A stretch of 59,747 nucleotides of DNA, filler included. It is 5 parts of 5 records of this genome, joined end to end, with 100 filler letters (N's around TTAATTAATTAA, not from the genome) between each part and the next. Parts side by side here need not be neighbours in the genome. Positions count along the whole stretch, not along the records: positions 27,373 to 47,532 come from SRR31156797_1625; 4 more parts are not named here. One strand, written 5' to 3'. Position numbers and translations under genes: made by a program. This document shows, piece after piece, positions 1 through 59,747 of this stretch. A model generated the notes under the pieces. It did not search any database, was not told the origin of the DNA, and saw only the letters and a program-made list of their open reading frames with translations. The number at the start of each line of letters is the position of its first letter. Positions within the stretch are counted from its first letter, which is position 1.

Positions 1-1
1 C

Positions 2-1495
<1,494 letters not shown>

Positions 1496-1892
1496 CTAAC
1501 AGATCTTTAGTTTTTCGAAAAAGAATTTAGTAAACAATCAATTTTATCCATTGTCTGTTCAACAAAAACTCTAATATTTTTTTGTGCAAAATTCAGAATA
1601 TCTTTTAGTCGTTTATCAAGTTTGATAAAAGTGCCTTGTAATGCAATTAGCAACACGATTAAATCATTTAATAATCAACACCTTACGCACCCTTCTTTTC
1701 TAAAAGATAAAAGTCTAACAAAGATAATAAAAATGATGAATCCTAAGGTAGGAAATTCAGGAAAAATAGAGCTTTTAAACAGTTTTTGACGAAGCGATTT
1801 TCCAAGTATAAATTTACAAAAACTTTAAAAGCTTTATGTTTAACCCTTTATTGAAAAATGATATAGATTAGAATAATAAAACTATTAAAAAT

Positions 1893-2393
1893 TTAGAAGG
1901 AAATAGATTGACTTCTTCTAGGTCGTTTCATTTTAAATCTGATAATAAAATTATTGATTTTATCTCCTGATTCACTTGTTCCATATTCGTGTAGTTCGAA
2001 TAATGTAGTTACATTCTTAAAACCTTTAGGCATGGCTTTCCACATTCTATAAAAAACTACTTGTACATTCTCCAAATCAGCATCATCAAGCTTCAATTTC
2101 AATATTTCCTTTCCCTTTGGCATTGCAAAAACACTAACTCCATGCTTTTTCCAGCTTATGGCTTCTTCTGCCACAAAAGCCATATTTAAGGTATCACGAG
2201 TTATATCAAACAAATAAGTAATCCCCTCGCTATTTTCTCCAAATTCCATTAAAATGTCCAAAGGCTTTCTATCATTATTAACAGAAAGTTTCCATCTGTC
2301 CGAGGTTTGGGCAGATAGTAGATTTGGAAGTAATAAGGATGCTATAACCAATATTACCTTAACCATATGATAAATCTTATTTTGTTGAATCAT
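1893..2393 (-). CDS. Hypothetical secreted protein
   Basis: 166-aa ORF with an N-terminal signal-peptide-like stretch ending in LSA-Q, typical of Bacteroidota; no recognisable family. Confidence 0.6.
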   Translation of the reverse strand: MIQQNKIYHMVKVILVIASLLLPNLLSAQTSDRWKLSVNNDRKPLDILMEFGENSEGITYLFDITRDTLNMAFVAEEAISWKKHGVSVFAMPKGKEILKLKLDDADLENVQVVFYRMWKAMPKGFKNVTTLFELHEYGTSESGDKINNFIIRFKMKRPRRSQSISF

Positions 2394-2525
2394 TTTAATA
2401 ACGAGTAGCTTATTAAATTAAAGCTAATAAAAACAATTAAAACAACAATACATTATCTTAAATAAAAAGCAAAGGGATACCTAAATACAATGGCACCCCT
2501 CCAATATTTTCATTTAAATAATTAA

Positions 2526-4268
2526 CTAAAAACTCACTTTAGCACCTAGCAAAAAATTAAGCCTTTGCGAAGGATATCCTTCCCATTGGTAATATTTGTC
2601 AGCAAATAAGTTATTCACTCTACCAAAGACTGTAAAATGTTTATTAAAACAGTAATTTGCTCCAACATTTAAGTCATAAACTGCATCAAGTGTCTTTTTA
2701 TCATTATTAGTCCAGGTTTTTCTTTCTCCAATAATATTAACTCCAGCCTGAAATGATAATTCATTTGTAAATATATAACTAGCGTTTGCATTTACTTCGA
2801 AGTTTGGTTTGTGCCAGGCTTCTTCTAATTTATCCATTGAGTAAAAATTGTAAACTATTTTAGAACTTAGACTTAACTTCTCGTTCCACGCCAAATTTAA
2901 CTCTGCCGATAATCTCAATAAACTGATATCATCATATACAACTCCAAATTTGTTCGAATAGGCAGAAACAGGAGTAGCTACAAGTGAAGGTAGAAGAATA
3001 TTTTGTGCATTTACGAAAAAATACTGATCGTCAACTGCAGAATATTCAGCCGACACATTAAAAGATGAAGTAGAAGATAAACTACCTCTAATACCTCCAA
3101 ACAATCTGTATTTTTGATTTGATGGCATTACCTCCAGTCCTGAAAATACAAATGGATTCTCTGAAGTGATATCTTTTGATCGATTCATATTCAAATCTCC
3201 GTCAACACCAAAAAACAAGCTTAGGATATTATCAATGGCTTCAAAATCAATCTTTACATCAGGATAAATTTTAGTTTCAGAATCATCACCCATTACAATT
3301 ACTGGCTTAACGCCTAACTGAAGATTCAGTTTACCTGTTTGCAACAAATAGCTCGGCTGCAAACTCCAAACCATAGTTTTTCTGTCATTATCAAGATTAT
3401 TATCCTCCCAATTGTACAAACCATCAATTGAAAAATAATCAAAATTTGAACTTAATGACCAGAAACCATCTCCTCTGCGAATTTTAGCATTCGCAAGAAT
3501 GGCAATATCCGTTTCTTTTAAATCTATATCATCTGAAAAATATTCGTATTTCAGCCCCAAACCAAAATTCAGTTTCTCCTCATCGTCAAACATGGTCTGA
3601 AAATCAGCTGATAGACCAAAATCATTCAAGTTTTGTTCATTATATGGGAACCTAAATCCTGGATTACTCACACTATAATCGTTCTGAGGAGAACCAAAAT
3701 AGTTATAGGCATTGCGCTCGTAAAACAAACGAGCATTCACCTTTGCCTCATCCAGATAAACCGTTCCATATACCTCAGCTAATTGTTCTGTCCAATCAGG
3801 TTTCACTTCCTCATCGTTCTCAAGAGTCAACTTCCCATTTGTAGAATAGTGTCTCAAGTGAACACCAAAATCTGCTGTTTTTGATCTCTGATTATTGAAT
3901 CGGTAATCACCAAAAAGAGTAGAATAATTTCCGCCTGCGAGAGTTAAATCGTGAGAGTTTAATTTCTTCAAAGGCTCTCCAACAATTTTTGCAGCTGGAA
4001 TCTCAACCGGAGAAAAACCAACTGACAAAGGTTTTGATTGCACAAAATAATTGAATGAAGGCGTAAAACTTGCCGTGTCTTTTACAACTGGCAATTCGCC
4101 TATTCTTTTTGCTTTATTAATTTTTGGCTGATAAGTTGTTCTAACTTTCACCTCTTTATCCAAATCGCGTTGTTCCTGGGCTTGAGCAATTGAGAATGCA
4201 AACCCGATAATTACAATTGCTAGTACTGTTTTTTTCAACATTGCTTCTATATTCATGGTTCTACTCAA
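2526..4268 (-). CDS. Outer-membrane beta-barrel protein (TonB-dependent-receptor-like)
   Basis: Signal peptide, alternating beta-strand pattern, C-terminal barrel motif VNNLFADKY...LGAKVSF ending in Phe; overlaps the upstream TPR gene by 8 nt. Confidence 0.8.
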   Translation of the reverse strand: MSRTMNIEAMLKKTVLAIVIIGFAFSIAQAQEQRDLDKEVKVRTTYQPKINKAKRIGELPVVKDTASFTPSFNYFVQSKPLSVGFSPVEIPAAKIVGEPLKKLNSHDLTLAGGNYSTLFGDYRFNNQRSKTADFGVHLRHYSTNGKLTLENDEEVKPDWTEQLAEVYGTVYLDEAKVNARLFYERNAYNYFGSPQNDYSVSNPGFRFPYNEQNLNDFGLSADFQTMFDDEEKLNFGLGLKYEYFSDDIDLKETDIAILANAKIRRGDGFWSLSSNFDYFSIDGLYNWEDNNLDNDRKTMVWSLQPSYLLQTGKLNLQLGVKPVIVMGDDSETKIYPDVKIDFEAIDNILSLFFGVDGDLNMNRSKDITSENPFVFSGLEVMPSNQKYRLFGGIRGSLSSTSSFNVSAEYSAVDDQYFFVNAQNILLPSLVATPVSAYSNKFGVVYDDISLLRLSAELNLAWNEKLSLSSKIVYNFYSMDKLEEAWHKPNFEVNANASYIFTNELSFQAGVNIIGERKTWTNNDKKTLDAVYDLNVGANYCFNKHFTVFGRVNNLFADKYYQWEGYPSQRLNFLLGAKVSF

Positions 4269-7200
4269 TTTCTTTTTCTTCTTTCAACATATCCTGCAAC
4301 ATCATTCTCTCTTCATCTAATCCAAGAGTGTCGCTTTTTGTTGTTTTATTTTCGAATAATTTCTGATTTTCCAAACTATCGGTTCCTTCAAACTGAACTT
4401 GAACTTCTTTATTCAGAATTTGTGCCTCTTTCTTCTTTTCTGCTGCCAAAAGAACATTCAATTTTTGCTGAGCTCTTTCCAAAATTCCATCATCCATTAC
4501 TCCATAATTGTCAACAATACTTTGCAAAGTATATTTCGCCTGAAACTCATCATTCTTTTTCAAGAAGACATCCGAAAGAAGTAGAAAACTCTCAGCCAAC
4601 CAATAATGGTGAGGTGAATTCATTTCAATAAATCCATTAATTTCCTTTTCAGCATCTTCAAATTTTGATTGAGCAAAATAGATTTCGGCAAGTCGATATT
4701 TAGCTTCCGCACCTTCTACACTTTTAGTTTCCGTTGCCAAACTCTGAAAATCAGCTAAAGCATTTTTATTCTGATTCAATGTCATGTAGGATTTTGCTCT
4801 TTTGTACTTCGCTTCCCGAATCATTTCCTCCTCTATCTTTTGCATTTCCAATACATCTTTAGCTGCCTCAACAAGATTGGAATATTCTTTTAACTCATAA
4901 ACCGATCTCATTAAACCTACTTTAGCTACATCTATATTTTCAGGAATCTCAGCTGATTTAGCCAATCGAGCATATTGATCTTTTGCCTTGCTAAAATTTT
5001 TCTCTCTAAAATTCAATTGAGATGCTGCCAACAATGCTTTCTCGGTAAACAAATTACCTGGCTGATTTAAAACCACTTCAAATCCGAGTAATGCATCATC
5101 ATATTTCCCTTGATTTAAAGCTGCATCAGCTCTGTAGTATTGTGCATTTAAACGAAACATTCCGTTAGGAAAACTTGCCAGATATTCATCAAATGCTTTT
5201 GTTCCACGCTCTGTTTCACCCGACATATATAATCTTTCTGCAGAAATATAACTCAATGAATCTTTCTCGCTTTTCCGAATAATTCCACCATCAGAGAAAG
5301 ATTCCGCGAATGCAAAATAGTCATTCACTCTATTCAAATCCACATATACATTTTTCAATCCTATAAAAGCACTCTTTTTCTCCTGACTTTGTGGATATTT
5401 CACTACAACAGCTTTATAATTTCGAATTGCTTCTTCATAATCCTTCTGGTTGTAATTCAACTGTCCCAATTGCAACATCGATTTTGCTGCATAAGAACTC
5501 TCAGGATAATTTTCAGCCAAATCTTGATACAATTTAATCGCAGAGCTCTGATCATCTAACTTCACTCTTGCCTTTGCCAATTCATAAAGTGCATCATCAG
5601 AATAATCTGATTGAGGATAAGTATTCTTCAAATCAACCAACAAATCTGCCTTTTGAGCAGATTGCCCTAACAATCCCAGACAAAAGGCTTGCTGATAAAG
5701 TGCATAATCAGCATCCCATCCACCTGCTACCGCAGATTTTCCATAAAACTCTGCAGCCTGAGTATAATTTCTATTCAGAAAGAAACAATCGCCAATACGA
5801 TTGTTCGCATCCAATACAAATTGATCCTTTTTATCTGCCTGATTCACGAACTTTCTAAACCAGTCCGAAGCCTCTGTATAATTGTCCTGATCAAATTCGG
5901 CGTAAGCAATATTGTAGTAAGCTCGTCCAAAATATTCTGATGTTCCTGCTCCTGGGGAAGTTAAAAAAGTTTTGAACTGCGTTATGGCTTTACTTAAATT
6001 TCCTAAACGGTAATTGGCTTCTGCAGTCCAGTACAATCTATTCGCCGATATACTTGAATTGTACATTCTGTATTTCCACGATAAACCAAAAGACTGAATG
6101 GCTTCTTCGTAACGCAACTGCTTCATCAACTCCAAGCCTCTTAAGTAAGAAACTCGCTGATAAGCTCTTTCAATTTCAGGAGTCTTATTTTTGATCTTAT
6201 CCATCGAAGCCAATGCATCACCGTAATTTTTGGTGGTCATATACACTTTTACCAAATAGTCATAAGCCTCATCATTTCTGTCCGAATCAGGATATTTTTG
6301 CAAATATTCATCAAATGCTTTTATGGTCTCGTTAAACGGGGAATAAGACAATTCATAAGTCAGCTTAGCGTAATTAAACAAAGCATCTTGTTGCATATTC
6401 TTATCAAAATCCATTCTGGCAGTTGCGGCAAATGCAGCTTTTGCACCATTTTTACTTCCAGATTTCAAATAGCAATCTGCCAAACAAAATGTAGCTACCT
6501 GCAACATTTCATCATCTTCACCCCCAACTTTTTCGAATTGATTAACCGCCTCAGCATATTGCTTTTCTTTATACAAACAATATCCATAAGCGAATCTATC
6601 CTCACGAATTAAACTTTTCTTTCCCTTCTCTAAAAATGGAATTGCCTTTGCATATTCTTTCAACTGATAATGCGATAAACCAATCATTTTAGCGATTTCA
6701 TCACTTCTCTTTACACTTGCATCATCCAAATATTTTGGAGCATATTTTAACAATTCCTTATACTGTTCTTGCAGATAATAAATCTGACAGATGTAATAAG
6801 GTACAATTGGTGCAAATGTTTCGTTCTTTTCTAACTTACTAAACCCATTATATGCCGTTTGATAATTCTTATTTAAATAGGCAATGTGCGAATAATAGTA
6901 GTTAGCTGGAGCATTATAATCTCCGGAAACATCAATAATTTCATAGAAATTTTTTCTAGCCTCTTCGTAATTCTTTTGCATAAAGTACGAGTAGGCTACT
7001 TTAAATCTGTACTCCGTTAGGTCTTCCGATTTTAACAGATAAGCATCAACCTCCTTGAACCACAAAAGTGCTGCCTTATATTTTTTATTTCTGTACTGCT
7101 GACGTCCCAATTGAAAATAAGCAGATTGAATTTTATTGCTCTCCGGATAGTTTCGAATGAAGGATTTCATTTCCTCTTCAGCTTCTGGTCTGAATAGTTC

Positions 7201-7449
7201 AATAGAACACCAAGCCATATAAAATTCAGCCTGCGATTTTCGATCTGAATAAACCGATTCTCCTCGATTAATAAATTCTTGTAATTCGTGTCGAGCACCT
7301 CCAAAGTTTTGATTTTGGAATTTTTCCATTGCCGATTCCCAAATCTGCGAATCAGAATAATGATTCAATGATTTTTGTGCCTGTGAGGAATACCCGGTAC
7401 AGAATAAAAGTACGGACATAAAAATCCACAATAAACATCTGCTTCTCAT
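4261..7449 (-). CDS. Large tetratricopeptide-repeat periplasmic protein
   Basis: 1062 aa with a signal peptide and many TPR-like repeats (e.g. AYFQLGRQQY, DDALYELAKA, YP.S motifs). Confidence 0.85.
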   Translation of the reverse strand: MRSRCLLWIFMSVLLFCTGYSSQAQKSLNHYSDSQIWESAMEKFQNQNFGGARHELQEFINRGESVYSDRKSQAEFYMAWCSIELFRPEAEEEMKSFIRNYPESNKIQSAYFQLGRQQYRNKKYKAALLWFKEVDAYLLKSEDLTEYRFKVAYSYFMQKNYEEARKNFYEIIDVSGDYNAPANYYYSHIAYLNKNYQTAYNGFSKLEKNETFAPIVPYYICQIYYLQEQYKELLKYAPKYLDDASVKRSDEIAKMIGLSHYQLKEYAKAIPFLEKGKKSLIREDRFAYGYCLYKEKQYAEAVNQFEKVGGEDDEMLQVATFCLADCYLKSGSKNGAKAAFAATARMDFDKNMQQDALFNYAKLTYELSYSPFNETIKAFDEYLQKYPDSDRNDEAYDYLVKVYMTTKNYGDALASMDKIKNKTPEIERAYQRVSYLRGLELMKQLRYEEAIQSFGLSWKYRMYNSSISANRLYWTAEANYRLGNLSKAITQFKTFLTSPGAGTSEYFGRAYYNIAYAEFDQDNYTEASDWFRKFVNQADKKDQFVLDANNRIGDCFFLNRNYTQAAEFYGKSAVAGGWDADYALYQQAFCLGLLGQSAQKADLLVDLKNTYPQSDYSDDALYELAKARVKLDDQSSAIKLYQDLAENYPESSYAAKSMLQLGQLNYNQKDYEEAIRNYKAVVVKYPQSQEKKSAFIGLKNVYVDLNRVNDYFAFAESFSDGGIIRKSEKDSLSYISAERLYMSGETERGTKAFDEYLASFPNGMFRLNAQYYRADAALNQGKYDDALLGFEVVLNQPGNLFTEKALLAASQLNFREKNFSKAKDQYARLAKSAEIPENIDVAKVGLMRSVYELKEYSNLVEAAKDVLEMQKIEEEMIREAKYKRAKSYMTLNQNKNALADFQSLATETKSVEGAEAKYRLAEIYFAQSKFEDAEKEINGFIEMNSPHHYWLAESFLLLSDVFLKKNDEFQAKYTLQSIVDNYGVMDDGILERAQQKLNVLLAAEKKKEAQILNKEVQVQFEGTDSLENQKLFENKTTKSDTLGLDEERMMLQDMLKEEKEIE

Positions 7450-7700
7450 ACTGTTGTGTGTAGGTAAAATTATGTGTGTTAATTTTCTTGAAACCCTCTA
7501 TTTTCATAGCAGGTTTGAATTTTTAAACCAGCCTTAAAGGTAAAAATAATATATCATCTTCACCGTAAATTCAAACGAAGGATATCAATAAAAATTGCAC
7601 TTTATTTGAATAATAATTATTGGATAAGAAAGCCTAGGGTGAAATTATTTTTTAGATTTGTATTTCGAGGCACTAGTTGCAACACTTTAATTTATTACAC

Positions 7701-8429
7701 ATGTCAGAATCTGCAATCATAGAATTAAAAAATGCTACTATCCGCCAAGCGGATAACATCATTCTTACCGATGTTAACTTACAAATTGAAAAGAACGAGT
7801 TTGTATATTTAATTGGAAAAGTTGGTAGTGGTAAATCCAGTCTTTTGAAAACTTTATATGCAGATTTACCTTTAAAAGATGGTGGTGGATCGGTTGCAGG
7901 ATTCTATCTTCCTATTATCAAACGTAAGCAAGTTCCTTTTTTAAGACGAAAAATTGGTATTGTTTTTCAGGATTTTCAACTTTTGACAGATCGTAGTGTT
8001 AAAGACAATTTGCAATTTGTATTGAAAGCTACCGGATGGAAGAATAAAAAAGAGATTGAAAACAGAATTGAAGAAGTATTGGAAAAAGTTCACATGGGAA
8101 ACAAGGGATACAAAATGCCCCATGAACTTTCGGGTGGTGAACAGCAACGTATTGTAATTGCTCGTGCACTTCTGAATTCTCCCGATATTATTTTAGCCGA
8201 TGAACCTACTGGAAATCTCGATCCTGAAACTTCTGATGAACTAGCTCAGTTGTTAATGGATATTAGTAAAAATGGAAGAACGGTTGTTATGGCAACGCAC
8301 CAGCACGATTTACTAAAAAGATTCCCTGCAAGAACAGTTGAATGCATCGATGGTAAATTAGTCGATTTATCAACAAATGAAACTGAAGAAGTAGAATCAC
8401 AGGAAAGTGAAATCAACCCACAAGAATAA
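7701..8429 (+). CDS. ftsE: FtsE-like ABC ATP-binding protein
   Basis: Walker A GKVGSGKS, LRRKIGIVFQDFQLL, LSGGEQQR, ILADEPTGNLD. The ATG at 7701 is preferred over the TTG at 7677; a TAGATTTG -7 promoter box lies just upstream. Confidence 0.8.
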   Translation: MSESAIIELKNATIRQADNIILTDVNLQIEKNEFVYLIGKVGSGKSSLLKTLYADLPLKDGGGSVAGFYLPIIKRKQVPFLRRKIGIVFQDFQLLTDRSVKDNLQFVLKATGWKNKKEIENRIEEVLEKVHMGNKGYKMPHELSGGEQQRIVIARALLNSPDIILADEPTGNLDPETSDELAQLLMDISKNGRTVVMATHQHDLLKRFPARTVECIDGKLVDLSTNETEEVESQESEINPQE

Positions 8430-9110
8430 TTGAGATTAAATCAACCATACAATAAAGATCTGGAAAAGTTAAAACTGAAACACAGTTTAATCTTTCCAGT
8501 CTCATTTTTAGTATTGATTTGGGCAATTAAAATTTTTGAGTGGGGATTAGGACTAAATTTCACTCAACTAGGAGTTTTTCCACTTCATACAAAAGGCTTA
8601 ATTGGAATACTCACAAGTCCGCTAATTCATAGAGATTTTGCTCATTTAATGGCGAACTCAGTACCATTTCTGGTTTTAAGCTGGGGAATCTTCTACTTTT
8701 ATCGTCCACTGTCCTACCGTATTTTTTTACTATGCTATTTCACTACAAACCTATTGGTTTGGATTGGTGCACGTGAAGCCTATCATATTGGTGCCAGTGG
8801 TTTGGTTTATTCTTTTGCCTCCTTCCTGTTTTTAAGTGGAATTATTCGCAATTATTATCGACTGATTGCCATATCATTCATTGTTGTATTCCTTTATGGT
8901 GGTTTATTTTGGGGAGTTTTCCCAATTTTAAAAGACGTATCGTGGGAAGGGCACTTATTTGGAGCAATATCGGGCTTGACCTACGCCTTGGCTTACCGAA
9001 ACAAAGGACCTCAAAAACCAAAAGCAATACTTCCAGAAGATGATGACAGTATTCCTGAAGAAGTCTGGAATTCAGATCATCTGGAAAATAAAGAAGAATT
9101 TAGAAAATGA
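8430..9110 (+). CDS. Rhomboid family intramembrane serine protease
   Basis: H...HLMAN motif, catalytic GASG, SWEGHLFG; multiple TM segments. Confidence 0.9.
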   Translation: MRLNQPYNKDLEKLKLKHSLIFPVSFLVLIWAIKIFEWGLGLNFTQLGVFPLHTKGLIGILTSPLIHRDFAHLMANSVPFLVLSWGIFYFYRPLSYRIFLLCYFTTNLLVWIGAREAYHIGASGLVYSFASFLFLSGIIRNYYRLIAISFIVVFLYGGLFWGVFPILKDVSWEGHLFGAISGLTYALAYRNKGPQKPKAILPEDDDSIPEEVWNSDHLENKEEFRK

Positions 9111-9162
9111 TATTTACTTCTTAATGGAGTATCTTCCACCCCCCAAAGGGTATCTAAAAAAC

Positions 9163-9372
9163 ATCCTCGAGGATGATTTCTAGATCCTCAAGGATGTATT
9201 GGAGATCTTCGAGGATATATTTTAGTTCTTCGAAGATGTTTTTTAGTTCCTCCAGGATGATGCTGATATCTTGAAAGATCTAAATTTGATCCTCCAGGAT
9301 GTATTTTTGGTCCTGAAGGATATATTTTTGATACGTAAAGATCATTTTTTTATCCTCCAGGATATTTTTTAG
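9163..9372. repeat. Tandem array of ten degenerate 21-bp units with palindromic core ATCCTCGAGGAT
   Basis: Units start at 9163, 9184, 9205, 9226, 9247, 9268, 9289, 9310, 9331 and 9352 with an exact 21-bp period, between two convergent genes. Confidence 0.9.
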
Positions 9373-9376
9373 CTAA

Positions 9377-10183
9377 TTACCTCTTTTTATAATATTTCAT
9401 AGCTTCTGGAAGATAAGCTCGAAGATTCTGAACACGTGTATCATCAGCTGGATGAGTAGATAAGAACTCTGGTGGTTTTTGTCCACCACTCTCGCCCATT
9501 CTTTTCCAAAACTCAACTGCTTCGGCTGGATCGTAACCTGCCATTGCCATGAATATCAAACCCATTTTATCTGCTTCTGTTTCATGTGATCGAGAGAATG
9601 GAAGCATTACACCAACATTGGCACCAACTCCAAATGCAGTCATCCAAATTTGTTGAGTCTCTGCTGGTTTCTCGCTAAGAGCAATCGCCAATCCCTGACC
9701 TAAAGCCTGAATTCCCATTTGCTGACTCATTCTTTCGTTACCATGGCGAGCAATTGCATGAGCAATTTCATGTCCCATTACAACAGCCAATCCTGCTTCG
9801 GTTTGCGTGTATGGTAAAATTCCCGTGTAAAAAACCACCTTTCCACCAGGCATACACCAAGCATTAGGTGTATCATCTTCTACTAAATTAAATTCCCATT
9901 GAAAGTTTTCAATTCTATCACTCATCCCATTTGCAGTCATAAACTCTTCAACGGCTTTGGCTATTCGATCACCACAAGACTTCACCATTGCGGTTTTTGC
10001 TTTATCTGTTGACAGTTTATTCTCCTTTAAAAAAGTATCATACTGAGTTAAACTGGTAGCAATCATTTCACTTTCGGGGAAAAGGTTCATTTGTTTCCTC
10101 CCTGTAATAGGAACAGTAGCACATGCTGCCAATATCAGAACTAATCCTGATAACAATACATTACGAATTTGTTTGCTTGTCAT
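9377..10183 (-). CDS. M48 family zinc metallopeptidase, lipoprotein
   Basis: Lipobox LAAC, PNAWCMPGG, HEIAH (HEXXH), ETEAD, FLSTHP. Confidence 0.92.
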   Translation of the reverse strand: MTSKQIRNVLLSGLVLILAACATVPITGRKQMNLFPESEMIATSLTQYDTFLKENKLSTDKAKTAMVKSCGDRIAKAVEEFMTANGMSDRIENFQWEFNLVEDDTPNAWCMPGGKVVFYTGILPYTQTEAGLAVVMGHEIAHAIARHGNERMSQQMGIQALGQGLAIALSEKPAETQQIWMTAFGVGANVGVMLPFSRSHETEADKMGLIFMAMAGYDPAEAVEFWKRMGESGGQKPPEFLSTHPADDTRVQNLRAYLPEAMKYYKKR

Positions 10184-10185
10184 TC

Positions 10186-12342
10186 TTATTTGGTTTTTAG
10201 TTTTTTCACTAAGTTCAAGTTAGTTATTTCTTCTCTTAATTGTTCTAATAATTCATCAAAAGAGGTAAGGGGTAACTTGCAGGTTTTGTTTTTACAAAGA
10301 TAAAAAGTTGTTTGATTGGAAACGTAACGATTTTGCAACAAAGGCAATTCACTAATCGTTTCGCTTCCTGCAACAATTACATTTGGCAAGAATAAAGATT
10401 CAACTTTCTGTTTTTCATTGCGTGCATTTTTGCCAATAACTACAAGTTCGAATGGTGAATTTTCCAACCAGAAAAACAACTGCCCCCAATTGGAGTGATA
10501 GGAAGGAAGTTTTTTCATTCTATCCAATACATTGCTTAGCATCTGTTTCGATCGAAGTATATATTCCTCTTTATCAAGATATGTTCCAAGCAAGTAGAGA
10601 CATTTAGCCATTGAGGAATTTGACGATGGAATTACATTATCGAGAAGTTCCATTTTTCTTGCGATCAAATCCGGATCCTCATCAGATGTATAATAGAACA
10701 TTCCTGAATTTTCATCTGAAAAGTGTTCAAATACATACTTACAAAGATCATTCGCTTTTCTCAACCATTTCTCATCAAAGGTAGCTTGATACAAAGCAAT
10801 AAAAGCTTCAATTGTAAAACTATAATCATCTAAAAAACCATTGATCTTAGCATCACCATCTTTGTAATTTCTGTGTAAATGTCCTTTTCCTTTCCAAAGG
10901 TTTTTCTGGATAAATTCTGCTGCCTTAATCGCACGATTCAAATAGTTCTTCTCACCCAAAGCTTTGTATGCATCAACATATCCTTTTATCATTAAAGCAT
11001 TCCAACTTGTAAGTGATTTATCATCTAATCCAGGTCTTACTCTTTCCTCTCGTTTTTCCAGCAAAACTGCATTCAATTTCTTAATTCTCTGATCAAATTC
11101 TTCAACCGACAGTTCATATTTCGATGCAAGTTTCTTTTTATCCGCTTGAATCATTAGAATGTTTCCTTCCTCCCAGTTTGAATTCTCTGTTATGCCATAG
11201 AATTCACAATACATTTCAGCATCATTTCCCAAAAGTTCTTCAATCTCATGTTTTTCCCATACATAAAATTTTCCTTCTACCCCTTCACTATCCGCATCAA
11301 GCGATGAGTAAAAACCACCTTCGGGCAAACTCAATTCTCTATCTACAAATGCCAAACTTTCCTCTATTACTCTTTTATATTCAGGAATCCTGGTCAACTG
11401 ATAAGCTTCAGAATACAAACTCACCAATTGAGAATTATCGTATAACATTTTCTCAAAATGAGGAACTTTCCAAATTTCATCCACCGAATAACGGGCAAAT
11501 CCACCACCAACCTGATCGTAAATTCCTCCGGCAGCCATTTTATCAAGCGTTAACACCACATGATCGAGAGCTGATTGCTCCTTTGTATGATAATAATATC
11601 TAAGCAAAAACTGCAGCGAATTGGGCAATGGAAATTTTGGAGCTCTATTGTTTCCTCCTTCTCTGGTATCAAAATCTTTTTGCCAATTTCGATATCCCGA
11701 ATTTAAATCTGATAAGTCAAATTCCTTAGTTTCGGCTTTTACTTCAATTAACTCATTCGTTCGAATGCCTTCTGAAATTTGATTGGCTACATTCTCTACT
11801 TTCTCGGGTTCGTTCAACCAGGCATTTTGGATTCCCTGTAATACTTTCACCCAATCGTTTGGTCGAAAATAAGTTCCTCCGAAAAAGGGCTTTCCATCGG
11901 GCATGGCAAAACAATTCAATGGCCAACCTCCACTTCCTGTCATTATCTGCACAGCATCCATATATATCTGATCGATATCGGGACGCTCTTCCCTATCGAC
12001 CTTTATGCAAACAAAAAACTCATTCATTATTTTTGCTATCTCAGCATTTTCGAAACTTTCCCGTTCCATTACATGGCACCAGTGACAAGCTGCATAACCA
12101 ATACTTATCAATATTACTTTATTTTCCTTTTTTGCCTTATCCAAAGCCTCTTCACCCCACGGATACCAGTCCACAGGATTATGAGAATGCTGTAAAAGAT
12201 ATGGGCTATTTTCGTTTATTAAACGATTAGTATGTGTTGTTTTCATTTTATCTCTCTTATTTTGGGAACAAGCCGAAGTAGTGAGTATCACACCAATTAA
12301 TACAAATAAAACAGTTTGATATATTTTCTTCATTTCTCCCAA
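10186..12342 (-). CDS. Thioredoxin-domain protein, YyaL/SSP411 family
   Basis: [48 protein letters not shown]. Confidence 0.92.
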
Positions 12343-12493
12343 ATTGAATCAATAAATTAAAGATAGAAATTATTTTTAATGATTTTAAATAAGAATAAGC
12401 TGATAATTCTTTACGGGTATAAAAAGATGATTCCTAAAACGAATAATTGGAGTAAGTTTAATAATTGAAAAACTATAAACTTCCATTCTAAAA

Positions 12494-13093
12494 ATGGTAA
12501 AACAAGCCAATTTATCTGATGAAAGTACTGTCGTTGATATTATCACAGAATCTTTCAAGAACAATCCTAGCGTAATATCATCTGTAAAAAATGATGATAA
12601 GTTAGATATGCGAATTGAAGAGTTGGCGAGATATGCTTTTCGGACGGCAATATCAAGAAATGGAGTATTACTTTCATCCAATAATAAAGGAGTAGCCATT
12701 TGTTACCACTTTAATATCAAGAAAACTTCCTTTACTGATTATTGGAATCAAATTCGATTGGTTTGCAAGGCAATTGGTATTTCTAAGGTTTTCACCTTAT
12801 TGAAAAGAGAGAAATACATTAATAAAATTAGACCTAAAGAAAGAAATTACTTGTATTTCTGGTTCTTTGGTGTAAAAGAATCCTACAGAGGAAGTGCGGC
12901 AGCAAAGGAATTAAAAACTGCCATATTTAAAGAATCAGATGATAATCAATTACCGATATATCTGGAAACTTCAGTTGAGCAGAACAAAATTGTATATCAA
13001 CGATTTGGATTTGAAATATATCATAGCTGGCATAGAAAGGATCATACCCTATGGTTTATGAAACGTGATCCTAAATTTGTAAACTCTATTTAG
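12494..13093 (+). CDS. GNAT-fold N-acetyltransferase
   Basis: YLYFWFFGV...RG, LPIYLETS...N...YQRFGF motifs. Confidence 0.75.
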   Translation: MVKQANLSDESTVVDIITESFKNNPSVISSVKNDDKLDMRIEELARYAFRTAISRNGVLLSSNNKGVAICYHFNIKKTSFTDYWNQIRLVCKAIGISKVFTLLKREKYINKIRPKERNYLYFWFFGVKESYRGSAAAKELKTAIFKESDDNQLPIYLETSVEQNKIVYQRFGFEIYHSWHRKDHTLWFMKRDPKFVNSI

Positions 13094-13159
13094 AATCCTA
13101 CGGTAAGATATTTTCTATACTTTAGATATTTCAGTCTAAAACTAAACATTTACTAAGAA

Positions 13160-13525
13160 ATGAAAACAAACCTTATAGAAAGCTTTAAAAATATTGACAA
13201 CTACTTTTCTCCAAAAGTTATGGGTGAAGTAAACGATGCCTATGTTAAAATTGCCAAAATAAAAGGCGATGAAGTTCCGTGGCACGATCATAAAAACGAA
13301 GATGAGATGTTTTTTATTCTTGAAGGAAATTTACTTATGGAAGTAGAAGGCATGGAATCTTTTACAATGAACAAGGGAGACATGTATATCGTTAAAAAGG
13401 GCGTTCAGCATAGAGTTTCATCTACCAACGAGTGTAAAATCATGTTAATTGAAAATAAGAGCACTGCACATACAGGAGATGTAAAATCGAATATTACTAA
13501 GGATATTAAGGATCAACTATATTAA
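13160..13525 (+). CDS. Cupin domain protein
   Basis: WHDHKNEDEMFFILEG and V.KGVQHR cupin motifs. Confidence 0.88.
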   Translation: MKTNLIESFKNIDNYFSPKVMGEVNDAYVKIAKIKGDEVPWHDHKNEDEMFFILEGNLLMEVEGMESFTMNKGDMYIVKKGVQHRVSSTNECKIMLIENKSTAHTGDVKSNITKDIKDQLY

Positions 13526-13580
13526 TATCTAAAAATAGCTTCTACCTTAGCTGACTCTATTTACCTAATAACAAAACTCT

Positions 13581-14453
13581 ATGAAAAGGGAAGGTTCTTC
13601 CTATGGCATATTCCTAATGATTTTATCGGTACTTGCCTTTGGTATAATGGCAAGTTTGGTACGCAGCATGTCTCATGTTAGTACCTACATTACTGTTTTT
13701 GTACGTTTTGCAATTGGTGTTGGCATTGTTGGAATACTGGCGATGTTGCGCAAAATAGATCTGAAATTTGTCCGCAGTCCTTTACTATTATTACGCGGTA
13801 TTACTGGAACTGCTTCGGTGGCACTGTTTTATTTGGCTATTGTTAAAATTGGAATGGGTAAAGCATCAGTTTATTCCTACTCCTACCCCTTATTTGCCTC
13901 CTTATTAAGCGTAATTGTCCTCAAAGAAAAAATTCAAACTACCAAATGGCTGATGATGCTTTTGGCTTTTATTGGCATTGCTATGGTCTCCTTTCAATTT
14001 ACTGAATCAGGTAAATCGTGGAATTTTGGTTGGTTTGATTTTTTAGCAATGTTAAGTGCTATAACTAATGCCATCTCCATTATTTTAGTTAAAAAACTAC
14101 ATGGCACAGATAACTCATATGCCATATTTTTTGCTCAATCGATTGTTGGCTTTTGGCTATTTTTAATCCCTGCAAATTTACCTGAACTAACCGGTCCTGT
14201 TACAAGTAGTTATGTATTGATATTTATTGGCTTAGCATCAGCATGTGCCCAATTACTTAACACCGAAGGCTATCGCCATGTTTCTGTAGCTACTGGTTCT
14301 CCTTTTCACATGTTAATTCCAATTGTAAATGTAATTGTTGGTGTTTTCGTATTTAATGAAGTATTCAGTTTACAGGAGATTATTGGTTCAAGTTTGGTGA
14401 TTGTAGCCTGTCTTGGCATCCTGAAGCAGAACAGTTCATCAGCTTTAAAATAA
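13581..14453 (+). CDS. DMT/EamA family transporter
   Basis: About ten TM helices in two repeats; LLRG, P.F..LLS...LKEKI signature. Confidence 0.88.
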   Translation: MKREGSSYGIFLMILSVLAFGIMASLVRSMSHVSTYITVFVRFAIGVGIVGILAMLRKIDLKFVRSPLLLLRGITGTASVALFYLAIVKIGMGKASVYSYSYPLFASLLSVIVLKEKIQTTKWLMMLLAFIGIAMVSFQFTESGKSWNFGWFDFLAMLSAITNAISIILVKKLHGTDNSYAIFFAQSIVGFWLFLIPANLPELTGPVTSSYVLIFIGLASACAQLLNTEGYRHVSVATGSPFHMLIPIVNVIVGVFVFNEVFSLQEIIGSSLVIVACLGILKQNSSSALK

Positions 14454-14506
14454 AGATTTCTTAAATGTTTGAATGAACATTTATTTGTTTGAGCTGTTAT
14501 TTCGGT

Positions 14507-15034
14507 ATGATTACACAATTCTTATTCATACAGATGTTACTAAGCAATAGCACCATGCTATTAACCGATTTTTCCGATAAAGATCTTTCCAATTGGTATA
14601 TCGTTAATGATGTAGTTATGGGAGGAAGATCAGATGCCATCTTTTATATGAACGATGATTCTGCTGCTGTTTTCAAAGGATCTGTTTCTCTCGAAAACAA
14701 TGGTGGATTTTCAATGGTAAAATACAATTTTGAAAATCGAGATATCAAAGCCTACTCAAAAATTGTACTCAAGGTTAAAGGTGATAACAAACGATATCAA
14801 TTAAGATTGCAATCGGATACGAATCAAATGCATTCCTACGTAAAGTACTTTCAAACAACAAACGATTGGCAAATAATAGAATTGGATCTCGAGAATTTCT
14901 ACCCAAGCTTTAGAGGAAGAAAACTAAACCTAGCGAATTTTGAAGGAAATAATCTGGAAGGAATTGCCTTTTTAATTGGTAATAAAAAAGCTGAGGATTT
15001 TGAATTGATGATTAAATGGATTGTTCTTAAATAA
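14507..15034 (+). CDS. CIA30 family protein
   Basis: WYIVNDVVMGGRS, VSLENNGGF, KGDNKRYQ, FRGR. Start uncertain (ATG 14507 or later). Confidence 0.88.
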   Translation: MITQFLFIQMLLSNSTMLLTDFSDKDLSNWYIVNDVVMGGRSDAIFYMNDDSAAVFKGSVSLENNGGFSMVKYNFENRDIKAYSKIVLKVKGDNKRYQLRLQSDTNQMHSYVKYFQTTNDWQIIELDLENFYPSFRGRKLNLANFEGNNLEGIAFLIGNKKAEDFELMIKWIVLK

Positions 15035-15036
15035 AT

Positions 15037-15657
15037 CTACATAGGCAAATAAAAATAGATACCTAAACCATTTGTAAATAAGATATTTCCATAAAGAGAA
15101 TGCTCGAGGAATGCTGCATTTAAAGATTTGTTTCTTAGATAAGTATAGGAAAATATCAAGCTACCTATAAAGGTGAAAATTAATGCTAGCCAATTTCGGA
15201 AAATAATATGAGCCATGGCAAAACAAAAGGCGTTAATAAGCAACATTACCAAAGGACTACTAAAAAGGATCTTGTACCTGTGAAAGAAAAATGCTCTGAA
15301 AATAAATTCTTGCGTGTAGGCTGACCAAATGGGATACGAAACAATGACTGCAATCCAAATCCAAAAATTATTTCTTGGCAAATGGAAAAAGACATCGGCT
15401 CGAAAAACATACACCCAAATAGAAGTAATAACTAATAATACAGATCCTTTTAATAGTATATCCTGCCAAGGGTAATCTCTCCTGATGCGAAAAATTTCTC
15501 TATCAAAATTTTTATCTTTTATAATAATAAAAAGGCAGTATAAGAATACAAGTACAAGTGGAATGGCTTTGTGAACCGGAATCATTTCATAAAAATACAA
15601 AACCGGCAAACCCAGAAACATAAATATCATCTCTATCCACAAGTACAGTCTTCTCAT
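15037..15657 (-). CDS. CPBP (CAAX/Abi) family intramembrane metalloprotease
   Basis: QEFIFRAFF, FAMAH and HSLYGN motifs. The ATG at 15657 (MRRLYLW) is more likely than the track start at 15768. Confidence 0.85.
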   Translation of the reverse strand: MRRLYLWIEMIFMFLGLPVLYFYEMIPVHKAIPLVLVFLYCLFIIIKDKNFDREIFRIRRDYPWQDILLKGSVLLVITSIWVYVFRADVFFHLPRNNFWIWIAVIVSYPIWSAYTQEFIFRAFFFHRYKILFSSPLVMLLINAFCFAMAHIIFRNWLALIFTFIGSLIFSYTYLRNKSLNAAFLEHSLYGNILFTNGLGIYFYLPM

Positions 15658-15918
15658 ATCACCCCAATAAATTAAAGAATCAAATAGAAAAAATCGGCAA
15701 TAAGGAGGATTCTCCCTATTAAGAACCGTTCTATATAATTTACAAAAAACAAGGTGAATTTGTTTCAAAAAGGGCTTAAAAATTTAGGAATGGAACCTTT
15801 TTGATGACAAATGGAAAGCAAGTATGAAAAGCGCTCCAAAAAGCATGATAAACGTATCTATTTTAATGATGGAATTAATTTAAAATCAGATTAATTCACA
15901 TAAGATGTTGATTGGAAG

Positions 15919-16281
15919 CTATGAAGCTTTACGCTGAGCTTTTCTTGCAGCAACAATCATTAAATATCCGGCAATAACGGGTCCGTAAGCCACAAAATGA
16001 TATCCCTTAACATCGAACCATTGAAAATAAGTTCCTAAGGTAGCAACACCTCCAATAATCATTAGGGTCCAACCAATTAATCTTAATTCTCTAGCCTTTA
16101 ATTTACCAGCTTTTTTTACATCGCCAGCAAGAATTTTATTATCAATTTCGCGCACAACATTCTTAATGGTAGTTTCATCAATGCCTTTATCATTCAGCTC
16201 TTTTCTAATTTGAGAGAAATCCATTCCATCAACTTTCTTTCCATGATAGAATTCTACCAATTCTTTAAAATCTTGTGCCAT
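15919..16281 (-). CDS. Hypothetical membrane protein
   Basis: Helical N-terminus plus two C-terminal TM segments (YGPVIAG); TAGATTTG -7 box upstream. Confidence 0.7.
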   Translation of the reverse strand: MAQDFKELVEFYHGKKVDGMDFSQIRKELNDKGIDETTIKNVVREIDNKILAGDVKKAGKLKARELRLIGWTLMIIGGVATLGTYFQWFDVKGYHFVAYGPVIAGYLMIVAARKAQRKAS

Positions 16282-16342
16282 AACTGTATTTTTGTGTTGT
16301 ACAAATCTAATCAGATTGAAATAATATTCAAAAAAGAGACCA

Positions 16343-16374
16343 AATAAAACAGGCTCCTCAAATGAGAAGCCTGT
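16343..16374 (-). terminator. Intrinsic terminator after folD
   Basis: On the minus strand, ACAGGCTTCTC-ATTT-GAGGAGCCTGT hairpin followed by a T-rich tract. Confidence 0.7.
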
Positions 16375-16396
16375 CTATTGAATTTATATCAACAAT

Positions 16397-17278
16397 TTAC
16401 TTGTAGATTTCTTTTTTAGATGCCAATAATGTATTCTGAAGTAGAGATACAATTGTCATTGGACCAACACCACCCGGAACTGGTGTGATGAATGATGCTT
16501 TAGGAGCAACTTCGTCGAATTTAACATCACCTAATAGTTTCCAACCTGACTTGGTTTTATCAGACTTCACACGGTGAATACCTACATCGATAATCACAGC
16601 TCCTTCTTTTACCATATCTCCGGTAAGGAATTCCTTCATTCCCAAAGCAACGATTACGATATCAGCTTCGCGAGTAATTTCGCCAATGTTCTTTGTTCTA
16701 CTATGGCATAAAGTTACTGTACAATCGCCATAAGCAGCCTTACGAGACATTAGAACACTCATTGGAGTACCCACAATGTTACTACGACCAATCACGACAC
16801 AGTTTTTACCAGAAGTCTCAACTTTGTAGCGCTTTAGCAACTCTACAATACCCGCTGGAGTAGCTGGTAGGTACGTAGGAAGACTAGCAACCATTTTACC
16901 AACATTCATAGGATGAAAACCGTCAACATCTTTTTCTGGACGAATGGTTTCGATCACCTTAGTTTCAGAAATGTGCTTTGGAAGAGGCAACTGAACGATT
17001 AATCCATCGATATCATCATTGTCGTTTACCTTGCGAATTTCTGCCAACAATTGCTCTTCGGTAATATCATCCTCGAAACGGAATTCCGAAGATTCAAATC
17101 CCACTGCATGGCAAGCTTTTACCTTTGCCGCAACATAGGTTTCGCTGGCTCCATCGTGTCCAACAATCATAGCTGCCAAGTGAGGTTTTTTTCCACCGGC
17201 TTTTGTAATTAATTCAACTTCGGCAGCAATCTCTTGCTTCACCTCGTTAGAAATCTTTTTTCCGTCGATTAGTTCCAT
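16397..17278 (-). CDS. folD: Bifunctional methylenetetrahydrofolate dehydrogenase/cyclohydrolase
   Basis: MELIDGK start at 17278, [32 protein letters not shown]. Confidence 0.97.
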
Positions 17279-17349
17279 TGTCCTTTGCTTTGTTTGTATA
17301 GTGTAAAAAATGCCTGACACAGAGTATCAAGCATTTCAATCTTTTAATA

Positions 17350-18678
17350 TTATCGTCTGCCCATATTGCCCATCATCCTGGACATGTTTCCGCCTTTCGA
17401 CATCATCTTCATGAGCTTTCTAGTTTCATCAAACTGCTTTATCAGTCGGTTTACATCCTGAATGGTAGAACCACTACCATCGGCGATACGCTTTCTGCGC
17501 GATCCATTAATCAATTTCGGATCGTCTCTTTCTGCTGGAGTCATTGAAAAAATGATTGCTTCAACACCTTTAAATGCATCATCATCAATATCAATATTTT
17601 TCAAAGCTTTTCCTACTCCAGGAATCATTGATGCCAAATCTTTCAAGTTACCCATTTTCTTGATCTGAGAAATCTGAGACAAGAAATCATTAAAGTTGAA
17701 CTGATTTTTCGCAATCTTCTTCTGAAGTTTTTTAGCTTCTTCTTCGTCGAATTGCTCTTGAGCACGCTCTACAAGTGAAACGATATCACCCATACCCAAA
17801 ATACGATCAGCCATACGTTCCGGGTGGAAAACATCTAATGCTTCCATTTTTTCCCCAGTACCCACAAACTTAATTGGTTTGTTTACTACCGAACGAATTG
17901 ATAAAGCAGCACCACCACGAGTATCACCATCCAATTTGGTTAAAACAACACCATCGAAATTCAAACGATCGTTAAATTCTTTGGCTGTATTAACAGCATC
18001 CTGACCTGTCATTGAATCAACAACAAAAAGAGTTTCAGCTGGATCAATTGCCTTTTTAACGGCTTCGATCTCTTTCATCATCTCCTCATCAATTGCCAAA
18101 CGACCAGCCGTATCGACAATTACAAGGTCATTTCCGTTTGCCTTTGCTTCTTTAATAGCAGCCTTGGCAATTTTAACAGGATTCTTATTTTCTTTATCAG
18201 AATATACCGGAACACCAATTTGCTCTCCCAATACATGCAACTGATCGATTGCCGCAGGACGATAAACATCACAGGCAACCAACAGCGGATTCAGAGAACG
18301 CTTTGTTTTTAGCATGTTTGCTAATTTCCCTGAGAAGGTAGTTTTACCCGAACCTTGTAATCCGGCAATTAATATAACGGCAGGTTTTCCCTCGGTGTTG
18401 ATATCAACATGAGTTCCACCCATTAGCTTAGCCAGTTCATCGTGAACAATCTTCACCATTACCTGGTTAGGCTTAAGAGCTGTAAGTACGTTTTCTCCTA
18501 ATGCTTTTTCTTTTACGGTATTGGTAAACGACTTGGCAATTTTAAAGTTAACATCGGCATCTAAAAGCGCACGTCTTACGTCTTTCAATGTCTCAGCAAC
18601 ATTAATTTCGGTAATTTTCCCCTGTCCCTTTAATATTTGGAACGATCGTTCAAGTCTTTCGTTAAGATTTTCAAACAT
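17350..18678 (-). CDS. ffh: Signal recognition particle protein
   Basis: ALLDADV, GLQGSGKTT, DTAGR, TKLDGD, RILGMGD and a Met-rich M domain. Confidence 0.98.
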   Translation of the reverse strand: MFENLNERLERSFQILKGQGKITEINVAETLKDVRRALLDADVNFKIAKSFTNTVKEKALGENVLTALKPNQVMVKIVHDELAKLMGGTHVDINTEGKPAVILIAGLQGSGKTTFSGKLANMLKTKRSLNPLLVACDVYRPAAIDQLHVLGEQIGVPVYSDKENKNPVKIAKAAIKEAKANGNDLVIVDTAGRLAIDEEMMKEIEAVKKAIDPAETLFVVDSMTGQDAVNTAKEFNDRLNFDGVVLTKLDGDTRGGAALSIRSVVNKPIKFVGTGEKMEALDVFHPERMADRILGMGDIVSLVERAQEQFDEEEAKKLQKKIAKNQFNFNDFLSQISQIKKMGNLKDLASMIPGVGKALKNIDIDDDAFKGVEAIIFSMTPAERDDPKLINGSRRKRIADGSGSTIQDVNRLIKQFDETRKLMKMMSKGGNMSRMMGNMGRR

Positions 18679-18887
18679 TATTCTACGTATTTATATTTCA
18701 CTGCAAAATTAAAAAAATATGTGTACAGCAAAAGGGCTAAGTGAAGAAATATCAATCTTTGGAGAAGAAATCTTAATAAGATTTTAGTCTTTGACTGTTA
18801 GCTATTGATTTTCGAAAAGCAAAAAGTACTTTCTTTACAGTCCTTTTGATGGTTCTGAATTGATTCATCCAACAAATTAATTGCTAT

Positions 18888-18925
18888 AAAAAAAAAGCGA
18901 AGTCCATTTCTGAACTCCGCCTTTT
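18888..18925 (-). terminator. Intrinsic terminator after argS
   Basis: GCGGAGTTCA...TGGACTTCGC stem followed by a run of nine T on the minus strand. Confidence 0.65.
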
Positions 18926-18969
18926 CTATATTCTTAATTGCTATCAGCTGTTTGCTGAAAGCTTTATTT

Positions 18970-19566
18970 TTACATTCTTTCTGGTACGCCGATTCCCATA
19001 AGACTCATACCCGATTTAATAATTTCTCCGATTTGTTTCGAAAGAACCATACGGAATGCTTTAACATCAGCATTCTCTTCTTTTGCAATTGGGAAGTCGT
19101 GATAAAACTGATTGTATTCCTTCACCAAGTCGTAAATGTAATTTGCAATTTGAGCAGGACTAGTCTCGTTTCCAGCTTCCTTAATTACTGTTGGATAACT
19201 TGCAACCATCTGAATCAAGATAGATTCCTTTTCAGCAATATCTAGATTTGTCATCGCAGCTTCCGGCACTTCTACTCCTGCATCAACAGCTTTCTTCAAC
19301 ACCGATTGAATTCGCGCATAAGTATATTGTATGAATGGTCCTGTATTTCCGTTAAAATCAATAGAGTCTTTCGGATTAAACATCATGTTTTTCTTAGGAT
19401 CAACTTTAAGGATAAAGTATTTTAAAGCACCCATGGCAACTTTATTATATACATCCTCAGCTTCTTCTTCCGAATAACCTTGTAGTTTACCCAATTCTTT
19501 TGATGTATCTCTGGCAGTATTTACCATTTCATTCATCAAATCATCGGCATCAACAACAGTTCCTTC
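18970..19566 (-). CDS. argS: Arginyl-tRNA synthetase, C-terminal part (5' end cut at contig edge)
   Basis: EGTVVDADDL, GALKYFILKVDPKK, FNGNTGPFIQYTYARIQS, anticodon-binding domain ending GIGVPERM. Confidence 0.93.
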   Translation of the reverse strand, partial: EGTVVDADDLMNEMVNTARDTSKELGKLQGYSEEEAEDVYNKVAMGALKYFILKVDPKKNMMFNPKDSIDFNGNTGPFIQYTYARIQSVLKKAVDAGVEVPEAAMTNLDIAEKESILIQMVASYPTVIKEAGNETSPAQIANYIYDLVKEYNQFYHDFPIAKEENADVKAFRMVLSKQIGEIIKSGMSLMGIGVPERM

Positions 19567-19567
19567 A

Positions 19568-19667
19568 NNNNNNNNNNNNNNNNNNNNNNNNNNNNNNNNN
19601 NNNNNNNNNNNTTAATTAATTAANNNNNNNNNNNNNNNNNNNNNNNNNNNNNNNNNNNNNNNNNNNN
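19568..19667. other. Artificial contig linker
   Basis: N-run, TTAATTAATTAA (stops in all six frames), N-run; composition changes across it. Confidence 0.98.
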
Positions 19668-20270
19668 GCACTTGTAAATGTAAAAACAAAAGAAGTTAAA
19701 GTTAAAATAGTCTATTACGGCCCTGGACGGGGCGGTAAAACAACCAATCTCGAATATATTAACAACACCTACAGAGAGCAAATTAAATCCGAGATGGTCA
19801 GTTTGAAAACCCAGGACGACAGGACCCTTTTCTTTGACTTCCTTCCTTTTGACATTGGCCGGATTAAGGGGTTCAAAGTTATTATCCAGCTTTATACAGT
19901 CCCAGGCCAGGTAAAATACAACGCAACCCGCCGTCTCGTTCTCAAAGGGGTAGATGGTGTTGTTTTTGTCGCGGATATTCAAAAATTCCAACGTAAACGG
20001 AATATTGAATCTCTGAACCAGCTCTACGAAAATTTGAAAACTCATAACCTGGACCTGTTTGACCTGCCTTTGGTGATGCAATATAACAAAGTCGATCTGC
20101 GCAACAAAGGGGAGGATGTGATACCTACAAAAATCTTACAACAAGATTTAAATTCGGTACTCCATGTCCCGGCATTTGAAGCGAGTGCTCTTGGTGGCGG
20201 CAATGTGATGAAAACGCTCAAAAAAATTATTTCCATGACACTTGCATCCATTCAGGATCAGCTTTTCTAA
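19668..20270 (+). CDS. mglA: MglA-family small Ras-like GTPase (start codon lost at contig edge)
   Basis: Frame is open from 19668: ALVNVKTKEVKVKIVYYGPGRGGKTTNLEYI, RTLFFDFLP, LYTVPGQ, GVDGVVFVAD, QYNKVDL, EASA. The track ORF starting at 19794 misses the P-loop. Confidence 0.92.
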   Translation, partial: ALVNVKTKEVKVKIVYYGPGRGGKTTNLEYINNTYREQIKSEMVSLKTQDDRTLFFDFLPFDIGRIKGFKVIIQLYTVPGQVKYNATRRLVLKGVDGVVFVADIQKFQRKRNIESLNQLYENLKTHNLDLFDLPLVMQYNKVDLRNKGEDVIPTKILQQDLNSVLHVPAFEASALGGGNVMKTLKKIISMTLASIQDQLF

Positions 20271-20279
20271 GGAGGAGCA

Positions 20280-21995
20280 TTGGACCAAGACAGCAATTCA
20301 AGTATCATCTCAACCATTCAAGAGCTTTCAGGGTTGATTGCCTCTTTTGAGAACGGCATACCCGATCAAGATGTGCAACTGTTCGTACAGACCGCTTCCG
20401 GCCTCAAAGTACAGCTTCAGGATCAAAAACGATTGTCGCCTATAGGGCAAATTATCCTTTCACTTGGAAAGTACCTGGCATCCAACCAGGCAGAAGCCCA
20501 TCAGGGAACTTTGCCGTTGTTGCAGGAGCAGCTTGATGCCTTGAACACTTTAATAACGGGCAGGGATTTGGATCCGGCAGGGCAAAACCGGTTGGTAAAA
20601 GAAATGATAGATAAATTCAAGGCTTTTAAGGATGATGTTGTTCCTTCGGCCCCGGTTCCCGAAGATCTGGATGAACTGAAAGCCGTTGTTTTGTCCATTG
20701 ACTGGGAAATCACAACTGGGACCATCAGTCAATTCAAAGTGGCTTTGGATCATTTGTTTCAGAAATGGAGAGGCCATTGGGTAAATATCAACCTCCTTAA
20801 AATAATGCAAAGCATCGTAAATTATATCGAATCTAAAAAGGAGGCGGCCCATACAGATTCCATTGATGTCTTGAAGTCCGTTTATATCATTCTTGAAAAA
20901 GTGGTTCATCAGCCTGGATTGAGTGTTCCTGAGAAAAAGCAACGTCTTGATCAAGCGATTGAGTTGTTTAACAGCTTCAAAAAACGGGCTATAGCGCCCC
21001 ATGGGAAAACTGTTGAGTCCAGCAGACAAGAAGGTTCTTCTCAGTTCCAGCAGGACATGCCTCCCGCCCTTTCCCACTTAAGTCATGAAACAAAACAAAC
21101 TACGGCGGACAGTTCGGAAGTAACATTGCTTGACCCTGAAGAAGCAATGGTGCAAGCGGTTTCCCAGAATAAAGCGGATGAGGAGAATATACAGCCGGCC
21201 CTGCAAGGGAAAAGGAATGATTCACCGGGATCCGGCAACGTGATGGATAATCTTTTAAATCCCAAAGAAACAGAAGCGGATAAGATGCTGGATAGAATTC
21301 ATCTCATGGACGTTAACAGCACAAATCCGGTTCACAACCCTGATGAAATGGCCGGGGCGGATCGTGAACTCAAACCCGGTATGAGCGAAATTACCCGGTA
21401 TGATAAGCAATCTAAACCGATTCCGGAAATCGAAGATACGCTGAATGAATTCTTTGGTATTGATATGGAGTCGGATGCGGGCGAAGATATTGCTTTGGAA
21501 GCACCTTCAGAAGCAGAGGCCCTGCAAGACAATACAGATATTGATACAGACGGTGTTGTCCCATTTGATTACGAAGATGAAGTTGATGAGACCTCATATT
21601 CCTCATCCCAGGTCCCGGTTAGTGAGTCAGCTGATTCGGATTTGACGGTCCTGAAGGGTTTAGAAGAGGCCTTTTGCGAGCTTCCGGCGGATGTTGACCA
21701 GACAGACCGGACGAAAATATTACAGGATCTGGAGAGACTTGGAACCAAATGGGACGATGAGCCGGTAAAATCAAGCCTGGTTAAAATAATTGGGTTACTG
21801 TTTGACAGGCTGAGTATTCCTGAGGTTGAGCAAACGTCGGTTCAGGAAACATCTTTCAGGTCGGACGATCAGGACCCCCAAGCAGGGCCTGAACTAAAGC
21901 AGGAAGCGGATATAACCGACAGCCCATCCCCACCCCCGGACCCTGCTCCACAAAAAGGCGTATTGTCAAAACTGAAACGTTTTTTCAGATTCTGA
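20280..21995 (+). CDS. Hypothetical protein with repeated helical domains and an acidic disordered region
   Basis: AAGGAGG RBS; two similar ~100-aa helical units (LSIDWEI motif), a D/E/P-rich middle, and a basic amphipathic C-terminus KGVLSKLKRFFRF. Confidence 0.75.
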   Translation: MDQDSNSSIISTIQELSGLIASFENGIPDQDVQLFVQTASGLKVQLQDQKRLSPIGQIILSLGKYLASNQAEAHQGTLPLLQEQLDALNTLITGRDLDPAGQNRLVKEMIDKFKAFKDDVVPSAPVPEDLDELKAVVLSIDWEITTGTISQFKVALDHLFQKWRGHWVNINLLKIMQSIVNYIESKKEAAHTDSIDVLKSVYIILEKVVHQPGLSVPEKKQRLDQAIELFNSFKKRAIAPHGKTVESSRQEGSSQFQQDMPPALSHLSHETKQTTADSSEVTLLDPEEAMVQAVSQNKADEENIQPALQGKRNDSPGSGNVMDNLLNPKETEADKMLDRIHLMDVNSTNPVHNPDEMAGADRELKPGMSEITRYDKQSKPIPEIEDTLNEFFGIDMESDAGEDIALEAPSEAEALQDNTDIDTDGVVPFDYEDEVDETSYSSSQVPVSESADSDLTVLKGLEEAFCELPADVDQTDRTKILQDLERLGTKWDDEPVKSSLVKIIGLLFDRLSIPEVEQTSVQETSFRSDDQDPQAGPELKQEADITDSPSPPPDPAPQKGVLSKLKRFFRF

Positions 21996-22018
21996 CTCTG
22001 ACCTGACATGTGCATCAA

Positions 22019-22543
22019 ATGATTGCTTTTTGCGAAGACTGCGGAAACAAAAACCATCTGCCTGATCCGGCAGACGGAACAAAAAGGATCATTTTTCAGT
22101 GCAGCAGGTGCGGATATCCCAATAATTATGCTGCCAAGGACACCCCACATCCTGACAAAACGCTTGCATACGATCATGGACATGAGACATTCGATCCGTT
22201 GCTTGGCGCAATATCCGCTCTGCCCAAGATTGACGGGTCCTTTGTTTTCAGCAATGCTGACGGATTGATTGCATTCAATATGCCCAGGCTGTTTTCTGAA
22301 AAACAGATAAAAGCCTTGGCATCGCTTTTAGAACAGACGTATGAAGGCCCCAAACAGGTATACCGCGATATTAAGGATATGGTGCTGGTCACACAAGACA
22401 AAGCCGTCCTAGTAAAATCTTTGGGGCGGTCTAAGTTTCTTGTGGTGGTTGCCGCCCAGTTTCCGATACCTGCCCAAATTATGGAAAAGCTAAACAAATT
22501 TATCGCCTCTTTTGGAAAGAATAGATCAAAGAGGATTCCATAA
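22019..22543 (+). CDS. Zinc-ribbon plus roadblock/LC7 (MglB-like) protein
   Basis: CEDC...CSRC at the N-terminus; roadblock-like pattern LPKIDGSFVFSNADGLIAFNMP...FLVVVA; lies in the mglA operon. Confidence 0.65.
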   Translation: MIAFCEDCGNKNHLPDPADGTKRIIFQCSRCGYPNNYAAKDTPHPDKTLAYDHGHETFDPLLGAISALPKIDGSFVFSNADGLIAFNMPRLFSEKQIKALASLLEQTYEGPKQVYRDIKDMVLVTQDKAVLVKSLGRSKFLVVVAAQFPIPAQIMEKLNKFIASFGKNRSKRIP

Positions 22544-22872
22544 TGAATAAAAAGATAAAGGGATTGGAAAAAATAGCCCGTATAACAGGGGTTCGAGAGT
22601 TCCTGCTGGTAGATGAAAACCGTGTTATCAAAGCCCATGGGGCAAAAGATCCTGAACAAAAGGCCGAATATATAATAAACTGCAGTCAAAAAGCCGGAAG
22701 TATATCTAGGTCCGGTTATCAATATCTTTTGTTTTCCAGGGAGAACCAAAACCATTTGCTCGTATTTCCTGTTGGAACATTTGCCCTGGGAATTATACAG
22801 GAAAAGGGAGTGAATAGTCTTATGCTGGCAAACCAGGTTAAAAAGGCATTAAAAGATATCGATTTTATATGA
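22543..22872 (+). CDS. Small roadblock/LC7-like protein
   Basis: LEKIARITGVREFLLVDENRVI...FALGII pattern; translationally coupled to the previous gene (TAATG). Confidence 0.55.
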   Translation: MNKKIKGLEKIARITGVREFLLVDENRVIKAHGAKDPEQKAEYIINCSQKAGSISRSGYQYLLFSRENQNHLLVFPVGTFALGIIQEKGVNSLMLANQVKKALKDIDFI

Positions 22873-22888
22873 AATAAAGGAGTCACCC

Positions 22889-23164
22889 ATGACCGCTGAA
22901 ACCATTATTCTGGTTTTTACTCTGGCCATTTACCTTATCATCATTTTTGTATTCAACAAGGCACGGATGAAATATTCCGGCGGCAAGATCGGTACGGTTA
23001 TCAACCTGATACTGGTGACGGTATCTTTGTTGTTTGTTTCTGATTATCTTGTGTTTTTGGAAAGTTACCTGGATTCTGAAAATCTGAATATTCTGAGATC
23101 CATGTCCAGAACAGCCGGGCTCGGATTTCTGGCATATGGGGGGGCAAAGATAGCCGATTCATAA
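22889..23164 (+). CDS. Small membrane protein (2-3 TM)
   Basis: AAGGAG RBS; hydrophobic segments; last gene of the mglA operon. Confidence 0.7.
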   Translation: MTAETIILVFTLAIYLIIIFVFNKARMKYSGGKIGTVINLILVTVSLLFVSDYLVFLESYLDSENLNILRSMSRTAGLGFLAYGGAKIADS

Positions 23165-23165
23165 A

Positions 23166-24380
23166 TCAGGAAAAAAATGAAAAAATACCGCCTTTGCTTT
23201 TCGGTTTAAATTCGGTTTTGATCTCCATAATAATGGTGCTGAAATCATTGACTATTTTATCTTTCTCAACGGAACTGGTCTGGTATTTTTCGACATAACT
23301 CAACATTTTTTCAAGATCATCGACGACGTTGAGCAAGGTTTCTGTGCCGAGTATATTGCCCATATTTTTTAATATGCGGTAGCAGTATTCATTGAATCCG
23401 GTTATTAAAATTTTCCTTCTATCTTCAGCAGGGGACACGTGAACCATGGCATTTGAAATCTGCGTTAAGTTGGGTCTTTTGTCTTTGTAAGGGGAATAGG
23501 TTTTAAGAATCTGCTGGAATTGTTTGGGAAGGCCTTTTTTGGCATCTTCAAAGATGGCACTGGTATGGTCCCCCAGTTCGTCGGTCAGGGTTTTAAGGAT
23601 AACTGAAATAAGGTCACCGTATACTGTGATAATAGCAGAATAATCGTCTTCATCTCCTTCGCCGTTCAGTGAGACTTCCTCTTTTTCCACAATCATTCCG
23701 GATGAAATCACGGAAAACAAAATCTTGTATACGGCAAAATCATCATACCCGCTCTGGTTGATTATCTGGCGAACTGTTCGCGTGCCATCCACAAGCGAAA
23801 GAACACACCATTCATTTGCATTGAGTTTTATTTCATTTTTGTTCGGGACTGTTCCCGACATCTTGTAAACCATCTTGTCCGAAGGGATACATTTTTTCAG
23901 TACGGATAACTCATCAATCCGCCTGGACGCCTCAAGTATCAATTTCATGGGATTGAGCTGGGTAACAATCATTCCCTTGAGGTTTAATTTTTCATCCTTG
24001 TAGTCAAACTTTCCTTTTTCGCAGAAAAAAAGATTGTAAAGGATGGTTTCTACTTGGCGTATGTTGTATTTTTTTAATGTTTCCAGTGATATATATCCCT
24101 TGTTAACCAGGATTTTGCCCAGATGTGTTTTACTTTCCTTGGCAAGGTCGAGGCATTTTTTCAATTGTTGTTCGGAAATTACGCCATTGGTTCTCAATAA
24201 AAAACCCAGTCGCGCCTCTTTAAGAGATGCTGTGGCATAAACGATGGTGCCGTTATTGAAAAAAACCCGGCTTGTATCGTCATTGCCGGTAACTGTCAAC
24301 ATCCCGGTTCTTTCATCATTGCATAATAACTGAAAGATACTTGCCAGGGCCAGGCCTTCAAAGTCTCCCTGAAAATTCAC
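23166..24380 (-). CDS. DUF4388 (PatA_N) domain protein with MshEN-like tandem motif
   Basis: FQGDFEGLALASIFQLL...RTGMLTV...FFNNGTIVYA...LILEASRRIDE is the DUF4388 pattern; the insert RLGFLLRTNGVIS...HLGKILVNKGYIS is MshEN-like. Confidence 0.82.
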   Translation of the reverse strand: MNFQGDFEGLALASIFQLLCNDERTGMLTVTGNDDTSRVFFNNGTIVYATASLKEARLGFLLRTNGVISEQQLKKCLDLAKESKTHLGKILVNKGYISLETLKKYNIRQVETILYNLFFCEKGKFDYKDEKLNLKGMIVTQLNPMKLILEASRRIDELSVLKKCIPSDKMVYKMSGTVPNKNEIKLNANEWCVLSLVDGTRTVRQIINQSGYDDFAVYKILFSVISSGMIVEKEEVSLNGEGDEDDYSAIITVYGDLISVILKTLTDELGDHTSAIFEDAKKGLPKQFQQILKTYSPYKDKRPNLTQISNAMVHVSPAEDRRKILITGFNEYCYRILKNMGNILGTETLLNVVDDLEKMLSYVEKYQTSSVEKDKIVNDFSTIIMEIKTEFKPKSKGGIFSFFS

Positions 24381-24541
24381 TTTACACCTGCTAAAAAAAT
24401 AACTGCATTTATGTTTCCGTGGAGTATTCTATTGACATAAGTTTGCACATCTTCAATATGCCATAATGTGCCGGAATTTGAAATAAATTTTCCGTATTTG
24501 ATTATCGGACATGGGTTCCGGAAAATCGGCAATATCAGGGG

Positions 24542-25624
24542 CTATTCTGACAGGATTGTCAGAAAAAACAGAGTGGTTATATCGGGAAATTCGGTTTGTT
24601 CAAGCTGGTTCCGGCGTTGGAATCTGATGAGCGACCGAGTCAGTTTGGTGTCTACAATGCCGTCAATTTCATCATGGTATAAATCAATTTTTTGTAACAT
24701 AGTCTGAAGTTGTTTGATTTTACGGCCTTTAATGCCGTTTTCATATTTCGATATCATCAGGGTGGGCTTCCAGAATAAAAAAAAGCGGATGTGTACAGGG
24801 TTCAATAGAATTTTTTCATAAATGTGATATTTCTTTTCGACAATCGCAGGTAATGAATTGGAATGAATCAGCATCATTCCTGTTTCGTTGTAGATTCTAT
24901 CGGTAATGTCGTTAAAATTTTCTGAGAAAATTGCCGATAAAAAAAGCGGTTCATATATTTCAAGGTTATATGCCGCTAAAAATTCGATCAGCTTATCATC
25001 TCTATATTGAATCGGTTTCTCGTCTGTATTTTGCAAGGTGGGGAGCGGTTTCGGAATAGTGACAGGAGAAGGCTTCGGGGCCTGTATATTTTCTTTCTTG
25101 GTGACGGGTGGTATTGGTTCCGGCTTAAGAATTTGCGTCTTTTCTCCTTTGCCGCTCCAAAAGACTAAGGCAGTGCCAATCAAGCCGAACAATACGGCAG
25201 CGATGATTATTTTGGTAATGACTGAGTTGAAAGTTAACGATTTGAAAACATTGCTCCACCTTTTTGGTACATTGATAATTGGATCTTCAACATATTTTTT
25301 AGTGATGATTCTTGTGCGACCTTTAAATGCGTTATGAAGCGCCCGATCCATAATTGCCCTGATCTGGTCAACCCTGCCCGTGGACAAACGAAACACTTCC
25401 TGATGGGTTTTTTCTTCGATAATAATTTGATGGTTTGCGCCGGCAGCATTTAATACAAATTGGATATAGACAATGGTCTGCTCAGCAGTTAATGGCTGAT
25501 TGGCATTAAGATTAAAGCTGTGGAAAAATCTAATATCCTTCCGGCCGGACGAGAACGGATCAGTGTTTAATCGAAAATGATTTAAAAATTCAGCGTTATT
25601 AAAATTAGATTTTGGTTCATCCAT
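24542..25624 (-). CDS. ExeA-like protein lacking the ATPase core, with a TM segment and a peptidoglycan-binding domain
   Basis: FLNHFRLNTDPFS N-terminal motif, ExeA lid-like region PLTAEQTIVYI...AAG...DRALHNAF, one TM, Pro-rich linker, C-terminal PG_binding_1-like IKQLQTML...IDGIVD...FQRRNQL. Confidence 0.65.
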   Translation of the reverse strand: MDEPKSNFNNAEFLNHFRLNTDPFSSGRKDIRFFHSFNLNANQPLTAEQTIVYIQFVLNAAGANHQIIIEEKTHQEVFRLSTGRVDQIRAIMDRALHNAFKGRTRIITKKYVEDPIINVPKRWSNVFKSLTFNSVITKIIIAAVLFGLIGTALVFWSGKGEKTQILKPEPIPPVTKKENIQAPKPSPVTIPKPLPTLQNTDEKPIQYRDDKLIEFLAAYNLEIYEPLFLSAIFSENFNDITDRIYNETGMMLIHSNSLPAIVEKKYHIYEKILLNPVHIRFFLFWKPTLMISKYENGIKGRKIKQLQTMLQKIDLYHDEIDGIVDTKLTRSLIRFQRRNQLEQTEFPDITTLFFLTILSE

Positions 25625-26000
25625 AAACTTAACTAATTTTATTCAGACAATTTATAAAAAAAATTCTAACTTAAGTTTCGCAGTTAAAATACTGGCAATT
25701 TAGTCCGGTAATTATTTGACTTTATAAGTGTTTTTATTGATTTTAGTTCCTAAAAAAGCAATATTTGAGTGTCCAACATACTGATATTACATGAAAAGGG
25801 CTTGTCATGAATACCAATAGTACATATTCACGTTCATTGCAAAAACAATTTCAAAATAAAACAAAAAGCATTTTTCTATTTTTTACGGAATGATATAGAA
25901 TACACAATATTTGGTTATGCATTTTTTGACTACCGCCTCTGGGGTTCAACAAATTGAACTTATGGTGCCGGAACCAATTTTTACGGAACTTAACGATAAG

Positions 26001-27089
26001 ATGGATAAAATTTTATTCGTCGACGAAGATCTCGCTTTAATGGAGGTCACACAACGACGCCTGAATAAAGTATTTGATATTGATATTGCCCAAGGCGGCC
26101 AGGAAGGCCTTAACGCAGTAGCAGGTAAAGGACCCTACGCCGTCATTATCACCGGTCTGCACATGAGTGGCATGAACGGATTCCAGTTTGTAGAAGAGGC
26201 AAAAAAGATAGACCCAGACAGCGCAATTGTCATGCTTACCGGGCGCGGCAGATTAGATGTTTCACTCAAGGCACTGAACGGGGGTAAAATTTTTAAATTT
26301 TTGATAAAACCCTGCAAGCCCCATGTGCTTGAAAAAGTGTTGCAGGAAGGCGTCGAACAATACCAGAATAATCGCCACTGGGCCAAAACACCCGATGCTG
26401 CAACTTCCCATAGATATAAAATACTCATTGTTGATGATGATCCGGAAGTATTAAGTGTGTTTGCCACAGCAGTGAATGCCACGGGACATTACGACGTGCT
26501 CACCGCTGAAAACGGCAAAATTGCGCTGGAACTTGTAAAATTCATAAAAATACATGCAATCGCAGCAGACTTGAACATACCGGATATGGACGGCATCCAG
26601 CTGTTGAGAGCCATTCACAGACGAGAACCCAATATGAGCCTGTTTTTGATGACCTGGAATCCGGCATTTGAATTCCAGGATTCAATACCGGATATCACGC
26701 TGGATGCTGTTTTTGAAAAACCATTGGACATGCCGTCTGTTTTAGCAACGATCCTGACCAGCTTGCGATCCGATCCAAAAGGGAAGATCGAAGGATTCAG
26801 CACAACAGCATTTCTTCAAATGATCGAAATGGAAGAAAAAACATGCACCATTCAGGTAAAATCGACCGAAAACGTTGGATTTTTGTTTTTCCGGAAAGGT
26901 CGTCTGATTGCGGCTGCAACCGGGGACAGGAGAGGTGAGGATGCGGCCTATGACATCCTGAACTGGAAAGATTCGGCCATCCAAATCACTCACGCAGACC
27001 CCGAAAAACGCATTGAAATTAATCGCTCTCTCATGCATATTCTGGTTGAAGCGGCCCGCAGGCAGGATGAAGCGGAGACGGGTGAATGA
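26001..27089 (+). CDS. Response regulator with two receiver domains and a C-terminal DUF4388
   Basis: KILFVDED...FLIKP and KILIVDDD...FEKP receivers; GKIEGFSTTAFLQMIEMEEKTCTI...ILVEAARRQDE is DUF4388. The start at ATG 26001 is preferred. Confidence 0.85.
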   Translation: MDKILFVDEDLALMEVTQRRLNKVFDIDIAQGGQEGLNAVAGKGPYAVIITGLHMSGMNGFQFVEEAKKIDPDSAIVMLTGRGRLDVSLKALNGGKIFKFLIKPCKPHVLEKVLQEGVEQYQNNRHWAKTPDAATSHRYKILIVDDDPEVLSVFATAVNATGHYDVLTAENGKIALELVKFIKIHAIAADLNIPDMDGIQLLRAIHRREPNMSLFLMTWNPAFEFQDSIPDITLDAVFEKPLDMPSVLATILTSLRSDPKGKIEGFSTTAFLQMIEMEEKTCTIQVKSTENVGFLFFRKGRLIAAATGDRRGEDAAYDILNWKDSAIQITHADPEKRIEINRSLMHILVEAARRQDEAETGE

Positions 27090-27272
27090 CCAAGCCCGGT
27101 ATTCTTTATATGAAAGAACCACCAAGCCCTGAATTCTTTCATGGTTCGTTCTGAGCACGCTGGCGGACGTTCAAGGCGGCCCATGGCCGTTCTTTGATAA
27201 TCAGTATTTTTCGGTAGAGAGGCCATAAAAAATGGAAGACAAAACGGCTCGCCTTAAAATCGAGGAAGTCTT

Positions 27273-27372
27273 NNNNNNNNNNNNNNNNNNNNNNNNNNNN
27301 NNNNNNNNNNNNNNNNTTAATTAATTAANNNNNNNNNNNNNNNNNNNNNNNNNNNNNNNNNNNNNNNNNNNN
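27273..27372. other. Artificial contig linker
   Basis: N-run, TTAATTAATTAA, N-run. Confidence 0.98.
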
Positions 27373-27401
27373 GGTCATCGGTTCGACTCCGATATGCTCC
27401 A
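27373..27401 (+). tRNA. 3' end of tRNA-Ala (T-arm and acceptor strand); left att site
   Basis: ATCGG-TTCGACT-CCGAT T-arm followed by ATGCTCC-A, consistent with an Ala acceptor stem containing U70; partial because of the contig edge. Confidence 0.85.
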
Positions 27402-27412
27402 CACTGAAAAAC

Positions 27413-27448
27413 AAAGGGTTACAAGACTTACCTCTTGTAAGCCTTTTT
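27413..27448 (+). terminator. Intrinsic terminator downstream of the tRNA end
   Basis: AAAGGGTTACAAGA-CTTACC-TCTTGTAAGCCTTTTT. Confidence 0.75.
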
Positions 27449-27596
27449 AATTTAACAAACAATTTAACAATTAATATTTTTTTGGCACTAATAGGAAAAC
27501 CGTGTTTTTTTCTATTAGTGCCAAAGGGTAACATTAATAATACCCTGATATTCCATCTGTTCGTCCATAATCGCTATATTTTAAAGAATATTTGAT

Positions 27597-27875
27597 ATGT
27601 TTAAAAAGTTTAAAGATACGGAATACCATTATTGTAGCGGTCCGAAATTGATTGATTTGGATTACTTAATGAACTTTATTAAAGAAAAAGGGATTTCAAA
27701 AGGGGAGCAGATTTATTTAACCCAATACGATTTTAATAGAATTGAGGAACAGTATCAAAAACGATTTGGTAAAGTTCCTTCAGCAAGCCCAATTGAAATT
27801 GATGGAGTTAATATTCTTAGTAGTAGTATGATTAGGTTAAATAATGAATTTTACGTGCATCGAACATTCCCATGA
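27597..27875 (+). CDS. Hypothetical protein
   Basis: 92-aa ORF with ATG start and plausible composition; no family recognised. Confidence 0.5.
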   Translation: MFKKFKDTEYHYCSGPKLIDLDYLMNFIKEKGISKGEQIYLTQYDFNRIEEQYQKRFGKVPSASPIEIDGVNILSSSMIRLNNEFYVHRTFP

Positions 27876-27930
27876 CGTTATAATTTAGAAAAATTCAGTT
27901 TTATTTTAAGGTTATATTCTGACCAAATAT

Positions 27931-29352
27931 CTAAAATTCAATCTCAAAATTCGCCTTACTTTTCAGATAATAACCCCAGCCCGGCATTAAAAATGGCAGG
28001 GTGTTGATGCCCATTGCGGGCCAAAAGATGTGGGTTCCGGCAACCTCCTGGACAATTTCAACGTTTGGTAGGTGGCCAGAAAATACATCCTCGGTAAATA
28101 TGGGTTCATCTGTCAGGAAAGGGATGATGTTCCATCCGGCATAAACCTGAATGGTTGATGTTTCTGGCCAATTTCCGGCGATTTCCAGGCTTCCTGGCTC
28201 GGATAGTTTGATCACATACCCACTTTGATTATCCCAGGTGTTTATTGTTTGAATTCCATTCGCCGGACTGAAAACACCTTCGCGATTTTGAATTGCAGTG
28301 AATTTGCCGTTAAGCGGGGAAACGATGGTTTCAAGATCATTATTGGTTGGCTCCAGGTAAGAGGAAATCCCACTCCATCCTGCATCTATCTGGATTGTTT
28401 GGGTTTGGGAGCCGGGTAAAACAACAAATTTTGCCATTATGGGCAGATGATCACTTGCGTAGTGTAGCGCATCAGCAAATTGTTGCGAGACAGCCATATT
28501 TGGTGGGTGATTTATTGAATCATTATGATGAAACCCATCGTTGCCAACTGCGTAAGTTGAATTATCAACATAGTTGATTCTACTACCTGTTGCGATTGCC
28601 TGCGAAAATAAAATCATATCAAAGCGATCATCTAATCCGCCATGAGCACCACCACCGAATTGGCGTGAGCGAGTGCTTTGAGTATGGTAAAAGGCGTAAT
28701 CAGGATTATTCCACTTACCAGGCATGATTAGAGGGTCAATCACATGACCATCATCAATGCCATTATCCGCTATAAGTTTCAGGTAGGCAGGTTCATTTGC
28801 ACCGTAAATATTGAAATCGCCACAAATAATGAATGCACTGCCGGCTGGTAAGGCATCTGTAACGGCCCGTAGGGTTTCAACCTCCTGCAAACGTTTGATT
28901 TCATTGGTGTTTCCGGAACTTGCTTTGAGGTGTACAGAATAGATTTTCAACGTATCATTAGTGGATTTGTATGTAAGTGTGAACTGGTTAATATCGCGCA
29001 ATGCAGTTGGTATAGGTGTGTTGTCAATAAAATTAAACAGGTCGTGCTTGTAAAAAATTCCATTGTCTGAATCATTGCCGTTGATAAACTCACCAGCAGC
29101 GTAGTCACTGCCCAATACCTGGGTTTGAAACACATGTACAGCAGATGCTGAAAGTATTTCCTGGACAATCAAAACGTCTGGTTGGGTGCTGTCGATTATC
29201 GTTTTAAATAGGCCGATTCGGTTTACATTATCATCGTCGAAATTTAAAATGTTATATGACATTATGTTTAGTGTATCCTGCGATAACAATGAAAATGGCA
29301 GAAAAGCAAAAAACAAAAGGGTTGTGATAAATGGTTTAAGAGTTTGTTTCAT
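27931..29352 (-). CDS. Secreted endonuclease/exonuclease/phosphatase (DNase I-like) protein
   Basis: Signal peptide; SYNILN, PDVLIVQEI, SVHLKAS, CGDFNIY, DRFD and SDHLP motifs; C-terminal beta repeats (IDAGWSGISS, VYAGWNII). Confidence 0.88.
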   Translation of the reverse strand: MKQTLKPFITTLLFFAFLPFSLLSQDTLNIMSYNILNFDDDNVNRIGLFKTIIDSTQPDVLIVQEILSASAVHVFQTQVLGSDYAAGEFINGNDSDNGIFYKHDLFNFIDNTPIPTALRDINQFTLTYKSTNDTLKIYSVHLKASSGNTNEIKRLQEVETLRAVTDALPAGSAFIICGDFNIYGANEPAYLKLIADNGIDDGHVIDPLIMPGKWNNPDYAFYHTQSTRSRQFGGGAHGGLDDRFDMILFSQAIATGSRINYVDNSTYAVGNDGFHHNDSINHPPNMAVSQQFADALHYASDHLPIMAKFVVLPGSQTQTIQIDAGWSGISSYLEPTNNDLETIVSPLNGKFTAIQNREGVFSPANGIQTINTWDNQSGYVIKLSEPGSLEIAGNWPETSTIQVYAGWNIIPFLTDEPIFTEDVFSGHLPNVEIVQEVAGTHIFWPAMGINTLPFLMPGWGYYLKSKANFEIEF

Positions 29353-29408
29353 TTAATGAAAGTTCGTTTTTGGCAAAACTAAAATTAAATATGTTTGGTG
29401 GCCTGTAC

Positions 29409-29452
29409 AAAAAAAACGGTAACATCAGTTTTAAAGATATAGATGTTACCGT
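29409..29452 (-). terminator. Intrinsic terminator after the outer-membrane barrel gene
   Basis: 11-bp inverted repeat ACGGTAACATC / GATGTTACCGT followed by a T-run on the minus strand. Confidence 0.7.
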
Positions 29453-29479
29453 CTCTACGAAAATTCGTGTCCTGAAAAG

Positions 29480-30079
29480 CTATAATGTAACTTTTAAACC
29501 CAAAGAAATAATAGATTGAGACAAGTTGTACTTTGTCGTTCCAGCTTCAGTTATCAGGTTTTCATTGATGTCGTAATAAAGTAAGCTGTAATCGCTTTTG
29601 AAAGATTTGTAGTTATACCTGCCTTGTAAAAAAACAGCGAACTGATCTGAAAATGGGTATTTTACTATTGCATTAACCCCAAAATAGTATCCCATTGCGA
29701 GATCATATTCAATTGTTGTTAAATAAAAACCATCTGATTCGGCATAGTTAGGTAAACTGTTAAAGTTTATTCCGCCGATTATCCCAAGTTCTGCATATTT
29801 TGTGTCATAGCAAAAACCTGTTCCAAAATCTGAGGTTGAGTATTTTTCTTCACCCTTCCAGGCTTTTTGCGCACTGTATTGCACTTCAATTGGTATATAG
29901 AATGGGATTTCTCCAATATTGAAGTTAAATAAGTCGGCCTTCAAACCTAACGATAATCCAGGCTCAAAACTATCGTCGTCATCGTTAATGATACTGATGC
30001 CTCCATTGATTGAAAAGGATTGACTAAATGTTACTGTTGCGATAGCAATTGCTATCAGTGTAAAAGTTAATTTTTTCAT
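29480..30079 (-). CDS. Small outer-membrane beta-barrel protein
   Basis: Signal peptide ending FS-Q, amphipathic beta strands, C-terminal ISLGLKVTL. Confidence 0.7.
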   Translation of the reverse strand: MKKLTFTLIAIAIATVTFSQSFSINGGISIINDDDDSFEPGLSLGLKADLFNFNIGEIPFYIPIEVQYSAQKAWKGEEKYSTSDFGTGFCYDTKYAELGIIGGINFNSLPNYAESDGFYLTTIEYDLAMGYYFGVNAIVKYPFSDQFAVFLQGRYNYKSFKSDYSLLYYDINENLITEAGTTKYNLSQSIISLGLKVTL

Positions 30080-30135
30080 AAAAGTTTTGTTTTTGATTGC
30101 CTCTCAGCACCAAAAAGGCGATTATTTTTTTACAT

Positions 30136-30297
30136 AAAAAAGCGTGGCACTGTAGCTTATCTGCTTTAGAGGCATCGCCAAACACCCACGAGAACAAACA
30201 AGTACAGCCCACGCATGGCGTGAGCGGTGTACCTTTAATCCAGTTCTCGTTTGAAAAATGGCGATTTTCTAAAGCAAGATTAAAAGCTAACGCTTCT
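30136..30297 (-). ncRNA. Candidate structured cis-regulatory leader RNA
   Basis: Seven nested complementary segment pairs forming a ~155-nt rod, plus an alternative terminator-like pairing ending in U6; it lies between a TATTTTTG -7 promoter box (30368-30375) and the barrel gene. Confidence 0.6.
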
Positions 30298-30513
30298 TAT
30301 TTTTTATTTTAAATTTTAGCTCATTTCAGAGTATTCAGTTTTGGTTTTTATGAATTTGTCTCAGAAGCAAAAATATCAAATACCTGCCATTAATAACACG
30401 CATTACACATATTGATCCATTCTAAATAACAAATCGATAAATGCTTTACTCATGGTGTTGACAGTGTTCCTCATTATTACACGGTATAATAACTTAATTG
30501 TATTGAAAATAAT

Positions 30514-30600
30514 TTACACCATTTCAGCCTGTTTAAGCACGGTTTCGGTGGTGAGTTTTTGCATGTCGGGCGGATAACCGTATTTGCGAAAAAGGCGTTT
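30514..30600 (-). pseudogene. Orphan copy of the hsdR 3' end
   Basis: Translates KRLFRKYGYPPDMQKLTTETVLKQAEMV*, versus native HsdR KRLLRKYGYPPDMQKLATETVLKQAVMIADEMV*. Confidence 0.9.
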
Positions 30601-30749
30601 ATTTACGAATGAACAAATTCGTGAGTTACATGAACTTCATCATTATTTTATTACAGTGGATTTGAGGTTCAAAAGCATAAAACATATTAGGAATTTCAAT
30701 ACATAAAATGTGTTTAATTTAATAATCGTTTTTTGAAACATCACGACAG

Positions 30750-31061
30750 TTAATTGAGCAGGTAACTACATTTGCCAGCTTTGCAGTTTTGGTCGATAAT
30801 AGCCAAATGAGCAATTAGTATTGGCAACTGTAATGGGACTGCTTCTTTTTGTTTTTGCTCGTGTTTCTTCTTTAATCTTTGCACAAAAAGATTATGTAAA
30901 AAATCATCATCATGTAAAATCTTTCGGAAGCCTTTAAACATATCAACCTCCATGGCAAAATCAGCGTCAATTTTTATTCTTTCTTCCACTTGCAATGAAG
31001 TTGCGCTGTCCAATACTCCATTTAGGTAATCAATAATTGTATCTGCATCATGTTCCTTCAT
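30750..31061 (-). CDS. Small protein resembling an anti-sigma-factor N-terminal domain
   Basis: MKEHDADTIIDYLNGVLD...VEERIKIDADFAMEV resembles the IxxYLxGxLxxxExxxFE pattern; no partner sigma gene nearby, so possibly a fragment. Confidence 0.45.
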   Translation of the reverse strand: MKEHDADTIIDYLNGVLDSATSLQVEERIKIDADFAMEVDMFKGFRKILHDDDFLHNLFVQRLKKKHEQKQKEAVPLQLPILIAHLAIIDQNCKAGKCSYLLN

Positions 31062-31275
31062 TTTTTTTATGTTTTGGTTTGTATTAATTAGTAATTCAAA
31101 AAGCAATTTACGTTATGTTCACTAAGCCTTTCTTTGAAATTGGCAGCTTAACCCGGATCAAAATCGTAAATTCCTTCTTCCTACTATTATGTTCCGGTAC
31201 ATATCAAAACATCACACTTTTTTAACACTCATTAACATTTATTAACAATGAAGAAATCAGAATGCACTGGCTGAT

Positions 31276-34200
31276 TTAAACCATCTCATCCGCAATCATC
31301 ACTGCCTGTTTCAGCACGGTTTCGGTCGCGAGCTTCTGCATATCGGGCGGGTAGCCGTATTTGCGGAGCAGCCGTTTTACAGCCACTTTCAGTTTAGCCC
31401 GCACGCTTTCTTTTATCGTCCAATCTATGGAGGCGTTCTTTTTTACTGTTTCGGATAAAACAACTGCCAATTCCCGCAACCTGTCCTGCTGCATCAGTTC
31501 GCGTGCGCTGTCGTTGTTGGCCACGGCTGTGTAAAAGGCGTATTCATACTCCGAAAGCCCCATACTTTTAGCCTCGCTGTCTATCTCCACGATGTGCTTA
31601 CTCAGTTTTATCAGTTCATCCATCACCTCTGCTGCCGTCAGGATTTTGTTGTGATACTTCTTTATCGAGTTTTCCAGCATCTCCATCAGGCTTTTGCTTT
31701 TTACCAGATTCTTTTTTGAGCGTGACTTTATTTCATCGTTGAGCAGCTTTTTCAACACTTCCAGGGCCACATTTTTATGCTCCATCCCTTTTAGTTCAAG
31801 CAAAAATTCCTCAGACAGTATAGAAATATCTGGTTTCTTTATGCCGGCTGCATCGAATACGTCTACTACTTGTTCTGATATGAGTGCCTGGTCGATAACC
31901 TGCCGGATGGTTGTATCAATGTCCACCCCGTTTTTACCTTCGCTTGTGGCCTCAAATTTTACCAGCCTGGCTTTTACAGCCTGGAAAAACGAGACTTCCT
32001 CCTTCACATCCATGGCCTGTTCATGCGGGATGGCGATAGCAAATGCTTTTGACAGGGCTGTGACTTCGTTGATAAAACGTTTTTTGCCATCGTCGATGCT
32101 CAGTATGTGTTCCTCGGCACGAAGAATCAGGGACAACTTTTCGGATGTGCCGGCCTGGAAATAATCTTCATAAGGTAAATCATGAAATAGGTTTGAAACG
32201 ACTTCCAATTTTTCCTGCATAAGTTGTACGGCCTGCTCCTGGGCAATGGCCGGATCGCCTTTACCACCCGAATCTGAATAGAACGACAGGGCTTTTTTCA
32301 GGTCGGATGCGATGCCGAGATAGTCAACCACCAACCCGCCGGGTTTATCCTTGTAAACCCGATTTACACGCGCAATGGCCTGCATCAGGTTGTGTCCCTG
32401 CATGGGTTTGTCGATGTACATGGTGTGCAGGCACGGCACATCAAAACCTGTAAGCCACATATCCCGCACAATCACCAGTTTGAGTTCATCATCCGGGTCT
32501 TTCATTCGGTCGGCAAGGGTTTTGCGTTGCTCTTTGGTGGTGTGGTGTTTGGCAATTTTCGATCCCTCAGAGGATGAAGCGGTCATCACCACCTTTATCG
32601 CGCCTTTGTTCAGTTCATCTGAATGCCACTCTGGCCGCAGATTAATTATTTCATCGTACAGGTCAGCAGCTATCCTTCGCGACATGGCCACGATCAAACC
32701 TTTGCCTTCGAAAACCTCCTGGCGTTGCCCGAAATGTGTAATGATGTCTTTTGCAACCCGCTTAACCCGGTTTTCACTTCCAACAAGTGCTTCTAATTGT
32801 GTCCACTTTGCTTTGGCTTTCTGTGTTTGGTCTAAATCTTCGCTTTCCAACTGCTTATCCAGGTCTTCAACCAGCTTTTTGCCTTCGTCACTGAGATTAA
32901 CCTTGGCTAACCGGCTTTCGTAGTAAATGCGCACGGTGGCACCATCTTCAACAGCTTTGGCAATGTCATAGACATCGATGTAATTGCCGAAAACTGCCGG
33001 TGTGTTTACATCGGTTTTTTCGATCGGCGTACCTGTAAAACCAATAAAGGTTGCGCTGGGCAATGCATCGCGCAGATATTTAGCGAATCCATAAACGATC
33101 TTTTTCCCGATTACATCACCAGCATCATTTTTATCATCAATGGTCTTCGCTTTAAATCCATATTGCGTTCGGTGGGCTTCATCTGCTATCACAACAATGT
33201 TTTTACGATCAGACAGGGTTTCGTACACATTGCCATCATCGGGTTGAAATTTTTGGATTGTTGTAAAAACTACACCACCGGAAGCCACCCTAAGTTTTTC
33301 TTTCAGGTCTTCTCGGTTTGCTGCCTGTTTGGGCTCCTGTCGCAATAGTTGTGTGGATGATGCGAAAGTATCAAATAACTGGTCGTCCAGGTCGTTTCGG
33401 TCGGTAATCATCACGATGGTTGGGTTATCCATGGCCAAAACCAGTTTCCCGGTAAAAAACACCATCGACAGGGATTTGCCACTACCCTGTGTGTGCCATA
33501 CAACGCCTCCTTTACGATCTCCGGCAGGCTGCGCTTTTACACCTGGTAAGCCATAGTTTTTAGGCGATTCCGAAAGGTTTAGTAACGGGTTGTTATCGTG
33601 TTGTTGATAGTTACTTGCCCGCAATGCAGATTCGATGGCTCGGTTAACAGCATAATATTGGTGGTAAGCAGCCAGCTTTTTTACCGTTTTTATTGTGACC
33701 ACACCTGTTTCCAGGTCTTCGGTTTTGGATTTTTCAAAAACAATGAAATGCCTGATTAAGTCCAGGAGCGTTTTTTTATTGAGCATCCCATTGGCAACTG
33801 TTTCAAGCTGCCCGATTAAGTTTGAGGCTTCAGCCTGGCCATCAGCGGATTTCCAGGCCATGAACCGTGTTAAACCCGCCGAAATGGTACCGGCCTTTGC
33901 TTCCAGACCATCCGAAATAACCGAAAAGGCATTGAATGTAAATAGGTGCGGTATCGCTGCCTTGTAAGTATCAATCTGGTTAAATGCACTTTTGATGGTG
34001 GCCTTTTCATCCGCGGCGTTTTTCAACTCCATTACTACCAGGGGAAGGCCGTTGACAAAAAGAATAACGTCAGGTCGCTTATTTACACCCTGCTCAACCA
34101 CAGTAAATTGGTTGGCAACCACAAAATCGTTGTTATCCGGATTGTTGAAGTCGATGAGCCAAACCAGATCGCCGCGCTGGTGGCCGTCCTTTTGATAGCT

Positions 34201-34497
34201 TACCTTAATGCCTTCGGTTAGCATCCGGTGGAAGGTTTCGTTGTTGGTTAGTAATTCAGGCGAATGGATGCGGTTAACCTCCTTCAGGGCTTCTTCCAGT
34301 TGTTCACCCGGAAGGTTTGGGTTTATCCGGCTGACAGCATCCCTAAGCCGTTGGGATAGTATTACATCCTCGTAACTGCTGCGTTCGGGTTTCGGGCCAT
34401 CGTGAGCGATGTCGGGGCCGTGAATGTAGTGGTAGTCGTTATCCGTTAAGAGTTCGACAACCATTTGTTCTATATCTGATTCGATTAGCTTGTTCAT
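31276..34497 (-). CDS. hsdR: Type I restriction endonuclease subunit R
   Basis: RPDVILFVNGLPLVVMELK nuclease motif, HTQGSGKS, DEAHR, FTGTP, MWLTGFD, QAIARVNR. Confidence 0.97.
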   Translation of the reverse strand: MNKLIESDIEQMVVELLTDNDYHYIHGPDIAHDGPKPERSSYEDVILSQRLRDAVSRINPNLPGEQLEEALKEVNRIHSPELLTNNETFHRMLTEGIKVSYQKDGHQRGDLVWLIDFNNPDNNDFVVANQFTVVEQGVNKRPDVILFVNGLPLVVMELKNAADEKATIKSAFNQIDTYKAAIPHLFTFNAFSVISDGLEAKAGTISAGLTRFMAWKSADGQAEASNLIGQLETVANGMLNKKTLLDLIRHFIVFEKSKTEDLETGVVTIKTVKKLAAYHQYYAVNRAIESALRASNYQQHDNNPLLNLSESPKNYGLPGVKAQPAGDRKGGVVWHTQGSGKSLSMVFFTGKLVLAMDNPTIVMITDRNDLDDQLFDTFASSTQLLRQEPKQAANREDLKEKLRVASGGVVFTTIQKFQPDDGNVYETLSDRKNIVVIADEAHRTQYGFKAKTIDDKNDAGDVIGKKIVYGFAKYLRDALPSATFIGFTGTPIEKTDVNTPAVFGNYIDVYDIAKAVEDGATVRIYYESRLAKVNLSDEGKKLVEDLDKQLESEDLDQTQKAKAKWTQLEALVGSENRVKRVAKDIITHFGQRQEVFEGKGLIVAMSRRIAADLYDEIINLRPEWHSDELNKGAIKVVMTASSSEGSKIAKHHTTKEQRKTLADRMKDPDDELKLVIVRDMWLTGFDVPCLHTMYIDKPMQGHNLMQAIARVNRVYKDKPGGLVVDYLGIASDLKKALSFYSDSGGKGDPAIAQEQAVQLMQEKLEVVSNLFHDLPYEDYFQAGTSEKLSLILRAEEHILSIDDGKKRFINEVTALSKAFAIAIPHEQAMDVKEEVSFFQAVKARLVKFEATSEGKNGVDIDTTIRQVIDQALISEQVVDVFDAAGIKKPDISILSEEFLLELKGMEHKNVALEVLKKLLNDEIKSRSKKNLVKSKSLMEMLENSIKKYHNKILTAAEVMDELIKLSKHIVEIDSEAKSMGLSEYEYAFYTAVANNDSARELMQQDRLRELAVVLSETVKKNASIDWTIKESVRAKLKVAVKRLLRKYGYPPDMQKLATETVLKQAVMIADEMV

Positions 34498-34565
34498 GTG
34501 CTATGTACTTTGTAATAATGCAATAATAAATGTTTAATAACCTGATACAAAACAATCCATAATCA

Positions 34566-35435
34566 CTACAAAAACGACTTAATTCCGTTCCATAATGATA
34601 GTTTTTTCTGGTATGGTATAGCTGCATTTGCCGAGCTTGTTGACGGTAAACTCAATAATTTAACCCCATTGATGCTCCCGAAATGCTTTCCAAATAGCTT
34701 TGCGGCTTCTTTTCCGTTAAATGCAATGGCTTTTATGGTGTTGTTTTTTGTAATAAAGGCTTCCAGACCGTTTGGCACAGCATCTTTTATGTCTGCATCC
34801 AGGCTTCCTTCTCTAAAACACGACTGACAAACATCCCAAACAGCAATTCCACCATCAAGCAACATCTTTTTACGTTTTTCATAATTTACAGGAATCGGTT
34901 CGCCTAATAATTCTCCTATAAGTTTCCAGAATAGGTTGAGTGAATTGGCGTAGTACTGTTGCTTTTTCAGGGATTCATTACCGGGCATTGTTCCTAATAT
35001 AAGAAATTTACTTTTTTTGTCAACAATCGGGTCGAACCCAACGATTTTATTCTCAATATCGGTTGGGTCTGGTTCAACAGGATGCTGATTTTGTGAAAAA
35101 AGCCCACTACTTTTCCTTTTTGGTGGGGCCGCAAAGCCCAATTTGCCAACTTTTTTAGCCACTCTTTCTCGTTTAGGCAAACCATCCGGCTGTGCGCCGC
35201 TCCAAGAAATGTCTATCCGGTTGCCATGATGGATTGCTTTAAAGCTAATACTGTCTTTATGGCCTACCTTTTTGCCATCAAAGGTGTACGATTCGATGAA
35301 GTCCTTGCTTTCATGATCAATGTTTACAATTAGCGTGTCGCCATCAGTAACCTTCTTTGTGTCGATTTTGTAGGGTGACGATTCGGAAGCTCTGGTTTTA
35401 GTACGAATGGTTCGGTTTCTGATTATTTCTGCCAT
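34566..35435 (-). CDS. DNA-deoxyinosine glycosylase (UDG family 6-like) with an extra N-terminal domain
   Basis: C-terminal part has LILGTMPG.ESL..QQYYAN..N.FW, GIAVWDV, GSLDADI, FNGK and LPSTSSAN; the first ~125 aa are unassigned. Confidence 0.85.
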   Translation of the reverse strand: MAEIIRNRTIRTKTRASESSPYKIDTKKVTDGDTLIVNIDHESKDFIESYTFDGKKVGHKDSISFKAIHHGNRIDISWSGAQPDGLPKRERVAKKVGKLGFAAPPKRKSSGLFSQNQHPVEPDPTDIENKIVGFDPIVDKKSKFLILGTMPGNESLKKQQYYANSLNLFWKLIGELLGEPIPVNYEKRKKMLLDGGIAVWDVCQSCFREGSLDADIKDAVPNGLEAFITKNNTIKAIAFNGKEAAKLFGKHFGSINGVKLLSLPSTSSANAAIPYQKKLSLWNGIKSFL

Positions 35436-35470
35436 ATGTTTAGGAATTATTGGTTATTGATTTTTAGATT

Positions 35471-35860
35471 TTACAAGCGATGATGTTTTGCGATATCGCC
35501 AAACTGCCTACGTTTCATTATTTTGGCTTGCTCGTGTGAGTAAAATGGATCCACTTCGGCCCTGAAATCCTTTTTTTTAAACCGATCCGGGTCTTTCGCT
35601 TCAATGCGTTTGCGGTTGGTGTATTTAAACCAGGCGCATTCAAACTCTGTTACCGGTTGCGTTTCCATGTGGCTCACCTGCACAAAATGATCCTGGTCTT
35701 CGTTAAGCGGTTCAAGATCGCCGGATGTAAGGGCGCTAAACCAATGTCCCCACTTTTCGAGCAATTCGATTTCGTCTGCTGAAAAGATGGCTCTGTTGCA
35801 ATCAATAGTGAATGAGCCTTTTTTCTTGATGTGGTCCCGATGATCCTGCCTGGTGCTCAT
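35471..35860 (-). CDS. DUF413 / MaoP (YifE)-like protein
   Basis: FS..E..LLE.WG....AL..G.LEP....Q.HFV.V.....P.TE.E.AW.KY pattern recalled for DUF413. Confidence 0.72.
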   Translation of the reverse strand: MSTRQDHRDHIKKKGSFTIDCNRAIFSADEIELLEKWGHWFSALTSGDLEPLNEDQDHFVQVSHMETQPVTEFECAWFKYTNRKRIEAKDPDRFKKKDFRAEVDPFYSHEQAKIMKRRQFGDIAKHHRL

Positions 35861-35866
35861 ATTGGG

Positions 35867-36526
35867 TTATGATTTTGATGATTTTGTAAATGCGCTGTAT
35901 TTATCCAGCCACAGTTTATAAAATTTGATGCGGGTGGCCGGTAGGTGGGGATAAGGAAAAATGTTCCGTTGCAGCAGGTTTTCTGTTTTGCTGCAAAACC
36001 TGAATTGCCCGGTTCCGGATTTGGTTTTTTTATCGTAACCCCAATAATGGTTTACTTGCGCCTGATCTCCGGCCAGCAATTTAAGTACCGGCAGGCCGAG
36101 CGTAATGATCTTTGCTTTTGGATAGGTTGCAAGTTCACCGCGTAGCAGTTCCAGATTGGGCTGCAAGTGAGCTTTAAGCACGTCAAAAGTTTGTTCCGGG
36201 GGTACACTGTAAAAGTATTTAAAAACGTTTGTAGCGTAGATTTCATCAAACGGGATTTCGAGCTGTTGGCAAACTCGTTGTAGGTACTTGCGTAAGCTGC
36301 CGGGTTTATCCAGGTTGAGGGTGTATTCAATTTTGTTTCGGGTGGCTTCGTTTTGTATGGTGGGGTCTTGCCCGATGATGATCAGCGAAACTTTGTTGGT
36401 GGTGCGGTAGGGTAATACCGGAAGCAGGGAATCATCAATTGAGTTAGCCGCATCATCAGCGGTTTGTTTTAGTTTATCCCTGATTGCCAACGATTGCATA
36501 AATACATCCGTAGTTTTCATAGGCAC
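35867..36526 (-). CDS. Divergent uracil-DNA glycosylase superfamily protein
   Basis: IIIGQDP motif 1, IYATNVFK, IITLG and C-terminal FPYPH motif 2. Confidence 0.75.
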   Translation of the reverse strand: MPMKTTDVFMQSLAIRDKLKQTADDAANSIDDSLLPVLPYRTTNKVSLIIIGQDPTIQNEATRNKIEYTLNLDKPGSLRKYLQRVCQQLEIPFDEIYATNVFKYFYSVPPEQTFDVLKAHLQPNLELLRGELATYPKAKIITLGLPVLKLLAGDQAQVNHYWGYDKKTKSGTGQFRFCSKTENLLQRNIFPYPHLPATRIKFYKLWLDKYSAFTKSSKS

Positions 36527-36547
36527 TTAATCTTTTATTCTCACCTC
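36527..36547 (-). repeat. Short degenerate copy of the hsdS 3' end (copy D)
   Basis: GAG GTG AGA ATA AAA GAT TAA = EVRIKD*, 17/21 nt identical to the end of copy B; abuts the start of the UDG-like gene. Confidence 0.55.
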
Positions 36548-36578
36548 GATAAAGGGTGAATTTCTAAATCATATGTTT

Positions 36579-37001
36579 TTAATCAAATTCATCAACACTG
36601 CCCACATATTTTTCAACTCCGATTATTCTATCAATTTCCTCTTCTAAATTCATTAAAGTATCTGGCCATTCGTCGGGCTCTTGCAGATAATGATCGATGG
36701 TCCGTTTCATGCCATCCTGCATTTCCACTGTGGACACACACGAGGGCATATCGGTCATAAAAACTTCAGGTTCTTGCGCTTGCAGGGCAAAGTAAGCACA
36801 TTTCAATAGTTGTTGATTAAGTTCGGTAAGGGCTTGCTTGCTGATATACCAAATATGCCTGCCTGTTTGTTCAACAAAATAATAGCCAGTGTATGTTACT
36901 CGTCCTGAATGATGGATGCTAACCTTGTAAACAGGACATGTGCCGTAGCATGGGGTTCGTTCGAGCTTTATTGCATTAAATTTTACCGGCATTTCTATCA
37001 T
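36579..37001 (-). CDS. DUF6438-like protein
   Basis: IKLERTPCYGTCPVYKVSI...G.V.Y.G and TDMPS motifs, recalled for DUF6438. Confidence 0.72.
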   Translation of the reverse strand: MIEMPVKFNAIKLERTPCYGTCPVYKVSIHHSGRVTYTGYYFVEQTGRHIWYISKQALTELNQQLLKCAYFALQAQEPEVFMTDMPSCVSTVEMQDGMKRTIDHYLQEPDEWPDTLMNLEEEIDRIIGVEKYVGSVDEFD

Positions 37002-37021
37002 TGCAACATTGAATTACCTTA

Positions 37022-37060
37022 TTACATTTTCACCCGCACTTCGCCACTCATCAGCTTTGG
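37022..37060 (-). repeat. Copy of the hsdS 3' end (copy C)
   Basis: Translates PKLMSGEVRVKM*; 37028-37057 is a perfect 30-bp match to 38048-38077. Confidence 0.92.
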
Positions 37061-37102
37061 GAATCATCAACCTTACATTTCTACGTTGGGTGGATGTGTT
37101 AT

Positions 37103-37501
37103 TTATTTAGCATCATACTTGTTCAGAACTCTTTTTAATTCTCCAATTCTACTCATTAAATGTGTATTCCCTTTTATATATTTTTTTATTTTCTCAAAGT
37201 CATCCTTGTTTACTATTTCTTCGCCTAAGTTTGTTTTGTTGTATTCTGATTCATCCTGAAGATATGCCGATAAAGCCAAAATACATAAATCAAAACATCG
37301 GTGCAATGGCATCTCCTCGCTTTGACGGCTCCATTTTTTACCTGTATGTCTCCATATTTTAGCTGAAATATCATTATTGTTCCATTGTGCTTTTCCAATT
37401 GATAAAGCCTTGCAATCGGAATTGTTAGCATATTTACCATCGTGTTTGTCGTAATTATCTGCCACTAAAATGGGCTTGTGCAATAGATGTTTTGGATACA
37501 T
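37103..37501 (-). CDS. DUF6530-like protein
   Basis: LLHKPI...DG.YA..SD.KALSIG.AQWN...DISAKIWRHTG.KWSRQSEEMPLHR..DL; AAGGAGG RBS upstream. Confidence 0.75.
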   Translation of the reverse strand: MYPKHLLHKPILVADNYDKHDGKYANNSDCKALSIGKAQWNNNDISAKIWRHTGKKWSRQSEEMPLHRCFDLCILALSAYLQDESEYNKTNLGEEIVNKDDFEKIKKYIKGNTHLMSRIGELKRVLNKYDAK

Positions 37502-37528
37502 TTTTAATCCTCCTTTAAAATTTGAAAT

Positions 37529-37604
37529 TTAATATTTAACTCTAACCTCCCCACTCATTAGTTTCATAAGCTGTGTATCCCGCAGTTTTTCTATGGTGCG
37601 GATT
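37529..37604 (-). repeat. Diverged copy of the hsdS 3' end (copy B)
   Basis: Translates IRTIEKLRDTQLMKLMSGEVRVKY*, versus native IRTLEKLRDTLLPKLMSGEVRVKL*; in frame, with many third-position differences. Confidence 0.92.
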
Positions 37605-37624
37605 TATTTTTGATAAATTAATTC

Positions 37625-38029
37625 TCATTTGCCTTTATTTTTCGTCATGAAAACACGCACCCTGTCAAAATCCTGCCAATCTTTAGGTTTAAAATTTAAA
37701 TTTACATTCTCATCCTTATTTTGTAGATGGCGAAGCATGCTATTCTTCCATTCCTTTTTGATTTCATTGGAAAAGTACCCCTTTTTCATGTGGTACAATT
37801 GCTCATTAAATAATCCCAGTAGGTCATCTCTCAACACTTTTATGTTTGCGTTTTTTCCACATTGAAGTTCACGAACAATCCTTCGGTATTCAGCCGTGCA
37901 TTTATTCATAACAACCAGATTATTAGACTGTATGTTGATAATAAGGCTTCCTGCAGCTATTATGATTCCTATAGCCATAAATAGGTCAATTATCATATCA
38001 AATGTTACTGTAGCTTCCAATAATACCAT
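37625..38029 (-). CDS. Hypothetical protein with N-terminal membrane anchor
   Basis: 134 aa, one TM (LFMAIGIIIAAGSLII) and a helical soluble part; starts 12 nt after the hsdS stop. Confidence 0.65.
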   Translation of the reverse strand: MVLLEATVTFDMIIDLFMAIGIIIAAGSLIINIQSNNLVVMNKCTAEYRRIVRELQCGKNANIKVLRDDLLGLFNEQLYHMKKGYFSNEIKKEWKNSMLRHLQNKDENVNLNFKPKDWQDFDRVRVFMTKNKGK

Positions 38030-38041
38030 AGCTCTATTTTT

Positions 38042-39235
38042 TTATAATTTCACCCGCACTTCGCCACTCATCAGCTTGGGCAGCAGCGTATCCCGGAGCT
38101 TTTCGAGTGTGCGGATTTGGGTATTGTTCAATTCTTGTTTTTCATTGTAAGTTTTCGCTATTTCGTTGAATCGTTGAATTTTATCCATTGAAGGTAGGTT
38201 AAACTTAACCCATTCAACACCATCCTTTGATAGCATGTTAACTGTACTTCCATTTGTAGCTCCGGCTATTTGTTCATGTACATCTTTGGTTTTTAATAAA
38301 TGGAATAGGAAGTAACTTGATAACTGTGATTTGATTTTTAGGCGATAAATGTGTTGTGAAAAAATACCAAAATCACCAAATGTCTCTGGAACAATTGCAG
38401 GATAGCCGATTAATAAATGTTCATGTCCCTGTTCAGTATTGGTTATTATTACGTCACCAGGAAATACTTTATGTCTTTCTTTAAATTCTCCTTTGTAGTA
38501 TTTGATGCCAGCTTCTTTATAACCACCGCCTTCATAAATTGAATTGAGGTTGTGCATTGGCATGCCTCCATGACAGTCTGTAAGCCCACTACCCTTATAG
38601 CTAAGCCCTCTTTGAACTTCAACAAATTCATCAAGTTGATGCCATTCATTAACATTTTTCGCTTCCTCAACAAACCACTGCCTAAAAAGCGTTTCGGCCA
38701 TTTGTTCCAGGGTTTTGTTTTGGCGGTGGAGCAGGTCTATTTTGTCGTCGAGGCTGCTGAGCACGGCGGCAATGGCGCGTTGCTCGGGGAGGGAGGGGAG
38801 TATGAATTGATGCTGTTTTACCACATCAGTTTGCACTCTTTGCCTTCCTGAACTACCCGTCATTGATTTAATTGCAGAAAAGCGAATTGTTGGAGAAATT
38901 GCTAAATAATATACAAAATGCTTATCTGAAACATTCTCTTTTTCACGAAGAACGATAAATTCAGTTGAACCAAAACCGATTTCATCTTCATCTAAAATAT
39001 CTACAAATGAAGTTTTTCCGTTTTCAAGGCTTGGTGTAATACGAGCCATTAATGTATCACCATTTTTAAACTTAACTCCACCTTTGTATTCCTCTATTGA
39101 ATAACTTGGAATTCTTTTCGTAAATGGCTGAATTATTTCCATCGGGATTTTCTTTGCGATCTTTCCCTTTGGAATTCTTTCAGTAGGATTAATATCCGCA
39201 AAGTCCCCTAATTTATAACCTTTCCACTCACTCAT
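38042..39235 (-). CDS. hsdS: Type I restriction-modification specificity subunit
   Basis: Two TRDs separated by the conserved LPSLPEQRAIAAVLSSLDDKI...LFRQWF spacer; C-terminal LEKLRDTLLPKLMSGEVRV. Confidence 0.96.
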   Translation of the reverse strand: MSEWKGYKLGDFADINPTERIPKGKIAKKIPMEIIQPFTKRIPSYSIEEYKGGVKFKNGDTLMARITPSLENGKTSFVDILDEDEIGFGSTEFIVLREKENVSDKHFVYYLAISPTIRFSAIKSMTGSSGRQRVQTDVVKQHQFILPSLPEQRAIAAVLSSLDDKIDLLHRQNKTLEQMAETLFRQWFVEEAKNVNEWHQLDEFVEVQRGLSYKGSGLTDCHGGMPMHNLNSIYEGGGYKEAGIKYYKGEFKERHKVFPGDVIITNTEQGHEHLLIGYPAIVPETFGDFGIFSQHIYRLKIKSQLSSYFLFHLLKTKDVHEQIAGATNGSTVNMLSKDGVEWVKFNLPSMDKIQRFNEIAKTYNEKQELNNTQIRTLEKLRDTLLPKLMSGEVRVKL

Positions 39236-39482
39236 TAATCTCTATCCTTAGTAAATCATCGAGTGCAATACCGCCATCATAAGGCATATCGGCTGCACCT
39301 TTAAGCATTTGAATTCTGATGCCGATTCGGTCATTTTTAATTGCAGGTGTGTCATTAAAGGTAAATTCAACCCTCCCTTTATATTTAATTGGTTTTCCAT
39401 TCTCCATAATTGAAAATACAACAGAAGTATTTTTATCAATCTGGTTTTCTGTTATAAACTGCATGATTTCATTTCTATTCAT
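39228..39482 (-). CDS. Hypothetical 84-aa protein inserted between hsdM and hsdS
   Basis: Its ATG overlaps the hsdM stop and its own stop overlaps the hsdS ATG; it ends LRIEINE*, like HsdM (LKIEINE*). Confidence 0.65.
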
Positions 39483-41022
39483 TGATCTCAATTTTTAAAA
39501 AATTCGTGGTAATGCGTTTATTGAGCTCGGCTTCTTCTTTGAGTTGGGCTTCAAACTCGGCTTTAAGCTGCGTAAATCTATCGTTAAAATCAAAATCATC
39601 CTCTTCTTCGGCCAGGCCAACGTAACGTCCTGGGGTCAATACATAGTCCAGTTCCTGAACCCTTTGGATGGGCGCCGAGTTGCAAAAGCCTTTCACATCC
39701 TCGTATTCACCATCGGGATTGCGCCAGTTGTGGTAGGTTTCGGTTATCGTTTGTATGTCTTCATCCGAAAGTTCGCGTGTACGGCGGTTGATCAGGTGGC
39801 CCATGTTACGGGCGTCAATAAACAGAATTTCTCCGCTGCGGTCGCGGTATTTGCCGTTTGTCCGGTTACGCCGCATAAACCACAGCGAAGCCGGTATTTG
39901 CGTGTTCAGGAACAGCTTTGCCGGCAGGTTCACAACGCAGTCAATCAGGTTTTCATCAATCAGTGCTTTGCGGATTTCGCCTTCACCACTGCTCTTAGAA
40001 GTTAAAGCACCCTTTGCGAGCACAAACCCGGCCTGTCCGGTTGGTGCCATGTGATACAGGAAATGCTGTATCCAGGCGTAGTTGGCGTTTCCCGTAGGGG
40101 GCACACCGTGTTTCCAGCGGCCATCCTTGCGTAGTAAATCACCGCTCCAGTCGCTAACGTTAAAAGGCGGATTGGCAATAATGAAATCGGCTTTCAAGTC
40201 TTTGTGGGCATCGTTCAGGAACGATCCTTCGTTGTTCCACCTCACCTGCGAACTGTCTATGCCACGAATGGCCAGGTTCATTTTGCACAGCCGCCAGGTG
40301 GTTTGGTTGCTTTCCTGCCCGTAAATGGATATGTCGTTGATTCGCCCCTGGTGTTCCAGTACAAACTTCTCAGACTGGACAAACATACCACCGGAACCAC
40401 AACAGGGGTCGAACACCCTGCCCTGGTATGGTTCAAGCATACGAACCAGCAGTTCAACCACACTGCGTGGCGTGTAGAACTGTCCACCCTTTTTGCCTTC
40501 GGCCAGGGCAAATTCACCTAAAAAATATTCAAAAACGTGCCCAAGCACATCCGCACTGCGGGATTTGGTATCTCCCAAGGCAATGTTTCCTATCAGGTCG
40601 ATCAATTCACCCAGGCTGGTGGGATCGAGGTTTTGCCGTGCATACACTTTGGGTAGCACACCTTTTAATGATGGGTTTTCCCGCTCTATCACATCCATGG
40701 CATCGTCAACAGTCTTGCCGATGGTGGGCTGTTTGGCGTGGCTCATCAGGAACTTCCAGCGTGCTGATGGCGGCACAAAAAATACGTTTTCGGCCTTGTA
40801 TTCGTCTTTGTCTTCAGGGTCGGCACCTTCGTATTCGCCTTCACCGGAAAGCAGCTTTTCGTACAGTTCCAGGAACGCATCGCTGATGTATTTGAGGAAG
40901 ATCAGGCCGAGTACCACATGTTTGTACTCCGCTGCATCTATGTTTTTCCGTAGTTTATCCGCTGATTTCCAGAGTTGTTTCTCCAGGGGTTCCTCTTTAG
41001 GGATTGAGGCTTTCTTTGCCAT
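39475..41022 (-). CDS. hsdM: Type I restriction-modification N6-adenine methyltransferase subunit
   Basis: [27 protein letters not shown] (motif I), NPPF (motif IV), LTPGRYVG. Confidence 0.97.
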
Positions 41023-41060
41023 AAGCTAACAAGGTTAATTTTGATTTTGGTTTGAACTTT

Positions 41061-41068
41061 CAAAGATA
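41061..41068 (-). promoter_or_regulatory. Bacteroidota primary-sigma -7 promoter box for the hsd operon
   Basis: TATCTTTG matches TAnnTTTG, ~40 nt upstream of the hsdM start. Confidence 0.55.
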
Positions 41069-41118
41069 TTGAAATTTTATAGATAGGTAATGTAAATGGC
41101 CGGTAAATTTTTATCTAT

Positions 41119-41145
41119 AAAAAAAGCCCGGACATTGCCGGGCTT
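41119..41145 (-). terminator. Intrinsic terminator ending the backbone transcript
   Basis: AAGCCCGG-CAATGT-CCGGGCTT followed by a T-run on the minus strand. Confidence 0.78.
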
Positions 41146-41173
41146 GAACAATAACCACAGATGAACCATATCT

Positions 41174-41641
41174 TTAATCGATCATCTCCTCGAATTCATC
41201 CTCGATGTCGTTGCCAAGTTCGTTGTCTGGGTCTTTCTGGTTGGCAGTAATGTGTAGGTTATCTTTAATGGCCTCAAAAATGCACTGTTTAATGGTATCA
41301 TCGAATGTGGTATTCGTTAGTGGTTTGTCGATCTCCCGGAGTGTGAAATCAGCATAAATGTAGGTTAACAGTTCGATCTGAGGCTGGGTGAATTTGAGTA
41401 TTATTCCTTTGTATTCATCCGAAGAAAGCTGAATACCGGAGATGCACTGGAGTTTTTCATTTTCGGCCTTTAGCCGCTGGTTATCTTTTTCCAGTTTTTG
41501 TATTTGCTGGCTGTCCAGCAATGCGCGGTTACGCACGAACTTCGACAAGCTAATGTTTAGTTCCTGCGCTGTTTGGTTGAGTTTTGCCTTTTCGGCTGCG
41601 GTCACCTGGAAGGTGATTGTTGTTTTGTTGTTTGGTTTCAT
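41174..41641 (-). CDS. Ribbon-helix-helix (MobC/CopG-like) DNA-binding protein with coiled coil
   Basis: TITFQVTAAEKAKLNQTAQELNISLSKFVRNRAL is an RHH pattern, followed by heptads IQKLEKDNQRLKAENEKL. Confidence 0.65.
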   Translation of the reverse strand: MKPNNKTTITFQVTAAEKAKLNQTAQELNISLSKFVRNRALLDSQQIQKLEKDNQRLKAENEKLQCISGIQLSSDEYKGIILKFTQPQIELLTYIYADFTLREIDKPLTNTTFDDTIKQCIFEAIKDNLHITANQKDPDNELGNDIEDEFEEMID

Positions 41642-41783
41642 AAAATAGTTTAATGTTGGTTTATAATAGGTATTTACTATCCCGATAAGTTTTTAAATGT
41701 ATTGGTTAGTTACGTGCCCATATATAGGGCACGTACTAATTAACGCATAGCGTTTCTTGATTTGGACAACCATGATAATACAG

Positions 41784-43250
41784 TTAAGCAGCCTGATCAT
41801 CAATTACGTTATTTCGTTTTTCATGGTTTTCTGCTTCAGGCAATTTTAAATTGGGATCGTTTTGGTCTGCATCATGGGCGCGCTGATATAATTTAGCTTT
41901 CCCCTTTTGTTTTTGGATGATATAGCCTTCATTAACGTAATAATCCCTAAAAAGACGTGCTTTAGAGTTCCCAAAGGAATCATAGTAAGTTGCAGACAGA
42001 TCACAAATAGCTTTATCCATTTCTGTACTGTTTAATTCTGTGTGACGCGAAAAAATTTCACAAACAGCATTTTTATGATCCATAGCTGCATAGTCGTCTG
42101 GGTCGATTCGACGGGTTGGGCTACCTTCTATTTCACATAGTTCCGGTAGACCATTCTCATTTATTCTAAAAGCAAAAGGGGGAAATTCGATATTTCTACC
42201 GAATTCAGTTTTCACTAAGGAGACCTCCCTATTTGATGAGCTTTTACTTATGTTGATGGTGGATTCGGCTTTGTTAACGATTTCTGAACCAAGGTGGCCA
42301 CGAGCATTTTGGTCATTTTTATTTTGGTGTAATACAACAATGATGCTGATCTCATAATCATGAGTCCAGGTCATTAGCCGATCTACTATCATTGTAGCTT
42401 GGTCAGGGCTGTTTATATCAGTAAGTAAATCCCTAATACCATCAATCACAATCAGGCCAAGATTTGGTGTGTTCTGGATTGCGTATTCAATTAATTTCAG
42501 TCGATTTTCGGTACTTTTGTTTCGCAATTGGAAAACACGTAGGTTTTTTCTTTCGCCCGCTTGCCTTACAATCCGTTCATAAGTTTTATAGACATGGTAG
42601 TTAGATTGTTCAGTGTCAAAATGTAATACCTTTTTTTTACCATGAGGTAGTTCCCCCTTCATATTTAATGTTTCTTGTCCAAGAGCAGCCGCGATAGCAG
42701 CAGTAAGCGCAAATGTTTTCCTTGATTTTGCTTTTCCGATTATCGCGATAAAGTTCCCCAGTGTGGCGACAATTTGTCCGTCGATCCTTAGTGCTACCTG
42801 TGGTGCGCTTGGCGGATTATTATAGTCAAGTTCGGCTTTATTAAGTTCAGACTCTATTGAATCATAAGTATTTATACTGTTACGCATGTTTTGTTTTGAG
42901 GGGATGGACTGGTCATTGATGTTTCGGATGCCAAACTGGTGCTCTCGCTTATAAGCGTTATTAATGCAGCGACGAATTTCTGAGTCTCCAAAGCCTGGTT
43001 GCTGGAATTTAAGTAGTTCAGTTTCGGTTTCATGCTTGGGAATGCCGTATCGATTGCAAACTGAAGCATAGCGGTGAATGTAGTTGTTGCGATTATTGTT
43101 TTTAAATGGTATTTGCATCTTCTGGTGGAATGCATCAAAGATTTGTTTGTCACCAGTTGAATTTTGTTTTTTGTTTTTCTGCCATTTAACTGGTAGGTTC
43201 GATGGTAGTTTGTGAGCTATTTTTTTTCGTAGTTCTTTTGATTTCGCCAT
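41784..43250 (-). CDS. PriCT-like domain plus AAA/RepA-type (SF4-like) helicase
   Basis: RNNYIHRYA...GI...EI...INNAYK (primase C-terminal-like), Walker A GKAKSRKT, FDTEQS, IVIDGIRDL, VLHQNK, RGHLGSE. Confidence 0.8.
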   Translation of the reverse strand: MAKSKELRKKIAHKLPSNLPVKWQKNKKQNSTGDKQIFDAFHQKMQIPFKNNNRNNYIHRYASVCNRYGIPKHETETELLKFQQPGFGDSEIRRCINNAYKREHQFGIRNINDQSIPSKQNMRNSINTYDSIESELNKAELDYNNPPSAPQVALRIDGQIVATLGNFIAIIGKAKSRKTFALTAAIAAALGQETLNMKGELPHGKKKVLHFDTEQSNYHVYKTYERIVRQAGERKNLRVFQLRNKSTENRLKLIEYAIQNTPNLGLIVIDGIRDLLTDINSPDQATMIVDRLMTWTHDYEISIIVVLHQNKNDQNARGHLGSEIVNKAESTINISKSSSNREVSLVKTEFGRNIEFPPFAFRINENGLPELCEIEGSPTRRIDPDDYAAMDHKNAVCEIFSRHTELNSTEMDKAICDLSATYYDSFGNSKARLFRDYYVNEGYIIQKQKGKAKLYQRAHDADQNDPNLKLPEAENHEKRNNVIDDQAA

Positions 43251-43960
43251 AAAGAAAAAAGTTTAGGGTTGATAAAACAATTTGGATCATGGCATAACCA
43301 GCAGGCGCGGGCTATGTCACTGGTTGCAACATCAAGATAGTTGTAAAAGTCGGGATGTTCTTCCTCGATATATAGGGTTACTAATTGATAGAGTTCGTTG
43401 TGGTCTGTAACTGCCGTATCAGGATTATATTTGGCATCGGTGTCGGACAGGATTGCCTTCAAACCATCTCCGCCGGGGGAAGTAAACATTAGTTGCGGGT
43501 CGAGCATTTCATCGCGTGCCAGGGTTTGTTTAACCTGCTCCGGGTCGGGCACATGATCGAAGTCTAACACGATATATGAACTGCGCCAGCGCAGGGCATG
43601 GGACTTGCGTTCACTAAATACTCCGCTGACCGTGAAGAAGTCAAAGCTGTTCTTCTTTAGATGCGAATTAGGGTTATTTCTGTAATCGGCTGTTGTTTTT
43701 GCAAAATAATCTCCTTTGATTACCTCATAGAGCTGCATGATGTCTATTTGGCGATAAGGTATTAGATTGGTTATCGGTGCTCTATAGTAGCTGAATTTGG
43801 GTAAATGAAGTTCATAGTTCCCTTCATATATATCGAACAATAACTTATTATTTACCGGGTAGTTAAACCTTCTTGACAGTTCATCTATCGTGTATACGCT
43901 GTGGTAAATTGCCCTAATCTTACTGTGAATTTGACATGCAATTTCAATTGGTATCTTCAT
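43217..43960 (-). CDS. BT4734/VirE-N family primase-polymerase-like protein
   Basis: FTVSGVF..R, IVLDFDHV, FTSPGGDGLK, D....DIARACWLCHDP. Confidence 0.82.
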   Translation of the reverse strand: MKIPIEIACQIHSKIRAIYHSVYTIDELSRRFNYPVNNKLLFDIYEGNYELHLPKFSYYRAPITNLIPYRQIDIMQLYEVIKGDYFAKTTADYRNNPNSHLKKNSFDFFTVSGVFSERKSHALRWRSSYIVLDFDHVPDPEQVKQTLARDEMLDPQLMFTSPGGDGLKAILSDTDAKYNPDTAVTDHNELYQLVTLYIEEEHPDFYNYLDVATSDIARACWLCHDPNCFINPKLFSLWRNQKNYEKK

Positions 43961-44005
43961 GGTACATAGGTGTTATACCAGGGCATAAAGCCCTGGTTGA
44001 TAATT

Positions 44006-44341
44006 TTAATATTCTTCTGTTGTTAGACTTTCAGCCTGTATAATTGTAAGGTTTTTCACTAATAACACAATATTACGATTCAGTAATTTAGTATCATCAT
44101 AATTCAATATTAAAGCCGTTGATAGGGTAGAGATCAAAGCAACCATATCATCATCACTAAGATAAATGTAATCCGCATTGGCGTAGCCGGATTGGTTCTT
44201 ATCTACAAGTTTATAGAGCATCTCAGCAAAAAGTTGTGAAAAGTTAATGACGCGTAAGTCATTATAAATATTTAGTAACCATGAAAGTGTAAAAATGGTC
44301 TGTTCAAATAATGCGTTGCTTATTATATATTGGTTTCTCAT
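44006..44341 (-). CDS. Hypothetical protein
   Basis: 111-aa ORF between excisionase and primase, co-oriented with the backbone. Confidence 0.5.
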   Translation of the reverse strand: MRNQYIISNALFEQTIFTLSWLLNIYNDLRVINFSQLFAEMLYKLVDKNQSGYANADYIYLSDDDMVALISTLSTALILNYDDTKLLNRNIVLLVKNLTIIQAESLTTEEY

Positions 44342-44566
44342 TGGAAAAAAAATTTTATGTTGTCGAAAATTTATGGTTTTTGAGTTACATTTTTATGCAA
44401 TTTAAAAAATAGGTTATCAGGTGGCCCTCTTTGAATGTTTTTGATGGATTGCTTCAGTTTTAACAAACAGCATGGCATTTGAAAGCGTTGGTTTAGAAGA
44501 ATCTGCTTGACAGCATTCAGATAGTTGTACCGTGAGTAAAGTACCTCAAAATTTACTTTCATACTG

Positions 44567-44830
44567 TTACTTCTTTGTTTTGACCCACTCAAGTAATTCA
44601 TTCTCAAAAAAATACAACTTTTTACCTCGGCGGGTGTGTGGTATTCGTTTTTTGGATGTCAAACCATAAATGGTGTGTTTGGATTTGTGCAGAAACTGTG
44701 CAGCCTCATCAATTGTCATGGGCTTCTGTGATGTCTGTTGATTGTTCTGAATCATTAGTTGTGTTTGCTTGACCAGTGATTCAAGATCGTTGAACCGCTG
44801 GTCGATTTGTAAGAAAGGGTTTGTGCTCAT
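44567..44830 (-). CDS. Excisionase-like helix-turn-helix protein
   Basis: MSTNPF start at 44830; PMTIDEAAQFLHKSKHTIYGLTSKKRIPH.RRGKKLYF...EL..WV; TATATTTG -7 box at 44864-44871. Confidence 0.88.
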   Translation of the reverse strand: MSTNPFLQIDQRFNDLESLVKQTQLMIQNNQQTSQKPMTIDEAAQFLHKSKHTIYGLTSKKRIPHTRRGKKLYFFENELLEWVKTKK

Positions 44831-44966
44831 TTTTTTAATTTTAATTAATAAATAAATGAGCGGCAAATATAGTGAGCGCTTAGGCTGAAGGCCGTACCAT
44901 AAATACCCACAACCCAAAAGAAATTCTGGGTAATTTTGGGTATAATATTACATAAAGTGCGCTGTT

Positions 44967-45962
44967 TTATTGGGATATTATATCTTGAAAAATATTTATA
45001 TAATTTTTGTTTATTATGGATGAGCTTGGTTGAAACAATTTTTCATGCAAATTACCTTTTGTGTAATTAAAGGTATTGTTGTAACGCGTCAAGTATTCTT
45101 TTGCTTTTAAGCCAGCACGGATATGCTCTGAATCAATTAGGACAAAATGGAGGGATGCGATGCTTGAAATTGATTGGATATAGTCAAAATTTTTACCTGA
45201 TTGGGAGCTGTAATTTTTTAGAAACGGTTGATCATTGTTTAGATTTATTGCATTTAGCAGGTTATAAATAAAATTCTCATAGTTTAGTTTTTTTGATACC
45301 CAAATTTCTTTCAGATTCATTTCTGAAGAATCGCTCATATCTTGATTATTATTTTCGTATAGGTAATCCAGGCCTGACACACCATCACTTTTCTCCAGTT
45401 CGATTCTGTTGGGATGCTGTTCGAAAACACCAAGGTAAACATCAACTTTTTTAGCTAATACAATAATGTCTATTTTATGTATAATACTTACCTCAATGAG
45501 TTCGGCAATAATTTTATCCAGTAAATCAATCATCATCAAAAGGTAAAGGCCTGAAAGCTGGGTAGTGTTAAGTTTAACATCTTTTAGGGGGAGTTTTTGA
45601 AAGATGAAATCGGGGTTTTTTATTTTGTCTTGCTGTGGATGATTACGGGCCAGAAGCAAGTAGTATTTTTGCTTGTTTTCCGTAGTATAAAACGCTTTTT
45701 TTTGGCCTCCAATCAACCAGGTAGCATCGCGTAATAATCGCAGATATTCAAGTATTATAGCATGTTTTATTTCAAGCGAACCAGCTTCAATGATGTTTAC
45801 GCTCAATTCATTTTTAAAAGGAACGAAATATTTATTGCTGAAAGAACGTGAATCATACACTTTTTCAAATACTTTCAAAACGTTCTGATCTTCATTTGTT
45901 GATCTTTTGATAAGACCCATCATCTTATGTAGTTTCCCAAATGCATTTAGTTTCATAGCCAA
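44967..45962 (-). CDS. Hypothetical protein co-transcribed with the integrase
   Basis: 331-aa low-GC ORF starting 3 nt after the integrase stop; no family recognised. Confidence 0.6.
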   Translation of the reverse strand: MAMKLNAFGKLHKMMGLIKRSTNEDQNVLKVFEKVYDSRSFSNKYFVPFKNELSVNIIEAGSLEIKHAIILEYLRLLRDATWLIGGQKKAFYTTENKQKYYLLLARNHPQQDKIKNPDFIFQKLPLKDVKLNTTQLSGLYLLMMIDLLDKIIAELIEVSIIHKIDIIVLAKKVDVYLGVFEQHPNRIELEKSDGVSGLDYLYENNNQDMSDSSEMNLKEIWVSKKLNYENFIYNLLNAINLNNDQPFLKNYSSQSGKNFDYIQSISSIASLHFVLIDSEHIRAGLKAKEYLTRYNNTFNYTKGNLHEKLFQPSSSIINKNYINIFQDIISQ

Positions 45963-45965
45963 TTG

Positions 45966-47339
45966 TTAAATCAAGTTCGTAATCATATTTTGAATTTCTG
46001 TATGTTCATCATCGTCAAACTGCCCTAAATAATGGATGGTGGTTTTTAAATCTGCATGGCTTAATTGCTTTTTTATATAGCTGACGGGCACACCCTTTTT
46101 ATCGGCAATGCTTGCCCATGAGTGTCTTGCAGTCATAACCGTAACCGGTTTTTTAATGCCCATCTTATCCGCTATTCTTTGTGTGTAATTACCGGTGGTT
46201 TTTGTTGTGGTAGATAGTTTTCGTATTCGTTCTTTTTCATTCTTCGTATCGTTAAATACAGGCAGTACATAGTTGTATTCGGCTTTGTCTTTGTTTCCGA
46301 TTCGGTCAATGATTTCTTTTATCTGTTTTGAATACACGATTTTTACGGGTTCAGGCTCGCTGCTGCTGTTGTGAGTCTTAGCGCGGTAAAATGTGATAAA
46401 GCCGTCTTTAATATCCCGGTATTTTAATGACAACAGGTCTTTGCTGTTGCAGCCACACAAGTAAAAATGCAGCAGCCATATGTCCAGATAATAGCGTTCT
46501 ATTTCACTGACGGTTTTATAGTTAACAAGTTTTTTAACTTCCTTTTCGTTGAGGGCAACGTAACTGTTTCTTTTTTGGGCAATTATTTTGAACTTCTTTT
46601 CACCGAAAGGGTATTCAAGGCCAGGAAGGGATTTACCGTATTCATTAAAAATTGCCCGGATGTATTTGGCGTAAACTGTAAATGTGGCCGGGGAGTTTAA
46701 TTTCGGCTTTACTGGTGCATATTTATTAGTCAATTGTTTTCTGGAAGACGGATCATTTTTAACGTACCGGTTTAAATGCCATGACTGAAAACGTCTTAAA
46801 AACTGAGGAGTTATTTCGTAAAAAGAAATAACCCGCTTGCCCCTGAATTCAATCAAGCTGTTTAAGCAGGCACTGTACCCGGCTGCAGTTCTGATGCGGT
46901 CGCTTTTTTGTAATTCATCTATGTGCATTTCAAATGCCTGAACAATATTCTCCGGGTTATCATCCTGTTTGTTTTCTCCCTGGAAATATTTTTCTTTAAA
47001 GGCGCTAAAATTAAACACCTCCATCCGCGAAATAAATTGATCAACTTCCTGTGCTTCCTCATTCAAAACCTGCCACAGTCGTTTATAGATTCCATCACGC
47101 ATTGCATTTTTGGCTTTCTCGTAATCCGTTTTCTTCATTGCAAAATCCTCACGCCCATCGTACTGGAAATCCTGAAAGTCCAGGTCGGACAACCGTTCGT
47201 TCATTTTGTGTTTTGATATTCCGTAGTACCGGGTTTTACCCTGATAAGTTATCCTTATTTTTACTGGGTAATAATTATTTGCTTTAGGCTGCCGTTTTTC
47301 AAGTACTATTGAAACCGAAGGTGCTTTGCGTGCGCTCAT
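45966..47339 (-). CDS. Tyrosine recombinase/integrase (Bacteroidota type)
   Basis: Arm-binding N-terminus (YPVKIRITY...YY), SAM-like core-binding region, catalytic R.KT, ARHSWA and LSH....TT.HYL; adjacent to the att site. Confidence 0.93.
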   Translation of the reverse strand: MSARKAPSVSIVLEKRQPKANNYYPVKIRITYQGKTRYYGISKHKMNERLSDLDFQDFQYDGREDFAMKKTDYEKAKNAMRDGIYKRLWQVLNEEAQEVDQFISRMEVFNFSAFKEKYFQGENKQDDNPENIVQAFEMHIDELQKSDRIRTAAGYSACLNSLIEFRGKRVISFYEITPQFLRRFQSWHLNRYVKNDPSSRKQLTNKYAPVKPKLNSPATFTVYAKYIRAIFNEYGKSLPGLEYPFGEKKFKIIAQKRNSYVALNEKEVKKLVNYKTVSEIERYYLDIWLLHFYLCGCNSKDLLSLKYRDIKDGFITFYRAKTHNSSSEPEPVKIVYSKQIKEIIDRIGNKDKAEYNYVLPVFNDTKNEKERIRKLSTTTKTTGNYTQRIADKMGIKKPVTVMTARHSWASIADKKGVPVSYIKKQLSHADLKTTIHYLGQFDDDEHTEIQNMITNLI

Positions 47340-47502
47340 AACGTACTATTGTTGAATTTTTAAGTTTAGCAATTAATTTAGCAAACAAAAGTAGTAATAA
47401 CCGACAAATAACAAAAAACAACCATAAATTTATTATCAACAACCATTTGAAATACAAAAGATTAATAGATGGGTGCTTAATAACCACAAAACCATTCCAT
47501 TA

Positions 47503-47532
47503 ACTGGCAGTCAAGAGGTCATCGGTTCGACT
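47503..47532 (+). repeat. Right att site: duplicated 3' half of tRNA-Ala(GGC) starting at the anticodon loop
   Basis: A-CTGGCAG-TCAAG-AGGTC-ATCGGTTCGACT gives the loop with GGC anticodon, the 3' anticodon stem and the T-arm. The upstream sequence cannot form the 5' tRNA half. Confidence 0.88.
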
Positions 47533-47632
47533 NNNNNNNNNNNNNNNNNNNNNNNNNNNNNNNNNNNNNNNNNNNNTTAATTAATTAANNNNNNNNNNNN
47601 NNNNNNNNNNNNNNNNNNNNNNNNNNNNNNNN
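47533..47632. other. Artificial contig linker
   Basis: N-run, TTAATTAATTAA, N-run. Confidence 0.98.
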
Positions 47633-47686
47633 GGCCGGCAAAGTGGAAAATAGAAGGTAAAAAATGAATGTTAATCTACTTGTCAT
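47633..47686 (-). CDS. Start of a secreted protein (truncated at contig edge)
   Basis: MTSRLTFIFYLLFSTLPA is signal-peptide-like; its ATG overlaps the end of the upstream gene. Confidence 0.5.
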
Positions 47687-50600
47687 TGTAAGCTTCATGT
47701 TTAATGTAATTGAGGTAGTTTTCAATGCTTACTACCCGGGTATTGTATTCTTTCATGTATTTCTGGTGCTCAGTAGTATTCGGAAAGATGTCATCTTTTG
47801 AAGGTGGATAGCTTTTCATTCCGTGGAAAGGAAGTGGTCCAACCTGGTTTCCGTAAGCCGTATTTAAATCGCCGTCTTTTACCCAACCAACGCTGTGAAT
47901 AAAGAAATCGCGTTTCCAGCCTTCAGGCAATTCAGGCAGCGCCTGTGCGTCAAACTCAATGCTCATCTCATCACCTGCATTTGAAATAACATATTGGTTG
48001 TCTGGTTTTTGAAGAAGGGAAGATACATCACCATATCTCGTGTAATTCCCTGTCAGGTCCACCCATTTAGCATCGGTGTCAACATCATTATAATCGAACC
48101 AATGCGGACCATAACGCCCTCCTTTACGATACACCCGGGAGAACCCACGGTAGTGGAGATCTGCTACTTCCGGTTTCAGAAGTGTTGTTTTTACCGGGGC
48201 CTTGGAATCTCCTTCAGCAAAAAAGATATAATCCCAATAAATTTCCATATTCGTAACAATCTTTATCCTGTGGTCAGAAGTCAGAAACTTATCAGAAAGA
48301 TCAAGAATTACCGTTTTGTCTTTACCCATTGGGAAGCCAAAGTTTTGCAGTACGGTTTCCCATTGCCCTTTTTTATTGATTACCTGAATTACCGGCCATT
48401 GTACCGGTAAGGCATCGGTTTGCGATAAAGCAAAATTGATACTGGCATCGGTGGGGAAAATCCAGCCTTTCATAAATAGTTTTAGCTTATTGCTTAATCC
48501 TGCTTTCCCCGGATCAAGTGTAAGGCTGTGCATTTCTGTAATTCCCTGGTATTTTTCGGGACTAAATCCCGGTAGGTACTTATCATCCTCCTTATCGATA
48601 AAGGAAAGAACATCGTTTCCACTGTGGTCGATTGCAGATACAGGCGTTATCTTTTCGCTCACCTGGTGAAGTTCGTATCCCGGGAAAGGAGGAGGCGTAA
48701 ATTGTTCTGGCACAAAAACATCAACAGAATCGGGATGGTCTGCAACTGCCAAACGCACCTGATCCATGTAGATGGTTTCCCAAAGTTCAGAAGTGATCTG
48801 TAACGAATATTTTCCGTCTTTTGGTTTTAGAAGCTCACCCGGTATTTTGATATAATCATCCGAAGCATCGGCAAAACCATAGGTCGTATTTTCGCCCATA
48901 ATTCCAAGCGGCATTCCCAATGCACTTCGCCAGGTAATGTCTTTTACAAAAACATATTCGTTGCCATTCCAGGTATAAAGAAACGGACATGATCCTTTTA
49001 AGGTTTGTGCTTCTATCAGGGCCTGGTCGACACCCGGGCGGAAGATGTTTTGTGGAACTCCGTTAGTCCAGGTTATACGAATAATGTCGGCATTTTTACG
49101 GTGACCTAATCCAAAGTGGATATTAGGAGAAGTTACTACCCTGGTTTGGTATAAATCTCCGCTGCGCATTTCAACTTTTGCGCCAATTCCAAAGTGGTTA
49201 TTTTTGGCACTTCCGGTACGTAAGCCTACCAGTTTCATGTTAACGTAGTGATTGATATTGCCACCATCGTTACGCAGGAGATAAACAGCTCCGTTTGTTC
49301 CGGCGAGCAGTACATCTATATCTCCATCATCGTTGTAATCGAATAATGAAATTTGGCGTGCAGATTTTACATTCTCAGGCAACAAGTCGGAAACGTCAGA
49401 AAAGACACCGGGACTGTCATTGTGGAAAAGGGAAACACCTCTTTCTCCATCAATGGTTGATTGACCGGCAAATAGAATATCAAGGTAACCGTCATTGTCG
49501 AAATCAAAGAAACAGGCATCGTGGATAACAACATTGTTTAAGGGCGCAAACATGTTTTGGTTGTTTTTTACCTTGGTAAAAGTGCCATTTTCCTGTTGCT
49601 GATATAACATTACATTACCCGGCTCAGTAGAAGTGATTAACAGATCCAGAAAACCATCATTGTTAAAATCGTTTACATCAACCGCGTTGCCGGAAAACGA
49701 TTGGTCTAAACCACTATCTCCCGTAATATCTTTAAAGAAACCCTGGCGCTGGTTGGAATACAGGTATGTACCGGCTACTCCGCTTACAATTAAATCAATG
49801 TCATCATCGTTGTCGAAATCGCCAAAGGCAGCATCGTTTAAACCGATAGCTGCATCTATGCCTGTTTTTTCAATTTGCTGAGTAAAAGTTCCGTCGGTAT
49901 TATTCCGAAACAGTTTGTTTTCCTGGTCGCCGGCAATGAACAAATCAAGGTCTCCGTCGTGGTCGTAATCAAAAAATAAGGTTTTATTTCCAGCCGTTTT
50001 ATGATCAATTTCAGACTTTCTGGTAACATCTTTAAATTTTCCCTGATCGGCATTTCGATACAAAACATCACTCTCTTCTTTTAAAATATAAAGATCAAGA
50101 AAGCCATCGTTGTCGTAGTCGGCAAACCGGGCAGAAACCTCATTTCCTCTATGATTTATACCTACGTCTGAAGAAACATCAGTAAATCTTCCCATTTCGT
50201 TGTTGTACAGGAAATGTTTGAACTTTGATGACTCAGCATCATAAGAACCCACATAAATATCAATATCTCCATCTCCATCATAATCGGCAGATTCAACATG
50301 GCTTAATACCCCGGGTGCGTTCGTGCCTGAAATAAATGATTCAATTCCAGCTGATTCACTTACTTCGGTAAACTGAATGACATCAAGGTAGGATTTCTGT
50401 TCCACATCCTGAATGATCAATTCTTTGTTGTATTCAATTAAAGGGAAACCAATCAGGTTGCCACCCGGACCTTTTAAGTCCATGATTCCAGCCTGGTAGG
50501 GAGAGGTTACCTTCATGTAATTGTGAAAGATGGTAAATTGAATCAATGCATTTTCCAAATCTGCTTTTCTCAGTAAATTCAGCGTATTGTGGTAATATTC

Positions 50601-51239
50601 GGTTGCCTCTTTAGGAAATTCAGGAAACTGTTTGGCAATAATCTCTAGTTGTTCAAGAGCCTTGTCGGTTTCTTTATCTTTAATGTTAACCTCGATCAAA
50701 CTTAATTGTGGGACCAGGTTGGCCGGTGCATTTTCTACCAGTTTTTGTAGCGATATTTTTCGCTGTTGTTGTGAGTTGGCGTCGTTTGCTGTTGAATAAA
50801 TTTCAGACAGATTATAAAGAATTTTAATGTGTGTTGGTGCAAATTCAAGAGCATCGTTTAAAACGGAAATTGCTTTTTCCTGCTGGCTATCCATTTGGTA
50901 CACCGTTGCTAGGATCAAGCGGATATCGGCATCTTCTGAATCAATTTCGATGGCTTCCAGGAGTTCTTTCTCGGCTTCGGAGTATTTCCCCATTCGCAGG
51001 TACGTTAATCCAAGGTTTGCATAACCCAGTTTATCCTCCGGAGCCATTTTAATGTATTTTAAAAACTCAACTTTTGCTTCATCAAGTTTAAATTCTTCAA
51101 GATAGGCCAATCCCATTGTTTGGGCGGTCATTAAGTCTATTGCATCCTGTTTACTGTCTTTTGGCGATTGTTTACATGCGCTAAAAAACAAGACTAAAAT
51201 AAGAACGGCTGAAAGTAAAAAACGATTATTCCAATGCAT
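47676..51239 (-). CDS. TPR + FG-GAP repeat + ASPIC/UnbV (CRTAC1-like) lipoprotein
   Basis: Lipobox FSAC, N-terminal TPRs, seven DxDxDGxxD-type repeats, N..GIGAKVE...HFGLG...I.WTNG (ASPIC/UnbV) and a C-terminal SCPFLYTWNG domain. Confidence 0.88.
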   Translation of the reverse strand: MHWNNRFLLSAVLILVLFFSACKQSPKDSKQDAIDLMTAQTMGLAYLEEFKLDEAKVEFLKYIKMAPEDKLGYANLGLTYLRMGKYSEAEKELLEAIEIDSEDADIRLILATVYQMDSQQEKAISVLNDALEFAPTHIKILYNLSEIYSTANDANSQQQRKISLQKLVENAPANLVPQLSLIEVNIKDKETDKALEQLEIIAKQFPEFPKEATEYYHNTLNLLRKADLENALIQFTIFHNYMKVTSPYQAGIMDLKGPGGNLIGFPLIEYNKELIIQDVEQKSYLDVIQFTEVSESAGIESFISGTNAPGVLSHVESADYDGDGDIDIYVGSYDAESSKFKHFLYNNEMGRFTDVSSDVGINHRGNEVSARFADYDNDGFLDLYILKEESDVLYRNADQGKFKDVTRKSEIDHKTAGNKTLFFDYDHDGDLDLFIAGDQENKLFRNNTDGTFTQQIEKTGIDAAIGLNDAAFGDFDNDDDIDLIVSGVAGTYLYSNQRQGFFKDITGDSGLDQSFSGNAVDVNDFNNDGFLDLLITSTEPGNVMLYQQQENGTFTKVKNNQNMFAPLNNVVIHDACFFDFDNDGYLDILFAGQSTIDGERGVSLFHNDSPGVFSDVSDLLPENVKSARQISLFDYNDDGDIDVLLAGTNGAVYLLRNDGGNINHYVNMKLVGLRTGSAKNNHFGIGAKVEMRSGDLYQTRVVTSPNIHFGLGHRKNADIIRITWTNGVPQNIFRPGVDQALIEAQTLKGSCPFLYTWNGNEYVFVKDITWRSALGMPLGIMGENTTYGFADASDDYIKIPGELLKPKDGKYSLQITSELWETIYMDQVRLAVADHPDSVDVFVPEQFTPPPFPGYELHQVSEKITPVSAIDHSGNDVLSFIDKEDDKYLPGFSPEKYQGITEMHSLTLDPGKAGLSNKLKLFMKGWIFPTDASINFALSQTDALPVQWPVIQVINKKGQWETVLQNFGFPMGKDKTVILDLSDKFLTSDHRIKIVTNMEIYWDYIFFAEGDSKAPVKTTLLKPEVADLHYRGFSRVYRKGGRYGPHWFDYNDVDTDAKWVDLTGNYTRYGDVSSLLQKPDNQYVISNAGDEMSIEFDAQALPELPEGWKRDFFIHSVGWVKDGDLNTAYGNQVGPLPFHGMKSYPPSKDDIFPNTTEHQKYMKEYNTRVVSIENYLNYIKHEAYNDK

Positions 51240-51395
51240 AATTTGTAATTTCAGTTGTAGTTGAGGCGATTATCGCCTTCGTGAATCATAGTTAGTAGTT
51301 CGTTCGTGGTTTATTTTCATTTGTTATTCTGCAGATTCAAAATACCACTGTAATTCCTGCATTCAAAATTAAAAGAAAATCACGATTTAGAGGTA

Positions 51396-52520
51396 TTAAT
51401 TGCCTACGACCTGAGGCATTCCGTTTTTAATTTTTATGATTGTTGGCAGTTTGTTACGATTTCCAATCTCATTAAACCCAATTTCCCCGGTAATTCCGCT
51501 GAGTTCTGTTTCCCGAATGGTTTGTTTGAAAGATTCTATTTCAAAATTACAATTTCTAAGTGTTTTTATGATGAGGTTAACTGCATCGAAGGTATAAGCT
51601 GCCTGTGAACTTGGGGTGAAACCAAATTCCTTTTCGAATGAACTTGTAAAAAGCCTCCCTTTTTTATTGATGAGGTATCCCGGATTGGTTAGGTAAACCT
51701 GCTCAAAGTCATTTAAATTAAATGTGCTACCATTGTTTTCGCCCAATAAGGATAAAGATCCGAATATTTTAATGGTACGATTCTCTTCTTGTATTGATTT
51801 TATAATTTCAACAGAAATGTCAGGAGTAGTAAAGATTACAACTGCCTCGGCATTTTTACTTTTTATGCTTTTAATGACTGTGTTTAAATCCGGTTTTGTT
51901 TTGTTGTAACTTAAGTAAATCGGTTGGTCCTTATTTAAACTTTCCCATTCCTTTAAAAAGAATTTACCCAGCATTTGCGAATCGTAATCATCATCTGCTA
52001 GCACAATTACATTTTCTGTTTTTTGTTTTTTGAGAATTTCATCAACCAGAACTTTTGCTTCTTGTGCAGAAGTAGGCGCAATACCAATATACCATGGAAC
52101 ATAAGCTTGTGAAAGGGAAGGGTCTCCGGCCCATGCTGAAATATAAGGTATCTGAGTTTTAGCGGCTACCTGTTCAGCCAAATGTGCATTTCTACCATCG
52201 TGGCTGCCAATTATTGCCCAGGCCTTATCCTGAAATACCAGGTCGACGGTTTGTTTGGCTCCGGTTCCCCATGTGCCTTCCATCGATCGGGTAACCAAAC
52301 GGTACGAAACCTTGCTTGAATCTCCGGTATTATTGGCTTCATCAATTGCCAATTCCGCAGCGAGTTTTGCTTCACGGAAATCAGGGGTAGAAATTAGAAG
52401 ACCAATGGTAATTATTTCTTTTGAGCAAGCTTCATTTGTTTGTCCCGAAATTGCTTGAGCCCGGTAAAAAAACACAGCAGGTAAAAGCCACAACCATAGC
52501 ACTGATCTTAAAAGATTCAT
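51396..52520 (-). CDS. Periplasmic binding protein type 1 (branched-chain amino acid binding-like)
   Basis: ITIGLL, AELAIDEAN, WAIIGS...AHLAEQV..K, AAYTFDAV..I, GITGEI.F; start probably MNLLRS at 52520. Confidence 0.82.
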   Translation of the reverse strand: MNLLRSVLWLWLLPAVFFYRAQAISGQTNEACSKEIITIGLLISTPDFREAKLAAELAIDEANNTGDSSKVSYRLVTRSMEGTWGTGAKQTVDLVFQDKAWAIIGSHDGRNAHLAEQVAAKTQIPYISAWAGDPSLSQAYVPWYIGIAPTSAQEAKVLVDEILKKQKTENVIVLADDDYDSQMLGKFFLKEWESLNKDQPIYLSYNKTKPDLNTVIKSIKSKNAEAVVIFTTPDISVEIIKSIQEENRTIKIFGSLSLLGENNGSTFNLNDFEQVYLTNPGYLINKKGRLFTSSFEKEFGFTPSSQAAYTFDAVNLIIKTLRNCNFEIESFKQTIRETELSGITGEIGFNEIGNRNKLPTIIKIKNGMPQVVGN

Positions 52521-52542
52521 AAACCTTTTTGTTTTTATTGGA

Positions 52543-52788
52543 CTAATAACCTGGCATTTTGGAAGAATGGCCACGTTCTTTCATTTGCGCTGCCGGGAAG
52601 AAATCAAAGTCTCCATTTCTTATTTCTGCCATAAATATATCTCCAATGTCATTCCACGATGCATCAAGAATAATTTCTCCGGTTACTCCTTCATAGCCCT
52701 GAAAAGTTTCCAGGTCAGTAAGTATATCGCGAATAAGCACACGGTTTAAGCCCTTTTGTTCAATGGCTTTAATAATCAGGTTCATCCC
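52543..52788 (-). CDS. C-terminal fragment of a second periplasmic binding protein
   Basis: GMNLIIKAIEQKGLNR..IRD.L...GVTGEIILD, similar to the end of the downstream paralog; truncated at the contig edge. Confidence 0.7.
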   Translation of the reverse strand, partial: GMNLIIKAIEQKGLNRVLIRDILTDLETFQGYEGVTGEIILDASWNDIGDIFMAEIRNGDFDFFPAAQMKERGHSSKMPGY

Positions 52789-52888
52789 NNNNNNNNNNNN
52801 NNNNNNNNNNNNNNNNNNNNNNNNNNNNNNNNTTAATTAATTAANNNNNNNNNNNNNNNNNNNNNNNNNNNNNNNNNNNNNNNNNNNN
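52789..52888. other. Artificial contig linker
   Basis: N-run, TTAATTAATTAA, N-run; strong GC jump across it. Confidence 0.98.
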
Positions 52889-53517
52889 GGCTCGCCGATC
52901 AGCACCGGGTTGTTCTTGGTGCGCCGGGCCAGAACCTGGATCGTCCGGCGGATTTCCTCGTCGCGGCCGACGACCGGATCGAGCTTGCCGTCCTCGGCCT
53001 CTTCCGTCAGGTCACGGGCATATTTTTTCAGCGCGTCATAGCCGTTCTCGGCGCCGGCCGACGTCGCCGTCCGTCCTTTGCGCAAATCCTCGATGGCGCG
53101 GTTCAGGTTCTGCGGCGTCACTTCGGCGTCAGCCAACGCCTTCGCCGCCGGTGTGCCCACCGCCATGGAAATGGCCAGCAGAAGCCGCTCGACGGTGACG
53201 AAACTGTCGCCCGCCTTCTTGGCCAGGGTATCGGCCTGTTCGAAAAGCTGCGCCGTCTCGCGGGCCAGATAGACCTGACCGGCGCCCGGCCCTTCGACCT
53301 TCGGCATGCGGGAAAGCTCGGCTTCGACATTGCCCGCCGCCAGCTTGGCGTCGCCGCCGGCCGACGCGATCAGGCGGGCGCACATCCCCTCGCGGTCATC
53401 CAAAAGGACTTTCAGGATATGCAGTGGCGTGAATTGCTGATGGCCCTCGCGCATGGCCAAGCCCTGGGCAGACTGCACGAAACCGCGCAGGCGTTCGGTA
53501 TAATTTTCGAAATCCAT
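52889..53517 (-). CDS. clpB: ATP-dependent chaperone ClpB, N-terminal part
   Basis: Clp N domains, [43 protein letters not shown]; truncated at the contig edge. Confidence 0.96.
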
Positions 53518-53608
53518 GTTCCGACCTCTTTCGTAATGACGAGGTTCGCCCGGTCCCTATCATAGGCAACCCGCAAACCCCTCTAAAGGCTGGGTTATTG
53601 TTAATTGA

Positions 53609-53638
53609 AGATATGGACGGGAAAAACGGGGGTGCAAG
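53609..53638 (-). promoter_or_regulatory. RpoH (sigma-32)-type heat-shock promoter of clpB
   Basis: The minus strand reads CTTG-N18-CCATATCT, matching the alphaproteobacterial RpoH consensus, ~90 nt upstream of clpB. Confidence 0.65.
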
Positions 53639-53716
53639 GCAGGGGACGACTACCCGCTTGCATTTTCATCTCTTGATCGCCTAATCGAAAACGGGCCTAA
53701 CGTCAGGATAGCGGAC

Positions 53717-54337
53717 ATGCCGAACCAAACCTTCGATGCCGAAGCCACCCACGCGCGGTTCATCGAGATCGCCGAGGAGGTCTCGCCGAAATTGGCCGAA
53801 GACATGTCTTTCGTCGGCCCGGTCGAATTCCCCGACCGCCGGCACATGGGGCTGTGCCATTTCCTGGCCCGCTCCGTCGTCAATCAGATGATCTCGACCC
53901 ACGCGGCGGCCAGCATCTGGGGCCGCTTCGAAAGCCTGATCGCCGAGAACGGCGGCGCGTTGCAAAGTTATCTCGCGCCCGCCCATGCCGAAGACCTTCG
54001 CGGCTGCGGCATTTCGGGACCCAAGGTCAAAACCCTGATCGCCATCGGCGAGGCGCTGAACGACGGCTTGAGCGAAAAAATGCTCGACAGCCTTTCCATG
54101 GCCGAACGCAACAAAAGACTGATCGCCATCTGGGGCATCGGCCAATGGACCTGCGACATGGCGTCGATCTTTTATTTCGGCGAACCCGACATCTGGCCGG
54201 ACGGCGACGTCGCCGTCATCAACACCTTCAAACGTTACCTCGGGCGAAAGAAGGCGAATACGCAGGCTCGTCGCTTCGCGCCCCAACGATCCGTCCTGGC
54301 CCTTTACATATGGCAGATCGTCCACCGCATGCCGTAG
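53717..54337 (+). CDS. DNA-3-methyladenine glycosylase II (AlkA, HhH-GPD) family
   Basis: RSVVNQMIS..AA..IW.R, LRGCGISGPK, HhH GIGQWT, DIWPDGD. Confidence 0.85.
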   Translation: MPNQTFDAEATHARFIEIAEEVSPKLAEDMSFVGPVEFPDRRHMGLCHFLARSVVNQMISTHAAASIWGRFESLIAENGGALQSYLAPAHAEDLRGCGISGPKVKTLIAIGEALNDGLSEKMLDSLSMAERNKRLIAIWGIGQWTCDMASIFYFGEPDIWPDGDVAVINTFKRYLGRKKANTQARRFAPQRSVLALYIWQIVHRMP

Positions 54338-54426
54338 CGGCAGCGCGACAACCGGCGCCGCCTTCCCTAACCCCTTAGGTTTGGTTAGATTGGCGATTAC
54401 TTCTACGGGAGTTTCAGGGGCGCTCA

Positions 54427-55140
54427 ATGAACGATGAAACGCAAGCCGGCATTCAGACGCGCATTCAGCAAAATCTGGAAAAATGGGACCGGCTGTTTTC
54501 GGATCGTCCCTGGGGGCGCTACCCGCCCGAAGAACTGGTTCGTTTCGTAGCACGCAACTTTGGCGCCGTCCCTACCCGCGAAAATGTCCGTATCCTCGAA
54601 CTGGGTAGCGGTCCGGGCGCCAATATCTGGTATCTCGCGCGGGAGGGATATTCGGTGGCCGGGATCGACGGCTCGGCAACCGCCATCAAACTGACCGAAG
54701 AGCGCCTGAAGGATGAAGACCTTCCCATCGGTGCGGCAAAGGTTGACCTGACTGTCGGCAACTATGCGCAGCTGCCATGGCCGGACGGCCATTTCGACGC
54801 CGTCATCGACGTCGCCTCGCTTTGTCAGAACTATATGTCGACGATCCGCAAGGCCGTTGACGAATCGTACCGCACCCTCCGCCCGGGCGGGCTGTTGTTC
54901 AGCAAGTCGGTCGGGATCAAAACGACCGGATCGTCATCGGGAGAAAGGCTTGAAGAAAACACCACCGCCGACCCGCTCGACGGCCCGTTCGCGGGACTTG
55001 GGATCACACATTTCTTTTCGGAAGACGAGGTTTATGACCTATTCAGGGGGTTCTCCGATATTACGCTCGACTGGCTGCTTCGAAGCGACAACGGAATGAG
55101 AAGCGAGCTTTTCGAATGGTTGATCGTCGCCAGGAAATAG
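54427..55140 (+). CDS. Class I SAM-dependent methyltransferase
   Basis: ILELGSGPG motif I, GIDGS, FDAVID, LRPGG. Confidence 0.9.
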   Translation: MNDETQAGIQTRIQQNLEKWDRLFSDRPWGRYPPEELVRFVARNFGAVPTRENVRILELGSGPGANIWYLAREGYSVAGIDGSATAIKLTEERLKDEDLPIGAAKVDLTVGNYAQLPWPDGHFDAVIDVASLCQNYMSTIRKAVDESYRTLRPGGLLFSKSVGIKTTGSSSGERLEENTTADPLDGPFAGLGITHFFSEDEVYDLFRGFSDITLDWLLRSDNGMRSELFEWLIVARK

Positions 55141-55147
55141 TGGTCAG

Positions 55148-56212
55148 ATGAAGTTTACGGTCATCCCAGCCGACAATGCCAAATCGTGGGCGCAAGCCGG
55201 CGCGGCGACGGGAGGGACCGACGTCTATTTCGACCCGGCGTATCATAAGGCCTACGAGTTCGGAGACGCCCAGGCATTCGCCTTCGTTGCCGAGGCGCAG
55301 GGTGAAACCCTGTTTTTTCCTTTTTTTCTGAACCCGATTACGACCATCGGCGGCATTCGCATTTCGACCCAACTATCCGACATCGAAACCGTGTACGGAT
55401 ATTCGGGACCGATGGCAACGACCGCCGACACAGGCTTTCTCGATATGGCCTGGCAGGGTTTCGTCGATTGGGCGCACGAAGCAAACGCAATATCGGCCTT
55501 CATCCGTTTCAATCCGTTCCAGGCCAACGAGCGCTTTGCCCACCAATCGACAAAAATCAAAGCGGAGCAACAAACCGTAGTGATCAAGCTTGGCGGTTCG
55601 CAGGCCGACCTGATCGACAGCTATTCGTCAAATCAACGAAACCGGCTGCGGAAATCGGAAGCCCATTCCCTGACCTGCCGCGAAACGACTTCCTTGCAGG
55701 GAATAGAAGACTTCATGGCGATCTATGAAGATACCATGCTCTCGGTCTCGGCATCGAAGTACTATTTCTTTCCAAAAAGCTATTATGATGCGCTCATCGG
55801 AGACATTGGAAATACGGTTCGTATTTATACGGTTTTTGCCCAGGACATTCCCATCGCCACGGCCCTGTTCTTCTTTTCGAAACCGTACATCCACTATCAT
55901 TTGGGTGGCAGCCTTCGCGACCATTGGCACAAAGCGCCCAATAATCTGCTGTTTCATACGGTTGCTTTAAAGGGATTGCAGGAAGGGTATTCGGCCCTTC
56001 ATCTGGGGGGCGGCCGCACGGCCAATTCCGATGATCTGCTGTTGCGATTCAAGAAGCGGTTTTCGAAACACACACTTCAGTTCCAAACCGGCCGCCTGGT
56101 GATCGATCTCGATGCCTATCGGGATTTGTGCCAGCTATGGGACGATCAGGCGATGGGGCACAATGGCACCGGCCATTTCCAAAGATACCGTCTGCCGGTT
56201 CACTCGACCTGA
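55148..56212 (+). CDS. FemAB-like / GNAT family acyl- or aminoacyl-transferase
   Basis: TVYGYSGP, FIRFNP, YHLGGS, LHLGGG, L..FKKRF. Confidence 0.8.
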   Translation: MKFTVIPADNAKSWAQAGAATGGTDVYFDPAYHKAYEFGDAQAFAFVAEAQGETLFFPFFLNPITTIGGIRISTQLSDIETVYGYSGPMATTADTGFLDMAWQGFVDWAHEANAISAFIRFNPFQANERFAHQSTKIKAEQQTVVIKLGGSQADLIDSYSSNQRNRLRKSEAHSLTCRETTSLQGIEDFMAIYEDTMLSVSASKYYFFPKSYYDALIGDIGNTVRIYTVFAQDIPIATALFFFSKPYIHYHLGGSLRDHWHKAPNNLLFHTVALKGLQEGYSALHLGGGRTANSDDLLLRFKKRFSKHTLQFQTGRLVIDLDAYRDLCQLWDDQAMGHNGTGHFQRYRLPVHST

Positions 56213-56259
56213 CGCCTCATAAAATCCACTTCAACCGCCCCGCAAAGCCGCCTGGAACT

Positions 56260-58203
56260 CTAGGCCACGGGACTCCCTTCCGTAAGTGTACAAATCTCCT
56301 CGGCGATCGTCTCGATCATTTCTTTTGTGGTCTGGATCATAATGGCGGCATAGGCGTTCATGAACTCGGCACGCTCGCCGGCGTCCAAGATCCGGTTGCC
56401 GTAAAATGCTCCGAGCCGGATTTGTATGGCAATCGAATACCAAACCAGCGGCAGGACGCCACCTGATTGCCTGTCGAATTGACTATGCAAGGCCTGTGCA
56501 AGGTCCCAAATCCCACCCGTAGTGAAATCGAACCCTCCCAGGATCCCTTCGAAGGTCTCCATGAATGTTCGACAGTGCTCCGATGACGGGCTATCCGGCC
56601 ATTCGCGGCGAGCAAGCTCAGGCGTCATCGTCCGCCAGCACTCGGACCGTTCCTCAAAAATGCTGCCGGTCTGGCGTTGTAGCTGCGGCAACTCGATGCT
56701 GCGGGCTCGGACCGGCTGCGCGAAGTCGATGGCGGCTCCGTCACTGCAGTTGGTGACGTTACAGCGGTAATGGGCGATCGCCGGAAGAAAGTGCTGGCGC
56801 GCGAAATCCAGCAACGGCGTGGACCTAAATGTCCCCCCGAAATTTGCTGGCAGCTCAATATCGTAGTCGGTCTCGACCGGCAGGTGTTCCAACCCCTCTT
56901 CGAAATAGATGGCGTCGGCGGCATGATGTCGCTCCGGCTCGGCCGCCCCGCAATCCATTCCAAAGAAATAGAAATTCCGGAACCCCATTGTCGCCATCGC
57001 CGAGAATGCCGCGTTTCCAACAATGGGCGCTCCGTATTCCACCTCGTCGGCGCCGAAATTGGCCAGCAGGGACGAACTGAGGGAAGGGCGGACAAACAGG
57101 ATCGGGTCTTCGAAATAGTGCAAGCTGTCGGGCCGCAGGTTGGTCGCCCCCAGCAGTTGGATGCCCGTCAGATCGTACTGCCGGCTCCATTTCTCGAATA
57201 CTTCGGTCACGATCTCCAGGTTTTCGGTCTCGACGAAAACGTCCGGCTTGATGCCGTTGCGCAACAAAACACTGAGGGCGCTGCCACAGGCGACGTAGAT
57301 GGCGCGATCGCGCAAACGGCGCAAATCATCCATATCCTCGTCCAGCGACGGCCCCGAGCCGATCAGGAAAACGGGTGTCGGTTCGCTATCGGATGATTGA
57401 CGGAAGAGAAGCCTGAAATTGTTGTTCTGGAAATTCCCCAACGCGTTTTTCATCATCGCGATTTCGTCTTGAAATTGCCCTGAGCTTCTCAGAAACACCT
57501 TGATCCGCTCATTGATCATATATCGAAGCAGGACCGTTTCCGGGGTCGCGTAGTGAACCAGCGCGTAAGAACCCTCAACAAACCAGATATTCGGTTCCAC
57601 CGGCATCAGATTATAGAAGTCTTCGATAAATCGATCTTTGTCATCGGCAATGAGGAACGATATCCGGATGTTCTTGCTTTCGCAGACCGCCAGGATGTCC
57701 GCCCACGGTTGCGCCCGCATGGCATGGCGGGCAATTTCGGCTTCCGGTTCGACCAGAACGATATGCCGAACCGGAAAACGCTCCAAAATCAGCGGCACAA
57801 CGGCTCCGAGCCCAACTCCGAAGACGAAAAAGAAACCGGAATCGACCACAGGACCCGGAGCGCCCCTAAGGTCCGGCCTTGCCGTGAAATAGCGCCCGAT
57901 GCCTTGCAGTGCCCGCAGCAAGGGGCCGCTAGGCAGAAAATTCATGATATCGGGAAACAGGATTCGGTCGGGGGCGGCACAATAGGTCTCGATTTGTTGC
58001 CGTGCCCAATCCTTCGAATCAGCCGGGTACAGACTGTCGTCGTCAACCCGGATGTTAACCGGTTCTCCATCGCGCACGATCACCGGATAGCGGTGTTCCC
58101 TGACCGCCGCAATCTTGGAATAGGCCTTCGGAAATGCGCTTCGGAAGACGTCTTCATGGCGTTGAACGTCATTATCCCGCACGGTGCTATCGTCGGCAGT
58201 CAT
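56260..58203 (-). CDS. Maf/DUF115 (MptE-like) motility-associated glycosyltransferase family protein
   Basis: FVFGVGLG, VLVEPE, FLIGSGPSLD, GIKPD, P.VGN, YFFGMDCG, NCSDGA.I; start probably MTADDS at 58203. Confidence 0.85.
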   Translation of the reverse strand: MTADDSTVRDNDVQRHEDVFRSAFPKAYSKIAAVREHRYPVIVRDGEPVNIRVDDDSLYPADSKDWARQQIETYCAAPDRILFPDIMNFLPSGPLLRALQGIGRYFTARPDLRGAPGPVVDSGFFFVFGVGLGAVVPLILERFPVRHIVLVEPEAEIARHAMRAQPWADILAVCESKNIRISFLIADDKDRFIEDFYNLMPVEPNIWFVEGSYALVHYATPETVLLRYMINERIKVFLRSSGQFQDEIAMMKNALGNFQNNNFRLLFRQSSDSEPTPVFLIGSGPSLDEDMDDLRRLRDRAIYVACGSALSVLLRNGIKPDVFVETENLEIVTEVFEKWSRQYDLTGIQLLGATNLRPDSLHYFEDPILFVRPSLSSSLLANFGADEVEYGAPIVGNAAFSAMATMGFRNFYFFGMDCGAAEPERHHAADAIYFEEGLEHLPVETDYDIELPANFGGTFRSTPLLDFARQHFLPAIAHYRCNVTNCSDGAAIDFAQPVRARSIELPQLQRQTGSIFEERSECWRTMTPELARREWPDSPSSEHCRTFMETFEGILGGFDFTTGGIWDLAQALHSQFDRQSGGVLPLVWYSIAIQIRLGAFYGNRILDAGERAEFMNAYAAIMIQTTKEMIETIAEEICTLTEGSPVA

Positions 58204-58421
58204 CTGAGTTCCCCCCCAAATGCACTTTATTTGACGTTGCGCGATTCCGGTGCCGCCGTTTTCCCGCGGTTCCGAAGGATAACGCCGAAACGACGCAAGC
58301 TTTTTTTTTCGCCACTTAACCAGACAGATGTGACATCCGCAACCATAGGCCCACTCAGACATGCCCGACAGGTCATTTCTCTCCCGGATGACAACCCGCT
58401 GGGTAGTATCCTGAGTTTACC

Positions 58422-59747
58422 TTACCGCCCATTGAGCCGGTAGAACGGCTCGCCGAAGTCGAAACCTTCGAGCATGGCGTTGTGCCAGCGCTGGTGATGA
58501 GCCATCAGGCGTTTGATCGGTTCCTGCCGGGCCCGTTGCTCGTCCGTGATCCCGCGTTTGCAGAAATCCCGCACCTCGGCGTAAAGCGCCTCGACATCGA
58601 AATCCGTGAAGCGACCGCCGTCGTAAACCACCCGCCCGCCGACCATCACGGTATCCACGTTCGATCCCTTGGCCCGGCAGACCAGAAGCTCCGAGAGATC
58701 GGCTTCCGGGTCGGCCCAGGGCGCGTTCAGGATGGGGTCCGCGTCCAGCCATACGGCATCGGCGAACTGTCCCGGTTTCAGGGCACCGAGGGTCCCGCCA
58801 AAGCCCATGACACGGGCGGCATTCACCGTCGCCATCGGCAACACGTCGGACCCGCGCAGGGCCGGCGTGTCCGCCAGATCGAAACCCGGAACACGATGCA
58901 ACTGGTGGATCAGGCGCATCTCCATGAAGGGGTCTTCGTCGTCGTTGATGGACTTGTCATCGATGCCCATGGCAACGGTGACGCCGGCCCGCAGCAATTC
59001 GTAAACCGGCGAGATGCCGTTGCGCACCTGCAAATTACAGCTCGCATGGTGGGTAACCGATGCTCCGCGTGCCGCCAGCAGTGCGATGTCGTCTTGCGAT
59101 ATCCAGACCATGTGGCCGAACACCGTGTTCGGCCCGACCAGGCCGATGTCGTCGAGATGCGCCAGCAGGGACTTGCCGTACTTGCGATAGCCATAGGCCC
59201 GCTGGTGCGGCGTCTGCAGGGTGTGAAAATGGATCGGCACCCCACCCAATTCTTCGGCGCGGCCCCGGATGCGTTCGAACAATTTCGCCGTGCCGCCGTG
59301 CGCCCAACTCGGCCCCAGGATGATTTTGGTTCCGGGGTCGTCGTATTTGCCGTGCAGATGTTCGAACACCTCGAAGAAGCTTTCCTCGTCGGCATCCGGG
59401 TCGTAGTCCATGAAAGGTTCGGCCAGGGCACGCAGGTCGGCCGGCAGGGTTTCCAGGAACTCGCCCTCATCGCAGGCGAAGCGGTTGACGTTGCGGATCG
59501 CCGGCGAATAGGCAAACCTGATTCCGGTCTCGCGATAGGCGCCGATGGCACGCTCCGCGTTCTCCACCGCCTTCGGCCCCAGGTCGTCCCAGCCCGTGTG
59601 ATGCAGCGCCGTGCCGCCGGCGCACAGGTGCCGCACGGCGGTCAGCGCCGCGGCCAGGTCGTGGGGAAGTCCGATGCGCCAGGGTTCGTCGAGCAACATG
59701 TTTTCCAGGAAATCGTAGCCGACCCCGGCCTGGATGCGGGTCAGGCC
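58422..59747 (-). CDS. Metal-dependent amidohydrolase (deaminase/chlorohydrolase-like), 5' end outside the window
   Basis: IHFHTLQ, GHMVW, HHASCNL, MGIDD, GALKPGQFAD, VDTVMVGGRVV; the frame stays open to the window end. Confidence 0.88.
   Translation of the reverse strand, partial: GLTRIQAGVGYDFLENMLLDEPWRIGLPHDLAAALTAVRHLCAGGTALHHTGWDDLGPKAVENAERAIGAYRETGIRFAYSPAIRNVNRFACDEGEFLETLPADLRALAEPFMDYDPDADEESFFEVFEHLHGKYDDPGTKIILGPSWAHGGTAKLFERIRGRAEELGGVPIHFHTLQTPHQRAYGYRKYGKSLLAHLDDIGLVGPNTVFGHMVWISQDDIALLAARGASVTHHASCNLQVRNGISPVYELLRAGVTVAMGIDDKSINDDEDPFMEMRLIHQLHRVPGFDLADTPALRGSDVLPMATVNAARVMGFGGTLGALKPGQFADAVWLDADPILNAPWADPEADLSELLVCRAKGSNVDTVMVGGRVVYDGGRFTDFDVEALYAEVRDFCKRGITDEQRARQEPIKRLMAHHQRWHNAMLEGFDFGEPFYRLNGR

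Follow-up and report, generated by a model that had tools for sequence, protein, structure and literature searches.

Orphan hsd gene ends flank cargo genes in a type I restriction-modification operon and are probable scars of recombination between such operons

Gene embedding in type I restriction-modification (R-M) operons is already known. As far as the accessible text of the relevant papers goes, described cases include PrrC in EcoprrI, DarTG2 in the EPEC RRDM island, TgvAB in V. cholerae VPI-2 and the "guilt-by-embedding" genes, and the stretch between hsdS and hsdR has been described as a possible hotspot of recombination (PMC12255303; PMC11411939; Payne et al., bioRxiv 10.1101/2024.01.29.577857). 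Embedded genes already serve the discovery of anti-phage systems, and their route of entry had been left open. The accessible text of these papers offers no mechanism beyond a "genomic sink" and mentions no leftover hsd ends, unlike what is described here; the end-remnant signature was not found in the literature, and the supplementary tables of Payne et al. might list loci with pseudogene fragments. The operon described here, which lies in a 59.7-kb window (the whole stretch of DNA that was analysed), resembles the embedded-gene cases in that accessory genes are nested among hsdM, hsdS and hsdR in operon orientation.

Insertion of R-M gene complexes with long target duplication was reportedly described by Nobusato in 2000. 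In the available portion of a further study, R-M gene complexes were inserted with long target duplication, the repeats exceeding 30 bp, without mobility genes and in some cases over a gene 3' end (Furuta et al. 2010; PMC2853133). The inserts in the window are likewise bracketed by direct repeats of >30 bp with no mobility gene, excepting the hsdM repeat of about 27 nt. However, in the published cases the whole R-M system is the insert and the repeats are near-identical, whereas in the window the R-M operon itself is what the inserts entered, and its repeats are divergent alleles of hsd gene ends (73 to 81% identity with pS of 0.66 to 0.85 for two pairs, only hsdS copy 3 reaching 90%).

According to the openly available parts of the reports, domains move at conserved hsdS repeats (PMC3077401), hsdS genes form invertons or shufflons (PMC7672463), and defence hotspots are flanked by conserved core genes, as in P2/P4 elements (PMC9122126). 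As in the hsdS systems so described, conserved hsdS segments appear here to be places of crossover through which the intervening sequence is reshuffled. In contrast to those systems, which in that text move recognition domains within or between hsdS genes, often by means of inverted repeats and an invertase, the repeats in the window are direct, lie outside the gene as remnants of the last 7 to 26 codons only, without a recognition domain, and would shuffle unrelated genes; no invertase was found. P2/P4 hotspots, as presented there, share the arrangement of variable defence cargo between conserved flanks and exchange by recombination in those flanks, but here the flanks are subunits of a defence enzyme and partial flank copies accumulate inside the array. 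Integrons are similar in having a one-directional array, cassettes that look promoter-less, a recurring short separator and expression from one end. Unlike integrons, the operon is without IntI, attI or an attC fold (8 folds, both strands, z of -1.39 to +0.83), fragments of coding sequence act as its separators, and general recombination best accounts for the exchange.

The minus-strand layout bore out the original prediction that cargo sits at every hsdM-hsdS-hsdR junction. Eight additional genes lie within or behind the three hsd genes, with inserts at all three junctions and all on the minus strand like the operon itself. The genes of the operon and the integrase of the mobile element that carries it are as follows.

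41022-39475, minus strand: hsdM, type I methylase subunit, 515 aa, ending ...NFLKIEINE-stop (Pfam N6_Mtase, PF02384, 7.6e-110; HsdM_N, PF12161, 1.1e-25)
39482-39228, minus strand: orf87, cargo at the hsdM/hsdS junction, 84 aa from the ATG at 39482, 33.3% GC
39235-38042, minus strand: hsdS, specificity subunit, 397 aa, ending ...LLPKLMSGEVRVKL-stop (Pfam Methylase_S, PF01420, 3.3e-29, two stretches)
38029-37625, minus strand: orf134, first cargo gene behind hsdS, with a hydrophobic N terminus, 34.1% GC
37501-37103, minus strand: orf132, DUF6530 cargo (Pfam PF20140, 3.1e-35), 32.8% GC
37001-36579, minus strand: orf140, DUF6438 cargo (Pfam PF20033, 2e-30)
36526-35867, minus strand: orf219, UDG-superfamily cargo (Pfam UDG, 1.6e-6)
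35860-35471, minus strand: orf129, DUF413 cargo (Pfam PF04219, 7.4e-14)
35435-34566, minus strand: orf289, with a C-terminal DNA-deoxyinosine-glycosylase-like domain (TIGR04274, 1.1e-52, 178 bits versus a cut-off of 80; Pfam UDG)
34497-31276, minus strand: hsdR, full-length restriction subunit (helicase-nuclease), 1073 aa, ending ...RKYGYPPDMQKLATETVLKQAVMIADEMV-stop (TIGR00348, 1.3e-178)
31106-30750, minus strand: orf118, cargo behind hsdR, 32.5% GC
45966-47339, minus strand: tyrosine integrase of the operon-carrying mobile element (Pfam Phage_integrase and Phage_int_SAM_5)

By the domain content of all three subunits, hsdMSR is a predicted type I R-M system. HsdS has two target recognition domains between conserved regions, of which the central and C-terminal ones match relatives. 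No family match was obtained for orf87, orf134 or orf118 in Pfam, NCBIfam, PHROG or PADLOC, and none of the eight cargo proteins matched any PADLOC-DB v2 model of a known or candidate defence family; the glycosylase-like domains of orf219 and orf289 hint at a possible role in defence. The operon is a mosaic in base composition, with 49.7% GC in hsdM, 46.7% in hsdR, 55 to 57% in the hsdS conserved regions and 34 to 36% in the hsdS target recognition domains; cargo genes flanked by scars (orf87, orf134, orf132 and orf118) have 32.5 to 34.1%. The lack of a recombinase, noted from the letters, held for positions 30514-39482, and the sole recombinase, the tyrosine integrase of the surrounding element, lies outside 30514-41022, 5 kb upstream of hsdM, with HTH_17, BT4734-like, AAA_25 and NikA-like genes in between. 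Comparison of one end of the mobile element with the other for att-like direct repeats returned AT-rich noise only, the 59.7-kb window held no tRNA genes, and positions 29500-47800 held no Rfam family. Promoter and terminator scanning gave 19 promoter-like sites versus 26.9 expected, with nothing associated with the remnants.

Repetition of the hsd gene ends, claimed from the letters as two copies for hsdM, four for hsdS and two for hsdR, was confirmed by motif counts. E-V-R-[IV]-K-x-stop matched exactly four times in the window, all on the minus strand (38062-38042, 37549-37529, 37042-37022 and 36547-36527), with a chance expectation of 0.01, and none of 100 shuffles reached four. I-E-I-N-E-stop matched twice (39492-39475 and 39245-39228), as did KYGYPPDMQK (31362-31333 and 30585-30556), with 0.00 expected in both cases. 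Beside the resident gene ends, the copies are as follows.

39257-39228, minus strand: hsdM 3'-end remnant, DLLRIEINE-stop, about 9 codons, forming the in-frame 3' end of orf87; this repeat measures only about 27 nt
37605-37529, minus strand: hsdS 3'-end copy 2, IRTIEKLRDTQLMKLMSGEVRVKY-stop, 78 nt, 73% identical to 38118-38041 (HMM match, iE 5e-8)
37060-37022, minus strand: hsdS 3'-end copy 3, PKLMSGEVRVKM-stop, matching the resident end at 90% identity over 42 nt (HMM match, iE 3e-3)
36547-36527, minus strand: hsdS 3'-end copy 4, EVRIKD-stop, 7 codons, immediately 5' of orf219, below HMM length
30606-30514, minus strand: hsdR 3'-end remnant, NKRLFRKYGYPPDMQKLTTETVLKQAEMV-stop, 81 nt, 81% identical (HMM match, iE 3e-10), without 5 codons of the resident hsdR end

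The longer repeats (78, 42 and 81 nt) are direct and bracket inserts that hold no mobility gene. The remnants differ in their left boundaries (12 to 38 codons), and the longest shared runs are 10, 14 and 30 nt, the 30-nt exact tract being common to the hsdS end and copy 3 and breaking off one codon ahead of the stop. All four hsdS ends close with a last codon (L, Y, M or D) and stop of their own, and each leads into its own gene, which argues that "hsd end plus downstream gene" behaves as a unit. At the hsdM/hsdS junction, the ATG of orf87 overlaps the hsdM stop and its 3' end overlaps the hsdS start, and the fused hsdM remnant carries the native hsdM/hsdS overlap ATTAATGAGTGA; tight relatives (L007, L011, L054 and L064) have ...INE-stop over ATGAGTGAGTGG. 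The native overlap is likewise retained in L016, with a cargo gene ending ...NLVKIKRNE-stop.

Chance similarity or an assembly artefact accounts for this pattern with negligible probability. It is true that two of the copies, that of hsdM and hsdS copy 4, are short and that the overlapping ATGAGTGA start dictates the "NE-stop" ahead of hsdS, but the motif counts greatly exceed expectation, no exact repeat reaches 31 nt, and the same architecture is present in isolate and metagenome-assembled genomes. Moreover, a separate contig assembly of the probable source run (the same source sample) covered the whole 11.2 kb in one contig with 0 differences; its layout had no joint at any repeat, the sole joint listed being inside hsdM (24-nt side, another contig). 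Neither a deletion allele nor an excised circle was seen in these contigs, a form of data from which rare variants are dropped. The 30-mer common to the hsdS end and copy 3 had 0 matches in metagenome contigs.

Copy 2 of the hsdS end differed from the resident end with a pS of 0.85 and a pN of 0.08, and the hsdR copy with a pS of 0.66 and a pN of 0.07. Pooled over 14 remnants from 10 loci, pN/pS was 0.24, a value that includes one pair of 6 codons (L068) whose full-gene end was mis-called and that comes from remnants detected by protein similarity, which caps pN; five additional Bacteroidota pairs gave a pooled value of 0.21. One pair (L140) deviated, with a pS of 0.14 and a pN of 0.13 at 87% identity. 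Since copies and resident ends differ mainly at synonymous sites, the copies derive from other, once-functional hsd alleles and not from a decayed local duplicate. On these codon patterns, the divergence appears to have arisen while both sequences belonged to working genes. The same excess of pS over pN is also expected if a local duplicate came first and the working gene was then swapped for another allele.

Orphan ends recur elsewhere. At least one isolated hsd fragment was present in 9 of 80 hsdM-related loci, in every case from a gene terminus, and the 18 isolated short fragments in these loci plus the window comprised 8 from hsdS 3' ends, 4 from hsdM 3' ends, 2 from hsdR 3' ends, 4 from hsdR 5' ends and 0 internal pieces. 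A search with the C-terminal 45 aa of HsdS through an even draw of 401 Bacteroidota genomes gave 86 matches, of which 11 were orphan (that is, in an open frame of no more than 74 aa), and 6 of these 11 sat 0.3 to 2.1 kb downstream of a full hsdS. The control, the central conserved 45 aa of HsdS, gave 0 orphans among 139 matches (Fisher P = 1.7e-5). Selection against truncated HsdS retaining a recognition domain could alone explain the survival of short ends only. The architecture recurs across bacterial and archaeal phyla with unrelated elements. In two Epilithonimonas loci, hsdM and hsdR were 90% identical at the nucleotide level while hsdS and the cargo were different, with breakpoints where hsdM ends and where hsdR begins. 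On plasmids, tblastn with the HsdS C-terminal 45 aa returned 56 records, 52 of them annotated as S subunit, 2 as "hypothetical protein" and 2 with no listed gene, under an E-value limit (7.3-Gb database) that excludes short remnants.

Re-use of hsd ends is most clearly supported by archaeal loci whose linker is absent from the window. In ANME archaea, a chimeric fusion open reading frame composed of HsdR(1-58), a bridge and the HsdS C terminus (about 109 aa in all; 234 sequence clusters) separates different cargo. Over 18 linkers there were 7 upstream neighbour families (n = 18) and 5 downstream families (n = 16), and one operon has 3 linker copies between 4 cargo blocks. The pS of the linker was 0.42 in both arms versus 0.19 in the bridge, and linker c has an hsdR-type arm, 88 to 90% identical at the nucleotide level to full-length hsdR genes and 69 to 73% identical to other linkers. 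The ANME linker has evidently recombined with a full-length hsdR, which shows that conserved hsd ends serve repeatedly for crossing over and build up arrays additively.

We consider the remnants to be scars left where type I R-M operons recombined with one another, and points at which crossovers can take place again, the array being integron-like in appearance and without dedicated machinery; to this reading we give a probability of roughly 60%. The operon would be a mosaic that arose as different type I R-M operons, carried on mobile DNA, recombined again and again. Crossovers would fall in the last 10 to 40 codons of hsdM, hsdS or hsdR (elsewhere, in the first ~60 codons of hsdR) because these are the sole stretches common to diverged operons beside the variable cargo. 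In each event a block of "hsd end plus following gene or genes" would be gained and the 3' end of one parent's hsd gene left behind, with selection keeping intact both the full-length hsd gene and the native context in which the next gene starts. As a leftover end provides homology on both sides of a cargo block, later exchanges could be additive instead of replacing, with an integron-like array as the outcome. Host general recombination functions, presumably RecA-type, would suffice together with a rare illegitimate join for the first scar, and no dedicated recombinase would be needed; like the part played by RecA-type recombination, the order of events in the window and any re-use of its own scars are inferred.

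Under this reading the original prediction survives in part. The proposal that conserved hsd ends are portable sites of homology or recombination agrees with their confinement to termini, their recurrence and the re-use of ANME crossovers, but no sign of a dedicated or active capture system was seen. Units of "hsd end plus downstream gene" inserting additively from other R-M loci fit the foreign-allele origin, the unit structure and the ANME arrays, though not the distribution of the window's own cargo. As for an integron-like array without an integron, the look of the array stands, whereas the variable left boundaries, the missing attC-like fold and the lack of a recombinase inside the operon speak against a closer likeness.

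We also considered pure decay, in which at least two full type I operons (or an extra hsdS) stood in tandem and deletions spared short ends beside the cargo that was kept, the scars never being re-used. HsdR 5' fragments lie directly before HsdS 3' fragments in L020 and L049, as expected from a deletion running from the hsdR of operon 1 to the hsdS of operon 2; the two junctions have different fusion points, so such joins arose more than once, and counter-selection of truncated HsdS with a recognition domain should trim remnants to the conserved end. Decay alone, however, cannot spread a junction, and the ANME loci place a single fusion junction between many cargo sets, with an arm exchanged with full-length hsdR and arms of twice the synonymous diversity of the bridge. 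Mid-gene fragments were also absent from the 18 fragments of the loci and window as well as from the Bacteroidota control, and we regard decay as unlikely. Less probable still is an insertion in which cargo entry duplicated 30 to 90 nt of the hsd gene end and the copies diverged later through allele replacement of the working gene. The direct repeats of 42 to 81 nt around inserts without a mobility gene do resemble the class in the available part of PMC2853133, and both the 30-nt exact tract of copy 3 and the near-equal pS and pN of the L140 pair would suit it. Most pairs, on the other hand, are 65 to 88% identical with a pS of 0.4 to 0.9, unlike the near-identical published cases, the copies all differ in bringing a terminal codon and stop of their own, and an extra allele replacement would be needed in nearly every case.

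Orphan end copies are left behind by integrative elements whose target is the 3' end of a gene. Such copies would also be expected if hsd ends were att-like sites for a trans-acting recombinase, for example the element's tyrosine integrase, as in integrons or the tandem accretion of integrative elements. The nearby integrase and the cassette-like array are in keeping with this, but there is no conserved core to the variable and mostly short shared stretches, no attC-like fold and no Rfam family; the three unrelated hsdM, hsdS and hsdR ends would all need to be sites, and the pattern recurs in phyla with unrelated elements. A site-specific system is thus highly improbable. Recombination between type I R-M operons, the preferred reading, would make orphan ends a readable record of cargo blocks from other hsd operons, of junctions in conserved termini and of scars that can be used again. 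The remnants mark cassette boundaries precisely, which helps to delimit candidate defence modules, for example orf134, DUF6530, DUF6438 and the glycosylase-type trio orf219-orf129-orf289. A further prediction is cargo exchange between any two mobile-element hsd operons that come together in one cell. More tentatively, type I R-M operons might be a general recombinase-free gene-capture platform, with conserved termini as portable homology arms through which defence cassettes are added and not merely exchanged. In that case orphan ends would mark the borders of cassettes genome-wide, and "embedding" would have its mechanism here. As part of that same tentative proposal, ANME lineages might have evolved a dedicated separator, kept open and translationally coupled between cassettes.

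The expectation that each cargo gene directly follows a full hsd gene in other genomes largely failed. Relatives of the DUF6530 gene were present in 3 of the 401 Bacteroidota genomes, none of the three directly behind hsdS, and only orf219 recurred in an hsd operon, as a 53% identical homologue between hsdS and hsdR in L077. No close relative of the window with a different cargo set (empty site) was found, and among viral contigs the 6, 13 and 2 pattern matches for orf132, orf134 and orf140 included 0 confirmed relatives. In the related loci, a HigB-like/HTH-IrrE two-gene cassette lies between hsdM and hsdS in L016 and between hsdS and hsdR in L052 (29% and 38% aa identity, too diverged for flank comparison). 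Two homologues were found for orf134, one of them (P0122) encoded on a 14-kb contig, and the single homologue of orf87 in 5.8e9 proteins (P0121) was 73% identical and ended in IGIEIHE.

The hsdMSR operon of the window was a single gene string, on the minus strand throughout (orfN denotes a cargo gene, N being the protein length; orf87 encodes 84 aa from its ATG).

Genes of the window operon, in order
41022-39475, minus: hsdM, full length, expected domains present
between hsdM and hsdS, minus: orf87
39235-38042, minus: hsdS, full length, expected domains present
directly after hsdS, minus: orf134
between orf134 and orf140, minus: orf132, DUF6530
between orf132 and orf219, minus: orf140, DUF6438
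between orf140 and orf129, minus: orf219, UDG-like/UDG-superfamily
between orf219 and orf289, minus: orf129, DUF413
directly before hsdR, minus: orf289, C-terminal DNA-deoxyinosine-glycosylase-like domain
34497-31276, minus: hsdR, full length, expected domains present
last, after hsdR, minus: orf118

Upstream of hsdM, to position 47339, lay a tyrosine integrase and genes of the NikA-like, AAA_25, BT4734-like and HTH_17 types (element 41124-47339, minus); the operon forms the cargo-bearing end of a small element of integrative or mobilisable type, for which a search for att sites found none. Only two places on the minus strand had strong terminator-like hairpins, one ahead of hsdM (41145-41124) and one roughly 290 nt beyond the last leftover hsd end (30225-30207); two weaker matches fell within hsdM and hsdR. 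In agreement with a mosaic, the GC content was 47-57% in hsdM, in hsdR and in the conserved regions of hsdS, compared with 32.5-36% in the recognition domains of hsdS and in the small genes flanked by scars (orf87, orf134, orf132 and orf118). Within hsdS itself (38042-39235, minus), the central and C-terminal conserved regions had 55-57% GC and both target recognition domains 34-36%, a pattern compatible with recognition domains having been swapped into a higher-GC frame. The orf219-orf129-orf289 trio (34566-36526, minus) sits directly upstream of hsdR. The C-terminal domain of orf289, which follows an additional N-terminal part of about 130 aa, scored 178 bits against TIGR04274 (DNA-deoxyinosine glycosylase; cut-off, 80). 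None of the three genes was in PADLOC, and L077, another type I R-M locus, carried an orf219 homologue at the same operon position; the trio may act as a glycosylase-type module directed at phages that carry modified bases.

The repeated hsd ends described at the cargo junctions in the original prediction were real and far above chance: E-V-R-[IV]-K-x-stop matched four times, all at the predicted places (chance expectation, 0.01), and IEINE-stop and KYGYPPDMQK matched twice each (0.00 expected). Relative to the resident hsdS end, copy 2 was 73% identical over 78 nt and copy 3 was 90% identical over 42 nt, including a 30-nt exact run, and copy 4 comprised only 7 codons; the hsdR copy was 81% identical to the resident end over 81 nt. 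The hsdM copy, of about 9 codons (DLLRIEINE-stop versus resident NFLKIEINE-stop), formed the C terminus of orf87. An assembly artefact is unlikely because the whole stretch also stood unchanged in another contig assembly, made separately from the probable source run; all exact repeats in the operon were shorter than 31 nt. Likeness among the four hsdS ends broke off immediately after VRVK; beyond this point each copy had a last codon (L, Y, M or D) and a stop of its own and was followed, after 0-27 nt, by a different gene. In cargo-free relatives, the hsdM end (INE-stop) lies over ATCAATGAGTGAGTGG; the stop region of hsdM there contains the ATG of hsdS. The window has this native form of the junction at orf87/hsdS, and the orf87 ATG occupied the place expected for the hsdS ATG behind hsdM; L016, another type I locus, had the same arrangement, with a cargo gene ending in NLVKIKRNE-stop over the hsdS start. 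Therefore, the units are an hsd end plus the following gene, as had been proposed, and the gene that comes next retains its native start context.

The window, with all three junctions occupied and four hsdS ends, is a rich example and not unique. Eighty loci whose HsdM is closely related (69-87% identity) were compared; they span many phyla of bacteria and archaea. Of 70 loci, 41 had an hsdM-hsdS gap of more than 300 nt, and of 60 loci, 51 had an hsdS-hsdR gap above this size; cargo is the rule in this set. Its families included RhuM, DUF1016/YhcG, Fic, Schlafen-like ATPases, HEPN-type, Abi_C, HigB/HTH-IrrE, reverse transcriptase and a putative Hachiman-like gene pair, so read from sequence alone. 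When full-length hsd HMMs were run against six-frame fragments of these loci and the window, 18 isolated short pieces were recovered, none of them internal; the remaining partial matches were frameshifted genes or contig ends.

Isolated hsd pieces (n = 18)
hsdS 3' ends: 8
hsdM 3' ends: 4
hsdR 3' ends: 2
hsdR 5' ends: 4

At least one such piece occurred in 9 of the 80 loci (window excluded), and the window layout of hsdS, cargo, remnant and then cargo or hsdR recurred in L140, L126, L143, L142 and L147. A search of 401 evenly drawn Bacteroidota genomes with the C-terminal 45 aa of HsdS gave 86 matches, spread over 77 genomes; 11 of the matches lay in open frames of ≤74 aa (6 of these 0.3-2.1 kb downstream of a full hsdS), whereas the equally conserved HsdS central region, used as a control in the same genomes, gave 139 matches, none in an open frame of <239 aa (Fisher P = 1.7e-5). 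Orphan ends are recurrent. Gene embedding in type I R-M operons is an established phenomenon, with the hsdS-hsdR gap described as a potential recombination hotspot (PMC12255303; PMC11411939; bioRxiv 10.1101/2024.01.29.577857); insertion with long target duplication is likewise a described class for R-M genes (PMC2853133). For the orphan-end signature and the chimeric linker described below, no description was found in the literature searched, supplements aside.

Three other loci showed local peculiarities. In L061 (11569-11896), the last 37 codons of hsdM stood three times in tandem with a period of about 160 nt and no cargo between, at 80-83% nucleotide identity to the resident end. In L068 (14015-15968), the hsdS frame ran about 220 codons beyond its usual end (619-aa frame), with an orphan hsdS end 11 nt past its stop. 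L009 (5821-7123) carried a FPSxGGVPEGRGG-coding motif on both strands (5821-5859, 6684-6722 and 7073-7123), at sites that all fall in the span of the hsdR open frame (5707-9447), where hsdR homology was interrupted at 6696-7141; the motif looks like a small repeat element.

Synonymous sites differed by 85% and nonsynonymous sites by 8% between hsdS copy 2 and the resident end, and by 66% and 7% for the hsdR copy. Pooled pN/pS was 0.24 (14 remnants, 10 loci) and 0.21 (5 further pairs from the independent Bacteroidota sample), with pN capped by the detection of remnants through protein similarity. Mainly synonymous divergence accrues only while both sequences are in working genes, so each remnant is the terminus of a different hsd allele that was once functional, in line with the predicted origin of the units in other R-M loci. 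It rules out decayed local duplicates as the source; the same pattern would also follow if local duplication came first and the resident gene was then replaced by another allele.

ANME archaeal loci carried a chimeric linker, an open frame of 102-117 aa joining HsdR residues 1-58, a 20-aa bridge and the HsdS C terminus in the ANME-1 contig L104.

Gene order in L104
hsdM, 298-aa gene, hsdS, 662-aa gene
6946-7254: linker 1
265-aa and 1087-aa pair (putative Hachiman-like)
11309-11641: linker 2
RhuM-like and 75-aa genes
12884-13237: linker 3
DUF262-like gene, hsdR

Linker starts and stops overlapped or directly abutted neighboring genes, except the start of linker 3. The conserved frame separates defence cassettes between hsdS and hsdR in L104 and L105-L121. 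The fusion was found in 234 sequence clusters, most of them originating from ANME archaea and sediment metagenomes (best 120 of 234: 70-100% identical, 98-119 aa); its only annotations were as a hypothetical protein or an "HsdR N-terminal domain" protein. Eighteen linkers in 16 loci were flanked by 7 upstream and 5 downstream cargo families, and the C-terminal tail past VRV fell into classes mostly matching the downstream gene. Synonymous diversity was 0.42 in both arms and 0.19 in the bridge; one arm of linker c, of hsdR type, was 88-90% identical in nucleotides to full-length hsdR genes but only 69-73% to other linkers. If linkers and resident hsd genes underwent unequal homologous crossover, a junction spreading among cargo sets, with arms importing full-length-gene diversity, would be expected. 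An independent, out-of-frame HsdR-5'/HsdS-3' junction preceded RhuM in L049, a Nitrosomonas MAG.

We consider it probable (roughly 0.6) that recombination between diverged type I operons left the copies as scars. The recombination functions of the host would perform the exchange and leave hsd ends behind, these ends could serve again as crossover points, and selection would hold the hsd genes and junction contexts intact; the order of events in the window is inferred. That hsd ends act as sites of a dedicated, site-specific capture system seems very improbable: remnant lengths varied, with no common core, no attC-like fold (z from -1.39 to +0.83) and no Rfam match in the searched region, such a system would need three unrelated "sites", and the pattern is spread over phyla whose mobile elements are unrelated. 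Deletions that collapsed tandem operons may well have made the first scar, as the R5'/S3' junctions suggest, but it cannot account for the spread and mosaicism of a single junction. No empty-site relative of the window's operon was found among the relatives searched. The cargo genes of the window are rare (one homologue of orf87, two of orf134, and DUF6530 relatives in 3 of the 401 Bacteroidota genomes), and the expectation that they would stand directly behind a full hsd gene elsewhere failed for DUF6530, with 0 of 3 directly behind hsdS.

Two Epilithonimonas loci were 90% identical in hsdM and hsdR nucleotides and differed in hsdS and cargo, with breakpoints at the hsdM end and the hsdR start; this is plain block replacement. 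In two genomes, a HigB-like/HTH-IrrE two-gene cassette occupied different junctions, hsdM|hsdS in L016 and hsdS|hsdR in L052 (L016, 5386-5460; L052, 5970-6045), both copies being preceded by TATCTTTGC.GTGAA, which we take to resemble the Bacteroidota -7 promoter motif.

Follow-up and report, generated by a model that had tools for sequence, protein, structure and literature searches.

Two UDG-superfamily genes and a DUF413/MaoP-like gene in the hsdS-hsdR gap of a type I restriction-modification operon: candidate defence genes in a mobile setting

The stretch of DNA analyzed here (the window, 59,747 nucleotides) is not one molecule but consists of five contigs joined by N-spacers at positions 19568-19667, 27273-27372, 47533-47632 and 52789-52888. 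Note that an apparent 118-nt repeat in three copies, considered as a set of att sites or island boundaries, was ruled out, as it represents the N/TTAATTAATTAA spacers that join the contigs. The type I restriction-modification (R-M) operon is carried on a contig of 20,160 nt (27373-47532), the start and end of which have an exact 16-nt overlap in common. ARAGORN found no tRNA across the joined ends of this contig, and neither tRNAs nor Rfam families were detected in the whole window. The sequence-only reading that preceded this work had placed the operon on a mobile element, and this setting is borne out by a group of minus-strand mobility genes assigned by Pfam at 41174-47339 (NikA-like, AAA_25, BT4734-like_N, HTH_17 and a tyrosine integrase, the last at 45966-47339), among which are an excisionase-like HTH gene and primase-like genes. 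A Bacteroidota-like bacterium is the probable host.

HsdM, HsdS and HsdR are encoded together on the minus strand, and Pfam domains were identified in all three proteins. The methyltransferase gene hsdM (39475-41022, 515 aa; N6_Mtase with E 7.6e-110, HsdM_N) is followed by an ORF of 87 aa (39228-39491) without a match in Pfam or NCBIfam, the specificity subunit gene hsdS (38042-39235, 397 aa; Methylase_S in two stretches, E 3.3e-29) and, beyond an extended gap, the restriction subunit gene hsdR (31276-34497, 1073 aa; HSDR_N, SWI2_SNF2 and T1RH-like_C, E 1.2e-126). In a related operon (locus L109) the position of the 87-aa ORF is taken by a GIY-YIG gene. The gap between hsdS and hsdR holds six ORFs, all on the minus strand. 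Two of them form a cassette of low GC content, namely an ORF of 134 aa with a hydrophobic N-terminus (37625-38029; no match in Pfam, NCBIfam or PADLOC) and a DUF6530 protein of 132 aa (37103-37501; PF20140, E 3.1e-35), and they are followed by a DUF6438 protein of 140 aa (36579-37001; PF20033, E 2e-30). The remaining three are UDG-A, a divergent protein of the UDG superfamily with 219 aa (35867-36526; PF03167), a DUF413/MaoP-like small protein of 129 aa (35471-35860; PF04219, E 7.4e-14) and UDG-B, with 289 aa (34566-35435; TIGR04274). A tight set of these three genes between hsdS and hsdR had been noted before, and on re-measurement both gaps were reproduced, with 6 nt between UDG-A and the DUF413-like gene (35861-35866) and 35 nt between the latter and UDG-B (35436-35470), while 68 nt separate UDG-B from hsdR. 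The three named genes are thus present as described, but the other three ORFs of the gap had gone unmentioned. We found no intrinsic-terminator-like sites on the minus strand from hsdS to hsdR. A scan for sigma-70 promoters returned 15 sites against a shuffle mean of 22.6, and as this count lies below expectation and the host is probably Bacteroidota-like, the scan is uninformative.

Relics of hsd gene ends suggest past recombination at the operon. A relic of the hsdS 3' end occupies 37019-37060 on the minus strand, 18 nt upstream of the DUF6438 gene. Its 42 nt repeat 38039-38080 in direct orientation with 90% identity, and their translation yields the C-terminal peptide of hsdS together with its stop. 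A relic of the hsdR 3' end (30520-30600, minus strand) is an 81-nt direct repeat with 81% identity to 31297-31377, located 777 nt downstream of the real 3' end of hsdR. The GC content is 0.337 over 37001-38000, and the cassettes within the gap differ in this respect (0.34 vs 0.43). The gap would thus be a recombination-prone site that accumulated separate cassettes, three of which would be UDG-A, the DUF413-like gene and UDG-B.

UDG-A matches the superfamily profile PF03167 with an E-value of 1.6e-6 and 28.7 bits, above the cut-off of 24.3, and both UDG-A and UDG-B show the alpha/beta UDG fold. The motif A of UDG-A reads IIIGQDPT, and conserved residues are found at the positions of motif A, of the Asn in strand 2 and of motif B (GQDPT, ATN, HxP). 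As its homologues begin at residue 3 of the window protein, the true start, judged from the alignment, is probably the ATG at 36520. Family 1 UNG enzymes are marked by the motifs GQDPYH and HPSPLS, and family 4 UDG/UdgX by four cysteines that bind a 4Fe-4S cluster. UDG-A has neither the family 1 motifs nor a close similarity to UNG. In an alignment of 21 sequences a single Cys (C86) is invariant, the window protein has two Cys in total, and no NCBIfam family-4 model was matched. We take the GQDP motif to be family-1-like, with Asn and His as its partners. Searches of the PDB by sequence with UDG-A, the UDG-A profile and the profile of the DUF413-like protein gave nothing meaningful, and no Brig entries were among the PDB matches listed. 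In BFVD only distant UDG-fold matches with a TM of about 0.5 were obtained, and tblastn found no match to UDG-A in plasmid and phage collections. Homologues occur in Bacteroidota, Ignavibacteriota, Chloroflexota and others. The possibility that UDG-A and UDG-B are recent duplicates was rejected, as a family versus family comparison with hhalign gave a probability of 0.2 and aligned motif A alone.

The genomic surroundings of UDG-A were analyzed in 68 loci from species-representative genomes, in which neighbouring ORFs were called by a simple ORF picker rather than a gene caller. A clear defence gene lies within two ORFs of the UDG-A homologue in 26 of them. In 11 loci (L001-L007, L009, L016, L018, L043) the homologue is embedded in an hsd operon, with hsdM or hsdS on one side and hsdR on the other. 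One of these, L004, has no other embedded gene, and its gaps measure about 10 nt. The homologue directly adjoins hsd genes in four more loci (L010, L017, L045, L064). In L045 it is followed by an ASCH gene that overlaps it, and hsdR comes next. The other 53 homologues have no adjoining hsd gene, and many of these are found beside other systems. Besides type I hsd genes, the defence neighbours comprise GmrSD (5 loci), McrBC (3), Mrr (2), BREX PglZ/BrxL, AbiE, ABC-3C, type ISP, a type IIG-like Eco57I gene and OLD-like genes, and the defence-linked cases do not come from a single clade of the protein tree but from several, with at least four hsd lineages involved that are unrelated to each other. 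About nine loci have housekeeping-like contexts (L013, L019, L022, L028, L033, L048, L050, L052, L054). As a control we used short, one-domain hypoxanthine-DNA glycosylases (HDGs) of Bacteroidota, which had a defence neighbour in 0 of 18 loci and a conserved, non-defence synteny in all 18. The difference to UDG-A (26/68 vs 0/18) corresponds to a Fisher p of 0.001, although the nine loci in the clade of the window (L001-L007, L009) may have acquired the gene only once, by inheritance together with the operon, and such tests therefore overstate independence.

UDG-B fits PF03167 with 35.4 bits (cut-off 24.3) and the equivalog model for DNA-deoxyinosine glycosylase, TIGR04274, with 178.1 bits against a cut-off of 80 and over its full length (model 1-150 of 150). 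The catalytic domain comprises residues 133-282 (34590-35039, minus strand), belongs to the family-6 HDGs and superimposes on the solved relative 2l3f with an rmsd of 1.7 at 35% identity. Fold, motif and family of both glycosylases had thus been recognized correctly from the sequence, but for UDG-B two parts had been missed, a conserved domain at the N-terminus and the disordered linker behind it. This all-beta domain (residues 1-85; 35181-35435, minus strand) is kept across an alignment of 23 sequences and is modelled with six strands and a pLDDT mostly above 85. A search of the ESM Atlas with it gave no usable match, and stand-alone homologues of 85 aa sit beside putAbiC genes. The two-domain HDG is rare, with 1 of 401 genomes in each of two samples and 1 of 19 HDG matches in a third. 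It was found beside defence genes in 4/4 contexts, a small sample, and in 0/4 does it share the conserved housekeeping synteny. The four are the window with its type I R-M operon, L110 (Mrr), L111 (Wadjet, PIN) and L115, where an HTH gene, an ORF of unknown kind and an N6-methylase form a set resembling type II R-M. The catalytic domain keeps essentially every residue conserved in 18 short housekeeping HDGs, and as judged from these residues the chemistry of UDG-B may be plain hypoxanthine repair.

The identity of the third gene, as previously proposed, was confirmed at the level of the DUF413 domain (PF04219, 51.9 bits, cut-off 25). It is not a YifE ortholog, as the best NCBIfam equivalog, NF008252, scored 45.9 bits against a cut-off of 135 and all YifE cut-offs were missed. 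At E<=1e-3 the family comprises 487 representative clusters. The gene does not belong to the core genome (1/401 Bacteroidota genomes), and other proteins combine the domain with RNase H, HRDC, TnsA-like, DnaA_C or ADP-ribosylglycohydrolase domains in fusions. Three of four contexts, again a small sample, adjoin type I R-M genes. In L109 the gene is embedded in an hsd operon that is 76% identical to that of the window, in L071 it follows a fused hsdM-S gene after 19 nt, and the gene is present in other hsd operons without any glycosylase.

UDG-A, the DUF413-like gene and UDG-B are not a conserved unit. Together they were found on one other contig only, and tblastn (E<=1e-5) detected no relatives of the DUF413-like gene or of UDG-B in the 68 UDG-A loci. 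A complex prediction with three chains, the DUF413-like protein as the partner of UDG-A and UDG-B, returned a score of 0.01 and 'no answer', which is evidence neither way. The sequence-only reading had regarded the three genes as a defence block backing up R-M and had proposed to check their co-localisation with defence genes. The part that stands is that each family recurs at defence loci, with 26/68 for UDG-A, 4/4 for the two-domain HDG and 3/4 for the DUF413-like gene, unlike the housekeeping control (0/18), and for both glycosylases this is the location in defence islands seen with Brig-type enzymes. The notion of a block, however, does not hold. A check against PADLOC, proposed as well, yielded nothing, as PADLOC-DB v2.0.0 of 2023, which predates Brig1, matched 0 families for ten proteins scanned, including the six inserted ORFs.

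The observed gene content, folds, motifs and genomic associations lead us to favour, at about even odds, two stand-alone, Brig-like base-excision defence enzymes and an R-M-associated small protein that share a recombination-prone gap. For enzymatic activity, substrates, anti-phage effect and cooperation with R-M we infer the following. UDG-A and UDG-B would most likely act independently, as single-protein enzymes that flip a base foreign to host DNA out of invading DNA and cut its glycosidic bond. The resulting abasic sites would block replication or be nicked, and phages whose modified DNA escapes HsdR would be covered in this way. The motifs of UDG-A point to a pyrimidine of the uracil or thymine type as its target, and UDG-B retains the family-6 pocket for purines of the hypoxanthine type, with the extra N-terminal domain marking the defence-linked form. 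The DUF413-like protein is associated with type I R-M operons and not with the glycosylases, and it is presumably a small R-M accessory that binds DNA or protein. A bolder version, which we regard as speculative, sees a base-excision arm of the type I R-M operons in Bacteroidota and their neighbours, composed of a pyrimidine-directed GQDPT clade and a purine-directed family-6 enzyme redirected to invader DNA by its N-domain. No defence enzyme of the UDG superfamily before this family-6 enzyme would have targeted purines. DUF413 would then be an unrecognized accessory of N6-adenine R-M.

The same genes could also form a deamination-repair kit in which UDG-A removes uracil and UDG-B hypoxanthine, such that the element repairs its own DNA, for example after single-strand transfer, or the cell is shielded from DNA-deaminase toxins, with phage DNA not being attacked. 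Uracil and hypoxanthine are the two common deamination products, of cytosine and adenine respectively, and the GQDP motif with its Asn and His partners is, as we read it, family-1-like. UDG-B exceeds the equivalog cut-off for DNA-deoxyinosine glycosylases and retains the active site of a housekeeping HDG, and a repair role is therefore a serious rival, albeit one we consider unlikely. A conflict-linked repair enzyme has a precedent in endonuclease V, described as acting against a deaminase toxin and a uracil phage (PMC13648612). Plain repair would nevertheless not predict that housekeeping HDGs keep to non-defence synteny in 18/18 loci and the two-domain form in 0/4, nor that UDG-A is found repeatedly next to type IV enzymes directed at modified DNA.

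It is less probable still that the gap is a hot spot for any cassette and that the three genes are unrelated hitch-hikers with neither a defence role nor a mutual link. The hsdS and hsdR 3'-end relics flanking the inserted segments, the unlike GC contents of the cassettes (0.34 vs 0.43), the variation of embedded genes between loci and the lack of conservation of the three-gene block all fit this picture, but in relatives the cassettes in the gap are overwhelmingly defence genes (GmrSD, Abi_C, SIR2/DUF4917, McrBC, OLD-like), UDG-A persists as its neighbours change, and the defence association of all three families extends beyond the operon lineage of the window. UDG-A might instead not stand alone but form an integral part of the type I enzyme, as an accessory subunit that docks on HsdM-HsdS and serves as an effector of base excision or as a sensor of modified bases. 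Its fixed position just upstream of hsdR in L004 and L007, with gaps of 10-21 nt, and its embedding in the hsd operon in 11 loci would suit such a subunit, yet the 53/68 homologues without an adjoining hsd gene, many of them by other systems, make this very improbable.

Known families of antiviral DNA glycosylases are few, and such enzymes have been recognized only since 2024. If the preferred reading of two Brig-like enzymes is true, a widespread UDG clade with a preferred home inside type I R-M operons is added to these, a repair enzyme, hypoxanthine-DNA glycosylase, has been converted to defence by one added domain, and the DUF413/MaoP domain gains its first functional context outside enterobacterial chromosome organization. 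Embedding of a modification-dependent system in type I R-M is an established pattern, as described for TgvAB (PMC11411939). The window resembles TgvAB and other cases of 'guilt by embedding', where genes inside type I R-M operons are thought to cover R-M-evading phages (PMC11411939; bioRxiv 10.1101/2024.01.29.577857), with the difference that the embedded genes there are GmrSD-like nucleases. The terms glycosylase, UDG, uracil and DUF413 are all absent from the main text of the latter preprint (Payne), and we found no paper on UDG-fold genes embedded in type I R-M, although bioRxiv supplements may list such families. Score, fold and conserved residues all place the UDG-B catalytic domain within the family-6 HDGs (TIGR04274; solved relative 2l3f), but unlike the short enzymes UDG-B also has a beta domain of 85 residues and a linker that is disordered, and it is this two-domain form that is found at defence loci. 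The DUF413-like protein shares its core with E. coli MaoP/YifE, and its gene sits in N6-adenine R-M operons, in a parallel to the co-evolution of MaoP with the N6-adenine methylase Dam described in PMC5023128. In contrast to MaoP/YifE it stays far below the equivalog score (45.9 vs 135 bits) and is not a core gene.

The Brig enzymes are also among the closest known systems, and we compared the window with them by their published descriptions. Brig1 is an anti-phage glycosylase of UDG fold (Nature 2024, PMC11078745), and its family is reported there with 42 homologues, mostly from Actinobacteria, unlike UDG-A with its distribution over Bacteroidota, Ignavibacteriota, Chloroflexota and others. 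In Brig3-BapA a 5hmC glycosylase is described together with a partner of the ASCH family that acts as a glucosyl hydrolase (bioRxiv 10.64898/2026.02.25.707755). The small neighbour in the window differs in that it is DUF413-like instead of ASCH and accompanies hsd operons, not glycosylases. The likeness lies in a glycosylase that shares an operon with a small accessory gene, and in L045 the UDG-A homologue is paired with an ASCH gene, the family of BapA. Brig2, a defence enzyme that likewise has the UDG fold, is described as UDG-like, integron-borne and acting on hypermodified thymidine, and its more than 500 homologues extend to Bacteroidetes and Firmicutes (bioRxiv 10.1101/2025.10.29.685425). 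The UDG-A profile had no true match in a sample of 400 other genomes from the class of the Legionellaceae MAG, a result that bears indirectly on identity with Brig2. As far as the description of Brig2 goes, its pyrimidine target, a thymidine derivative, fits the Asn/His pattern of UDG-A.

The three genes that the sequence-only reading had placed between hsdS and hsdR of a type I restriction-modification (R-M) operon lie exactly there, with gaps of 6 and 35 nt. All genes of the operon are on the minus strand. hsdM (39475-41022) is followed by an 87-aa ORF and hsdS (38042-39235), and the gap before hsdR (31276-34497) holds six ORFs, the first three encoding a 134-aa protein without family, DUF6530 and DUF6438. 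Of the last three, UDG-A (35867-36526) was correctly described as a GQDP-type glycosylase, with a PF03167 match above cut-off and the motif IIIGQDPT. The next (35471-35860) is DUF413/MaoP-like as proposed, with a DUF413 match that is nevertheless far below all NCBIfam YifE equivalog cut-offs. UDG-B (34566-35435) proved to be a family-6-like glycosylase, matching the DNA-deoxyinosine glycosylase equivalog TIGR04274 with 178 bits (cut-off 80) in residues 133-282. The PADLOC check of the inserted genes turned out negative, with 0 matches for the six gap ORFs in PADLOC-DB v2.0.0.

The window is divided into five contigs by four spacers (19568-19667, 27273-27372, 47533-47632 and 52789-52888), each consisting of 44 N, TTAATTAATTAA and a further 44 N. 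Because the spacers join contigs, any ORF or repeat that touches one is an artefact, and gene order read across one carries no meaning; genes past a spacer are not operon neighbours. A 118-nt direct repeat from the repeat search was the joining spacers themselves, and this reading was withdrawn. The R-M operon lies on a contig of 20,160 nt (27373-47532) that also encodes a tyrosine integrase and HTH_17 excisionase-like, BT4734-like and AAA_25 primase-like, and NikA-like genes. Its start (27373-27388) and end (47517-47532) share an exact 16-nt overlap, consistent with a mobile element that is circular or flanked by repeats; the overlap resembles part of the T-arm of a tRNA gene, suggesting either a circular form or an element integrated at a tRNA gene, with the overlap as its att repeats. 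ARAGORN found no complete tRNA across the joined ends of this contig. The rise in GC content at about 53 kb coincides with the switch to another contig (52889-59747), which has a GC content of 0.52-0.62 versus 0.31-0.51 elsewhere in the window, encodes Maf/MptE-like, FemAB-like and amidohydrolase genes and may come from another organism in the bin. A 189-aa ORF at 18970-19539, in which arginyl-tRNA synthetase is represented by the DALR anticodon-binding domain alone, was rejected as a truncated gene: it stops at a contig edge and was cut by assembly.

Homologues of UDG-A were collected in a scan of species-representative genomes, and the 68 loci around them were compared by tblastn with the window's proteins; the other 220 ORFs lying up to two positions from a homologue were searched with Pfam. 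At 11 loci (L001-L007, L009, L016, L018, L043) the homologue is found between hsdM or hsdS and hsdR, L004 being a minimal operon hsdM-hsdS-UDG-A-hsdR, and in L010, L017, L045 and L064 it adjoins hsd genes. Its neighbours further include GmrSD (L005, L012, L035, L036, L053), McrBC (L016, L017, L043), Mrr (L055, L060), BREX (L053), AbiE (L040), ABC-3C (L042), type ISP (L051), a type IIG-like gene (L044) and OLD-like genes (L002, L018, L047). By tblastn and Pfam, 26 of the 68 loci have a clear defence neighbour within two ORFs; about 10 more are ambiguous (toxin-antitoxin, SNase, AAA+PLD, AAA+WYL and tubulin pairs) and about 9 are housekeeping-like. In a tree of the proteins, the window, L001-L007 and L009 form one clade and may thus go back to one inheritance event. 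Placed outside this clade are L010, the clade linked to McrBC and the cases with Mrr, BREX and ABC-3C. L016/L043/L064, L018 and L045 carry hsd genes that are only distant relatives of the window's or are of another type. Plasmid and phage collections contained no match to UDG-A. Tubulin/FtsZ-family genes stand on both sides of the homologue in L014 (8143-11892) and L015 (6319-10086). L047 (10001-12020) holds another pair of glycosylases around a middle gene: an FRG-domain gene stands between a UDG-A homologue and a second UDG with a weak family-4 likeness, in a row beside an AAA_15/AAA_21 gene.

Assignment of UDG-A to family 1 was rejected as its motifs differ, and to family 4 because its single invariant Cys makes a four-Cys cluster impossible. 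Family-1 chemistry depends on three residues: the Asp of GQDP, an Asn behind strand 2 and the motif-B His. The corresponding Asp, Asn and His of UDG-A point to an active glycosylase whose pocket would be of the uracil or thymine type, and the smaller Thr replacing Tyr would leave space there for a 5-substituent.

UDG-B combines an N-terminal beta domain with the catalytic domain, and this two-domain form of hypoxanthine-DNA glycosylase (HDG) is rare: HDG was found in 16 of 301 Bacteroidota genomes, with the two-domain form accounting for 1 of 19 matches, and the N-domain in 3/401 and 1/401 genomes of two further samples. Two of the N-domain matches, from two genomes, are stand-alone 85-aa ORFs by putAbiC (abortive infection) genes (L112:2472-2729, L113:9992-10249). 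All four two-domain HDGs stand in defence contexts: besides the window, L110 adjoins Mrr and a weakly HhH glycosylase-like gene, L111, a copy with one internal stop, adjoins PIN and Wadjet JetABCD, and L115 follows an HTH gene, a 304-aa unknown ORF and an N6-methylase. The HhH-like ORF (L110:7419-8228, 269 aa) weakly resembles N-glycosylase/DNA lyase (E 2.8e-6, below cut-off) and may be a second defence-type glycosylase.

As a control, we scanned 72 neighbours at 18 loci of short, one-domain HDGs (158-257 aa) in 16 Bacteroidota genomes, and found no gene of restriction, Abi, BREX or a similar kind at any of them. Their recurrent synteny is of the housekeeping type (RecQ-DinB_2-PEP carboxylase; AraC-DUF4142-DUF6526; S9 peptidase-AIM24; LigA, RpoN and aminoacyl-tRNA synthetases). 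Against this 0/18, Fisher's test yields p = 0.001 for UDG-A (26/68) and p = 0.0001 for the two-domain HDG (4/4), both values inflated by kinship among loci. The expected co-localisation of the homologues with defence genes is observed. UDG-B may still be a repair enzyme, as at the conserved columns of the short HDGs the long form is identical, which counts against a changed function; the genomic contexts separate the two forms.

A word-indexed search returned 6 close relatives of the DUF413-like gene, while its wider family comprises 487 representative clusters; only 1 of 401 Bacteroidota genomes had a match. Fusions of the domain to RNase H, HRDC, ADP-ribosylglycohydrolase, TnsA-like, DnaA_C and DksA/TraR domains, together with tandem repeats, suggest a putative nucleic-acid- or protein-binding module. 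In four contexts, one being the window, the flanking sequence was long enough for the neighbours to be read. L109, from the genome of L050, has the order hsdM, GIY-YIG, hsdS, 177-aa ORF, DUF413-like gene, IS200-like ORF and hsdR; its HsdM and HsdR share 76-77% identity with the window's proteins, and the operon contains no glycosylase. In L071, where hsdR is followed by a fused hsdM-S gene, the DUF413-like gene lies 19 nt past the latter; in L070 its neighbours are TetR and efflux genes.

The 3' end of hsdS occurs a second time, as a 42-nt copy that lies 18 nt upstream of DUF6438 and encodes an identical terminal peptide and stop. This relic sets the 134-aa ORF and DUF6530 (GC 0.34) apart as a cassette from the segment of DUF6438 through UDG-B (GC 0.43). 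The region 30520-31377 suggests cassette exchange at the hsdR end too: 777 nt past hsdR its 3' end recurs as an 81-nt copy, and a 118-aa ORF without family lies between the two. Since UDG-A in relatives mostly stands immediately before hsdR (L004, L007), the DUF413-like gene and UDG-B look like later arrivals in the gap. The closest homologues of the three genes (80%, 77% and 70% identity) all lie on contigs of equal length, 14,174 nt, from one JGI source, so that the block probably recurs once elsewhere. Relatives of the DUF413-like gene, UDG-B, DUF6438, DUF6530 and the 134-aa ORF were absent by tblastn from all 68 UDG-A loci, which together with L109 speaks against the three genes as one system. 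The proposal that the block backs up R-M by attacking non-canonical bases in phage DNA is supported in part: the defence association is real for each of the three families, but the block itself is not a system.

We found no paper that places UDG-fold genes within type I R-M operons, links a family-6 glycosylase to defence or reports DUF413 in R-M, all of which supplements may list. Type IV systems inside type I R-M are already established by the report on TgvAB (PMC11411939), and the 'guilt by embedding' preprint (bioRxiv 10.1101/2024.01.29.577857) likewise describes them as embedded there. UDG-fold antiviral glycosylases are established according to the accounts of Brig1 (PMC11078745), Brig2 (bioRxiv 10.1101/2025.10.29.685425) and Brig3, the partner of which, BapA, is an ASCH protein (bioRxiv 10.64898/2026.02.25.707755). 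As an indirect comparison with Brig2, the UDG-A profile had no real match in a sample of 400 further genomes from the class of the Legionellaceae MAG. The glycosylase-ASCH pairing described for Brig3-BapA is also seen in L045 (4655-8060), where a UDG-A homologue and an overlapping 138-aa ASCH-domain gene are followed by an EcoEI-type hsdR.

Follow-up and report, generated by a model that had tools for sequence, protein, structure and literature searches.

Short, non-functional copies of the 3′ end of hsdS separate compact cargo genes from each other between the hsdS and hsdR genes of a type I restriction-modification (R-M) operon, and in related operons copies of the start of hsdR occur in the same interval, alone or fused to a copy of the hsdS end. 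These relics look like footprints of gene collection by type I R-M operons. We lean slightly towards reading them as scars left when modules inserted repeatedly through recombination at conserved borders of an hsdS-hsdR slot, with duplication of the target.

The window, i.e. the whole stretch of DNA that was analysed, has a length of 59,747 nt including filler; its positions 27,373–47,532 come from SRR31156797_1625. One operon on the minus strand of this part consists of hsdM, hsdS, six small genes and hsdR. It encodes an HsdM methyltransferase, an HsdS with two TRDs and an HsdR helicase-nuclease, all on the same strand, and is therefore a type I R-M operon. The features are, in the order of the operon:

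39475..41022, minus strand, hsdM, 515 aa (Pfam N6_Mtase 7.6e-110, HsdM_N 1.1e-25)
39228..39491, minus strand, 87-aa ORF that overlaps both the end of hsdM and the beginning of hsdS
38042..39235, minus strand, intact hsdS, 397 aa (Pfam Methylase_S 3.3e-29, two stretches)
38042..38119, minus strand, tail A, the native 3′ end of hsdS, 78 nt with its stop codon (tail-profile E 2.5e-23)
37625..38029, minus strand, cassette 1 gene, 134 aa with a hydrophobic N-terminal segment (TM134), called as an ORF
37529..37605, minus strand, hsdS-end relic B, ~78 nt, preceded by a stop codon (73% to A; profile E 7.6e-12)
37103..37501, minus strand, cassette 2 gene, DUF6530, 132 aa (Pfam 3.1e-35)
37022..37063, minus strand, hsdS-end relic C, ~40 nt (30 nt perfect to A; profile E 2.7e-7)
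36579..37001, minus strand, cassette 3 gene, DUF6438, 140 aa (Pfam 2e-30)
36527..36547, minus strand, probable relic D of the hsdS end, 21 nt (17 of 21 bases as in B)
35867..36526, minus strand, module 4 gene 1, UDG-superfamily protein, 219 aa (Pfam UDG 1.6e-6)
35471..35860, minus strand, module 4 gene 2, DUF413 protein, 129 aa (Pfam 7.4e-14)
34566..35435, minus strand, module 4 gene 3, UDG289, a glycosylase with a 130-aa N-terminal extension, 289 aa (NCBIfam TIGR04274)
31276..34497, minus strand, hsdR, 1073 aa (Pfam HSDR_N 2.6e-51, SWI2_SNF2 3.1e-76, T1RH-like_C 1.2e-126)
45966–47339, tyrosine recombinase, 8 kb from the array (Pfam Phage_integrase 7e-11)

The operon is carried by a mobile element with genes for an integrase, an HTH_17 protein, a primase-like protein and a NikA-like protein. 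HsdM of the window is 65–87% identical to the HsdM proteins of 80 metagenome loci. The 87-aa ORF had no match in Pfam, PADLOC or NCBIfam; an 87-aa ORF is present at the equivalent place in locus L112. When a 4.9-kb region was compared with a plasmid collection by blastn, matches were limited to pieces of hsdS (38 records), with none to the cassettes.

A repeat search returned two direct repeats, which place copies A, B and C where the original prediction had located them: 78 nt common to A and B (37528–37605 and 38041–38118, 73%, spacing 513) and 42 nt common to A and C (37019–37060 and 38039–38080, 90%, spacing 1020). The stop-to-stop spacings along the array of 513, 507 and 495 nt were confirmed, as was the start of a cargo gene 0–27 nt behind each copy, with gaps of 12, 27, 20 and 0 nt after A, B, C and D. 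Translated in frame, A reads QIRTLEKLRDTLLPKLMSGEVRVKL up to its stop codon; B, enclosed by two stop codons, reads IRTIEKLRDTQLMKLMSGEVRVKY; and C ends with FPKLMSGEVRVKM and a stop codon. All copies in the window are direct, at most 78 nt long and devoid of recognition-domain sequence. Neither strand of tails A, B and C folds better than shuffled sequence does (z −1.31 to +0.93).

The longest perfect run common to A and B is at most 10 bases, hence this pair cannot itself be a recent homologous crossover. Their mismatches are distributed over codon positions 1, 2 and 3 as 4, 3 and 15 (15 of 22 at the third), and 12 codon differences are synonymous versus 5 non-synonymous. Because the differences lie mostly at third positions, B behaves like the end of another, once-functional hsdS allele, in agreement with what had been proposed for it. 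The best match among 67 tails searched for the donor allele was 58/78, and no sampled native tail exceeded ~75%. A and C have a perfect run of 30 bases in common, and recombination between them could delete 1020 bp and leave an hsdS ending in VRVKM, as foreseen earlier. Deletion joints, circles and length variants were not seen in the contigs of the one run with this DNA, its probable source, a level of data that cannot show absence. The region upstream of relic C has no similarity to the tail (758 of 2000 shuffles were as good), and a reading of C as a hybrid tail of full length, its 5′ half having diverged, was ruled out, with 758 and 1096 of 2000 shuffles scoring equally.

Copy D, which had been called the weakest, passed one test but not another. 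Apart from A, B and C, it alone reaches 17/21 against any of them on both strands of the whole window, and 0.09 such sites are expected per window (100 dinucleotide shuffles); with a profile of 36 native tails, however, it scored −3.5 bits, which is not significant (E 0.48 in a 162-nt search). We therefore treat D as a probable, not a certain, hsdS-end relic.

Relics B, C and D separate four modules, namely TM134, DUF6530, DUF6438 and UDG219-DUF413-UDG289, the last of which comprises three genes and extends up to hsdR. The original prediction of single-gene cassettes was correct in that the copies delimit compact single-gene units, but it missed the make-up of the fourth unit and the hsdR-start relics of other loci. 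The proposed cargo identities held for DUF6530, DUF6438 and UDG as well as for the 134-aa protein with its hydrophobic N-terminus, which was without family in Pfam, PADLOC and NCBIfam and gave unnamed clusters alone in the protein atlas. UDG289 is assigned to the DNA-deoxyinosine glycosylases of TIGR04274 with 178 bits against a cut-off of 80. Among the six cargo proteins there was no PADLOC match at E ≤ 0.01 (0/6) and no mobility family in Pfam, PADLOC or NCBIfam. The expectation that the cassette genes occur behind hsdS elsewhere failed for DUF6530, with 611 relatives found (of 80 loci, none lay behind an hsdS end and one was near an hsdM), and for DUF6438 (none of 30 loci behind an hsdS end). 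UDG289 is the sole cargo gene of the window that recurs in an hsdS-hsdR slot (L175, L172), and its homologue in the corresponding slot of L175 is 56% identical. From their position alone, the cargo genes of the window may act in defence.

The arrangement is not restricted to the window. A degenerate tail pattern had any match in 64 of 401 Bacteroidota genomes and clustered same-strand matches in 3, and all three clusters sit in operons with an HsdM 77–87% identical to that of the window. When the tail profile was run on both strands of 84 loci (857 kb), extra same-strand tails were found exclusively between hsdS and hsdR; the best minus-strand match had an E value of 3. At least one relic (hsdS-tail or hsdR-head, E < 1e-3) was present in 6 of the 41 metagenome loci with a native tail, a set picked by HsdM alone. 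Relics are absent from most loci; none occurred in a more distant set of 65 viral-contig loci, of which 40 had one tail. A weak tail match in L138 (E 0.94) was discarded; it lies within a 226-aa ORF.

No relic ends a full hsdS, the ORFs running into relics having at most 71 aa, and a gene on the same strand starts ~0–70 nt after each relic except the third of L112. Independent loci repeat this architecture with different genes, in units of 561, 474 and 725 bp in L114, L170 and L142. Several of the genes behind relics belong to defence systems, such as AbiP2 (8e-195), IetA (1e-68), which comes with a protease, and HEC-01A (3e-170; all PADLOC); a Gabija-like pair (an OLD-type ATPase with a UvrD helicase) and a Schlafen AlbA_2 gene are also preceded by relics. 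The HEC-01 module follows a relic in L175 and, directly, an intact hsdS in L178 (68% over 1829 nt). A tail like that of L178 was not found before the module in L175, where the best match was L175's own tail (0.78). Stop-to-stop spacings were multiples of three in 6 of 12 cases, which is not significant.

The hsdR-start relics all begin at the start codon and end after 35–94 nt. They stand alone in L115, L134 and L171, and in L113, L171 and L175 an hsdS-end relic abuts an hsdR-start relic (E 2.7e-20, 1.4e-7 and 8.5e-10). Such a fused relic is a head-to-tail joint of the hsdS-hsdR slot. Matches of the hsdR-start profile in L169 and L190 are real hsdR starts and were removed from the census; those in L182 and L114 are likewise real hsdR starts and not relics. 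L171 was considered as a second complete operon and this was ruled out, its 516-aa protein being DUF900 (Pfam) and not HsdM.

According to the explanation we prefer, the hsdS-hsdR stretch of this type I operon family would be a cargo slot, bordered by the last ~90 nt of hsdS and the first ~90 nt of hsdR, which would be conserved as DNA between otherwise different operons. Modules would enter by recombination at a border that duplicates this border, either through a single crossover of a circularised module or through a double crossover if the module already had border copies on both sides. With each insertion, a short copy of the border, devoid of function, would remain where the new module meets the older one, and the newest module would adjoin hsdS. 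The direct repeats would permit loss of modules, as in the removal of 1020 bp between A and C with hsdS kept intact, and exchange with other operons of the family. The third-position bias of relic B is as expected for a border from another functional allele. Perfect runs of at least 26 nt between native end and relic exist in the window (30), L114 (31), L112 (27 and 26) and L175 (26), but in only 3 of 1749 between-locus pairs. The route probably depends on general homologous recombination; the shortness of the relics could instead reflect later trimming. A bolder version, which we entertain only tentatively, makes the conserved hsdS end and hsdR start portable sites for recombination in a gene-cassette system that needs no recombinase; modules with a copy of a border would excise as circles by recombination between repeats and re-insert into any operon of the family through nothing but host homologous recombination.

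The composite joints bear on a different origin as well. Whole type I operons could have come to lie in tandem, by duplication or by arrival of a homologous operon, followed by illegitimate deletion of the redundant hsdR-hsdM-hsdS body; an upstream hsdR start and/or a downstream hsdS end would then remain between two cargo sets, and repeated rounds would build the array. Fused hsdR-start/hsdS-end relics are exactly what such a deletion would leave. Relics B and those of L142 and L171 compare with native tails at 0.63–0.69, close to the between-locus mean of 0.65, which would fit foreign operons, and the location of the window operon on a mobile element with an integrase points the same way. 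If deletions had ended at random within the 3.2 kb of hsdR and the 1.2 kb of hsdS, however, most relics should be long, whereas all cover at most ~95 nt of either gene. Two complete tandem operons were present in none of the 84 family loci, and the perfect native/relic runs in four loci are not required by the model. We regard this collapse of operons as unlikely, while still taking it seriously.

The compact single-gene units and the repeated element of ~20–80 nt resemble integron cassettes, and one may ask if the hsdS end is the attachment site of a dedicated recombinase, with the relics as att-site copies, be it in an integron-like manner or because non-autonomous elements accumulate where a target gene ends. 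The tyrosine recombinase 8 kb away would be a candidate, and genes for IS200-like Y1 transposases occur in three relic-bearing slots, those of L112, L142 and L114 (partial). Yet the tail relics start at profile positions 3–72 of 93, and such variable break points argue against a fixed recombination core. The unremarkable single-strand folding of the tails speaks against it too, and the hsdR-start relics would need a second, unrelated site. The tyrosine recombinase reaches 36 bits against the integron-integrase cut-off of 265 (NCBIfam) and looks like the mobile element's own integrase, and a recombinase gene was noticed in none of the annotated cargo slots of relic-bearing loci. Site-specific capture is very improbable. 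Least credible of all is that the hsdS end was kept as a promoter, a translational-coupling mini-ORF (MSGEVRVK and stop) or an RNA element needed by the downstream genes, either travelling with them or selected after chance duplication: each relic does retain its stop codon, with the following gene start at the native distance, and most keep an ATG-initiated mini-ORF of 8–9 codons ending just before the cargo start, but the ATG is missing from relic D and from the third relic of L112, relic lengths span 21 to ~90 nt, the hsdR-start relics have no such rationale, and the DUF6530 and DUF6438 genes occur elsewhere without this leader (0/80 and 0/30 loci with it).

The border-duplicating insertion that we favour has a relative in the insertion with long target duplication (Furuta, Abe and Kobayashi 2010, PMC2853133), in which a unit without transposase or integrase is flanked by direct target repeats of more than 30 bp; these often span a stop or start codon and keep the targeted gene whole, and the insert is an R-M system acquired in a single event. 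The A/B and A/C repeats of 78 and 42 nt exceed 30 bp, that of D (21 nt) does not, and the cargo of the window is likewise without transposase or integrase. In contrast to the cases in that paper, the target here lies within a type I operon and is always one of two conserved operon borders, and the inserts are non-R-M cargo that would have arrived in serial events forming arrays. That defence genes are embedded in type I R-M operons has been described as "guilt by embedding" (Payne et al. 2024, 10.1101/2024.01.29.577857); DarTG2 is located between hsdS and hsdR (PMC12255303), and the paper on RptR calls the hsdS-hsdR site "a potential recombination hotspot". In the text of the Payne preprint the terms "hsdS", "homologous recombination" and "remnant" are absent, and the single match to "duplicat" refers to removal of duplicate sequences. 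Neither relic borders nor composite joints are described in the literature that our searches returned; the supplements to Furuta 2010 and Payne 2024 may contain cases. The present loci resemble the embedded defence genes in that their cargo sits between hsdS and hsdR and includes AbiP2, IetA and HEC-01; the passages found in that literature give content and not boundaries, whereas here the boundaries are the relics.

Integron arrays consist of compact, mostly single-gene units in one orientation with a repeated element of ~60–140 nt and a fixed platform, and they rely on IntI/attI and on attC sites, imperfect palindromes that fold in single-stranded form. The window array has similar same-orientation units, a repeated element and a fixed platform, and new units plausibly join at the platform end. 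However, it is without IntI or attI, its repeats are derived from coding sequence and are not folded palindromes, its break points vary, and the recombination route is likely general rather than site-specific. In the orphan toxin/immunity modules downstream of rhs and cdiA genes, 3′ fragments displaced from former alleles each have a partner gene behind them and retain homology for recombination. A main gene followed by 3′ fragments, each with a downstream partner gene, is found here, too; but in rhs and cdiA the fragment is the variable functional part, whereas the hsdS relic is the conserved end alone, functionless, and its partners are unrelated cargo. The partial hsdS copies of phase-variable hsdS invertons lie in inverted orientation, contain target-recognition domains and change the specificity. 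Extra partial hsdS copies near a type I operon are the common trait, but those of the window are direct, lack recognition domains and cannot change specificity. The inverted kind was observed in two loci from viral contigs, L286 and L295.

It was already known that defence genes are embedded between hsdS and hsdR, but not by which route they enter and where a module ends. As physical scars, the relics directly answer the second question and constrain the first, and they would point to serial, border-duplicating insertion at two conserved sequences, with slots concatenated head to tail. The recombination reading predicts that gain and loss of cassettes depend on RecA and on identity tracts of 25–30 nt. 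If the pattern holds, relics could be used as boundary markers in mining embedded genes, splitting sets into independent modules as attC does in integrons, and the membrane protein TM134, DUF6530, DUF6438 and the UDG-DUF413-glycosylase trio would be candidates for phage defence. Were the portable-site version true, type I operons would behave like integrons for defence genes, the relics would be exact module boundaries, and TM134, DUF6530, DUF6438 and the trio with its two glycosylases would represent four separate defence or counter-counter-defence modules that had escaped recognition.

An orthologous allele or empty site of the window locus was not found; the search covered one run, and 40 relatives of G225 were without an orthologous locus. 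Cargo-free operons of the family, in which hsdS adjoins hsdR, are L129, L143, L154 and the E. coli locus L301, none of them an allele of the window locus. In E. coli, 319 genomes had at least 80% of hsdM covered. The two E. coli operons inspected, L300 and L301, held no cargo other than insertion sequences, and in L300 an IS1 separates hsdR from a shortened hsdS.

The type I R-M operon of the window carries additional genes between hsdS and hsdR, an interval from here called the slot. The genes of the operon and its upstream region are:
45966-47339, tyrosine recombinase, upstream of hsdM
44567-44917, HTH_17 protein, upstream of hsdM
43217-43960, BT4734-like primase domain, upstream of hsdM
41784-43250, AAA_25 protein, upstream of hsdM
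41174-41641, NikA-like protein, just upstream of hsdM
39475-41022, minus strand, hsdM
39228-39491, minus strand, 87-aa ORF overlapping the hsdM end and the hsdS start, no family match
38042-39235, minus strand, hsdS
between hsdS and hsdR, minus strand, six small genes
34566-35435, last cargo gene (UDG289), TIGR04274-type deoxyinosine glycosylase domain preceded by a 130-aa N-terminal extension
31276-34497, minus strand, hsdR

Because the NikA-like, AAA_25, primase-like, HTH_17 and tyrosine recombinase genes adjoin it, the R-M operon is probably carried as cargo by an integrative mobilisable element. An 87-aa ORF also follows hsdM in the related locus L112 (12973-13236), where ORFs of 173 and 271 aa lie between it and hsdS. 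The window's sample also contains an abundant second type I system from a related family, whose 8-kb contig (depth 331) aligns with hsdS solely over the central conserved region (38660-38756), with 12 differences.

A repeat search of the window returned direct repeats of 78 nt (73% identity, spacing 513) and of 42 nt (90% identity, spacing 1020). In-frame translation gave LMSGEVRVKL at the native hsdS end (A), LMSGEVRVKY for copy B and LMSGEVRVKM for copy C, each before a stop codon. The stops of consecutive hsdS ends, including copy D, are spaced by 513, 507 and 495 nt, and the next start codon follows after 12, 27, 20 and 0 nt, respectively. The hsdS-end copies described in the original prediction were confirmed. 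Copy D matches copy B at 17 of 21 positions and is the sole further site at that level on both strands of the window, where dinucleotide shuffles gave 0.09 sites per window; with a profile of hsdS ends (tails) it was not significant (E 0.48, 162-nt search). It is a probable hsdS-end relic. Tail similarity is absent from the stretch upstream of copy C, which is therefore a truncated relic rather than a full copy that has diverged. Between A and B, codon positions 1, 2 and 3 show 4, 3 and 15 substitutions, with 12 synonymous versus 5 non-synonymous codon changes; copy B evolved as coding sequence of a different hsdS allele and became a relic only later.

A degenerate tail pattern matched 64 of 401 Bacteroidota genomes at ≤1 mismatch, but single matches include noise, since the reversed-pattern control also matched some genomes. 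Clustered same-strand matches occurred in three of the 401, all in operons of the same family (HsdM 77–87% and HsdR 67–78% identical to those of the window). In addition, 80 metagenome loci were collected with HsdM as the only query, and a 93-nt tail profile made from 36 native tails was applied to 84 loci (857 kb, both strands). All extra matches were on the hsdS strand and between hsdS and hsdR, namely in L142, L170, L171, L175 (two), L152 (weak), L112 (three), L113, L114 and the window (two); the best minus-strand match in these 84 loci reached only E = 3. The native tail was present in 41 of the 80 HsdM-selected loci, and 6 of these 41 had at least one border relic at E<1e-3. A second same-strand tail was found in none of 65 more distant viral-contig loci, 40 of them with one tail. 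Inverted (minus-strand) hsdS-end copies in the viral-contig loci L286 (14338-14378) and L295 (10460-10497) probably represent the known phase-variation arrangement.

In L113, L171 and L175, translation upstream of the relics showed the N-terminus of HsdR (M..ITE..IE..AIE.L...G.EY) in frame and joined to the hsdS end; a profile covering nucleotides 1–120 of hsdR confirmed this. With this profile, hsdR-start relics abut tail relics in L113 (E 2.7e-20), L171 (1.4e-7) and L175 (8.5e-10, plus a weak one) and stand alone in L171 (1e-8), L115 and L134 (both about 4e-5) and L161 (weak). All begin at the start codon and stop after 35–94 nt. The window yielded none at E≤1, its joints being tail-only. 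From the fused relics, the joint is therefore start of hsdR/end of hsdS, which makes it a head-to-tail junction between two slot copies, the modules on either side each retaining their native outer junction; L175 can be read as three consecutive slots. In one relic of L175 (13192-13310), the tail end is repeated internally over a short stretch (MSGAVSLSNCGEVRVKN, then stop). In L188 (12753-13190), an internal deletion has left about the first 90 and the last 78 residues of HsdR in a 145-aa ORF.

Perfect runs of at least 26 nt between native tail and relic exist in four loci (window 30; L114 31; L112 27 and 26; L175 26) and in only 3 of 1749 between-locus pairs. Within-locus tail identities form two classes, near-identical (0.78–0.90) and background (0.62–0.69; between-locus mean 0.65). 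RecA-type recombination probably needs a minimal tract of about 25–30 nt. We infer from these comparisons that modules may travel with a border copy and enter by homologous crossover at a sufficiently long identity tract. A and C would then flank one inserted piece, TM134-B-DUF6530 (TM134 encoding a 134-aa protein), and foreign borders such as B would be carried along inside it. Among the contigs of the single run that contains this DNA, its probable source, no recombination product was seen. The collapse of two tandem operons by deletion ranks second, because random deletions should mostly leave long relics, whereas every relic comprises at most ~95 nt of either gene, and because none of the 84 family loci contained two complete operons in tandem. 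A site-specific system is unlikely given the variable relic break points (profile positions 3–72), the lack of unusual single-strand folding of the tails and the absence of an integron-type integrase.

No relic closes a full hsdS (ORFs entering relics are ≤71 aa), and a same-strand gene starts ~0–70 nt after every relic except the third of L112. Small tail-bounded single-gene units are found again in other loci, where they hold unrelated genes, with PDDEXK_3 in a 561-bp unit of L114, a protein of the 23S_rRNA_IVP family in a 474-bp unit of L170 and an IS200-like Y1 protein in a 725-bp unit of L142. Recognised defence systems make up the larger modules that follow relics:
L112, AbiP2
L152, Schlafen AlbA_2
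L170, OLD-type ATPase and UvrD helicase, presumably a Gabija-like architecture
L171, between tails, SLATT and SMODS, OLD-type ATPase, DUF900
L175, IetA and S8 protease; HEC-01A and DUF4276 protein

Stop-to-stop spacing is divisible by three in 5 of 6 small units (513, 507, 495, 561 and 474, not 725) and in 6 of all 12 spacings; this may be chance. IS200-like Y1 transposase genes (two full, one partial; L112 5947-6408, L142 5342-5803, L114 5508-6113) occur within the slot only in relic-bearing loci, with one more copy outside the slot in L161. In L112, REP-like hairpin repeats follow the tails, and a 199-nt block containing a tail is duplicated. In L113 (6281-7975) and L142 (4058-5317), the native hsdS continues past its usual stop, adding C-terminal extensions of ~200 and ~20 aa, respectively.

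Embedded defence cargo and insertion with target duplication are known kinds. In 'insertion with long target duplication' as described in PMC2853133, direct target repeats of 46–423 bp flank R-M units and in many cases extend across a stop or start codon, by an unknown mechanism. Genes embedded in type I operons were catalogued in the Payne 2024 preprint (10.1101/2024.01.29.577857), the accessible text of which lacks 'hsdS', 'homologous recombination' and 'remnant' and has one unrelated 'duplicat' match. The RptR paper (PMC12255303) regards the site between hsdS and hsdR as a potential recombination hotspot. Full-text literature searches, supplements aside, returned no description of hsdS-end/hsdR-start relics bounding embedded modules, which form a clear structural signature.

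The original prediction's reading of the copies as borders of ~500-bp single-gene cassettes was supported in part and extended. Its proposed check, whether a module follows a full hsdS elsewhere, held for the HEC-01 module, located after a relic in L175 and directly after an intact hsdS in L178 (68% over 1829 nt). For the window's own cargo, hsd linkage elsewhere was not borne out: it was absent from all 80 loci with DUF6530 and from the 30 examined of 67 DUF6438 matches. UDG289 is the only window cargo gene recurring in the slot, and PADLOC models gave no match for the window cargo. DUF6530 is also embedded in another R-M operon class, as a 64%-identical gene lies between type III mod and res in L002 (2387-7960), after a 223-aa unknown. 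DNA glycosylases have been published as defence proteins (PMC11078745 and 10.1101/2025.10.29.685425), which makes it plausible, by analogy, that the window's two UDG-family genes are defence cargo. The second of these genes and a DUF413 gene lie beside the TIGR04274-type glycosylase gene, and a 56%-identical copy of the latter is present in the first slot of L175 (8552-9394), just before an hsdR-start relic.
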